From Octopus vulgaris (Eukaryota), in NCBI GenBank assembly GCA_951406725.2, contig OX597819.1, positions 77,376,001 to 77,440,000 on the forward strand: a stretch of 64,000 nt of DNA, given 5' to 3'. This document shows, in pieces, positions 1 through 64,000 of this stretch. How positions within the stretch are numbered: position 1 is the first letter of the stretch; every line of letters starts with the position of its first letter. The notes beneath the pieces are model-generated. The model made no database searches. It worked only from the letters and a program-made list of their open reading frames with translations, and was not told the DNA's origin. A program made the translations under genes and the position numbers.

Positions 1-1658
<1,658 letters not shown>

Positions 1659-2253
1659 GGAGTAAACACATAAATGTGAAACAAGGTGGAAAAAAGAGTA
1701 CTCAAATACCAGGGGTAGAGTAATATGCTTTATTTAAAAGCAGCAGAAATTCAACAAAACCTGTTACTCGGAGTTACTCTCATTCTAATTATATCAGCGA
1801 GTTTTCAAATACCTATCTAATTTTTGTATTCCTATCTCTGTCCACGTTAATTTAGAAATGTAATTATGAATATATGAATGTATATTTATGTATATTTTAT
1901 TTATATTGTCTTATTGTATCTAGTTTGCCTTTGAATTTTAGTGAAAATATGTAGTTGTATTGTATGTGAATGTACAGGACTACATAATTATTCACTCACA
2001 CGCGTAGATATATATACGTGGGTATGTGTATGCGTGTGTGTGTAGATAGATAGATATAGATATATAAAAGAAATTAGAATGACAAGGCAATAAAACATTA
2101 TGCCCTGAACTTCATTAGGGGACAGCTGTTTCTAATATAAGATACAATGCACTCGGAGCTGAGCGCTTACGCATTGCTCTGTCACAACATTTGAGCTTCA
2201 AAAATAAAATAACATTTTTATTTGGGAAAGAAGTTACAATTACATATATATAT

Positions 2254-2255
<2 letters not shown>

Positions 2256-2346
<91 letters not shown>
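2256..2346. repeat. (GATA)n microsatellite
   Basis: Direct reading. Confidence 0.97.
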
Positions 2347-2347
<1 letters not shown>

Positions 2348-2351
2348 GTAT

Positions 2352-3180
2352 ACTTACTTGGAAATGGATGAATGGTTTTCAATCAAATAATAATATGAAT
2401 AATATATATGCATATATATATGTGTGTGTGTATGTGTGTGTGTGCGTGTGTGTTATTTATATTATTATTTGATTGAACGCACACATCCATTTCCAAGTAA
2501 GTTTATCTTAATTTTTTGATGCCACTCTACCCTATACTGTTTTCTCCCCTATCGTTTTCTCTCACATCCTTTCTCCAAATCCGTTTTTCTCCCCTTCACA
2601 GTTTTCTATCTATCTCTCTCTCTCTCCCTCTCTCTCTCTCTCTTTCTACTCCTTTCTCCTTTTCTCTGTCACTCTACTCCTCTTTCTCCTTTTCTCTCTG
2701 TCTCTCTCTACTTCTCTTTCTCCTTTACTCTCTCTCTCTCTCTCTTCCTTTCGTTGCTCACGCGTGACCATCGTCCGTCTTTCTTTTCCTCACGTAATCA
2801 TCTTTCTTTTCTTTCAGGGCTTGTATCCTATCTATATATCTCTTCTATCTATTCTCTTTTCAAAGAAAATATTTCTTCAGCGTTCGCTATGTTACCCTCG
2901 TTCTTGTCTAACGACTCTCCATGCTTGTTTTTGTTAGGTTTCCTTGTATGTCTCCACTGTCCTGATTTTGTTCCCAACTTTGACCCTCCATAAATCCCAA
3001 ACCTTATTTTGGTATTTGTGTGAGCAACTGCCTTCGAAGACTCATATTATTGTTTAATGCCTGAAATGAGGAGTAGCTAGGCAGCTGACAACTGATGAAG
3101 GGTCGTTCTTTATGTTACTTGTCCTGTTTTCTGCTTGTTTCTCTCGTTGTTTGCGTATTCAACTCATATATTTTCGTAAA
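2352..3180 (+). mobile_element. Unclassified interspersed repeat with inverted 5' duplication (related fragment at ~5181-5385)
   Basis: 2352-2400 is the inverse of 2454-2502. GATTGAAC..CATCC..TCC(C)AAGTAAGTTT..ATCTTAAT recurs at 5181-5225. Confidence 0.5.
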
Positions 3181-3255
3181 TACACACACACACACACATG
3201 TATAAATATATATATATGTTATTTACACACACACACACACATATATATAAATATA

Positions 3256-3421
3256 GGCGCAGGAGTGGCTGTGTGGTTAGAAGCTTGCTTCCCAACAACA
3301 GGGTTCCAGGTTCAGTCCCATTGCGCGGCACTTTGGGCAAGTGTCTTGTACAATAGCCTGGCGCCGACCAAAGCCTTGTAAGTAGATTTGGTAGAGGTAA
3401 ACTGAAAGAAGTCCGTCATAT

Positions 3422-3466
<45 letters not shown>

Positions 3467-3665
3467 TGTCTGTGTGTGTCTGTGTTTGTCCCCACACTAT
3501 CGCTTGACAAATGATTTTGGTGTGTTTACGTCGCCGTAACTTAGCGGTTCGGCACAATAGACCGATGGAATAAGTACTAGGCTTACATATAATAAGACCT
3601 GGGTTCGATCTGTTCGACTAAAGGCAGTGCTCCAGCATGGTCGCAATAAGTAAAAGAATAAAAAA
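3256..3665 (+). mobile_element. tRNA-derived SINE, family A
   Basis: GGCGCAGGAGTGGCTGTGTGG head (A box), GGTTCAGTCCC B-box-like motif, internal (TG)n, A-rich tail. Many copies in window. Confidence 0.85.
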
Positions 3666-3682
3666 AAGAATAGAATATATGT

Positions 3683-4010
3683 GGAGACCCCTTTCAGTTA
3701 CGAATGACCATGGGATTGCACCTAGAAAGTTACCCACTGAGGCACAAGTCCGGGCAAGGTTGTTTATGGAAAACCAGCAGCGCCCATGCATACCAGCCTC
3801 CCCTCTCCACGCCACCGATGTCATCTAAGGGAAAGGTCGATACAGCTTTGCACCAGTGACGTCGCAACTCATTTCTACAGCTGAGTGAACTGGAGCAACG
3901 TGAAATAAAGTGTCTTGCTCAAGAACACAACATGCAGCCCGGTCCGGGATTCGAACTCCCAACCTCATGGTCGTAAGTTCGACGCTCTAACCACTGAGCC
4001 ATGCGCCTTC
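3683..4010 (-). mobile_element. tRNA-derived SINE, family C
   Basis: Minus strand GAAGGCGCATGGCTCAGTGGTTAGAGCG...GAGTTCGAATCCC gives A and B boxes, followed by a conserved body shared with the 20582 and 21352 copies. Confidence 0.85.
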
Positions 4011-4018
4011 ACACTATA

Positions 4019-4092
<74 letters not shown>

Positions 4093-4108
<16 letters not shown>

Positions 4109-4610
4109 TGTAGTTGTGTGAGTGTCTGTCTCCTACGATTTAGATTCCTAACTCCTCCCACATTTTGCGGTGCAGTTTAACCAAATTCGGGTATCTTATA
4201 GTCGTGATGAATATCGAGCCCGTCTGGCTATTAGCGCGCGTCTACGATGAGTCTACGATTTTAAAAATAATTTAACATCATTTTTTATTCCATTTTAATG
4301 CATAATTTTTTGTGTGTCGATGGCGGCGGAGTTGGCGTCCACGCTCAAACACCTGTACCTGTGTTTGCTTCTCCCCCTTCTTCCCTCCCTCGTGAAGCTG
4401 TGGGGACGGGAGTTTAAGGAAATCAACGTCGTAATGCGTTGTCAAGGAGACCAGCGTTCTTTTAGAACAACGACTTCATGGCTTGAAGACACCAAAACAG
4501 AAATGGCTAAGAAAGCCCGAATTGGCATCTATAAAGGAAGTAACTCTCTAAAAAATGCTTATATAGTTATTTCCCTTACAAACCCGAGCAACGCCGGGCG
4601 ATACTGCTAG
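4093..4610 (+). mobile_element. Non-autonomous Helitron, copy 1 of tandem dimer
   Basis: 3' hairpin CCCG-AGCAACGC-CGGG then CTAG end. 5' end merges with (TA)n. Confidence 0.85.
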
Positions 4611-5126
4611 TCTATATATATAAAACTGTAGTTGTGTGAGTGTCAGTCCCCTTCGATTTAGATTCCTAACTACTCCCACATTTTGCGTTGCAGTTTAACC
4701 AAATTCGGGTATCTTATAGTCGTGATTCATATCGAGCCCGTCTGAGTATTAGCGCGCGTCTACGATGAGTCTACGATTTTAAAAATAATTTAACATCATT
4801 TTTTATTCCATTTTAATGCATAATTTTTCGTGTGTCGATGGCGGCGGAGTTGGCGTCCACGCTCAAACACCTGTACCTGTGTTTGCTTCTCCCCCTTCTT
4901 CCCTCCCTCGTGAAGCTGTGGGGAAGGGAGTTTAAGGAAATCAACGTCGTAATGCGTTGTCAAGGAGACCAGCGTTCTTTTAGAACAACGACTTCATGGC
5001 TTGAAGACACCAAAACAGAAATGGCTAAGAAAGCCCGAATTGGCATCTATAAGGGAAGTAACTCTCTAAAAATGCTTATATAGTTATTTCCCTTACAAAC
5101 CCGAGCAACGCCGGGCGATACTGCTA

Positions 5127-5127
<1 letters not shown>
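4611..5127 (+). mobile_element. Non-autonomous Helitron, copy 2 of tandem dimer
   Basis: Starts TC directly after copy 1 CTAG, ends hairpin+CTAG|T, near-identical to copy 1. Confidence 0.88.
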
Positions 5128-5183
<56 letters not shown>

Positions 5184-5388
5184 TGAACACCACGCATCCT
5201 CTCCCAAGTAAGTTTTATCTTAATAATTCTGATGCGTACTCTTCGTACTCTTTCGTTTTTCTCTCTTTTTCTCTCTTATTCTTTTACCTCCCCTTCTCCT
5301 ATTACTCTTTTGTTTTTCTCTCTTCCTTTCTCCCCTTCCTGTTTTTTCCTCACATATCTTATCTCCAATTTTTTCTTCTCCCCTTCAT

Positions 5389-6382
5389 AAAATGTTATGG
5401 ATGCGGTGAAAGAGGGCACCTAAGAAGGAAATGCCCCAGAGCAACAGTAGATATGTTGGAACAGAGTGTACAGGAAGATACAGTGGTGGAAAAAAAAGCT
5501 GAAGCAGAGAACAGAATATGAGGGAAATTTGGCGGAAATAAAACCCAAGAAAAGCGAGAGAAGAAAGTCACCGACGACAGTGGAAGTGAAAAAATGTAAA
5601 GGAATGGAAGAAGAAACTCAACCCACGACGTGAAACGGAGAAAATTTGCCAGAGGAAGTACCAGCAAAGGAATTAAAAGGACAGAGTCATGCAAACCAGA
5701 AACAATTCCACTCAGAAATACGGAAACCTAAAAACATACAGACGAAACACGTAGAGTTACAGTCAAACGAACACACAGACTTAGAGATGAAGATACTAGA
5801 ACTCACAAAACAGCAGGAAAATAGAAACAAAATGTGACAATATGAAAAACGCAAACAAAAGGAAAATCATAGTGAGATAGGATACCCCAACGTACCCCAA
5901 GAGTGAAAGATATTGTGAGAGACAGAAGAGGTAAGCCGATACAATTTTGTAAAGACTATAACTCAGAAAATATTTATTTGAACTTTTAAGGAAAAATAAA
6001 ACAAGTCATTTTGCAAGTGTCGAATGAATAGATTTCCAAAATGTTTTTAAAAAGATAATGTGGTATACATTTGGTTGACTTTAGTTTTAAAAAAAAAGGA
6101 AAAGTAAGAAGTAAATCCTGTTTGAACATTTGTTTAAAAGGTGTAATTATAGGGCGAAAGCGAAAAGGGAAGTCGCGGTTTCGCCTCGGAGCGAGGCTAG
6201 AGGTTGTGTAATAAGTTAATGGTAAAGGAATACACGGTTTCATCTCGCAGCGGGAGTGAGATGGCCGACTCATTTGCATTGTAAATATATTCATTTCACA
6301 TTCATCCTTCATATATTTTATGTTCCCGCATGTCTTTGAATGTCCCCTCTGTAATTAGGCCTTGTGCCTGTAATAAAGAATT
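5389..6382 (+). mobile_element. 5'-truncated Tx1/L1-like ORF1-only retroelement, copy 1
   Basis: CCHC knuckle KCYGCGERGHLRRKCPR, charged tail, AATAAA near the end. Homologous to ~7140-8099. Confidence 0.6.
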
Positions 6383-6399
6383 AAGCTAGCAAGCCACGC

Positions 6400-8099
6400 C
6401 CTTTTGTTGTTTTTGAAAAATTCTAAGCGAAATTTTTTGTGCGAAGCCGCCATTGTTGGGTGGTAGTGAAACAATTTAAAAAACTGAAAAGTTACGCGGA
6501 GGCTACTGGAGGTCAAGTTCCCCTGGACCCACGTGTGCTGAAGCCGGGGATGATGGAGTGGAATGGAAGGAAGATAGCCAAATATTATGGTATGATGGGG
6601 AAGGAAGAGTCAAATATAAAAATGATCCTGCCAGAGGAGGAGAAAAGAAAGGTGGAAAGCAGGACGGTCATATTCAGAATATTTTCGAATGTAAATGGGA
6701 GAATGGGACACGCGCCGCAGGAGGAGATGGATAAAGTCTTGGAGAAATAAATAGGAGAAGGGATGACTTTCTTTACAAGAGGAAGGGAATAAGCGACTAT
6801 AATAGTAGCCTTTGTATCAGAAGGGGAGGCGAAAAAACCGAAACGGGCTGATACAGGGAGAGAAATGGACGTTGATGCCAAACTGTTTGAGCAAAGGAAT
6901 CGTTAGGATTGGATCCCACCATCGATAGATCCAGAATAGCCGCAATTTTTTAATTCAGTGCTGAGGAAGGAAGGTGAGGACCTGAAGATTGGTATAAGCC
7001 GAACACAACAAATGAAATGGTGGGGATGTGGTATAGAGATAATCTGTGCGGTGAACCCAAAAATTACGAAGAGATGGTTGAAGCTTTGGAATTACCAAAT
7101 GAAGAAGGGCTGGAAATGGTGTTAGAGGAGAGACCCCAAAGTATTACGGATGTGGTGAAAGAGGGCACTTGAGAGGGAAATGCCCTAGAGCAGCAGTGGA
7201 AGTGGTGGAGGAGGGTGTTCAGGAAGATGTAGTGGTGGAGAGGAAGCAGAAACAGAAAACAGAACATGACAGGAAGGGAGGGAGAAGGAAGTCACCGACG
7301 ACAGTGGAATTGAGGAAGTGTAAAGCAATGGAAGAGGCGGAGAGAGTTTACCGGTAGAATTACCAGTAAGGGATTTACAAGTGCAGAGTCATTCAGACCA
7401 GAAACAAGACAGCCCAGAATTGCGAAAACCTGGAGACATGGACACACAGACGGAACACATAGAATTGCAGTCAGGCGAACACACAGACAAGCAGACGCAA
7501 TTGCAAGAGACCATAAAACAGCAGCGGTGTGGAGACAGAGAGAGAGACAACATGAAGAAAACAAACGGAAGGAAGAATTATAGTGAGATGAGACGCCCCA
7601 ACTTGAAGGATTGCAGAATTGAGAGACATTGTGAGAGGCGGAAGTGGTAGGTCGTTGTAGTTTTGTAGAGACTGTGACTGAGTGGAGTGTTTGTTTGAAC
7701 TTTTTATGGAAGGGAAGAAAAAGCAAGTAAATTGCAACTGTTAAATGAACAGGTTTTCAAACATTTTTGAATACTGTGATAAATATTTGGTTGACTTTTA
7801 GTTGTAAAAAGGAAAAGAAAAAATGTAAACCGTGCATGAACATTTGTTTAAAAGGTTTATAATTGTAGGTAAAAAGCGAAAAGGGAAGTCGCAGTTTTGC
7901 CTCGGGGCGAAGCTAGAAGTTATGTAAAATGTAAAGGCTTAAGGAAAAGGAATCCACGGTTTCATCTCGCAGCAGGAGCGAGATGGCCGTTTCATTTGCA
8001 TTGTAATTTTATTCATTTCACATTCATCCTTTCATGTGTTTTTTTTTTGTTCCCGCATGTCCCCGCTGTAATTAGGCCTTGTACTTGTAATAAAGAATT
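6400..8099 (+). mobile_element. Tx1/L1-like ORF1-only retroelement, copy 2 (decayed gag-like ORF1)
   Basis: N-terminal KSYAEA motif, broken ORF ending in knuckle YYGCGERGHLRGKCPR (~7142-7190), no RT. Flanked by AAGCTAGCAA(G/A)CCAC(G/A)C at 6383-6399 and 8100-8116. Confidence 0.6.
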
Positions 8100-8171
8100 A
8101 AGCTAGCAAACCACACTACTCCAGATTGATGAAGAACAATGAATCTGAAACTAGTCTCTGGTTGCTGGCTT
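8100..8171 (+). ncRNA. Type I hammerhead-like motif with bulged extended stem I (C3U variant)
   Basis: CCAGA-TTGATGA-AGA acaatgaa TCT-GAAAC TA GTC-TCTGG (8121-8161). AAGCTAGCAA (8100-8109) pairs with TTGCTGGCTT (8162-8171). Confidence 0.7.
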
Positions 8172-8334
8172 TTCTGGGTGGAGGTGCTTATGTCACATAG
8201 CCAACTGGAAACGGTGTTTCCTGGGGCTATATAGCAGAAGCATTCTTCCCTTTCCTGGCAACAAGCCATCACTTTATCATGCTGCTACTGTATAAGTCTC
8301 TCTGACATATTTAGAAATGCAATATCCCTAATTT

Positions 8335-8404
<70 letters not shown>

Positions 8405-8465
8405 TATTATTTATATTATATATATTTAATACATTGGCACATAGATAGATACGTATATATATATG

Positions 8466-8543
<78 letters not shown>

Positions 8544-8545
<2 letters not shown>

Positions 8546-8745
8546 GCTGAATCGTTAACAATCCAGGTAAAATGCTTATCACCATTTCGTTTATCTTTAC
8601 GACCTGAGTTCAAATTCCGCCAAGGTCGACTTTGCCTTTCATCCTTTCGGAGTCAATGAAATGGACCACTTACGCACTAGGGTCGATGGAATCGACTAGC
8701 CCTCTTCCCCAAAAAGCTTCAAGCCTTGTGCTTATAGTAGAAAAA
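8544..8745 (+). mobile_element. tRNA-derived SINE, family B
   Basis: GAGTTCAAATTCC B box, then GTCGACTTTGCCTTTCATCCTTTCGG core shared by many copies. Confidence 0.75.
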
Positions 8746-8774
8746 AATGTGTGTGAATTCTTTTATTTTATTCC

Positions 8775-8969
8775 TTTGCTTGTTTCAGTCATTGGACTGC
8801 GGCCATGCTGGAGCATTACCTTGAAGAATTTTAGTCGAGCGTAAGGAGCGAGGAATTTTTCCTTTGAGCGTGGCACTTATTCTATCGGTCTCTCTTGCCG
8901 AACCGCTTTTTTACTGGGATATAAACACACCAGCCCCTGTTGTCAAGCGGTGTTAGAGAACACACACGT

Positions 8970-9021
<52 letters not shown>

Positions 9022-9167
9022 GACGGACTTCTTTCAGTTTCCGTCAACTAAATCAACTCACAAGACTTTGATTGGCCCGAGACTATAGAAGTAGATACTT
9101 GTCCTAATCCCACGCGGTGAGACTGAACCCGGAGGCAATGTTCTTACTACAGAGCTGCACCTGCGCC
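8775..9167 (-). mobile_element. SINE family A
   Basis: Reverse-complement similarity to 3256-3665, internal (TA)n. Confidence 0.8.
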
Positions 9168-9194
9168 TATACATATATATATATATATATATAT

Positions 9195-9397
9195 GACCTC
9201 GTGTGTACCGTTGGCGATTTTTTTTTCCTCTGTCTTCCCTTCTCTGGATCTTTCCTTCTCCTGTGTTTCCGACGAAGAGCTCCGCTCGAAACGTTAAACC
9301 CTCCTTCTTTCCTTCTTTCCTGAGCGTCCAATAATACTATATTTGTTCCACGTCCTCGCGTTGTTGTGTTTTTTTTTGTGCTTTCTTGTTTGGATTA

Positions 9398-9402
<5 letters not shown>
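9195..9402 (+). mobile_element. Small (TA)n-embedded repeat with minimal hammerhead-like motif (9265-9299)
   Basis: GTTT-CCGACGA-AGAGC TCC GCTC-GAAACGTT-AAAC, with (TA)n on both sides. Confidence 0.55.
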
Positions 9403-9454
<52 letters not shown>

Positions 9455-10103
9455 GATTCAAGTACACAAACAGTTCAAATAAACGAATAATAACGGACAT
9501 GTGGACGTGCATAAGAAATGTATTGGCTTGATGCTAATGTGTGTATGTGTAAATTACATACATAAGCACAACCATTTACATGATATGCTGCACGTGTTTG
9601 ACAGAGTAGATGTGTGCGCGTTTCTGTGTGTATATGTGCGTGCGTGCGTGCATGCATGTGTGTAGTCTCTTACTGCTGGCTCTCTTAGTTTGATTGCTTG
9701 CTTCAACATTAAAAAAACATCAGCTCGTGACACTTTTCATTATCATAAGAAGGTTAACTGATTTCATTCTGATTCATACCTATTATCTATTCCAAACGTA
9801 ATGTAGGACTACATCCTTTACCATGCCACGTGATGCCTCTCCTTTCACTTTCATCCTGCTCGAGACAAGGAAGGTCTATGCAATGTTCGGAAAACTTGAC
9901 ATAGAAATGATAGCTAAAGCCATCTTTAATCACATCCGACACTTTGTTTTTAAAATGGGAGCTCACAATAATAATATACACCAAAATGCACTATACGTGA
10001 AAATGAATAAAAACAAGGACAGGAGGAACACGGCTCTCACCTCTTTTATTAAAATTGTGGTCTATCAATACTGACCTGAGCCCAAACCGCAACAAAATCA
10101 ACT

Positions 10104-10931
10104 ATCATTCTTAATTTTGGACAGAGTCCTTCTTCAAAGAAAAGTTAACAAGAGAGAAAGGAAGAGAGATAGCAGAGTTTTACATCCAGATGATGCAAAA
10201 ATTCTACTGTCACTCTTTGATTTCACTTCTGTCGACTTGTCCTTGAAGAAGGAATTCTGTTCGAAACGTATTTTCCACTTCCCACATCAAGTTCACCGTA
10301 CTCTTTTTATTGATGTCTACTTGGATTTTGTTTTATTATATTCTTAGTATCTGATTCAGTGCTTTATCAACATTCCATGTCTATAGATCATATTTATTTA
10401 TTTGTTAGCAATTTGGTGATTAGCTTCAGTTCTGTACTGAATAAGCAGACCTGTGATCATACTGTCTTCTTTGTCGGTATTTTAAATCCGGGACTTGATT
10501 ATACAGCATATCCTTCCTTTTGTACAAACCAGGATTAAACCAGAATTAAACCAGGAAGTGCCGAACTGGAAAACACCTGGTTCAAAGAGAATACCAAGAT
10601 TTTAGTACAATGATATACTGAGTGACTGAGACATGCTAGCAGATATCAAATACTTTTACCCAATCACTTGTCTCCCAGTAATCCGGAAAATATTCGAGCT
10701 ATTTTACCACAGGGAAGAGAAGGGCTTTACGCAGAATACAATGAGCTTGACGTGGGAAGTGGGAATTCCAACGTTTCGAACAGAATTCCTTCTTCGGGGA
10801 TAAGTTGAGAGAAGTGAAATTAAAGAGTGGGGTTTTACATCATCTGGATGTAAAACTCTGCTATCTCTCTTTCATTTCACTCTTGTCAATTGTTTTCTTG
10901 AAACAGGACTCTGTTGAAAACTAAGAATGAT
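10104..10931. repeat. Diverged ~200-bp inverted repeat pair (10104-10305 / 10733-10931) with hammerhead-like motif
   Basis: Shared GAGAGATAGCAGAGTTTTACATCCAGATGATG and (TT/CC)GAAGA-AGGAATTCTGTTC-GAAACGT in opposite orientations. Confidence 0.7.
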
Positions 10932-13149
10932 CGCTGGTTTTGTGATTCATTATTTTAAGCTCTTCGGTTACTACTGCTATGTCTCTCTGCTTGACACCTG
11001 ACGGTCACTTTCTACGATGCATTTTGTTGTTTTGTTGTGTAGTTTACATATTTGAAGGTAGTAAAATTGTCTAACTTCTTTTCTAAAGGTCTTAATTTGT
11101 CTCTCGGTCTTTCACTTCCACCGGAGGTCCTTCTTAACAGTGTATTTAACTTGTTTTACTCTTTGTTGCATACAAGTAGGACTGGATGCGCTCACTACGC
11201 GACAATTTGACCTTTCACGTTTTGTTTTTTACTGTCAATCACGTTAAAGCTCGATCGTTGCGTCATCACAGGGGGGGGGCAAAGGGCCTATGCGATCGAA
11301 GGAAGGCTATAACGTAATATAAAGAGCGCATCAGTATTCTTTTATTTCATTTCATGATGTCACGCTATAAATCCAATCCATAGATGCACATTACAAATGT
11401 TGCATGCATAATCAATCTAAACGCTTCTTCAGATACACGAGAGATACAGATCACAAACATACAGCTACCATATGAATCGGGGTCAGCCGCCGACCTAAAT
11501 ATGAGAACATAGATCGCAATTACTGCAGTTATAGTAGACGACACTTGCCCAAGATGCCGCGCAGTGTGAGTGAACCAGAAGCCACATATTTGCAAAACTA
11601 ACCTCTTAACCACACAGCCGTTTCCTAGGTTCTCCTTTCCTTTCTTTCTGTGATCATTTATTTATTTATTTATTTATTTCCCCCCTTCATTTCGTTGTCT
11701 TCGTTTTTTTATTAGTTTTACTTCGTTTTGTTTATTCTTTTCCTTATAATTTTCTTTCTTTTTCTATTTATTCCTTTCCTTCTTTCTTGTGTCATTTCTC
11801 CCTCCCTTCCTCTTTCTTTCTATCATTTTTCATTTTCTTTCTTTCATTCATTTCCTTCCTTCTGTTTATTCCACCACCACCCTTCTCACATTTTCCTGGT
11901 TACCGTCAGTTCATTGTTTTCTTTTAAATATTTCTAATTTTCCGTTTCTAAGCTTCCAGTTTGTCTCCATTGATTTAGTTATCTATATTACAGTTGTCGC
12001 TATTATTGTAGTTTCTATTATTAGTATTCTTGATATTGCTGTAAATCTTTAATCCCAGGTCAAACATGGTCGACCTTTATTTTCCTTCTGCACATCACCC
12101 TCACAACCACATTATCTAGTGTCAAATTTTTTAAAACTAGAATATGATTTGAGAGAGATTTGATGGCTATATCAAGCTGATCAAGTCATTACTTAAAGCA
12201 TCGACTGTCGCTATTGATGTTGTCATTGCCGTTGTTGAATGTTATTGCTATTTTATTTATTTTTCTTTTGTTGTTGTTTCTCTTGTGGCAAATTCTTTTA
12301 TTGTCCATGTTAATTATACTTTCTTTAGTAACCACAAAAGGTTGACAAAAAGATGTAACCACAAAAGTTTGACGAACAGATGAAGGACGGCACCGAACGA
12401 TACAACGTGGGATTACATTAAAAAAACATGCAAACAAAAGAAATAACAAAGAAAAATCTCCAAATCAAGGGAGATTACCACGGACGACTCGTGGAAATCT
12501 CCCACAAAAACCGCAACTAACCAAACCACAAAAACAGAACGTCCTCTTCCAGATGTTCGTTTCCAGTTTACAGGCTTTTGCTGAGAACAGTTCCGTTCAT
12601 GCAGGTCATGCTCGCCACTCTCATCCATATTTCAACAAATTTACTGAGAAACACTATTTCTCATTCCACGTTCATTTTCACTTACAAGGGAAACTTGAAA
12701 AAGTTGCTGTGGGCTTAGACATAAAAGAAGGCTTCTGCCTTCAAACCTTTCCCTCTCGTCCACCACACAATCCTTTTCCATAGGTGGTCAGGGGAATAAT
12801 CTCCACAGTGGGTCCAGCAGATACCAGATCCGTTCTTACACGCTACAGCAGTTGTTCAACTCAGCCCCCACAAGCCAGTAACGCCCCGGGCTCTAACAAG
12901 TGCGAGGTAAGGCGGTTTCGTTGCTTCGCGCAGAAAATTTTTCATTCTTTCAAAACTACGTGAAAAAAAGAAAAGTCTTAACTACAAGTACTTTTCATCG
13001 AAGGGATCTATGAGGCGCTGTTGTATACATATTTTCTTCGCGTTATATACCGGCACTTTTTCTCTTTTATGTCCTTGCCTCAAGTAATGAAATTAGTTTA
13101 TTTAATGTTAAAGCAAACATATAGATAAACATTTGTGTACATATAATAT

Positions 13150-14385
13150 ACATCATAGCATCATAATTTTGAAATATCTATAAAACCGTCAAAAGCTTGT
13201 TCATTTTTATGTTTTTTTGATTTATTATTAGTGGTGCTTAATGTGTTTTGATAAAACTGATGTTTCTTTTCAGATATCATCAGAAAAAGGTAATTAAAAT
13301 TCATTGACATGACAGATCTATCGGACTTTCAAAGAGATCAAATTGTTGGTGCTCGCATGGCAGGCGCTAGCGTAACGAAACAGCCGAAATGTTTGGTGTA
13401 TCAAGAAATACTGTCTCGAAAGTAATGACAGCCTTTGAGAAAGAGGGGAAAAAACCTCGTCGAAACAAAACTTCAGAAGAAAACCAAAACTTTCAGATAG
13501 GAACCGTCGAACTCCTATAAGAATTGTTAGAAAGGATCGCAAAAGTACAGCTCCCAAAATTACTGCAGAGCTTAATGACCACCTCAAGAACCCTATTTCC
13601 ACAAAAGCCGTTCGCCGGGAGTTGCACAAAGCTGGATTGCACGAGAGGGCTGAAATCAGAAAACCATTACTTTCAAAAACAATCATTGCAAAGCGTTTAG
13701 AGTGGAGTAAAAACCTACAGAATTGGTCCCTAGAGCGGTGGAAGAATATTATTTTCTTGGGCGAGTCATCCTTTACCTTATTTCCGACCACCGGCCGAGT
13801 ATACGTATGGAGATAGCCTAAAGAAGCATTTGACCCAGACTGCCTTCTAACTTTTAAACATGGAGGAGGATCTGTGATGATATGGGTGGGTTATATCATG
13901 GAAATCCGCCACCCCAATGGTTTCCCTTCATGGCCGAATTAATAGTCAAGATTATTTAAGCATTTTATCTGAGCAAATTCATGCTATAGTTGCGGAACTG
14001 TTTCCGGAGGGAAACGGAATCTTTCAGGATGATAATGCACCAATTCACACAGCTAAAGTTGTTACTGAATGGCACGAGGAACATTCTAGTGAAGTTGAGC
14101 ATCTTATCTGGCCACCACAGTCCCCAGATCTCAATATTATTGAACATTTATGGTGCATTTTAGAAAAACTTGTAAGGAGTCGATATGCTCCACCATCATC
14201 ATCACAAGAACTGGAAACTGTTTTAGCTGAAGAACGGACAAAAATTCCTTTGGAAACAATTCAAACTTTGTACGAGTCCATACCTCGTAGAATTCAAGTT
14301 ATAATTACTGAAAAAGACGGTCCTACCCCATGTTAAAATACATTTGTTAGAAATTTTAAGGTTTTTCTATTTTGTCCAACCCCTG
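13150..14385 (+). mobile_element. Tc1-type (DD34E) DNA transposon, left TIR missing
   Basis: Transposase remnant inside. Right end ...TTTTGTCCAACCCCTG resembles a Tc1 TIR. Confidence 0.85.
13309..14336 (+). pseudogene. Tc1 transposase pseudogene (frameshifts, stop)
   Basis: MTDLSDFQRDQIVGARMAGAS HTH start, WKNIIFLGES, FQDDNAPIH, WPPQSPDLNIIEHLW. Confidence 0.9.
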
Positions 14386-14401
14386 TGTGTACGTATGTAT
14401 G

Positions 14402-14435
<34 letters not shown>

Positions 14436-14624
14436 TGTATGTATGCATGTATGCATGCATGTAGGTACATATATATGTATGTGTGTGTGTATATATATAT
14501 GTGTGTGTGTGTATGTGTGTGTGTGTGTGTGTGTGTGTATGTATGCATATAGTGAAAAATAAAAGCAAAACGCATAGAAATTTTATGTGGAACAGTATAC
14601 ACGTACGTACATATACATACTCGT

Positions 14625-14825
14625 TTAATTGTTTCAGTCATTTGACTGTATCCATGCTGGAGCACCGCCTTTTAGTCGAGCAAATCGACCCCAGGACTTA
14701 TTCTTTGTAAGCCTAGTAATTATTCTCTCGGTCTCTTTTGCTGAACCGCTAAGTTACGGGGACGTAAACACACCAGTATCGGTTGTCAAGCGATGTTGGG
14801 GGGGACAAACACAGACACACAAACA
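14625..14825 (-). mobile_element. SINE family A, 3' half
   Basis: GCTGGAGCACCGCC...GAACCGCTAAGTTACGGGGACGTAAACAC. Confidence 0.8.
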
Positions 14826-15274
14826 TACACACACATTATATACACACACATACACACAGACTCACATACACACAGACACCAAACATACACACACCTACAT
14901 ACATATATATATAATTCTGAAATAAGTTGACCGGTTCACATATTTTTATGTGTGAGTGGGGGTGAAGATTGCAGTGCCAGGAAATTCGAGTCGCCTGACA
15001 AACACGCAGTTTCGGTTTCATTTTAAAAAAAAACATAGCCTCTGCAACATATGTTGAGCACTCTTCTTTAATTCGTCCGACATTAACCAGGTTACGCGCG
15101 CGCGGACGCCCACGCGCCCACACACAGACACACACAAACATACATACATACGTACATACATACATACATACATACATACATACATACATACATACATACA
15201 TACATACATACATACATACATACACACACGCATACGCACACATACATACATACATACATACATACATACATACA

Positions 15275-15309
<35 letters not shown>

Positions 15310-15504
15310 TCCCTGCCTGCTTGCCACTTGGAGAATGCGAAACAGTACGATAATGAGTATGTGAGCTTTGCTTCTGTTAGTGACCGTCTAATTATTTCAT
15401 TATCTGGTCGTATATTTATCTATGAGTTTAGCAATTTGTTTGCCCAACATTGATAACCTTTTGTTGACACCCATGGTAATAATAATAATAACAATAATAA
15501 TAAT

Positions 15505-15537
<33 letters not shown>

Positions 15538-15876
15538 AAGAAGAAAATACCACAAATAATATCCTTTACGGATATGTCGTCCATTGTCAATGTTTGCGTA
15601 CACTTTCTAAAGTTTCCATTAGTAATAGGATTCGAAAGACAGACGTAAGCTGGTCGCAAAATAAATCTATTTATGTAACGCTTGCTAAATAAGGGTCTCT
15701 ACATGTGTGCATATGTTTGTTACTTATGAGCTATGAAGCGTGTGTGAGCTATGAAGCGTGTGTGTGGGGGTGTACATAAGTATATATGTGTGTGTATGCG
15801 TGTGCGCATGCACGTATATATATTTGTATATTATGTGTGTCTGTTTAATATGTATTTATATATATACGTACATACA

Positions 15877-15971
<95 letters not shown>

Positions 15972-16196
15972 CTTTTTACTCTTTTACTTGTTTCGGTCAT
16001 TTGACTGTGGCCATGCCGGAGCACCGCCTTTAGTCGAGCAGATCGACCCCAGGACTTATTCTTTGTAAGTCTAGTACATATTCTATCGGTCACTTTTGCC
16101 GAACCGCTAAGTTACGGGGACGTAAACACACCAGCATCGGTTGTCAAGCGATGTTGGAGGGACAAACACAGACACACACACACATACACACACATG

Positions 16197-16272
<76 letters not shown>

Positions 16273-16313
16273 CGACGGGCTTCTTTCAGTTTCCGTCTAC
16301 CAAATCCACTCAC
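15972..16313 (-). mobile_element. SINE family A
   Basis: Same 3' half plus GACGGGCTTCTTTCAGTTTCCGTCTACC. Confidence 0.8.
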
Positions 16314-17303
16314 AAGTCTACTCTTGTGTGTATGTGTGTGCAGGCAATGCACTCGATCTTGTTTCTTGTGTTTGTTGTTTGTTAATAAGTTTTGTGGGAA
16401 CTGAACTTCACTGCCGTGCTTTTGGCTATTACATCAGCACCAGTATTTAACTTGTACTTCAATTTATCGACCTTGGAGAGATAAAAGACAAAGCTGACGT
16501 TGGTGCAATTTGGACTCAGGGTGTAAAGAGCTTGTACATATGTTGGTACAAATGCTGCAAGATATTTTATCTATTGCTCTAACGATTCTTCAAATCGACC
16601 ATTCCATTTTATCCGATGCTCACCTGATCTACCAATCCGTCGTTCGGTTGGAGTTTTGTAATAATACCAGCCAACAAGAGCCAATACTTCAGCGCTTTTT
16701 CGACATGGAGCCGTATTCCAAATTGAAAACAAATTACTCTACGAAACCATCTTATGGCACCGTCTTCATATCCAAGTTCTCCCCCGAGAAGTTGCAGATT
16801 TCAAATCAAGTCGATCTGAAAGAATTTTGTTACTTCAACTTAAAACTGCCGCATTGAACTATCTATGTTTCTAGGTAGATATCTGTATAAGCATATATAT
16901 ATTTGGGAACGTATGTAACGATGAATTAAGCACACCCACTTCGGTTACAAATTGGGTTAAAGTTGCTTCTGGAAGATCAACAGTTGCTAATGCATACCCG
17001 TCTCCTTTCTGCAATGGAAAGACCGATACATCTTGGAATCAGCGACGTCGCAACTTATTTCTACAGGTGAGAGAGCTAGAGCAGCGTGAAATACAGTATC
17101 ATGTATATATATAGTTGAAATTTACAGTAAAACAAAAGACGAATGCAGGTGTGTGAGCAACAAGCAGGTGGATTAGGTGGATCAGTGGTCAGAGCATCGG
17201 GCTTTCAATCGTGAGGTTGTGAGTTCGATTGTCGGACCGGGCGGTTTGTTGTGTTCTTCACCATAATAAACACACGCACACATACACACACACACACACA
17301 CAC

Positions 17304-17370
<67 letters not shown>

Positions 17371-18004
17371 ATTATGTATGAATATAATTGTATCCATCTT
17401 GACGTAAATGTATTGTTAGAATGCCGAATGTATTTCGCCTTAAAAAGTCCTCTCATAGATGCACGGTGCATAAAAGCACAGACACAAATCGTTGCAGGCA
17501 CATTTCTGCATGTATTCGCATGTAACAATTATCTTATACATTATATGCAGGTGTGTGTATGTGTGTGTGCGCGCGTGTGTGTTTATGCATGTATGTACAC
17601 ATACACGCACCCACATACACACACACGCACACATATATAAGCATTTATGTATATATATTAGTATAGTGTACGTGTATTGTGTGTATACATGTAAGTAGGT
17701 GTGTATATGCATGTATTATACATGTATATGCATATATGCAAGTATATGCTTGTGTGATTGTATGTTATCTGTGTTACCTGTTTTTGCTGTTTACAAATCG
17801 CCAATGAAAATTCTGATCTATCAAACACACGGAGTATCTGCTCATACACGCTGCAATGGACTCAATTGAATCACGTGGTGAAATGTAAAAATATCTAGTA
17901 CATATTTACGACGCATTCAGTACACATACGTGGAGAAACACTTGTACAATCTCACCCAGATTCACACTCACACATACATATAGAACGTACAACGTACGTG
18001 TATT

Positions 18005-18065
<61 letters not shown>

Positions 18066-18143
18066 ATATATATGTATGAATTATATATATACTTTATATA
18101 TGCCCGGCATATATATGACATTTTGATGTATATATACATATAA

Positions 18144-18211
<68 letters not shown>

Positions 18212-18510
18212 ATGCATGTTTGTATGTGTATATATATTGTATATATGTGTGTGTGTATAATACATATATATTATATTATACACACACACACGCCCATATG
18301 TGTGGGGGTCGTTGGTCCGTATTTACTATAAACATAGAGGTTTTACAAATGGTCACCGATAAAAATTAAGTACCAGAGTACCAACTTTAATTAATTTTAA
18401 GAGCTCGACTCAAACTTTGGAGGCGGTCCGCAACATGCCTAAAATTCATTTACAGATGAGAGGGGGAATTGCAAGTACAAGTGTATGTATGTGTGTGTGT
18501 GTGTGTGTGT

Positions 18511-18557
<47 letters not shown>

Positions 18558-18816
18558 AGAGGGAGACAGAGCTTATAAAGCAAATTTCACTTCCTGGTCA
18601 TGTATATGCGGCTCCCCAAATGACACCTTCTCCCACCACTTCATTCGGTGTTAGCTAAGTAAACAACAATCCTAACATTTTCTTTTTCTTTTTTTTTCTT
18701 TTTTTAGATTATTATATTTGTGCATTGGACAGGGACAAAAAAATATTTTACGACTTATGTATTTGCAGCGTGATGAGTGTGTGCGTACGTATAAGAGTTC
18801 AGCTTGCATATGTATG

Positions 18817-18887
<71 letters not shown>

Positions 18888-19809
18888 GAATAAAAAGGAG
18901 CCACACACACATGCACGAACATACACACACACACAAACAAGGTGCACTCTATATTTAGTGTTGTTTAAGTTTGAAAAAGAATTACATACCTCTAAGCCTT
19001 ACACCGCCACTGTATGTATATATACATATGCACATTCATATATATATACATATACACATTCATATATATATATATATATATATATATCTCCTATGGTGAA
19101 TTCCTCTGCTCAAATATCCCTATTTTAGTTTTTCTCTTTTCTCTCTTCTCTCTTCTGTCTATACTTTCTTCCTTGCTCTCAGCTATTTCTTTTCTCTCTT
19201 TCTTTCTCTTTTACGTTCTTCCCATTAATTTGTTATTTGTATGATTTCATTTCATATCAGATCATATCGCTGGTATTTTATTAAACATATGGCGTCTCTT
19301 TACTTACCCAGTTTCGATCTAACCGGAAGTTTACAAGTGCTAACTTGTTCTCTTCACTTGCTTAGCATTTCAAACTTCTAAAATGCGGAAGAAAAAAAAA
19401 AATGAAAGAAATAAAATTAAATAAAAGCCTGAACTATTTTCGTTTTTAATTCACTCTCTTGCTGTTACCTATCTTTTACTCTTTCCTTATCACATTCTCT
19501 TTTTGCTTTATCTTCTCCTTTTTCCTTCAGTAACTTGAGGATTTTTTTTTAATGTCTTATTACGAACGTATTTACTTCGTTTGCGTGAACACGTGTCCTA
19601 GTATTTAAAATATTTCAATTGGTAAATTTTAAATAAATACGTAAATTTTCTTAAGTATTTAAAAATAATAAGTGCAAGGTCATTAATTTGCACGGATAAG
19701 GGCAACGGCAGTAAACTGCCCCCAGTACATAAAAAGCGAAGTATGATATTTTGCCATGCAGATACTCTTGCGAGACATGAAAGGGAATGACGGACCATAG
19801 CGTTTAGAG

Positions 19810-20006
19810 CAGTGCTTTTCAAACTTTTTGCTGGAGCGGAACCCCAAGAAAACATTTCACTGGCTCGAGGAACCCCTGTGCAATAATTTAATTGTCTTAT
19901 GCACACATATCTGCACAGGAGAATTAAAGATTACTGTCGATTTTAGCATTTTTATAACTTCTTGCGGAACTCTAAGGTTCCGCGGAACCCTGGTTGAAAA
20001 CCACTG
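19810..20006. mobile_element. hAT-type MITE
   Basis: TIRs CAGTGCTTTTCAA / TTGAAAACCACTG, 8-bp TSD GTTTAGAG / GTTCAGAG (7/8). Confidence 0.85.
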
Positions 20007-20134
20007 GTTCAGAGTAAAGAAGCGAAACCACGTACCACGCGACTTAATCTTCTTTTACTTTTTACCTTCTATTTCTTTCAGCCATTGTAATGTGGCCATG
20101 TGGGGGCCCCCGCCTTCAAAGGTTTAGTCTTGTG

Positions 20135-20580
20135 GAGAAGTTCTCAACTGAGGACCATATGGCCCCTGAGGGTCCATATAAGATTTTGTGAGGGGTCCAC
20201 GCAGCAAAATAGTAAATTGAGGATCCACAATAGTATTTTAAGGGACCCTGAAAACGTATGTATTGGTATATCTTGCAAGAAACAGTCAGGTTTCTTTCTC
20301 TAACATTTTACATGGTTCAACCTACGGAAGTGGATGTGTGAAAAACAGAATATGAATTTTGAAAAAAATTTCTACAAAACTAGTTTTTACGAATCAAATA
20401 GTTATTGGTGGGGGCCACCAGAATAAAATACCAAACAAAGGGGTCCATAGGTAAAAAAAAAATGGCTCAGAATTCTTGATCTCATGGTTCCCAGCCAGAG
20501 TCCACATGAACCTTAGCGGGGTTCATATAAGATTTTGTTGTTAAACTTTATGTGCAATAAATTCGTTATACTTCTACAAT
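20135..20580. mobile_element. Degenerate hAT-like MITE plus partial second copy
   Basis: GTTCTCAAC...GGGTCCATATAAGATTTTG, repeated around 20485-20540. Confidence 0.45.
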
Positions 20581-20581
20581 G

Positions 20582-20797
20582 TGAAGGTGCGTGGCTTGGT
20601 GGTTATTCGGCACGAGGTCGTGAGTTCGATTCCCAGCGACGCTTTATTTCACGTTGCTCCAGTCCACTCAGCTGGTAAAATGAGTAATACCTGTATTTCA
20701 GAGGGCCAGCCTGGTCACGCTCCGTGTCACGCTGAATCTTCCTAAGAACTACGTTAAGGGTACACGTGTCTGTGAAGTGTCAGCCACGTGCGTGTTA
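20582..20797 (+). mobile_element. SINE family C
   Basis: GAAGGTGCGTGGCTTGGTGG...GAGTTCGATTCCC...TTCACGTTGCTCCAGTCCACTCAGCTG. Confidence 0.8.
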
Positions 20798-20926
20798 ATA
20801 AAAGAATACACAGCTGCTTTCTTTTTATTTTGTTTTGTTTTTTGTTTGTTTTTGTTTTTGTTTTTTAAGAGATTGAATATATGCTGTTTTCAATAGTTTA
20901 CTTACGACAGAGAATTGAAGTCAATA

Positions 20927-21007
<81 letters not shown>

Positions 21008-21351
21008 CACACACACACATTCATGCCAACATATATATTTAGATATACATATTCAGATACACATTTACGCATGTTTATTCATATAGATATGCGTCTACTG
21101 CGAAATTATTTTTTCACATTTTTAGTATGTAGAAAACGTGTTTACCTCATCTCGTACGTGTCGCAGAGGACAAGATAAAGTAACCGCAGTGAACTGTTAC
21201 AGTTGCGGCTGCTGCATTTGCTGTACGACTGTTCAGCAGATGCTTTTAACATTTATTATTTCAATTGCTTTAATATTTCATTTTAGTACAAGACCATATA
21301 TGATGAGGTGACAGAATATAGAATATGAGGAATAATAGCTTTACCAAGGTC

Positions 21352-21807
21352 ATTACGGTAACGAGTGTTCCAGTTGATTCGATCAACAGAACAGCCTGCT
21401 TCTGAAATTAATGTGCAAGTGGCTGAGCATTCCGCAGACACGCGTTACCCTAAGCGTATTTCTCAGAAAGATTCAGCATGACACAAAATGTGACAAGGCC
21501 AGCCCTTCGAAATACAGGTACTACTCATTTTTGCCTGCTGAGTGGACTGGAACAACGTGAAATAGTGTCTTCCTCAAAGATACAACGCGCCGCTGGCTAT
21601 TGAAACCACGACCTAACGATATCCTAACCACTAAGCTACGCGCCGCTGGCTATTGAAACCACGACCTAACGATATCCTAACCACTAAGCTACGCGCCGCT
21701 GGCTATTGAAACCACGACCTAACGATATCCTAACCACTAAGCTACGCGCCGCTGGCTATTGAAACCACGACCTAACGATATCCTAACCACTAAGCTACGC
21801 GCCTTCA
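21352..21807 (-). mobile_element. SINE family C with amplified head
   Basis: Reverse complement of the family C body. The head is repeated in tandem. Confidence 0.8.
21585..21803. repeat. Perfect 53-bp tandem repeat x4
   Basis: Unit ACGCGCCGCTGGCTATTGAAACCACGACCTAACGATATCCTAACCACTAAGCT at 21585, 21638, 21691, 21744. Confidence 0.95.
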
Positions 21808-21867
21808 CTAAGTTATTAGTAGAATATTTGAAATCGAAACCGGATCACGGACGCTACACGCCGAAAA

Positions 21868-22266
21868 TCTTTATATATAAAAGTCAAGTTGTGTGTCTGT
21901 CTCCTACGATTTAGATTCCTAACTACTCCCACATTTTGCGGTGCAGTTTAACCAAAACCGAGTATCTTATAGTCGTGATTCATATCGAGCCCTTCTGGGT
22001 ATTAGTGCGCATCTACGATGAGTCTACGATTTAAAAAAAAAATTACCATAATTTTTTTTCCATTTTAATGCATTTTTTCGCTATTATATAAGGGAAGTAA
22101 CTCTCTAAAAATGTCTACGATGAGTCGACGATTTTTAAAAAAATTTACCATCATTTTTTTTCCATTTTTAATGCATTTTTTTGCTATTTTTTGGCTATAA
22201 CTCTCTAAAAATGCTTATATAGTTATTTCCCTTACAAACCCGAGCAACGCCGGGCGATACTGCTAG
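21868..22266 (+). mobile_element. Non-autonomous Helitron (deletion/duplication derivative of 4611-5127)
   Basis: A|TC...hairpin-CTAG|T, same termini as the dimer copies. Confidence 0.9.
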
Positions 22267-22528
22267 TTACCTATAAATTCTTCATTGCTGAATGAAGTTA
22301 ACACAGGCCGGATCTGAAGTCGTAAAGAAGGAATGGTGTGGAATTAGATATTTTAATTCCGCCAATCAATTACTCTACTTCCTCGGTTCTTCGATTTCCA
22401 GTATAAATACAACGGTACAACAATTTGAGTGACCTATTCTTTTTCTTTTCCTATTATTCTTTTCTTTGTTTCAGACTGCAGCCGTCCTGGAGACCCCCTT
22501 AAAAGGCTTAGTCAATGCAGTAGACCCT

Positions 22529-22566
<38 letters not shown>

Positions 22567-23436
22567 GATCCAGTGGTTATTTATTCTGACTTCTTTCTCA
22601 AACTGCTAAGTTACGGGGATGTAAACAAACCAACATTGCTTGCCAATTGGTAGAAGGTAAATACAAACGTGCACGCGCGCGCACACATACACACACACAA
22701 ATTTTATTTCTTTCAAGCAGAAAGTTTCTTTCACGTGGCATTCGTTCTCCTTTATAAGATATCAGCTATTCATCAGTATCATGTCTCTTCTTCGCACGTG
22801 ATGTACCTCGTATCTTTTTGTTTTTTGTTTTGTTTTGTTTTGTTTTCATCGAGGTCTTTTATCGATTCGTTGGGGTTCTTTTTTCTTAAGAAATCTGATT
22901 ATCCCCATCAGCCTCCAAATGGACCCTACCCATCCTCATAAAAGTATGAGGTCGTATTGTTTATGAGGAGATGATACTTCTCGCTTATTTACGATCACTT
23001 GTGGTTGTTTCTATGTATGTGTCCTTGTCGCCGGTTGTAGCTGGAATAGTGAGAGAGAGAAAGAAAGAGAGAGTTTTGTGTTTTCATAAGTTTCCATAAG
23101 TTCCTGGCAATGGACAACCGGACAATAATATTTGCCGATTTGTGAATTGTAACTGGTGTCGCTTTTAGACCAATATCCTTCGTGATACTTTTCTTGGTGG
23201 TATGCAGCGAGCTCTTAAATGGGATTGGCTCCTACATGTGGAGTAGCCGAGTCGTCTATCGTGAGTACTGAATTTGGAGGTCTTCCCAACAATGTCTCTA
23301 AGCTCGCTTGTGTTGCCACTGCTTCGTCCAACTGCCTGCTTCGACGACGAACGCTCGAGGAGCGCACCGCTTTCCCGCCACCGGATGAGTACTCTCTTCT
23401 TTTTAATGTGTGCAAAGGACAGCTTTTCGTTATACA

Positions 23437-23521
<85 letters not shown>

Positions 23522-24089
23522 GCATTGAATATAGTATGTGCATACACGTTGTTGCTGTTGCTGATGCTGTTGTTGTTGAGTTAAACATATCTATTATGTT
23601 TGTAATATATATGTTATATATGTATGTATATAATTTTCATTTTTAACCGCTACTTTGTGTTCATAAATATTTTTTTATCATTTATTTTCTTTTTTATTAT
23701 TTGTTTTGCTTGTTTACTGTAATTTCTCTGAGAACCGGATCAGAAAAGTGAAGCTATTTTCTACCTTAGCAATTTGACAGCAGAATAAAATGAAGACATT
23801 TTCAAAAAATCGACTTCGTTATCTAATCCTAGTGAGAAACTGAGTTTTCAAAATGTCTTTGTGTGAAATAAAATCCAAAATGCAAAACATCAAGCAAAGA
23901 CATATCAAGAGCGTTTCTATCTTCGAAACATGTTCTTGTCCTTGTAATCTATCTTTTCAACACTTGTTTTTGAGCTACGAAAATAAACTCAACAGAACAA
24001 TAACAATATATTACAATACCTCTCCTGGGTATTGTAATATAGGTTGTCGTTCGGCAATTATTTGTTATTTATCCGATATCAAAAGGAAA

Positions 24090-24600
24090 ATAATGTCAAG
24101 AAGAGCGCTTAAATTGTAAATACTTGAATAAGCTGAACAGAATGGAAATACGCCCAAAACTTTTTTAAAGTAGCTGAGACGCGTAAGACAAACTGGAGAC
24201 TGACTGAAAGATACTTCAGCACAAGACCAAAGCCTTTCCACGATAAACTACCAAAAATATATAATGAAACTGAATACAATAAGTAAACTGCAGAATATGT
24301 GGTGATGCAGAAAAAACAGTCCATAGTTATCCAACCTTATCCACAAAAGAATATATCCACACATATGACAGCACTATAGAATGCTAACAGAAAACTGGAA
24401 GTTGTGACAGCACTATAGAATGCTAACAGAAAAGATTTAAAGGCATATCCTAGGAAAGTCATAGACAATGACTAAGTAGCCACACCCTGGGTATGCCAAA
24501 AACTCAACAGACGGCAAGATCAAGACCATTCGATCAGATATTGTTAAGAACCAAGAAAACAAATGCCTCCTAATCGACATATCTAACATATTCAGAAGAC
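24090..24600 (+). mobile_element. Highly degenerate R4/Dong-like LINE remnant
   Basis: ~24530-24585 translates RSDIVKNQENKCLLIDIS, resembling the RLE motif at 63900-63980. Confidence 0.4.
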
Positions 24601-26159
24601 TATAAATTTTGCGTAAGTGACGTATAGTCGGTTATATCGACTCCAGTACTTTACTTGTATATATTTTATTGACCTAGGAAGGATGAAAGGCAATGTTCAC
24701 CTTCGTAACTTTTAAATTCAAAAAGTAAAGGATTTGTAGATCGAGTATATTTTTTGACAGCCCGTGTCCTTTGCTTTTTAAAGAAGGTAGGTATGTTTTG
24801 AAGGAAATCTGGCCGCTGTTTCTGGCGCGTCAAGGGAAAATGTAGAGACTTTTCCGCTAGCTCAACTAAGTTCTGAGAGTGACAGCGACAATTTTTCTAA
24901 AACTACTTTCGACCGCGTTATATAAGTTCTTATATTTCTCTTTTGTGAGTGTGACGTCATCAGAGAATAATTTTGATCAACAAAAATATATAGACGTACA
25001 CATATACTCGAACATACATACACACACACACACACAAGAACAATCTCTCTCCCTCTCCCACGCACACTCATACACATAAACACAATCTCTCACACACCTA
25101 CATACATACATACAGTTAACGTAAAATAATTTGATTCATTTGTTGACCTATATCAAAATGACAACACATTTATTGAAACAAGTAAGCAAATTTTACATTT
25201 GTTGTTGAATAAATATTTATCCCACCGGCATTCTGCAGATGGCTTAGGAAAAACGGAGCAACAAAGAAAGGCCAGCGATATTCACGGCATCAGCTACACT
25301 TCCTTACCGGATTCTTTCCTTAGGCATGACCTTCATCCTAATGTGAAGATCAGTGAACCAAGGACACGAGCAGTCTTAAGAGTGACAGGTGCGAAAAGGA
25401 AATTTGTAGGTCAATGACTCATAGCACGACAGCTCAGGTTTTTATTGCTTAGTTGACTAACTTGACACTGAAGTACATCACAATACGTAGCGTCCCTTTA
25501 AGTGATTTGCCTCTCTCGAACGGGAAATGAATAACCCCGTCCAAACTTCAATTGTTTGTAAGAGACAAACAAGCTCCACTTGTGACAGGGAAACAGCAGC
25601 GTCGAGCTTCCTCTTCATGACATCGTTTAGAGGAGCGGGATGAGAGAAACGTCTCGAATTCTGACGAAGAAACAGCAAGTACAGTCAGAGTCTATCGACA
25701 AGAGCTCTACAGTAGTATTTTATGTAGCTTACATCCGCGGTGATCGGGATACAATAAAATGCAATGCTTGCGTACTCACCGTCATGATGTTGCCGACTGA
25801 CGAAGAAAGTACGGCATTGAACCAGCAAGGCTCTTTGGTTTGGCAGTGTGGTAGTCCGAAGGAAAGCAGGGTGGTATTGGTCGAGGGATAACTAATTCAT
25901 CGTGCTTGTTGCAGCTACATTTCATATTGCTTCAGCTGTGTTGAATGTCTGCTTTCAAGAGAACAGTGAGACCATCGTAAATTCAAACAACCTCGAAATT
26001 CCATCCTTGAATTCGCAGATAAGGTACCAATTCATTCTCAATACGTTCTGGCAGATTCGAACATAAACATACTGAGCGTTGTTGTCTTTCAACGTCGGAG
26101 AACAACTCATTTTAGACGATGTCTGTTTAAAGCACACTTTATTTATTTATAAAAGGAGA

Positions 26160-26206
26160 CTAAGACACTGCAGTGTTTCGACCTTTTTGTAAGTCTCCTC
26201 AGTCAA
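26160..26206 (-). ncRNA. Type I hammerhead ribozyme motif
   Basis: Minus strand TTGA-CTGAGGA-GACTT acaaaa AGGTC-GAAA-CACTGCAGTG-TC-TTAG. Canonical core, GUC site, palindromic stem III. Confidence 0.7.
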
Positions 26207-26369
26207 AATTACCCTTGGAACAATGAATCTAATCTATTGTTTATAGAAATCTGTTGGGATTCTTGATGTTCTGTGTATGCCTTGGGAATTATTAACTGAC
26301 ATCGGCATGCAGTAACAAATAAGTTGTATGCAAAGCGGATATCTATAAACAAGAGCCAGTACTCTTGTT

Positions 26370-26642
26370 AGATTACGGGGATATAAACAAACCAACACCG
26401 ATTGTCAAACGGTGGTGGGAATAAACACACGCACAAAGACACAAAAACACACACACACACACACACACACACATATGCCACAGGCTTCCATACAGTTTCT
26501 GTCTATCAAATTCACTTACAGAGCATTGGCCAGTGTCGTCCCGAAGTTATATTAGAAGACATTTTCCCTCAAGATGCCGCGTAATGGGACTGAATCCGAA
26601 ACCATGTGATTGCAAAGCAAGCTTCTTAACCATACAGCCATG
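26370..26642 (-). mobile_element. Diverged SINE family A
   Basis: GGGACTGAATCCGAAACCATGTG...CTTCTTAACCATACAGCC. Confidence 0.7.
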
Positions 26643-26647
26643 TCCTC

Positions 26648-26761
<114 letters not shown>

Positions 26762-27395
26762 CTCGGAAACTCAAAAGAAAAAACACCGGACAAAAGTGTT
26801 GTCAAATTTCATGCCTTTACGTCATACTTATATTTTTCCATCACCACCGGTGGCCTCGCTTCAGTTGACGATGTAATAAACAATTTTTAAAGGAAGGAAG
26901 AGGGAGAAATATAAGACAGCTGTGATGCAACAACATCAATGATAGAAACAAGATTAGCGCACGCACGGATACAGAAAAGACTTGCGCTGCTCTAGCGGAA
27001 TTGTCTCTGCTATTTCGTAATCACAATTAGTGTTTCTGAGAGCACCATAAAATATTCATTTCAGTTAAAATCAGCAACTATGTATACCAATTTTTCTGTG
27101 AATCAACAGATATTAAACTTGTGTGTGCGCGCGCGTGTATGCGTTTGTATGGGTGTTTGTCAAACAGGGGAATGATTTGGGCAAGATATAGAAGGTAAAG
27201 AGCAACATGTGTTGCGATATTTAGTTACATCACTCTGCGTTCCGAGTTCAATTCTCACAGTGCTCGACGTTACGTTCCAGTTCTTTTTCTTCCTTGGTAG
27301 ATAGAATAATTATCAACCAAGCACACGGATCAATCTAATAAACAATGCGACAATGTAACCGAATATGACTTGGAACGAGAACATTTTTTTAGTTA

Positions 27396-27445
<50 letters not shown>

Positions 27446-27454
<9 letters not shown>

Positions 27455-27722
27455 GAAGGTTTGAAAATGCAATTTTAAAGATGTTAATTCACTCGACCGG
27501 TTTCACTTTTTTAGTAAATGATTGTCAAAAGTATAATGTAACGCTTTGTAATAGCTTTGTTGTGTTAAGTACTGGTTGTCATATTGTAATATTTTGTGAC
27601 AACCAATACTTAACACAACAAAGCTTTACATTTTACTTTTGTCAATCTTTTACTAAAAAAAGTGAAACCGGTCATGTGAATAAACATCTTTAAAATTGCA
27701 TTTTCAAACCTTCTTTCATATA
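27446..27722. repeat. ~275-bp foldback palindrome next to (TA)n
   Basis: GAAAGAAGGTTTGAAAATGCAATTTTAAAGATG...CATCTTTAAAATTGCATTTTCAAACCTTCTTTC. The arms pair almost to the centre. Confidence 0.92.
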
Positions 27723-27760
27723 TATTTCCACTCGTGCGGTACCTTACAACTTCACTTTGT

Positions 27761-27828
<68 letters not shown>

Positions 27829-29539
27829 TGAGACAGAGATAAGATCATTGATTAGAGAACAAACATCAAATTCGGGTCAACGATTTCATGTAATCCCACG
27901 CTTCTATACATTTTATCCTATACAAATAATACCATGGCCTTCAACATATAAAAGAAATAGATATATAAACACTAAAGGTAAAAAATACATATATGCACAT
28001 ACAAAAATACTTAAAAATACAAAAAGCGTTTGATTGAAGCCAGTGCCTTGCTTTACTCCAACGACTGGGAAAGGTTCCGTCTGTAGTACCCAAATTAGGT
28101 CGTGGTAGACAGACCGTCTTGAAATTGCACGACAATCTCCACAATTTTGTCTGGTCAACGATAACTTTTGAGCAGAGACTGCAAGCCCTCACTTCTCACA
28201 CTGTAGAAAGTCTTCGTAAAGTTAATATATGCGATGAGAGGTGGAACACGTTGTTCTATAAACTTTCCTTGGATTTGCCGTAAGATAAAATCATATCATT
28301 GATATTCCTAGATATATTAAATCTGGCCTTCTGTCTAGCTTAGAAATATGTGTGTATGTGCATGTATAAATGTGTATGTTAGTATGTGTACGCGTCTGTA
28401 ACAGTTAGTGCGTTTGCGCATGTGCTTTTTGTTTGTTTGTGATATACATTTCATAGTACTGTTTTTCATTGAATGAGAACTATCATCTGTGCGTTAGATG
28501 AAAGCGCTTGATCTACGTAGTAAATGATTTCGTTATAACACAACTATGTTGGTTGACTATTCAGAATTTACATGATAATACTTTATCTGACACACACGCA
28601 AAAATAAGAATACATTTCAAACAACAAACGCCAATGTCAACAACTCATATACATATACACACGTCACATATTATTGTTGCTGTCTTTATTTTTCAATTTA
28701 TTTATTGTTATTTTTTGTTACAGGATAGTGTGAGGTATTTATAATGAATGACTGACCTATATTTGAAAGGATTTTCACCAGCTTCACAACGCCGATATTT
28801 ACATACTTTATGAAGAAAATCAACAGTGTTAGGTGAGCCAGACGATTTATGTCCGACCATAGCTTGAAGTTCATTTGGTTTGATTGAATAGATTACGCGA
28901 CATACACTTAAACCTTAAACTGGCTATATTAACAGCATGAGTTAAGTGACCTCACAGATAGAAAGATTGATAGCTAGTTAGGTAGACGAATTATTAAAAT
29001 GAATGATGTAATCTAGACTTCAATACAGTATCAAAATACTCAGTTATCCGTTTTGTTTAACGCTATAACTCTCATTATTTCTCTTTTTGTGCATGTGTGT
29101 TATTGATTTTACTGCCAGGATAATAGATGATGGTGAACAATTTTAACTGTTTGTCTAAGAAACTTATTCCAAGTATTACAAAGGGCCAAAGGAAACAATC
29201 AACCTTGAACAACTGCTAATCCTATGCAAAGCCTTTACAACACCCTTGATTAGAAAACCGCATGCAGATTCTAGGATCTGCGTTTAGTTATTATTATCAA
29301 ACTACTAAAGAGCAATAGATAGGTAGAATCAAAAATAGATCAACAAGCAAGTTGTTTGCTTATATTTACTTACGTTTCGTAGAGTTCTAAGTTCATAACA
29401 CCAAATACATCAACTTAATCCTTTCATCCTTCGTGGGTCGATAAAAGAAAATTCGTGCAACTCCCCGGTATTACTTTGTCGCTACCATTTTCTCTTAATG
29501 CTTCAAAGTGAGTGTTAAATACACTAAATTTTCTCGGCT

Positions 29540-29910
29540 TGTGGGCATGGATGTGTGGTTAAGAAACTCGTTTTACAACTCCGTGATTTCAGGTTCAGTC
29601 CCACTGGCCTTTTACTATAGTTCCAGGCCAATCAATGTCTTACGGGTGAATTTGGCAGGTGGAAACTATATGGAAACCTACCATGTGTGTGTATTTGTAC
29701 TTGTCTCTCCCCCATAGCATGACAACTGATGAATACGGGTGCTGATCTGTTTACGTTCCCGTAACATAGCGGTTCAGCAAAAGAATAAACAGAATAAATA
29801 CCAGGTTTTAAAATTACATGCTGAAGTCGATTTGTTCACCCAAACCCTTAAAGGCAGTCTCTTCATAGCCACAGTCCAATGACTGAAACAAGTTAAAGAG
29901 AAAAGATAAT
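29540..29910 (+). mobile_element. Diverged SINE family A
   Basis: TGTGTGGTTAAGAA...GGTTCAGTCCCACTG...CCACAGTCCAATGACTGAAACAAG. Confidence 0.65.
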
Positions 29911-31187
29911 TTTGTCTTCCAGTTTAATGGTGCCTGAAAAGTCAACAATGCTTATCTTCTTCAAATTGAAGGTTTTAAATGACCTTTTGGGAAGTGAGAT
30001 AAAACCTGTTTATTAATCCTTTCCACTATAGGCACAAGAGCTGAAATTATTGGTGGGTGGGGCGGTTAGTCGAACATTGAGCACGGTACTCAACTGGAAA
30101 TCAATTAGGCTGCATGTTCTAATAATTTTGCTTTACTATCGAACATCTAGTGCATGAAGGACATTCAGCTAAAAGAAGCACTGAAGAAATAAAGCCTCCG
30201 AAAGAAAAACTAACCTATTCCGCTAATGAATATGTATTTATACAAAGTGAAAATTACTATAACCACGCATTATCTAAAGCTTGGTATAAGGTTAAACTTT
30301 ACGATATCCCGAATCCCACTACTAATAAAATATCCGATACGATATTAAATATGGAAATCTTGATGGACAGTGCGATAAGAGTAAATACATTAAGTAAAGT
30401 AAATAGTCCATTCAACTATAGGAACAAGGCCTGAAATTGTTGGGGAGGGAGAGAGTCGATTACATTGACCCCAGTACTCTACTGATACATAATTTATCGA
30501 CCCCGAAAGGATGAAAGCAAAGTCGACCTCGGTGGCATTCTATCAGCTCGCCGCCTGAAGTAAGGTAAATAATAGCAAGAATAATAACACTAATACGATA
30601 GGTAAGCGAATCTTAAAGACAAACATACTGACACAATAATTTTGATTAATATTAATAGGCGTAGAGGTAACTCTGAATACAGTAAAGGTATGGTTGTTAT
30701 AAACATTACAAATAATAACAAAGAGTGTATAGATTTGATTAACTTAAAGCATTAGAATTATGGCAAGAAAACGTCAAATTTTAGCAATAAAATTAAGGAT
30801 TATGAACATGGAGGTAATTCCACGAATGTTAGTACTACAAAAAATGTCTACGTAGATGAAAGGAATACTAAATCAAAGAATATTATCAGGTATAATGAAT
30901 GATTTTCATCTTACATTAATACTAATATTCCTCGGAAATTCTTTGTAGCACTTGTTAAATATTTCCCACCTTTAAGTGCGGTAAATTATTAAATCACCAT
31001 AAAGTAAAATTTTCTTATTCAGCCATCAGAAATATAGCAGATATCGCAGTACATAATAAAGGTACAATTTAAAGAGTATATCAACTTTAAAATAGTAAAC
31101 CCAAGTAGGAATGATAGGATTAATTGCGCGATAAACTGTAATACTAACTGACCTGAAGGAGTTTATACTTGTAGGTGTCAGAATGTT

Positions 31188-31332
<145 letters not shown>

Positions 31333-31599
31333 TTAACAGTGAAAGTAATAATATTACTAATGATAATAATGATAAAGTTAATCTCGACTCTAATGTATAC
31401 ATAAATAATGATTTAGATGCTGATTTAGCGGAAATAATCATCATGTCTTGATACTTTAGGTGAAAGTAAATCCAACGGTGAAATTGATAATACCTTTAAG
31501 ATAACACCTAGTAACAATACTGCTAATAATCCTGTTTTAACATCTAATTCTGAGGGTAGCGTTAGGACTTCTTAGGAACGAACAAACTCCTTTCTACTG

Positions 31600-31985
31600 A
31601 AAACAAACTTATGTGTCCTTTAGAACATCGTTGTTTAAGAAAGAATCTAGAATGTCAATATATGGCAATTGCAGGTGATTGTACGTATTATTACACTAGT
31701 TCACAATTTAGAAATCTAGGTTATATAACCATTCTTCTTCATTTAAGTTTAGGAAAAGATGTAATTCTACGAATCTTAGAAGATGCATTAGAGATTTGAA
31801 AAGCAAAAACATTAAAAACGATTTGAGGTAGTTAATTTATAAGTTAAGCTCCACTGTACAATACTGGTAATTTTAAATGTGATCTTTGCCTTGAAGAAAT
31901 GTATTATGCAATTAATTTAAAATAAAAATTATTAAATTCTAGAATCAATCTTACATTGAAATGTCCGCATAAATATTTCAATAAG
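31600..31985 (+). pseudogene. Penelope-like element GIY-YIG endonuclease remnant
   Basis: CPLEHRCL upstream motif and C-terminal KCDLCLEEMYYAI...LLNSRINLTLKCPHK, the Cys/His-rich GIY-YIG end of some PLEs. Many stops and frameshifts. Confidence 0.55.
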
Positions 31986-32534
31986 AAGCACCTTCATTGT
32001 GACTGTCTTTCCTTTAATTTATTAAGCATAATTTTTCTAAATTAAAAAAAAAATTATTTTTGAACATTCCTAAATAACCAAATAAGTAAATATACTAACG
32101 TAACATTTCTACGTATATTTTTATACTTTCATAAGTTTAAATATTCAACTGGCTTTTCTCAGTATATAATATTTCTTCTTAACACTCTTTGTGTCTACAT
32201 TCATGCATAGCCATTATATCAGTTCACTTTGAATTCAAGCCGTTACTTTGATAACATTGCGCTCGCTTAAATTTCTAATGTAATGAAATTTACAATCGAT
32301 CCAATACGCATCGATTTCGTAATTTGTATTTTTTTCTATGTCTAAAAATGCTTTCACAATGGAAATGATCGTTGGTCCTGTATGATGTAATCCTCAAATA
32401 AAAATGGTATTCTCCATTTTTGTTCATATTATTTTCTGTCTATCTATTTATCTATATATCTGTCTATACGCGCACACACACACGTGCACACACACACACA
32501 TACACACACACACACACACACATACCCTTTAAAT

Positions 32535-32748
32535 TTACTTTACTTTTTCAGTCATTTTACTGCGGTTATGGAATTTTTTTTTAGTCGAGCAAATCGACCC
32601 CAGAGCTTATTTCTTAAAGCTAGTACTTATTCTATCGATCTCTTTTGCTGAACCGCTAAGTTACAAGGACGTAAACACACTAACGCAGGTTGTCAATGAT
32701 GTCGGTGATGGGGGACATACACAAACTCAAAGATACATCAACATATAG

Positions 32749-32788
<40 letters not shown>

Positions 32789-32949
32789 GACGGGCTTCTT
32801 TCAGTTTCTGTCTATCAAATCCACTCAAAACCTTTGGTTGGCCCGATGCTGTAATAGAAGACACTTTCCCAATGTGCCTAGCGGTAGGACTGAATCCGGA
32901 ACCATAAAGTTGGAAAGTAAGTTTCTTGCCACACAGCCACGCCTGCGCC
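32535..32949 (-). mobile_element. SINE family A (partial second copy 33040-33180)
   Basis: Ends CCACACAGCCACGCCTGCGCC, the reverse of the head. Confidence 0.8.
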
Positions 32950-32960
32950 TACATACATAC

Positions 32961-32991
<31 letters not shown>

Positions 32992-34339
32992 CATACATAC
33001 ATACATACATACATACATACATACATACATAGGTAATAGATTTCCACACAGTTTCTTTCTACCAAATTCACTTATTTGGTCCACCCGGGGCTATTGTAGA
33101 ATACGCTTGCCCATGATACCGCGCAATAGGTCTGGACCCGAAACTATGTGGTTACAAGCAGACTTCTTAACTACACAACCAAGTTTTCACTAATACGAAA
33201 ACATCATAGTTGTTATTATTGTTATCCTTTCAAGTAATTTGTCTTTTGTAGGTTTTAATTTTTTTGTTGTTTTTTTTTTGTTAATGTGTCTCCTATTTGT
33301 TGTGCATTCGCTTTCTGTTGTCTCTAGTCCCTTGGGGCTATTGATCTGAAAAGAAATTCTTTATCGAAAATAAATTTACCTGGCAGTCATTAAGAGAGGA
33401 AAGGAGTGGGGGAAGATTTTCCTAATCAATGGCTCTCTTTTGCCACAAGTGAAGACTTCCCCCTCTGCTGGTAATCCAACAGAATCACCATTGCCGCTGT
33501 CATTGACATAGTTACAGAGAGAAAATGAGGTATTTGGAGCAGTAACGGCAACACAACCTACTGAACAAACAACAATATTAGCAAATTAACGCGTCTTGTA
33601 ACAATGACGATAGTAAGAACAATAGCCACAAGTACTGAACACCAAGGGCAATAACAACGGCGAAGTTAAAGAAAAGAAAAAATAGCAACAACAGAGTTGA
33701 GATGAATAATAACGCCAACAACATCGAAAGCCAGAAGAGGGAAGATTCAGGAACAACGACAGCAGTAGCAATACATTTTATACTGCTAAGACCACCACCA
33801 CCACCACCACCACCACTATCTTGACCATCATCATCACCAATACCACCACAATCACCACCATCATCATCATCACCACTACCACCATAACCAGCACCATCAT
33901 CACCACCACCGCCACCGCCACCACCACAATCACTACTAATACTATCAACAAAGTAAAGAACGAGACTGCGTTGCCAGCTTCTATTTGTACAAGCGGCAAT
34001 GGTTTCATCCACACAGCTAGCACAAACAAAGTTGTTTCCTTCTTCGAACATCGCCACGGTATCGATATTTTTGATCGGGTATGAGCCCCAGGAAGCTCTT
34101 CGGACGAAAGCAAGACGCACATCGTGGAACCTGAAATTCGAGCGCTGCTAGAACAAAATGAGCCCTCCATAAACTAAAAGTGTGTCAACCACAAACCAGG
34201 ACGCGTAGACAACACATTACGAACGGTAAAATGTGCCTGTAAGACCCCCCAAGGCTTCCTCATGCAATGAAACCAATAAACTCTCTCACAAAACAACAGA
34301 AATAACTGCAACAGCAGCAAATTTATTGAAATATATGTA

Positions 34340-34690
34340 CGAGGATCGGTTGAAAAGTTCGTAGGCTGATCAAGATACTTTCATGGAATGTGACCAATTG
34401 AAGTTTATTTTTAAACATAGTCCCTCTTGAGGTCCATACACTTCATCCGTCGGTGTTGCAGTACTTGGATCCCATTGATGAAGAAATTTTCATGCTGTTG
34501 GTCAAATGAGTCATCAACAACAGATATGACGTCATTACAACTACGGCACTGGTTCCCAGCCAAGTGTTTGTTTGTTTGTTTTTTTTTTTGTTTGTTTTTT
34601 TTTTTTGTTGAAGAACAGATGATAGTCAGATCAGATCAAACCAGACGAATACGGAGGATGAAGAACAACCATATCAAAGCCACAGTCTTC
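34340..34690 (-). mobile_element. Mariner 3' end fragment
   Basis: TA|CGAGGATCGGTTGAAAAGTTC TIR-like end. Minus strand KCMDLKRDYV* matches the mariner C-terminal KC...GDY motif. Confidence 0.65.
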
Positions 34691-35080
34691 TTTGAACAGT
34701 CAGATGCCAGTTTACCTGGAAAGAAACAATACAGTTACTTATTAATAAGAAGAACCTGAAATTAATGCGTGCAAGATTTTATAGCTCTAGCTTCACTCCT
34801 TCATAGTCAGTCTATGGACTTTTCAGCCCACCCTCACAATGTAAAACTATTGAACGTAATATAAGACGTTTGTGTATTTTTACTGGTTCCGGTCACCGAT
34901 TCGCAGCCATGCTGGAACACTGTCTTGAAGGGTTTGGTCTATTATATCAACTCCAGTTTTTAATTGTCTAGTATTTTGTTTTTCTTTTCGATTTACGTTT
35001 AACGAAGAATATAACTTTCTCAGGCACCACCGGTTTTATACCAACAAACATGAACAGAGACACAAACTACAATATATATT

Positions 35081-35117
<37 letters not shown>

Positions 35118-35120
<3 letters not shown>

Positions 35121-35312
35121 AAAATTTACGAAAATAAACAAAAGACGAAGGCAGGTGGAGTACAAACAAACAAATGTATTAGTATAGCGCTCAGGAAGAG
35201 AAAAAGTCTTTTACGTTTCGAGCCTACACTCTTCGACAGAAAGATACACAGAAAAAAAAGGAGAAAAACAAGGAGAGAAAAAAACGCGTGTATGAGCTAA
35301 CGATCTATCATG
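35118..35312 (-). mobile_element. Small microsatellite-embedded repeat with minimal hammerhead-like motif (35207-35244)
   Basis: Minus strand TCTTT-CTGTCGA-AGAGT GTAG GCTC-GAAACGTA-AAAGA. Shares TTCCTGAGCG with the 9195 element. Confidence 0.6.
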
Positions 35313-36270
35313 GCGTACATACATACACTCATTCATGCATGTAAACATACAAGAATGCAAATGTGTGTGTGTGCATGTGTGCATGTATGCGTGTGTGTGT
35401 ATGTGTGTGTGTCCATGTGTATCAACATCGTCATTATCATCATCGTTTATATTTAACATCTGTTTTCACGTTGGCATGGATTGCACAGAATTCTATGTGT
35501 CCAAGGACTTCATCATTCTGCAATGTCTGTTTTGGAATGGTTTCTTAACTTAGCAAAAGGAGTCAGAATTACTAGAAAGAAGGAGTATTATCAACTCCAA
35601 ATTTGATAAAAAAAAAAAAAAAGCAAAGCCAAACACAGCGATTATTGAACTTATACCAGAAAGGGGCATTATTCAACGCTTCGAAGTATTTTGTTTAGTA
35701 TCTGCTGTTTCTGACAATCTACTGGTCACTTTCCATTATAAATAAGAACGGATATTTACTGGACATATTATATGTCTGGATTGGTTTGGGTGTATTCCAG
35801 GTAGTTTACTTTTTTACATATCACATATTACAAACTTTTAATTTGTATAACTATTGCCACACACACACTCACACACACACACATACACACGCACACACAC
35901 TAATACACACACACACACATTCGCATACATTCACAAATGATACACATAAACCTGCCTATTAGGCCGGAGTTCATCCTGGTTTCCGTGTCATTTAAGTGAC
36001 TTAGAAGTCTCCTACACTGAAAAAAAATTGGGACCATCGAAGGTCAACCACCCGCCATTACCTTTCACTGTTAACCATTTTCAGCCGCTGAGTGCACTAA
36101 AGCAACGAGAAATGAATTGCCTTGCTCAGAAACACAACACGTTTCTTAATCAAGAATTGATCACAACCTAAAGAACGTAAGCTCAACATCCAAACCAGTA
36201 TGCTAAGCACTTTTATCTTCCCTCTTTCTCACATTCTCTTCCTCTCCAGCTCTCTCTATCTCTCTCTCTA

Positions 36271-36302
<32 letters not shown>

Positions 36303-37041
36303 ATACAGCACAAACATACAACTCCCTATATGTATGCATGTATGTATGTATGTATGTATGTACGTACGTATGTATGTATGTATGTATGTATGTATGTATG
36401 TATGTATGTATGTATGTATGTGTGCATATATACATCTGTGTGTGTGTATGTGCGTGCGTGTGTACCTGTGTGTGTAGGTAAAAAAATACAAATAAAACGA
36501 GTGGAGTTAAAAGATGAGGTGGAAACATAGTACATATAGGTAGACAAAAGAAATGTGGGATTGGAAAAGCGTAAAAATATAAGGGGAAAAAAACAGCAAT
36601 AGAAGAAGTGTGCAATAAAAATATGTACGCCAATGGAAGAAACAGAAGAGAATCAAGCGCTTTGCTTAATACTCTTTATAAAAGAAAAGAATGAGAGCAG
36701 ATAGAATAAAAATGTACAATACTGTATTTAGGGCATCTGTTTATACAAGCATAGTATGTGTGTGTGTGTGTTTGTGGTTGTGTGTATGTAGGCAGGTAGG
36801 TAAATTTGACATGCTTCGCTTTCAACTACATAGGTATATATATATATATATATATATTAAATCATATTTTGATTTGGGTGGATTGTGTTCTCAGTTTACA
36901 AACCTCCCCTGACATTAGATATGGTGTTAAACACTTATAGAATGCAAATTAGTGACTCCAGTTCTCCGGAGCTACTGGATTCGATGTGTATATAAAAAGA
37001 TTGGCTTCTGGTATCTCTGGGATTGGTTACGTGACGTAACC

Positions 37042-37084
37042 GCCGCTGATGAAACCGTAGGACAGGCCGAAAATCGATAAAGGC
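37042..37084 (+). ncRNA. Degenerate hammerhead-like motif
   Basis: GCCG-CTGATGA-aaCCgtaggacaGGcc-GAAA-ATCGAT-A-aaGGC. Palindromic stem III, weak stems I and II. Confidence 0.4.
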
Positions 37085-37550
37085 TCTTCAGTATTTTTTT
37101 CAATCTACAAAGAAATAGGTAAATCTGATACATTTGTATATCTTACACGCACACATGCACACATTAGTTTCTTACACATACAATCAAATTCCGCTCATAA
37201 GTTATTAGTTAACACATAACTCACATGGCTACAGTGAAAAAAATAGTTGCCCAAAGGAGACCGAATCCAAACTACACTGGATTTTTTCTATGATTATTAT
37301 TTTTTCCCCTTATTTTATAGTTTCTAACCCTCTACTTTTCTTTCTATCGCCTTTCTTTCTATATTCCAGTAGATTCACAGAACAATATTTTATCTATCCG
37401 GTCTATTAAAACAGTCCACAGTCAAGGCTGACCATTAAAATAGATAACAAAAATAAAAAAAAAGCAACCATTCTAATAGTAATGATGACGACGACGACGA
37501 TAACAACGAAGTTAGTGGTGATCATGGTGATGATGATGATGATGATGATG

Positions 37551-37618
<68 letters not shown>

Positions 37619-37868
37619 TTTTAAATGATCATCCAAGTTTCATTTACTGTGTGTCGTCTTTATTTTATGTATCTATTTTATTTTATTTATTTGTCGTTTC
37701 TCCTCCTCTTTCTTCTCTGCCACCACCACCACCACCACTACTACCACCACCATCTTCTCATTTCCCGCCGATTTTTCATACATTGAAATATGAGTGCCAA
37801 GCAGACCAGAAAATAATAACCTCCGGTGAAAATCAAAGAATGGAAGATCACACACACACACACACGCG

Positions 37869-37911
<43 letters not shown>

Positions 37912-38316
37912 GCAAACACGACATACGCGCACTCATATGCGCTCACACTCGCTAATGCGTGCGCACTTGCGCACACATGTACACAGATGCCAAGCACATC
38001 GCATACAAGCACATGCTCCAATATACCAATAACTATCCAAACTCACACACACACACACACACACATACACACATACACACACATACACACACGCACACGC
38101 ATACACACACACACGCGTAAACACGCCCAAATAGACGCATATTCATAGACACATGTACGGATATGATTGCGTATATACTCGCATACATATGCATTCGTTT
38201 TATCGACATTATTATAAACTCATTTGCACATACATATACCTATGCATTGCATATCCACACGAGCATCCACTTATATTTTCATACATTAACACGAAAACAC
38301 ATACATGCATGCAGCC

Positions 38317-38357
<41 letters not shown>

Positions 38358-38913
38358 TATATATTGATATACATACGTGTAAAATAGATATTCAGCTATG
38401 TACGAATACATACTGACACACGCATATACAAACAACAAACATGCGCGCACACATATATAAATATACATGTACTCATAGATACATTTAAACATGAATTACA
38501 TACATAGATAAATATACACATACACATACAACATACAAACACACACACACATACACACACACACACACATATACACGCACGCACACATACACACTGGCAC
38601 ATACATACATACATATATATAAGCAAAAGAACATATGCAGATACGCAAACGATGCACATACTCACAAGCATGGACATGCATATAGACACTCATACACACA
38701 AACACAGTCACATGCGTGCACATGCATGCACACACACACATTCAAGCATGGACATGCATATACACACACATACACACAAACACAGTTACATGCGTGCACA
38801 TACATGCACACACACACACACACATACAAACATACACGCAAACACAGTTACATACTTGTACATGCATACACACACATACACACATACACACAATAACACA
38901 CACTCACACACGC

Positions 38914-38952
<39 letters not shown>

Positions 38953-39577
38953 TACACACATACACACAAACATACACACACACACACACAGAATATGAAC
39001 AGATACATGAACGAAGAGACATACATGCACACAGTCGTATGTGTACACACACACACATACACACACACACACATACACACACACATACACACATACACAC
39101 ACACACATACACGCTGTCATACACATTCAAATAGATCAAACAATATACGAAGAGATGGTCTAAATGACAAGCAACTCATTAATTATTCATTGAACCGCCT
39201 GGATTAGATGTTTATTAGAAATGTAGTTATGCTGTGTTTTGTTTGTTTTCTTATTTTTCTTGTTGTTTTTGTTGTCGTCGTAGCCGTTGTTGTTGTTGCT
39301 GTTGTTGTTGTTGCTGTTGTTGTTGTTGTTGTTTTCGTCGTAGCCGTCGTTGATTTTGTTGTTGCTGTCGTCCTTATGCATTTATGCAATGTATTTACAG
39401 AGCAAAAGTCGAAATATAATGTGTTGGCATATTTAGCTTCTAACACACTGGTTGGTTTTGGGTGCGGTGGATGCACGATCGAGGAAGGTGAATGGGGTGG
39501 ATGAATGTATAGAGGGGAGGGAGTGGGATTGGGTGAGTAGCTCGATTGGCTGATTGGCTCATACACACAGAAAAAAA

Positions 39578-39656
<79 letters not shown>

Positions 39657-39664
39657 ATATTTTA

Positions 39665-39723
<59 letters not shown>

Positions 39724-39742
39724 GTATATATAAATATATATA

Positions 39743-42628
39743 TAACTTAGAATAACTTAGAAAGGTGTTGGCCAGTATTGGCCCAGGCCATGTCTAACTT
39801 AATAGCACCACCTGGCGAAGTCTTTCAATTCAGGATTTGGGCACCAAGGCCCATTCGAGCAGAGAGTTATTGTTTGCGGAGACATATCCGGGTGTGGGTG
39901 GTTTGTCCGGGACTGTTTGAAGGAATTTGTCCAAAGACTTCTTGAATTTTGTGTGGTCAGTTTCTTTTTTGACGTGTCCTGGTGTAATGTTGAAGAGAGC
40001 GGGTCCAATTGAGGTGAAATAGTTGTGCCGTATTGTCGTTATGTGATGCGATTTAGATTTTTGTTGTGGACGGATGGCACGTGGTCCAAGCCTTGGATGT
40101 ATTTTGAAGGTGATGCCAACATCATTCGGACAGTGCTGATGGAATATTTTCCACATCATACAGATAATGTAGCGTTCACGGCGTCGTTGGAGTGAATACA
40201 ATTTCAGCTTCTCTAGTCTACCCCAGTAGTCAAGGTCTGACATGCCATCTATCTTTTTTGTGATTGACCTTTGGGGAGCTTCAATTCTCATAATATTTTG
40301 TTTTGTGTAGGGAGACCACAGTGGACAGCAGTATTCAAGGTGGGGTCGGGCAAAAGTGGAGAAAAGAAGGATAATAGTGTGGGAATCTCTCGACTGGAAG
40401 GTTCTGAGAATCCAGGAACACATTCTGCGGGCCATGTCAACTTTGCTGCTTATATGTGTAGCCCAGCTTATGTTGTTGTCCACTGTTACTCCCAAGTCTA
40501 TGATGTTGTTGGATGCCATGAGAATTTCTCCAGAAGGAAGAGAGTATGGGAGTTTCAGAGCGTCCTCCCTTCCAAAGTGGATCAGTTCGAATTTGTCTTC
40601 ATTTAGCAACATGTTATTCTTTTCCGCCCATTGGACAACAGCCAGTAGGTCTGACTGAAGGTTTATTCGGTCATCCACGCCATTGATGACCTTCTGGAGC
40701 TTGGAATCATCAGCGAAGGTTCTGATGTTACTGTGTTTGATGGTGTCAGTAATATCATTTATGTAGATGATGAAGAGAAGTGGGCCCAACACAGTGCCTT
40801 GTGGGACACCACTGCTGACTTTGGCTGGGCTGGATTTGACTCCTTCGACTACAACATGTTGGGTTCTGTTAGACAGGAAGCACTTGATCCACTGCAGCAG
40901 CTTTCCAGTGACACCAATATTGGACAGCTTTCTCAGAAGGATCTTATGGTCAACCCTGTCAAAGGCCTTGCTGAAATCAAGGTAGATGACATCAGTGTTG
41001 GAACCCTCTCCCAAGGCTCTCAAAATGTCATCAAAATGATGCAGTAGCTGCGTCAGGCAATCTCTCCCATTACGGAATCCATGCTGGTTGGAGTTCAGCA
41101 TATTATGACTCTCAAGGAAGTGAGTCATACGCGATCTCAGCACTCTCTCAAATACCTTAATGATATGAGAGGTGAGTGAGATTGGACGGTAATTCACGGC
41201 AAGCGATTTGTTTCCTTTTTTGAAAACTGGGACAACAGACTGAGATAGAAGGTCTTCTGGTATATATCCAGCATCCAGTGAGTTCCGCCACAGATTGGCT
41301 AGAGGGGGTGCAAGTTGGTTTTGACACATCTTCAAGACACAAGCAGGGAACCTATCGGGACCTACTGCTGAATTATGCTTCATTTCCTTTATTGCTGCTA
41401 AGACATCAGGAGCGCCAAATGTTATGTCCGATAAAGTGTATTGGGGAGTAACATCACTGATACAGCCCAGATTAGTCATATCAGGATTGCTGAAAACAGA
41501 GCAATATTGTTTCTGCAATATCTCTCCCATGGTTTTGGCATTGTCTTGAAGAGTACCATTTTCATCAATCAGAGGGCCAACAGTAGAACCAATGACTCTG
41601 TGTTTCTTTGCAAATGAAAAGAACACTTTGGGATTGAGTTTGATCTTCTCAATGGCCCAGGCCTCTTCAGCTCTTCGCTGACTATTGATGATAGACATCA
41701 TGTTGTTTTGGAGTTTATGTTTTTTAATCTCTAGCGACGAGATTGCAGTCAGGTTGGTGTGTTGCTGTTGACAGTATTTCAGCTTGTTGATCTTTTTGTT
41801 AATTCTTTTAATTTTTCTGATGAGAGATTTTCTATTTCTAGGGATTCGACACTTAGATTTGTTTGCAGATCTTAATGGGGTGTGTCTTGCACATATGTTC
41901 GTAATGGTGTCTACAAGTGACTGCCAGGACTTTTTGATGTTAGTGGGTGTGTATGTGTGCGTGAAGGACCAATCGACTTGTGCAAGATCATTATTGATCG
42001 CTTCCCAGTTTGCATTGTGGAAATCCATAGTGTCAAATGGATGAACAGGAGGGATGACATTTGTTTTGCATTTTGGCCAGTGAAATCTCAGATCACAGAG
42101 AACCATGTCATGGTCGGAGAGTAGGGTTTTCTCCACTGCAATATTGTGGATAGTATCAGTGTGATTGCTGAAAATTAAGTCTAAGACGTTTTTATGACAT
42201 CTCGTTGGTTCGAGTACCAGTTGGGACAGGAAGAAATCATCCATGAAGTCAAGAAGCGATTCCACTGCCTCCCTGTCAGGGGTTGAGAGAGAAGAACCTG
42301 GCGGCAGACTGTTTGTAGACCAGTCAACCCCGGGAAGGTTGAAGTCTCCCATCATTAAAATGTTGTCAGGTTGACACTGCTGAATGAAACACTTTATGCT
42401 GTTGAGGAATTCCTTGAAGCATGGTAGGGGCGTTTGGGGTGGTCTGTAGAGCCCAACTACTGTTAAGTTGTTGGTTGGACTGAATACAGCGACTGCTTCG
42501 CAGTATCCATTGGAAAATATGTTCATGGCTTCTGTTGAGAATGAATCATGAACATAAATGGCAGTCCCACCCTTTCTTCTGCCAGCACGATCAGCACGAA
42601 TGGTTTTGAAATTTTTGAAATTTTTTGA

Positions 42629-42633
<5 letters not shown>
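39743..42633 (-). mobile_element. CR1-clade LINE, 5'-truncated, inserted in (TA)n
   Basis: ORF2, ~70-bp 3' UTR, tandem 3' tail (TTCTAAGTTA)2. Confidence 0.9.
39830..42630 (-). CDS. LINE ORF2: APE endonuclease (N-terminus missing) plus reverse transcriptase
   Basis: GGTAIYV, LYRPP, MGDFN, SDH (APE); [36 protein letters not shown] (RT); RPHLEYC. The ORF-track N-terminal ~80 aa are microsatellite. Confidence 0.92.
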
Positions 42634-42665
<32 letters not shown>

Positions 42666-42674
42666 ATATATTTA

Positions 42675-42712
<38 letters not shown>

Positions 42713-42733
42713 GTGTGTATGTATATATATATA

Positions 42734-42827
<94 letters not shown>

Positions 42828-42879
42828 CATATGTGTGTGTGTGTGTGTATATATATATACATATACACATATGTATTTT

Positions 42880-43224
42880 CAACGGCACTCCGTCGGTTAC
42901 GACGACGAGGGTTCCAGTTAACCCAATCAACGGAACAGCCTGCTCGTGAAATTAACTTGCAAGTGGCTGAGCCTTGAACTCTTAACTCTTATCGAAGATT
43001 CGGCGCAACACAGAATATGACAAACCTGGCCCTTTGAAATACAGGTACAACAGAAACAGGGAAAAAGACTGAGAGAAAGTTGTGGGAAAAGAGTACACCA
43101 AAGTTCGCCCCTACTGGAGCTTCGTGGGGCTTTAAGTGTTTTCGCTCAATAAACACTCACAACGCCCGGTCTGGGGATCGAAACAGCGAGTCCGCTACCC
43201 TAACAATTGGGCCATTGCACCTCC
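42880..43224 (-). mobile_element. SINE family C-related copy
   Basis: CAACGGAACAGCCTGCTCGTGAAATTAAC shared with ~21385-21420. Confidence 0.7.
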
Positions 43225-43608
43225 CCATGTATGTATGTTTACATATATGTGTGTGTGTGTGTGCGTGTGTGTGTGTGTGTGCGTGTGTGTGTGCGTGCGT
43301 GTGTGTGTGTGCATGTGTGTGTGTGTGTGTGTGTAACGTGTGAGTGAACATGTGAGATATTTCAACGACTTTGTGCATTTCCGGTTAATCGAGGCGCAAA
43401 AAAAGGCGTTACTCGGAGTAGCAACGGTTTAATCTTCGACTCTTTTTTACTGCTACTGATACAATTTTCTTCTGCTGCTGCTACTACTACTAATACTAAT
43501 ACTTGTTTTGAGTTTAAAAGAGACCGATAGAATAAGTACCAAACATATTAACTTTCAAGATGGTCTGCCAGCATTGGTATGGCCACAGTCCAAATATAGG
43601 TGTGTATG

Positions 43609-43640
<32 letters not shown>

Positions 43641-44318
43641 GGATAAAATTTTCGAAAAAATTTTATCAGTGGCCAGCATATTAAAAAATACCTTTCAAGG
43701 TTAAATTTATAAACAACTTATAAACAAGGGCAAAAGAAAAAAAAATTCCAATGCCAAATATGCCGAAAATAGACTTAAAAGTCAATAACCACAAATAATT
43801 CATCACTATAAGCACGCATCCCGATTTTTTTTCTTTTGCCCTTGTTTATAATTTGTTTATAAATTTAACCTTAAAAGTTATTGTTTAATATGCTGGCCAC
43901 TGATAAAATTTTTCGAAAATTTTATCCTATATTAAATGTAAATTTAATACCATCCACTTCCGGATTCTCTCATTCTATGAGAATTTTCAGTCCGATTACA
44001 CAAGTCTCGAGGTGTGCTGTAAAATTCCTATTTTGGATATATTTGGGGTACTTAAGTGTACACATGACTTTGTATCTACTTCTTCCATGGGTGCAAGTAA
44101 GTATCTCATTTATTTCTTATCGTATTTACCGCTGAAGACAAGAAAATTCTTTATGAATTAATTCAGAAATCGGACAGATTCGGTATTAACGGAATGTTTT
44201 AGAAATTTCTGTCGGCTTGCTTCGGGGCGCGTGCTTATAGTGATGAATTATATGTGGTTATTGACGATTTAAGTCTATTTTCGGCATATTTGGCATTGAA
44301 TTTTTTTCTTTTGCCCTT
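43641..44318. mobile_element. Nested inverted-repeat element (A-B-A'-C-B') between (TA)n tracts
   Basis: 43641-43745 is the inverse of 43824-43930, and 43728-43823 is the inverse of 44222-44318. Confidence 0.8.
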
Positions 44319-44329
44319 ATATATATATG

Positions 44330-45244
44330 CAGAGTGCGTAAGGTATTTGAAGACATACCTTTTTGGGGGTCATTACTGCATTTGTTTGCATTTGTTTGCT
44401 AACACTGTATAACCATTGTTTCTGAAAATAATAATGGCAGACCCTCAGCTTACTCAAGAAATGAAAAGGCATGCTGTTATTGTAGTGATAAAGGCTGAGC
44501 ATAGCGATTTAGAAATATCTCCATTTAAAAAAATTGCCAGATCTCTCGTCTACAAAGTTTGTAAGGAGCTAGAGACTGAAGATGGAAACGTATCACCAAT
44601 ATTAAAGCATAGAAAGCATTCTAAACGCTCTGAAATCATCAGAATACCTGAATTTATTCCAAAAAGTTCATGAGGCCTATTGTAAAAGATCGCCATGTAT
44701 CAGATGAAACAGTCAGAGATATTGTCCACGAAGACATCAGATATAAGTCTTATATGATGAGGAAAGGTCAATTTGTCCGAAAAAACAAAAGAAAATCACT
44801 ACATCAGATCTAAAAGGCTCTTAAACAAACTGAAATATCTAGCAAGATTTGATTTGGTTTTTCAGAAACGAGTAAAACTTCGACCAAGATGAAAAAGTTA
44901 GCAGAAGAAATGACAGGTGGTTTTGTGCAGACCCTTCTTAAGTTTCAAGTGTTATGCATACAAAATTTCCTGCAACTGTCATGGTTTTAGGGGTTGTCAG
45001 CAATGAAGGATATGTTATGCCTCCTTATTCCTTTCCACAATGCCTTAAATTTAACTTTGCCGCCTACATTGAGGTCCTGGAAATAATTGTTAAGCCCCGG
45101 ACAGACAGTGTATGCAATGGAAGGCCATATGTGTTTCAGTAAGACTCTACACTATCACACATGGCTCTAATAACACAGGAATGAATACCTAAATATTTTC
45201 ATGATCACATAACCCCTAACATTTGGCCTCCTAATTCCCCAGAT
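44330..45244 (+). pseudogene. Tc1/mariner-superfamily transposase remnant (DD37D/maT-like), 3'-truncated
   Basis: MADPQLTQEMKRHAVIV HTH, KFPATVMVLGVVSNEG, YVFQ*DS..H, IWPPNSPD, then cut by (CA)n. Confidence 0.8.
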
Positions 45245-45400
45245 ACACACCCACACACATACACACACACACACAACACACACACACACAACACACACGC
45301 AGAAGCACACACATTCACACCATGCTGCATGCAGACTCATACAAAGTACACATGCGCATACAAACATATATATGCTTTCATATGTATATATATATATATA

Positions 45401-45642
45401 TACGAACAAAACGCCCTCCGTCCAATGGACGGTGCTGATGTACTTGTGCGAACAAATGCACGTTCCCACGGCTTTATCGATCGCATTCTCACCTGAAATC
45501 GATTTTTGTAATTTTTCAAGACTTATACACGCCCTGATACCGTCGGGATCTACATATCAAATTTGAGCACAATCGGATGGAGGATGCCAGAGATCCTAGA
45601 AGACACACACACAGACAGACAGAACGGATTTTATATAATAAA
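45401..45642 (-). mobile_element. Probable non-autonomous Helitron
   Basis: Minus-strand subterminal hairpin CCGTCC-ATT-GGACGG and a TATATAAAA/(TGTC)n 5' region. Termini are degenerate. Confidence 0.45.
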
Positions 45643-45690
45643 TATGTGGGTGGGCGTATATATGTATACGCACATATATATACATATGTG

Positions 45691-45821
<131 letters not shown>

Positions 45822-45823
45822 AG

Positions 45824-46144
45824 ATTGAGGGAGTAGAGCAGGTAAAACCCAAGCTACGTATGTTTCTTAGCTAGCAGATCTTCTGATGTAAAGTTTACAC
45901 AACGTGGGGTGCTGAACTAACTACTCATCAGGCCGAAGATATAATTTGAAAAAACAAAGTTAATCTTCGGCGCGTTAACTTGGGATTCCTACACATCAGT
46001 ATAACTTTCATGTAATTAACGTATCTTCAACCTGATGAGTAGCTAGTGGAGTACCCCTACTCCCGTTGAGTAATTATTACATCAGAGAATCTGGTAACTA
46101 GGAAATATACGTAGACTGAGTTTTACCTGCTCTACTCCCTCAAT
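45824..46144. mobile_element. Foldback element with ~120-bp arms, each carrying a hammerhead motif
   Basis: ATTGAGGGAGTAGAGCAGGTAAAAC / GTTTTACCTGCTCTACTCCCTCAAT ends. CTGATGA at 45925-45931 (-) and 46032-46038 (+). Confidence 0.8.
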
Positions 46145-46375
46145 TTGGATTTTTATTCGCATTCATAGCGACTCAAGTTGCTAACTCAGAGGTATGAGAG
46201 ACATTTTTTCTGCTTATCGAACTTCGATATGGGAAAAGCTTTCAACCTTCGACGTCAATAAATTAATATTATTCTTGAAAAATTTTTTTTTTTTCATAAC
46301 TAACACGGACTGCTCCGACCTTATAAACTTCCTACACTTAGATCCTGGAATTACACATAAATACATACATGCATA

Positions 46376-46446
<71 letters not shown>

Positions 46447-46574
46447 GACGACGGCTTCTTCCAGTTTCCGTCTACCGAATCCACTCACAAGGCTTTGGTC
46501 GGCTCGAGTTTATAGCAGAAGACACTTGCCCAAGGTGCCATATATATATATACAAACACGTTCATGCATATATA

Positions 46575-46634
<60 letters not shown>

Positions 46635-46637
<3 letters not shown>

Positions 46638-47120
46638 TAATACCCCATTTTACGAGGACCCGTTTTACGAGAACCCGGGTTTACGAGTTTTATTTTTCTG
46701 CCCATTTTTGTATGGTGAGCTGAAAATTTTCAAGAACAAGTTCCAAATTTTGAACGAAGTGCAAAAGTTTCTATTAACATAACAAATGCTTCTGCGTGTT
46801 GCCGAGAAATTCATAGAGAGCGAAGAATGTTTTTCTAAGCAAATAACTCTAGACTTGTTTTTTAAAAAATCTACAAGTTAACTTAACATGCTAACTTAAC
46901 ATGAACACACAACTTAATACATGATACTACTAATCTTACTAATACCAATAATCCCACTAATCCTCACACATTCCATATACCATTCATACTCTATTAGTCA
47001 TATTAAACTAATTGCATCACTTCCAGAACTGCTTACCTCCCTTGAATGCAACCTTTTCACTCAGGTTTGAAATTGGTGTTAATTCAAAGTCAGTGAACAG
47101 CGTTGACGAAACCGGTATGA
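46635..47120 (+). mobile_element. pogo/Tigger-derived remnant
   Basis: TA|CAGT start with repeated TTTACGAG, KQITLDLFFKK C-terminal-like motif, VDETG motif. Confidence 0.55.
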
Positions 47121-47526
47121 CTTTCTATATCGACTCATAATAATTATTTTTATACTTCTTAATTCCACCTCAAATCATTTATTTGGATGTATATATCTTT
47201 GTTTTTATAAAAATAAGCCATTACTTTTATCCTTTGTGCCCATTTTCTTTGTTTCTTTTTACTTCTTACTTTCGCCCAATTCATACCACGTGTAGACTTT
47301 TTTCTTTGAAACCTGTTTCTATGATATATATATACAATTTTGTGAATGTACAAACAGCTTGTTCGTTTACGTTTGTACATTCACAAAATTATATTTTACA
47401 ATTTCGAGAAACGAACGAAAGCGCTAATAATAACGAAGAAATAAAAAGATTTTTTTTCCAAAATTCTGAAAATTTTAAAACATTTTTTTTCAATATTCAA
47501 TTTTTGTACATAACACCTAACACACA

Positions 47527-47570
<44 letters not shown>

Positions 47571-47571
47571 G

Positions 47572-47640
<69 letters not shown>

Positions 47641-47689
47641 TTATGTATGTATGTATATAGGTATGTATGTAGGTACGTATGTGTGCAGA

Positions 47690-47855
47690 TTTGTATGTTT
47701 TGCTTTATGTATGCATTCTCATGCATATAGCTGCATATCTAGACATGTTCATATGTATTTAAATGCTAAACTTTTGGAAAATTTTACAGGTTTTTACAGT
47801 TCCAGTGATGGATTGAATCTGTAGTCTTCGAATTACCTTTCTCCTAGGCTCCTTC
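47690..47855 (-). mobile_element. Short 3'-end copy of the R4-like LINE
   Basis: Near-duplicate of 48215-48360, embedded in (TATG)n. Confidence 0.75.
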
Positions 47856-47974
47856 ATTGGAATTTCAACAGCAACAACAGGGTATCTTTGTTTGTTTGTA
47901 TGTATGTATGTATGTATGTATGTATGTATGTATGTATGTATGTATGTATGTATGTGTGTAAGTATGTATGTATG

Positions 47975-48008
<34 letters not shown>

Positions 48009-48214
48009 TGTATGTATGTAAATATGTATGTATGTATGTAAATATGTATGTATGTAAGTATGTTTGTATGTATTCTGCATGCATGTATGTATGTATGTAT
48101 ATATGTATGTATGTATGTATGTACGTAAGTAAGTATGTATATATGTATTCTTGCATTTATGTATGTATGTATGTATTTATGTATGTATGAATGCATATAT
48201 GCATGTATGTATGT

Positions 48215-49620
48215 TTTACGTATGTATTCTCATGCATATAGTTGCTTATCTAGACATGCTAATATATATTCAAATGATAAAATTCTGGAAAGTTTTACAG
48301 ATTTTTACAGTTTCAGTAATGGATTGGATCTGTAGTCTTCAAATTATCTTTCTCCTTTCTGGTTTTGGGAAGCCTGATTTCTCAAGATTGGTATTTAGGC
48401 AGTTTGTTACATATCTCAGGGCCCCTATAATTACAGGTATAAACCTGAACTTGTAATCTGGAGAGAGTAACTGCAGATTTCTCAATATTTCAGCATAGGT
48501 GTTCTCTTTTTCACTGATCTTCAGCTTTATGTTAACATCCGCTGGGCAGCTAATTTCCACAACTGTGCACAGTTTCTCTTCTCTATCCCAAATCATTATA
48601 TCAGGTGTGTTGTGCTTAAATTTTATTGAAGACTTCACTTGTACATTCCGCCAGTATTTCTTTTTTATTATGAGTGACTATGTCTTAACCATATTGTGAG
48701 GTCTTATTTCTTTTGTCCTCGGGATTATCCTTCGACGGATTTCATTATAGAGTATCCTAGCTACAAGGTCATGTCTCATCGGTAGAAAATAACGTGATGA
48801 CATTTTCGGACAACTGCTTATGACGTGGGTGATATCTTCAGTGTGAACTCCACAAAGTCTGCATCGGTTGTCACACTTTATGGCTTTACCTGCATCTCTA
48901 TTCTTTTAGTACAATCCTGTTCCTGGATTGCAAACGCATACTCTTCAAAGTGAGAGGTAGTAATCCGGCTATTGGTCCATGATAAACTGCTTAGAGGATC
49001 AAATTTATTATCATCACGGAGCTTTCTATTAACATATCCATGCATAGTCTTCTGCTCATATAGGCTCATCCTTTCATCTGATGATACGTTGCGGGCATGT
49101 ATTCTAGGTTATCAAAGAGTGTTCTTCAATGAGCTGCTTTGGTCAAAGGGTGCGCTTCGACACTTGGTGGTTAAAAGATGCTGCCGAAGGGATATGATGC
49201 GACATTCGAAGGCATTTTGGATCGATGCTAAGCCTCTTCCGCTTTGTTTTCGTTTTAGGTAGAGGTGGTCTATATCACTGTTTATGTGGAGATTATGTGT
49301 GCTTGTTAGTATTTTTCAGGTTTTCACTTCAATGGCTCGGATCTCATCAAGCGTCCAAACAAGCAGCCCAAATGTTGATAAGTGTACTGCCACTGCAAAC
49401 ACATCGTGGGTCACTGTTTTATTGAATGCAGGAAGTTCTGAGGTCCAAATTTTCTTGTTACAGGCGCCACTGTAAAATATATTTTCATCCACCCCTAGAT
49501 ACCTGTACCATTCCTCGTCAGACACAGAGGAAACAGTCAAATCATTAACGGAGATGTTACTAATCTGGTCTATGGTTTTCCCTTTTTTCGCAACCATATA
49601 ACAACATTTATCTTGACCAT
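48215..49620 (-). mobile_element. R4/Dong-clade non-LTR retrotransposon fragment (RT thumb, CCHC, RLE)
   Basis: YRYLGV, GRGL, CRLCGVHTEDITHVISSC, RHD, TPDIMIWD..VVEISCP..EKENTY..IPVIIGAL. Confidence 0.85.
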
Positions 49621-50043
49621 GTATGTATGGTATAATGTTCCACTGAAATACATCCCATTTTAAAACTGTAAATATTAAGATAGATTTTCTTTGATCTTAC
49701 CCAAAAATAATAGAATAATCTTGACGTAGCATAATTATAGGCTCTTTCAAACTGCAAATAAATGTTTTTAAGGCCGTTTTTCTTATTATCCCCCAAACAT
49801 TTTGGTGCACAGTGTTAGTAATTTTAAGGGTTTTTTTTCTTCTATTTAAAGGAAATTGTCAGAGATACTGGGCTGAGTGAGTCTTTTGCTCTATATATGT
49901 GTATGAGGGATATCAGTTTTTTGTTGAAAAATGTCATGAAATCAAGTAAATCTGTTTGCATAACTCTAGGGGCTTGGATAAAGTATGTTTGGGAGTGCCA
50001 TGTTCTGTGTCCTACTAACTGCTTGTTTTGAGAGTGTGTGCGC

Positions 50044-50098
<55 letters not shown>

Positions 50099-50739
50099 TG
50101 TGTGCGTGTGTGTGAGTGTGAGTGTGTGTGTGTGTGTGTGTACGCAGGGTGAATGTTTAAGCAAAGGAAAGAAAAGAGCACTATTTGGGAGACTGCCCAA
50201 AATGCCCAGCTGTCTTTTGATTTTAGTATATATAAAGAAATTTATATATATTTAAAAAATTTATATATATTTAAAAAATGGCACAAGGAGCAAAAGAATT
50301 CATATCTATATGTGTGTGCGCACACGGTGCGTAGGTGCGTGTGTGTGCGTGTGGAATTAGATGTACAGCCGTTACTGTATGAGTTAGAGTTCCTCGTATA
50401 TTGTCATTATACAACCAGTTGTATCATAAGTAGCAACATTACTAAGTACAGTGGTGAACTAACCCCTACACTGGAAACTGGTTGTGTAATGACAATCTAC
50501 GAGGAGCTCTAGAACATACAGTAGCAGCTGTACATCTAATTCCACACACATATGCAGGGTGAAAATTAAGATAAACATAAGTATAAATTATAAATTATAT
50601 ATATATCACCGGGATCACCGTGACCGATCAGGCTATCAGATGTTGCTACACGTCGCTGGTCAAAATGCACTTCGCATTGTTTTAGCCTTCAAATGACGCC
50701 ACCCTGCTGGCTAAGCGAGCAGGCCAATATATATATATT

Positions 50740-50914
50740 TATAAATAAGGATAATATCGATATTTAAATATCGATCTTATCAAGTGGCCAGCATGGGAAT
50801 AAATACCATACAAAGGTAACAATTATTTAAAACTATAAATAAGGGTATCTGAGAAATACCACCATGCTATTTCGGCATGGTGGTATCTCTTAGATACCCT
50901 TATTTATAGTTTTA
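50740..50914. repeat. AT-flanked repeat ending in a ~40-bp-arm hairpin
   Basis: 50828-50914 near-perfect palindrome. GTGGCCAGCAT shared with the 43641 element. Confidence 0.75.
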
Positions 50915-51168
50915 TATATATATAAAATACAGTGTACATTTAAACACATAAGAGGACATAAATTTGTCAATCTACTTTATTTTGGTTAATATAGAAAGGA
51001 TTGCGGTAATTCCTCCTGAAGATATAGAGTCAAAATTAAAAGAAGAGTGACATCGTTATCTAGTGAACGATATTTCGACATCTTGTGTTGCGACAGACGA
51101 AATACCGCTAAGCATTTCGCCCGATGTGCTAACGATTCTGCCACCTCACCGCCTTAATGATGATGATG

Positions 51169-51235
<67 letters not shown>

Positions 51236-51572
51236 TAATAACAATAATTATAATAATAATAATCCTTTCTACTATAGACACAATGCCTGAAATTTGGGGG
51301 CGAGGGATAGTCGATTACATCGACCCCAGTGTTTCACTGCTACTTAATTTATCGACCCCGAATGGATGAAAGGCAAAGTCGACCTCGGCGGAACTTGAAC
51401 TCAGAACATTGCAGCAGACGAAATACCGCTCAGCATTTCATCCAGTGTGTTAACAATTAATAATAACAACAACAACAACATCAACAACCACAGCAACAAC
51501 AATCATTTTTTTAAAGAAAACGAATTTATTAACTAAATTATTTATAAAAAAATATGCTTATACTGAAGTAGT

Positions 51573-51994
51573 TTCTTATTTCTTTATTGCCCACAAGGGG
51601 CTAAACATAGGGGGACAAAGAAAGACAGACAAAGGGATTAAGTTGATTACATCGACTCCAGTACGTAACTAGTACTTAATTTATCGACCCCGAAAGGATT
51701 AAAGGCAAAGTCGACCTCGGCGGAATTTGAACTCAGAACGTAACGGCAGACGAAATACCTATTTCTTTACTACCCACAAGGAGCTAAACACGGAGAGGAC
51801 AAATAAGGACAGACAAACCGATTAAGTCGATTACATCGACCCCAGTGCGTAACTGATACTTAATTTATCGACCCCGAAAGGATGAAAGGCAAAGTCGACC
51901 TCGGCGGAATTTGAATTCAGAACGTAACGGCAGACGAAATACGGCTACGCATTTCGCCCGGCGTGTTAACGTTTCTGCCAGCTCGCTGCCTTCC
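51573..51994 (-). mobile_element. SINE family B with internal tandem duplication and 13-bp TSD
   Basis: TSD ATACTGAAGTAGT at 51560-51572 and 51995-52007. The core is present twice. Confidence 0.9.
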
Positions 51995-52800
51995 ATACTG
52001 AAGTAGTCTCTGACACCAAACTGGAATCTGAAGGGAATGAACTATATCAGATGTCAGACCAGATGACTGAGTGGAAGGTTTGCTGGTGATAGCCGGAAAG
52101 TTTTGTGATTTGATTGAGAGAGTATTGAGGGAGTATTCAGCACCTGTCTCTCATACTGCCACCCCCACCATCATCATCATTGCCAACACTACCAAAAGCA
52201 ACTGGATCATACTATATTTTCTAACTATATTATGCAATGAGTTCCGCCTCTTTTTATAATAAGATGTAATTTGAAGGAGGGTGGTTGCTATTTCTAGCAG
52301 ATCGAGCGTTCCCGTTGTGGCCTCGCTTTTCGTTCGTGGCAAGGCTGGCTATTTGAATGATATAGTCAGAAGTTTTCAAGAATCCAAACCAAGAAGCTGT
52401 TGCAGAAATCATTTGATCAAGAGCCAAATTGCCGCCATTGTTTGAACCAGCGACTATCTAATAATTGCAAATCGAATTCCATGGCCATTCGATACGCACC
52501 AACATACATTCATACTCAGATACCATTTAATAAAACACACACACAACACAAAACGCAAGCAAACTGCTATATACTATATGGTATTGTGATCCGGGAAACC
52601 ATGATGATCCAATGTAATCAAAGTTAATTCAATCGATGTCATTAATGAGCTGGTCACCTCCGGGTCAAGGGTCTCTCATATCAATCGTTTCCTATTGCTT
52701 CCGTTACGTCGTCTTGCAATCCCTTTACTCGGCTAATTGAGTCCTTGTCTGCTCGTCTGCTAGTCTGCTTTTATCCTCCCTCTGTTCTATCATCCATTTG

Positions 52801-52831
<31 letters not shown>

Positions 52832-52835
52832 TCTA

Positions 52836-52867
<32 letters not shown>

Positions 52868-53032
52868 CATCTATCTATCTGTCTATCTATCTATCCATCT
52901 ATCTATCTATCTATCTATATATCTATCTATCTATCTATCTATATATCTATCTATCTATCTATCTATTTCTATCCTCCATTCGTTTGCACTCACTTTCTAT
53001 CATCCATTTATTCCTTTTCTCTGTGTGTTTGT

Positions 53033-53207
<175 letters not shown>

Positions 53208-53430
53208 TAACACGAAGGAATAAGGATTTTAAATTCAGACAGATAACTTTCAAGCAATCTGCTAAAATCCAGACTAGGCTAACCACATCGAATATCCGGA
53301 AATCCTAATTTAGCTTCGAAGGATTTCATGCAGAATTCCAAATATACTATAAAGACAAAATGAAGAATGAAGATATTGTTACATTAGGAGATGGTCATAT
53401 TGTTTTCTATATCCTTGCTCTTCACTCCAG

Positions 53431-53473
<43 letters not shown>

Positions 53474-53509
53474 TTAGTGTTCTTTGTCTGAAATCTTTCG
53501 TCACATATA

Positions 53510-53671
53510 GGCGTAGGAGTGGCTGTGTGGTAAGTAGCTTGCTTACGAACCACATGGTTCCGGGTTCAGTCCCACTACGTGGCACCTTGGGCAAGTGTCT
53601 TCTACTATAGCCTTGGGCCGACCAAAGCCTTGTGAGTGGATTTGGTAGACGGAAACTAAAAGAAGCCCGTC

Positions 53672-53714
<43 letters not shown>

Positions 53715-53826
53715 CCGAAATTGCGAAGATGATCTGGTTCTTGACTGATGACTGAGAGCTTCTGTGTGTTTTTTTTGTCGTCTTCAAAATGTTTCACGTT
53801 CTTGTCCCAGTTTGTGTTTTTTTAAC

Positions 53827-53905
<79 letters not shown>

Positions 53906-54170
53906 CGTATGTATATATGTGTATGTATGTATGTATGTATGTATGTATGTATGTATGTATGTGTGTATATGTTTGTGTGTCTGTGTTTGTCCCCCCAACA
54001 TCGCTTGACAACCGATGCTGGTGTGTTTACGTCCCTGTAACTTAACGGTTCGGCAAAAGAGACCGATAAAATAAGTACTAGGCTTACAAAGAATAAGTCC
54101 TGGTGTCGATTTGCTCGACTAAAGTCGGTGCTCCAGCATGGCCACTGTCACATGACTGAAACAAGTAAAG
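53510..54170 (+). mobile_element. SINE family A, interrupted by a 120-bp insert in its (TA)n
   Basis: Intact head GGCGTAGGAGTGGCTGTGTGG, insert 53712-53832, 3' half 53975-54170. Confidence 0.88.
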
Positions 54171-54499
54171 ACATACTCTGTGACTTCTACATCGATCCTC
54201 TATCCCACGTGTCTCCTCCTGTTCTGTTAAGTAAATTTTGCCTTTCTGAGGTCACAGGATTTGTGACGAACGATTTCGGACAAAGGACACTAAAATAAGA
54301 ATAATAATAATGATAAAGCTGAAATGAAGACCAAATATAGAGTGCGTCTGGTTAATTGGCAAAAATATGACCATCACCAAAGAAAACAATATCTGTTTCA
54401 ATACACAATTTCACAGCAGGAATCTTACAAAGCAAATATATAAACGGAAGAATGGAGAGTAATACATCTTAGAAATTTATTTACTTATAATTTTTTTTC

Positions 54500-55081
54500 T
54501 GCATATTAATTTCCGACAGCTATTTAAGAATGTAGGTCTTTGAATCGGTATTTGAACTACAAGTTATTTAATATAAATCGATTAGGTGCACAGAAGTCTC
54601 ACCTCTAACGAATCCAACACACTTATGCAGCAGAAACACGTTTTCCAATTTAATATTTAAAAAATGTATATAAATAAATTTCAAAAATAAATAACTTTCC
54701 GTTAAAGCTGAAGTTGACTGTGTGTGGCAGGTTTGGTAGCCTTCAACTAACACTATCTCTTCCGAGACCCTGCGGCGCAAGTTGACCAAAATTGAGAGTA
54801 TGATAGAAGGCTTGCTCTTCATTCCGTAGAAGATAAAATTCAAATCGGACCATGTTAACACCAAAAAATATTTACATCAAAAAGGTGCCTTTTTTTCTAT
54901 GAAAATCCCTACTTTTTACGATTTTTTGATTGCTGTGTCGCCATTTTTCGGTGTATTTCAACCAGAAAAAATGTTCACTTAAAGAAAATAACAAGCTACA
55001 TAATGCAAAATATTTACTTTTCAAAAATTCCAATTCTAAAGGGTCGAAACAAACCCGAGCAACGCCGGACGATACTGCTAG
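54500..55081 (+). mobile_element. Helitron 3' portion (different internal sequence)
   Basis: ACAAACCCGAGCAACGCCGGACGATACTGCTAG|T end shared with the other Helitrons. 5' end not located. Confidence 0.7.
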
Positions 55082-55328
55082 TTATATATATAGATATACT
55101 CCTGTTGCATAAATGTAAATTTAAATATAGAAATTTGAAATTAAATTATTGAGTATTAATTAAAACGGCTATAAGAAGAGAAGATAACCAATTTGCTGTC
55201 AATAAACGATTATTAATTTCCTAATCTCAATTTTCTTCTTTTTCGTTCAAATGGATATAAACTATATTTATAAATGTCGGTGCCCCAGCATGGCCACAGC
55301 TCGTGAGCTGAAACTAGATGAAATAAAA

Positions 55329-55379
<51 letters not shown>

Positions 55380-55492
55380 CATATATATACACATATATTA
55401 CATATATATATATACTTATATACATATATATATATATATATATTATGTCATATATATATATATAAGATATATATATCATATATGTACGTGTA

Positions 55493-55562
<70 letters not shown>

Positions 55563-55728
55563 CGCGAGTGCGTGTGTGCAGACATGTGTGTGTAGGTATT
55601 GAGGTTGTAATTTCCACGTTGCCAAATTTATTTGGATTTGTAGCGAATTTGTAGCAATCTCCCTTGAAATTTGGATCTGGGATCTGAAATTATTAATAAA
55701 TATTTGAATATATGTTAACTTCGGGCGA

Positions 55729-55793
<65 letters not shown>

Positions 55794-56091
55794 TTAAAAG
55801 TGTACCGAAGACGTGTGCAATGTGGGCGGAAAGACGTTTTAACAGTGCGCAACTCAATGCACTGGGTGCAAACCACTACATACATAGATCAGAAATGGGC
55901 CTCTAAACTTGTGATGGCCTCTGGGGCAACTGTCCGGTATGTTATGCCCGTATTCAGGGACTAGACTGTTTGGCAGCATAAACACTACTGTAATTTTGAC
56001 GATAATGCTGTGAAATATAAAAGTATGACAAGTGCATTATCTGCAATCAGTCGCGTAATCATACAAATGGGATATTATTGGTTTCAAATTT

Positions 56092-56330
56092 TGGCACAAG
56101 GCCAGCAATTTCCGGGACTGGGGTGAGTTAAATGACTACATCGACCCCAGAGCTCAACTGGCACTTAATTTATCGACGTAGAAAGGATGAAAGGCAAAGT
56201 CGACCACGTGGTCTACTTTGTCTTTCGTTCTTTCAAGATTGATGAAATATATACCAGTTGAACACTAGGGTCAATGTAATCGACTAGCCCCTTTTTCTCA
56301 AACCACAGGCCTTGTGACTATAGTAGAAAA
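56092..56330. mobile_element. Two SINE family B fragments joined in inverted orientation
   Basis: GGCAAAGTCGAC-CACGTG-GTCTACTTTGTC palindromic junction near 56205. Confidence 0.6.
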
Positions 56331-57952
56331 GTTTCTCCATGAAAACTCCCTGACAAGCACAAAGCTCTTGTTTTTCCTAACCTGATGTCTCACAAAAGCA
56401 ATAGCAATATTATCTTTGTATTTCAAAACATCAGATTAAGACTAGTTACATTATCAGAAACTACAGACACTATAGAGTGAATAATGATTTTATGGTTTTG
56501 ACCAGGCACAAGATGATAAATTTTGGTATGGAGGAAAGGAGATTGTCTGATGTCCATGTCTTTCTCGGTGACATTAGAAGCATAATAAAAGTGAATTGAC
56601 TTCAAGCGGGATTCGAAAGCAACTCGCATATTTAAATCGTTTGGAGCTATACTACTTGTTGCTTCTATGGCGTTCGCTTCTACAACGTGAATAATACTGT
56701 TTTCTTGGAACATGTTATCTCTGAGAACAAAATGCTGGATAATGCATATAATCAGACTAGTGATATCAAACGTCTCCAAGGCTTTTTACCCTCCTATCAG
56801 ACAACAAATACAAAGATCGGTTGAAGGATAACGTGAATTGTTGATCAGGGCATCGAAATATAGTGGTGTCTCAAAAAGCCAATTCATCATAGATTTATTC
56901 TAGAAATAAGATCGAGTGATTTGAAAAAGAAGTAAAATAAAAAAAAATATCAACTGGTATCAACTTGTCAATGATTTCTGCATATTCCTCTAAATGGAAT
57001 GGCTAAAAGAACATTATATTTACATAATACCAAATGTTTCTGTTCAACAGTCAGATATTAAATAGATATAATGTGATCTTGTCAAGGACGGTGTCATATG
57101 TTAAAACAGGATATATCATGATATAAAATGGTACGATGTTGTTTTGGGATACACAGATAATCTAGTTGATATTATGCTGGACTAGAAGCATCATGGATCG
57201 ATGGTTCGTATCCAGTCAACGACCTTGGTGTTGTTGCTGTTGTTATAACCAATGGACCTGACACGACGCATCTCTTACTCAACCCACATGACAGTAAGAA
57301 GGTTGTATATTATATTGTTTAATCTCATACAATCCCTATTCAAGAAGATCTATGACAAAAGGCATTCCAACCATGATCACACCGCTTTTTTTTTTTCAAC
57401 CATAGTATGTCTAGAATTACAGTATATAATTTTACGGTTTTTCTATTTTCTTTTTACATAATTTAATCAGTGGAAGGGGGTCAGACTCTGTGACCTATTT
57501 CAAAGCCTCCTACACCGCTGCTTCGTCGTGACATCACATCACTCTTCTAGTTTCACATTTATTCTTCTATCTCAGGAGTGACGAACGTTTGGGGGAAAAT
57601 CGGACTGCAAATATTATTATGACTTTCGAACCAAGGTGAATAAAAATGATATATTATAGATGTTTACGGCATCAAAACTTATTGTTTTGTTCCACTTATA
57701 TTTTATAATTTGTAAACTTTTCGATATTGACTTCGCATGTGTCTTTCGCACATGTTTAACCGAGACGTTGTGCATGGGAGAAACTTTGCTTTGTATGGCA
57801 GTAAAATTTCGTTTTTGCGATTATTTTCGGGAAAAGGCCGCTTCCTTCAAGTCTTCCACGGGTTTCTTTATCCCATTCCACCGATGTTATTAGATTAGGT
57901 TTGTTTTTGAATGGAAAGCCCGGTGTAGCACATCCATGTTGTTATTCAACCC

Positions 57953-58500
57953 TGATGCAGCACAAGGCAGTGGCTTTCATGGCTTCTGATCTTTACTGAT
58001 TGGAAGTGCTGTCATGTACATTGTTTTGTCTTGGTATAAACGATGAGTTACAGTAAATATACTGCTCAGAACCACAGATTTGCTTGTCCATTGTTTGATC
58101 TTAACCAGTTGAGCATGTCCCTTGGTGACTGACGATATATGCATCTTTGATCACGAGCAGAAGTAGTGGGGGAACATCATAGCCATTTGTTGAGAGGAAT
58201 TCTTTGGGGTTTGAATAATTCACCTCTGGAAACATAAGTGTTTAGTTCATCATCCTTAAACAAACCTCATTCAGGAGCCTTTTGAGCAGGATGGGCTACT
58301 CAACCTGAAGAAAATTATAACTGGGCCCCATCTCTAAGCTCATGCGTTGTTTATCTTAATATAAGATCACCTTGTCACGTACATATGGTTGTGATGCATG
58401 TGCCTAGTGTACCCTTATTAGAGGGGTAGTCATGATGGGTATACTGGGCTTCGTATATTTTGCCCCAGTGTCACTTTGATCGCATGCACTGTTCTCTCAT
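57953..58500 (-). mobile_element. Unclassified interspersed repeat abutting (TAA)n (possible LINE 5' UTR)
   Basis: GC-richer non-coding block ending sharply at a TAA tract. Classification is inference only. Confidence 0.35.
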
Positions 58501-58519
58501 TCAATAATAATAATGATAA

Positions 58520-58840
58520 TATTAATCCTTTCTACAAAAGGTACGAGAAATTCTAGGGGAGGGGACTAGTCGATTACATCGACCCCAGCGTTTCTCTAGT
58601 ACTTATTTCATCGACCCCGAAAGTATGACAAGTGAAGTTGACCTCGACAATGATGATAATTTCAAATTTGCACAAGGCCAGTAATTTCGGGGAAGGAGTT
58701 AAGTTGATTACATTGACCCCGAAATGATAAAAGGCACAGTCAACCTCGGGGGAATTTGAACTCCTAACGTAATGACGGGCGAAATGCCGCTAAGCATTTT
58801 TGTCCGGTGTACCACTGAGTCTGCAAGCTCGCGGCCTTGA
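58520..58840 (-). mobile_element. SINE family B fragments (two)
   Basis: GATTACATCGACCCC...CGACCCCGAAA, GGAATTTGAACTC. Confidence 0.7.
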
Positions 58841-59573
58841 AACTTAGCATAATAATGGCTGCAAATTTATCTAAGTTAATAATAACATGGTTTAGCAAAT
58901 TTACCATTACAATATGTTTTGAGATTTTTGGTCATCATAAAGATATTTTTTGTTATTTAAATTGCGCATTATTGCTGTTATGAAAATATTTCATCAGGCA
59001 AAATACAATGAGGTCCATGATTCTATGACACGGCTGGTAAAAAGCAAAAAATTTTAAAAATAAGAACTAGAAATGTTCTCACGTCAATGGACGTACTAAT
59101 TTGTAATTGCGAACATACCGAAAGTGCATGTTATTTAACAAAATAAAACAATGAAGATGGAAAAAGAAAAGGCGACTTTGCTATGTAACATTTTACGCAC
59201 GAACGTTAAGTCATTTACAATATGTTCTGTTTCCAGTGGCAGTCATTTTATTATCCCTAATCGTTGCTTTTGAGATTTTTGAAACCAGGAAGGCATTTAT
59301 TAAAACGTTTAAGGATTCTTTCAGTTTACTCTAAGGCAGAAAATCGACAGAACAGCATTTCTCTTCTTTTACTTGTTTCAATCATTGGACTACGGCCATA
59401 TTGAGGCATTAGCTCAAAGAATTTTAGTTGGACCAATCGACCTCGGTTTTTTTTTATTTCTTTTAATTTTTTTAAGTAGAGTACTTATTCGAACGACCTC
59501 TTATGCCGAGCCCATAAGTTACGAAGACGTAAACAAACCAACACCAGTTGTCATACGCTGATGTAGCGCAAAT

Positions 59574-59606
<33 letters not shown>

Positions 59607-59819
59607 TTCTTTATTCTTTTATTCTTTTACTTGTTTCAGACATTTGACTGCAGCCATGTTGGAGCACCGCCTTGAAGGGTTTTCGTCGAACAAATCGACT
59701 CCGGGACTTATTTTTTAAGTTTAGTAATGGGATGGGGGACAAACAGACAAAAAGACATGCCCATATAAATATATACATTATATATCTCTATATAAAGCAT
59801 ATGCGGCGGCGGCGGAGGC

Positions 59820-59830
59820 AGTGGTGGTGG

Positions 59831-59861
<31 letters not shown>

Positions 59862-59998
59862 GCTGGTGCTGGTGGTGCTGGTGGTGGTGCTGGTGGTGCT
59901 GGTGGTGGTGCTGGTGGTGGTGCTGGTGGTGCTGGTGGTGCTGGTGGTGCTGGTGGTGGTGCTGGTGGTGGTGCTGGTGGTGCTGGTGGTGGTGGTGG

Positions 59999-60029
<31 letters not shown>

Positions 60030-60070
60030 GGTGGTGGTGGTGCTGGTGCTGGTGGTGCTGGTGCTGGTGG

Positions 60071-60101
<31 letters not shown>

Positions 60102-60475
60102 GGTGCTGGTGTTGGTGGTGGTGCTGGTGATGGTCGTCGGTGTCGACGCCGCCACCGTCATCATAGTCGTCGTCAGCGTCGCAGTCGTCATCGTGGTAGT
60201 CGTTGTAATGATAACAGTAACTGTGATAGTAGTGGTGGTAGTGGTGGTAGTGGGTACTGTGATACATACAGCCACGAAAGGTATTAGCTTGTTGGCTGCA
60301 GCGGTAGCGGTGATGTTCCTACTGCTGATGCTGATGGTACTGGTGGTGCTGCTGCTGATGCTGGTGGTGCTGCTGCTGGTGGCGGTGCTGGTGGCGGTGC
60401 TGGTGGTGGCGGTGCTGGTGGTGCTGGTGCTGGTGCTGGTGATGGTACTGGTAGTGCTGGTAGTGCTGCTGCTGT

Positions 60476-60542
<67 letters not shown>

Positions 60543-60670
60543 GGTGGTGGTGATGATGATGACGACGACGACGATGATGACGATGGTGGTGACGATAAAG
60601 ATGATGATTATGATGATGATGATGATGATGTTTGTAGTGGTGGTGGTGGTGGTGGCGGTGGTCGTCGTGG
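59820..60670. repeat. Compound (GGT/GCT/GAT)n trinucleotide array
   Basis: Direct reading. Confidence 0.95.
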
Positions 60671-61210
60671 TATTCGTCGATGTTGTGAATGAGGTTGCGG
60701 AGGTTTTAAACGTAGTACCGAAAACAGTTGTAAGAGGCAATGGTGCAAAAGAGAGCAATGAAGTAATGACCAGCATGCTGTTCCACACATCTAACGCAAT
60801 TTAAATTAGTGTACACACACACACACACACACACATTCATACATACATGCAAACCTAATCAAATGCATACACACTTACCTACATACATCCATGCATACGT
60901 ACGCACATGCATATATGTGTATGTAAACACTAATTAAACAATATATATAGAATATGCATATATATATGGCAGACATAGATTTAAGTGCATAGTGCATATG
61001 TGTGTGTATATAGCAATCATGTACCTTTGCTTATGTGTGTGTGAGTGTGCACGCACACACACCTCACACACACATGTATATGTGCACATGCGTAACTGAT
61101 TAATGCATGACTAAGTAAGCAGATGTGTACAATTGTGTGTACAGTTTCGAATTCGGATATACATGCATATATTAAATTCATATGCATGTGTATACACACA
61201 CACACACACT

Positions 61211-61257
<47 letters not shown>

Positions 61258-61386
61258 GTACATATATATATGCATATACGCGTATATGTGTATGTGTGTA
61301 CGAATGTATGTATATATGTTTATGTGCATATATATATGTATATATAGAGAGATTTATATTTATATATATATATATATATATATACA

Positions 61387-61464
<78 letters not shown>

Positions 61465-61857
61465 TATATATATATATACACACATACACACATACACACA
61501 CGTATGTGTATGTGCGTGTGAGTGTGAATGAAAGTGTATGTGTAATTCTATAAGTATGTGTATGTATGTATGTATGTATGTATGTATGTATGTATGTATG
61601 TATGTATGTATAAACCGTTAAAATTATATGAATTATGCATTGAAAGACTGTATAGGATATAATCGGGAAAATTAAACGGACGTTCTCCAATGTATAATGG
61701 ATGAGACGTCACCATCTAGCTGATTGGCTGATTGGCTATCGATTTTAACATTGGTGGAAGGTGTCGTTGGTAGTGATGGTCGTGGCAGTGACAGATAAAA
61801 GTCTGTTATATTCTCTAAGACTGTGTATGCTTGGCACAGACCAGGTCACTAATAAGT

Positions 61858-61905
<48 letters not shown>

Positions 61906-62307
61906 TTGTGTATTTGTGTATGTATTGTTGTTTTGCCTATATGTGTATGCATTTGGACGTTTAGTGTTGTCTGTGAATGTGTGTGTGTATATGTATGCAT
62001 GTCTTATTGTTCCTTTCGTGTGTTTGTGTGCATGTTGTTTGTATCTGTGTGTATTGTATTAGTGCATGTCCGAATCTGTTTGAGCGCGTGTTGTGTTGTT
62101 TGTGTGCATGTTCTTTGTTTATATGTTGTTGCACGTGTGTGTGTGTGTACGTTGTTTACCTGTTGCATGTGTCGTTTGTATGTTGTTGTATGTGTATGTA
62201 TTCTGTGTTTGAGTGTCGGTTGCGTTTTATTAGTGTGTGGACAGTACAATTGTAATCGTATGTATGTGTTATATTTTGTTCGTCCGTAATTTACTTATAT
62301 ATATATA

Positions 62308-62955
62308 CACAGACATGTAAGAAGTAAATAGACACCCTTATAATCATTAAAATTTATCTAAATCTGAAATTATACATTTAAATTATTTGTGAGTTGTTAT
62401 AATGCGAACATTCAATATTTAGTAAACATGCTCTTTGCATTTTTCAGGCATGTTACTGATCAGACGGTGAATATTCCCTTGCAGAATTTCTTGCGAAGTT
62501 CCATGCAATAATCTCAAAAGCTCTTGCTTTGAAGATGCTTCCTTGTTCTGTTTATAAAATGTCCTGTCCATTATGCCCCAAAGGTGTTCTATAGGGTTCA
62601 TATCTGGTGACTGGCTTGGCTATGGAAGCTTTCTAATGTCATTCTTTTCCAACAAATATTGGGTCATTTTAACCGCGTGACAAGGAATCCCATCTTCCAT
62701 AAATAGAGAGTCTTCTTTAATCATTTCACTACTGGAGAAGTTTGGACTTATGGACATATATTTATTTGAGTTTATCTTTCCCTTACACTCCACCAGCTCT
62801 GATCAACCATTGCTCCAAATTGTTCTCTAGACCATCACAGAATAGCTGCTCAAATTCTTGATCACAGAGTTTCCAAAACTCACACTCAACCACTGTTAGG
62901 AAATACAGCAAATCTGGACTCATCAGAGAATATGACAGTCTTCCAAATTGCTAAT
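62308..62955 (-). pseudogene. Tc1 (DD34E) transposase remnant with right end
   Basis: WKTVIFSDESRF, FMEDGIPCH, PSQSPDMNPIEHLW. Confidence 0.85.
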
Positions 62956-63400
62956 TGCCTCTCCTCTATCTCACTGGCCACATCTTTTCTCCGTTTCCTA
63001 TTGGCTGGTCAAAGATGTGGCTTCCTTCTTCCTGCTCTGCCATAGTAACCAAATTTGTAGAGATACCTGACAACTGCTCTGGGACTGACATCAATTTGCT
63101 CTACTATGTCGGCGGCAGTGGTGGTGGCATAATTATGTTTCATTTTTGCAAATCTTAGATAATTAAATTTTAAACTGTCCAGACATTTCAGTTAGAAAGT
63201 GTTCAACAAGTCGACAAAGGCTCCGTGCTGTTTCCTCTACTGTACCTTACACAGACAAGACTTGCCTCAAAATCCTTGTGTTGTCCTCTGTATGATCTAT
63301 AACCTTGCATAAATTCTGATTTTATTTACAGACCTCGAAACTGTCCGATATGCATCCCAATGCTCCGATTCCCACTGGAATCACTAAAACCACCACCACC

Positions 63401-63434
<34 letters not shown>

Positions 63435-63488
63435 TCATCATTATTATTATTATTATCATTATTATTATTATTATCATTATTATTATTA

Positions 63489-63560
<72 letters not shown>

Positions 63561-63565
<5 letters not shown>

Positions 63566-64000
63566 TAGTTTTATTTTTATAGCGTGCTTTCACTTCACTA
63601 CCGAGCGCAGCTCTGTGTGCCTTGGGTATGTGCTGTGATTTGTTGTGATGCTCTGATGGTTATTGTATGGAAAGTATTCTGCGTATGATGTGTGCAGTGC
63701 CTAGTAGTGCAATTTTCTGTATGTTATATGTGTTTGTAAGTCCTGGTGTTTTCGTTATGTATTTGTCTGAATATTTTTTATCATGCCTAATGCACCTACT
63801 ATGATAGGAATTGTTTCTGCTCTTAGATTCCACATTCTAGTTACCTCTATTTCCAGGTTTTTGTATTTTGAAAGTTTCTCTATTTCTTTTAGAGACACGT
63901 TGTCATCTGCTGGTATTGATACATCAATTAGAAAGCATTTTTTCTTCATGATCTCTGACAACTATATCTGGTCTGTTGGCCTTGATTTTTCTATCTGTGT
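63561..64000 (-). mobile_element. Dong/R4-type LINE 3' end inserted in (TAA)n
   Basis: RPDIVV..KCFLIDVSIPADDNVSLKEIEKLSKYKNL..IPIIVGALG RLE. 3' UTR runs into the (TAA)n array at 63441-63560. Confidence 0.88.

Follow-up and report, generated by a model that had tools for sequence, protein, structure and literature searches.

Several LINE families of the Tx1 clade direct their insertions into other mobile elements, as passages of Kojima (PMC4494074) describe. For instance, Tx1L enters the piggyBac element Tx1D, while Tx1-Mar and SINEU-3 both enter Mariner-N4_AMi; Tx1-9_AMi lands in Harbinger, and Tx1-8_Crp and Tx1-4_AMi land in LTR elements. According to the same passages, the Tx1-mobilised SINEU-3 also forms tandem insertions that sandwich the target-site duplication (TSD). 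Target-specific Tx1 riders and elements that encode ORF1 alone are each known already, and excerpted literature credits Octopus vulgaris with 13 recently active L1-Tx1 families, 80 in all. Among ribozyme-bearing repeats, PLE hammerheads are described in excerpts of Cervera and De la Pena (PMC4209133) as having a palindromic helix III and a conserved G10.1-C11.1 pair, and the same excerpts report that a single minimal PLE hammerhead shows no detectable cleavage as a monomer.

Here we describe a locus in a 64,000-nucleotide stretch of the O. vulgaris genome (assembly GCA_951406725.2, contig OX597819.1, 77,376,001 to 77,440,000, forward strand), hereafter the window, within which all positions are numbered. 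An octopus repeat family of 1.7 kb is present as two decayed copies, arranged head-to-tail ahead of a repeat that carries a hammerhead-like motif. The family is multi-copy, neither of the two copies encodes a reverse transcriptase, the anatomy can be read directly from them, and the 17-mer that follows each of them is also found in host copies that have different sequence upstream. The features discussed are as follows.

5389..6382, plus strand: element copy 1, 5'-truncated at the zinc knuckle, aligning to copy 2
5393..5434, plus strand: intact CCHC zinc knuckle of copy 1 (Pfam zf-CCHC)
6372..6377, plus strand: AATAAA of copy 1, 5 bases short of its end
6383..6399, plus strand: left 17-mer, the 3' flank of copy 1 and likely the target-site duplication of copy 2
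6400..8099, plus strand: element copy 2, apparently full length, 1.7 kb
6484..7924 (end inferred), plus strand: decayed ORF1-like gene with stops and frameshifts, located by tblastn to Octopus proteins
8089..8094, plus strand: AATAAA of copy 2, 5 bases short of its end
8100..8116, plus strand: right 17-mer, whose first 10 bases pair with 8162-8171 as an outer stem
8100..8325, plus strand: high-copy host repeat, seen in contig depth, loose ends, joints and folding
8121..8161, plus strand: degenerate type I hammerhead-like motif, from a descriptor scan and folding

Anatomy and affiliation of the element copies

Copy 2 consists of a 5' UTR of about 85 bases, a single decayed ORF and a 3' UTR of about 175 bases. 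Copy 1 (5389-6382) and the corresponding part of copy 2 (7138-8099) are identical at 752 of 942 aligned bases (79.8%), and the two are collinear from the knuckle to the 3' end, neither with an ORF2. Both terminate in AATAAAGAATT with the 17-mer directly after; an initial annotation had claimed the same terminal letters followed by the 17-mer at 6383-6399 and 8100-8116, and both sites were verified. Inspection of the sequence at the two element 3' junctions found no poly(A) run. A Pfam scan of 6/6 forward frames, three per copy, returned no reverse transcriptase or endonuclease family, in agreement with the earlier proposal of a non-autonomous retroelement, here an ORF1-only family. That annotation had also described two diverged copies of a CCHC-knuckle element without a reverse transcriptase. 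The number of copies and the missing reverse transcriptase are borne out, and the knuckle is intact in copy 1 alone (zf-CCHC E 0.00018, 21.9 bits, cut-off 20.8), copy 2 having Tyr at the first Cys position.

Because copy 1 starts at the knuckle and another repeat lies upstream, its 5' end and left TSD have been lost. The left flank at 5175-5388 is this different repeat, of which 5176-5284 matches 2466-2572 within the window at 73% and a short inverted piece lies at 2352-2389; reading the flank as an inverted piece of the element was rejected (score 27, shuffled mean 26). Just upstream of copy 1 there is also a young 518-base tandem repeat with copies that are 97% identical (4095-4394 and 4613-4912 onward).

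The ORF1-like gene encodes, in order, an RRM-like region, the single knuckle, a charged low-complexity region and a Cys/basic C-terminal stretch. When the Octopus proteins P0002, P0005 and P0007 were compared with the window by tblastn, the best E was 2e-32, and the ORF remnant of copy 2 aligns to Octopus proteins from 6484, at their first residue, through the knuckle. Relatives of ORF1 numbered 10 at E<=0.001 among 1.84 billion representatives, and 9 of the 10 are named Octopus (Octopus vulgaris or O. bimaculoides); by these searches, and within them, the ORF1 family appears as multi-copy and octopus-only. The Atlas neighbours of relative P0007 include CCHC clusters and a ZCCHC3 RNA-binding-domain cluster (score 0.89), to be taken as a lead only, as are its Atlas structure neighbours, DUF4283 clusters of which one reaches the naming bar. 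DUF4283 is typical of plant L1 ORF1. An AlphaFold model of ORF1 was too poor for use (pLDDT 44), and Foldseek with that model gave no match at E<=0.001. For the Cys/basic C-terminal stretch neither a Pfam family nor relatives were found, and it may derive from the C-terminus of an ORF2. On this evidence, the ORF appears to act as an L1/Tx1-type ORF1; placement in Tx1 would need a reverse transcriptase, which neither copy has.

We tentatively favour an ORF1-only state that is a trait of the family, as in HAL1, because the window copies are collinear and diverged contigs from other loci, read by hand, span 5444-5747 and 5798-6350 without a large insert; the intervening 5748-5797 is not spanned among the 32 of 6,217 contig pieces listed. 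A search among the relatives for longer or fused ORF1-ORF2 proteins found none, which is weak evidence, and it found no autonomous partner with endonuclease and reverse transcriptase. Elsewhere in the window, on the minus strand at about 39830-42988, a 1052-codon stop-free frame runs from a microsatellite start into LINE-like endonuclease-type sequence, and this stretch has no DNA similarity to the element 3' end. From 13881 onward on the plus strand, a 151-codon frame is presumably a Tc1/mariner-like transposase remnant, to judge from its motifs.

The host repeat and its hammerhead-like motif

The initial annotation closed the feature at 8171, and contig depth and joints carry the host repeat on to about 8325, where it ends beside a (TA)n tract. 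Folding places a second hairpin at about 8176-8250, and the window copy is without two short segments that other copies have near 8191 and 8258. Evidence on other loci comes from contigs assembled from 4 of 24 listed runs, and 4 of the 20 that contain part of the stretch; no RNA run is listed as containing it. The contig comparison draws on 40 of 1,503 letter rows, 15 of 138 joints, 24 of 1,248 loose ends and 32 of 6,217 pieces, and run X20, whose RNA nature is only guessed, was excluded as expression evidence. Summed contig depth, which is not copy number, reaches 70,097, 82,568 and 65,053 over 8161-8259 in three DNA runs and 22,385-35,503 at 8136, within the motif, compared with 71-77 for own-locus contigs (X1) and 147-5,175 for the element body. 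By this contrast with the element body, the host is a separate repeat, far more abundant than the element. In the element's final 100 bases (6280-6378), depth stands at 8,257, 6,388 and 4,307, several times that of the adjacent body, which suggests many short 5'-truncated copies or other families that share the tail, perhaps an autonomous partner.

The host repeat is likely Penelope-derived. Hints in that direction are the type of the motif, the neighbouring (TA)n tract and opposite-strand joints at 8102/8187 and 8185/8256, although hairpins could also cause such joints. Non-LTR retrozymes are built of tandem monomers of 170-400 bases, each with a hammerhead, and the window has a single host copy. 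The two host hairpins were also considered as a pre-miRNA or snoRNA, a candidacy dropped given that the stretch is a high-copy repeat; neither a SNORD109A match (E 2.8) nor the miRNA matches, which microsatellites drive, were taken as more than chance. Rfam gave no hammerhead, snoRNA or miRNA over threshold, and motif scans found 0 loci in metagenome contigs and 0 in prokaryote genome contigs.

A hammerhead had been called at 8121-8161, where a non-random layout goes with a degenerate core. The parts are an inner stem I of 5 bp (8121-8125/8157-8161), a core at 8126-8132, a 3-bp helix II (8133-8135/8144-8146), GAAA at 8147-8150 and a palindromic 2-bp helix III, CTAG, with a putative cut after 8156; the three-helix type I layout with palindromic helix III is that of PLE motifs. 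Outside these, 8100-8109 form a 10-bp outer stem with 8162-8171, separated from the inner stem by an 11-base bulge. The 17-mer had been taken whole as the 5' strand of stem I; 10 of its 17 bases do pair in this manner, and 8110-8116 fall in the 5' bulge. A relaxed descriptor that allows U3, drawn up after the motif was seen, matches once in the window, in 0/100 shuffled windows and in 0/5000 shuffles of 8100-8325. The strict descriptor (CUGANGA, GAAA, UH; C3-G8, G10.1-C11.1) has no match in the window: the core has U in place of C3, and helix II is without G10.1-C11.1. Folding prefers a rod (z -4.4), whose -26.2 kcal/mol compares with -15.9 for the hammerhead-shaped fold, a margin of 10 kcal/mol. 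Judged by layout and core, we file the motif as a decayed PLE-type hammerhead, non-random but degenerate. At 8136 the window's letter is not shared by most of the other host copies, and the motif at the level of the family may be better formed than the window copy.

The relaxed scan also picked out a second, unrelated PLE-type minimal hammerhead-like motif at 9260-9410 on the plus strand, with its core near 9269. It has a 4-bp helix II with a G-C closing pair and belongs to a different repeat, which ends at a (TA)n tract and is present as a single copy in the window. A third hammerhead-like motif, with a longer helix III region, lies at about 26135-26202 on the minus strand.

The 17-mer and the origin of the two copies

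The order along the locus is element, 17-mer, element, 17-mer, host, and the two 17-mers, identical at 15/17 bases, bracket 6400-8099. Searched with up to 3 mismatches, a pattern derived from these same two sites matches twice in the window, at the two sites themselves (chance mean 0.30). Ahead of 8116, loose ends come from 19 contigs in X1 and 21 in X2 in which 17-mer-like letters are present, and upstream of the 17-mer the sequence of these contigs agrees poorly (0.51 in X1, 0.60 in X2). Ribozyme repeats with no element directly upstream, which the initial annotation had proposed as a check, are therefore found. As the 17-mer is joined to different upstream sequence in these contigs, the most fitting reading of it is host sequence and a target-site duplication, rather than the element's own end; the same observation speaks against the proposal, also made at the outset, that the ribozyme is the element's own 3' terminus. 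The majority line of the X1 loose ends is A-rich upstream and partly like the element end, and some of the X1 contigs may be diverged filled sites. Around the full copy (6400-8099), the flanking 17-mers make up a likely TSD, as expected of L1/Tx1-type elements.

These contigs also bear on the notion that element, 17-mer and hammerhead repeat are a single Penelope-moved transcript, with the truncated and full copies as a PLE-type partial tandem and the ribozyme repeat as the 3' part of the unit. Such a unit would explain, by 5' truncation, why depth rises 3'-ward from the body through the element 3' end and the hammerhead to the downstream host, and excerpts of PMC8557442 describe partial tandems as typical of PLEs and one Chlamys type that combines a zinc-knuckle ORF with a 3' hammerhead. 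Copy 1, however, is followed by just 17 host bases and no hammerhead, the 19 and 21 contigs depart from the reference at the 17-mer into other upstream sequence, and the AATAAA at the junction together with an L1-like ORF1 fits poorly; we regard a composite unit as improbable.

Whether the tandem reflects two insertions or one duplication can be judged from letters private to one copy. Of the 40 letter rows listed, 25 lie in the overlap of the copies and were used, 13 being missing from copy 1, 1 found only in X20 and 1 in the host. Five of the 25 fall in gaps; at 20/20 alignable private positions the other copy has the family letter, and since 0/20 private letters are common to the copies, late duplication of one decayed copy appears unlikely. 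Over the 3' 164 bases identity is 89%, compared with 77% for the body (Fisher p 0.0006), a pattern which favours two source elements whose 3' ends are under constraint over a neutrally decaying duplicate, although gene conversion could mimic it. Both results weigh against the simple segmental tandem duplication raised in the initial annotation, at least in its late form. By codon position, the copies differ at 38/146, 28/144 and 35/145 sites, with no third-position excess.

The 17-mers differ at 2/17 bases, the same level as the 3' ends, with JC distances of 0.13 and 0.12, respectively, or about 0.06 per copy. For O. vulgaris repeats, a part of PMC13282606 equates JC 0.065 with 18 million years, and on that scale the insertion event would be old. 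Run X2, which carries another organism label, has contigs that match copy 2 at about 98%, so the locus is common to it.

Our working reading, held at barely better than even, is that an autonomous L1/Tx1-type LINE put both ORF1-only copies in sequentially at a preferred site, leaving a 17-bp TSD. A candidate autonomous L1/Tx1-type partner would act in trans by target-primed reverse transcription, nicking the bottom strand at the 17-mer's 5' boundary and the top strand 17 bases further along. Each insertion would keep the target intact on its 3' side while duplicating it on the 5' side, and the regenerated site would allow a later copy to land again, giving the tandem. The endonuclease would recognise DNA sequence, with the ribozyme as a bystander, and the ribozyme is probably incidental. 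The 3' end of the RNA would come from the AATAAA just ahead of the junction. The usual spacing from AATAAA to cleavage is 10-30 bases, and with AATAAA 5 bases before the junction the cut would fall inside target sequence. Ordinary cleavage of this sort could, in essence, furnish 3' target homology with no ribozyme at all.

A more elaborate version of targeted insertion gives the ribozyme a function: read-through RNA would be cut after 8156, and the 57 target bases left at its 3' end would base-pair with the nicked target, strengthening specificity. The sense orientation and the insertion point do place the whole motif downstream of the element, neither junction has a poly(A) run, and co-transcription with the target can strengthen R2-type targeting according to passages of PMC4494074. 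Against this stand a core without C3 and G10.1-C11.1, a helix III of 2 bp, a rod fold favoured by 10 kcal/mol, the undetectable cleavage of monomeric minimal PLE hammerheads (PMC4209133, in excerpt) and an AATAAA that could supply an ordinary 3' end, and we consider ribozyme function here very unlikely. Nothing supports a self-cleaved element 3' end, which is not established because the core is degenerate and AATAAA offers an ordinary route. We give correspondingly little credence to a three-layer octopus system in which an ORF1-only rider on a Tx1-type LINE seeks out stem I in a Penelope-derived hammerhead repeat, with the host ribozyme cutting the read-through RNA to leave a 3' end with target homology.

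Sequential insertion at a preferred site must also be weighed against a chance or weakly preferred landing of one copy in an abundant repeat; the tandem would then have arisen by early local duplication or a second local priming, and flanks elsewhere would be mixed. Within the locus, two likely insertions sit at one exact base. Beyond it, X1 and X2 have a joint between 6396 and 8186 whose depth is that of a single copy and whose short side has 25 letters; it may mark a second filled site. The alignments of records 10 and 11 of X13, from another species, break off at 6381 and 6384, leaving 107 and 180 letters over, and do not continue into the 17-mer; a variable A-tail or a second hidden piece could mask the target there, or these may be plain off-target insertions. 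No joint from 6399 to 8117 is among the 15 of 138 listed. Target specificity in PMC4494074 is defined, in the passages concerned, as the same target in >20% of flanks. The contigs offer one weak joint in favour and two ambiguous cases against, and do not establish genome-wide site specificity; it is for this reason that our confidence in sequential, targeted insertion stays near the midpoint.

Absence of true specificity would sit well with the two X13 contigs that end their alignment at the element 3' end, with the very high abundance of the host repeat, with the lack of third-position excess between the copies and with the lack of a strong element-to-host joint among the 15 of 138 joints listed. 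It sits less well with the 3'-biased identity, which is unexpected for a neutral duplicate unless gene conversion intervened, with the 0/20 common private letters, which leave only a duplication right after insertion, and with the possible second locus at the 6396-8186 joint. Overall we judge such unspecific landing unlikely, while taking it seriously as a competitor.

Relation to known systems

If targeting is true, an ORF1-only rider and a hammerhead-bearing repeat join the known Tx1-type target range, in a mollusc. Site-directed insertion is one use for which target-specific LINE endonucleases attract interest. It would be new for an element to form its 3' ends with a ribozyme taken over from the target, although the evidence here does not support such use. 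A literature search found no paper on such a rider together with a hammerhead-bearing target; Repbase or the O. vulgaris Zenodo repeat library may include the family. The part consulted of a preprint on animal retrozymes (bioRxiv 10.64898/2026.07.22.740005) makes no mention of Tx1 or octopus.

The host motif resembles PLE minimal hammerheads (PMC4209133) and animal non-LTR retrozymes (PMC7229834), as portrayed in excerpts of both, in being type I with a short helix I and a palindromic helix III, and in occurring singly, as a dispersed motif of a short repeat with high copy number. It differs from them in having U3 with G8, in lacking G10.1-C11.1 and a tandem array, and in having no linked PLE ORF here. 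The element, for its part, recalls HAL1 (half-L1), which in passages of PMC5753468 has a single ORF1 and no ORF2 and is mobilised in trans. Unlike HAL1, which those passages describe for mammals, its ORF1 is of the RRM plus CCHC type, and it has a candidate target preference.

The closest comparison is with the target-specific Tx1 elements. Here the target is a hammerhead-motif repeat, and the rider is no SINE but a 1.7-kb element coding for ORF1; its putative specificity is read chiefly from this locus, and neither copy has a reverse transcriptase by which the clade could be assigned. What the octopus locus has in common with those elements, as passages of PMC4494074 describe them, is one insertion point in an abundant repeat, a TSD of 16-17 bases, tandem copies around that TSD and non-autonomous riders that share the target.
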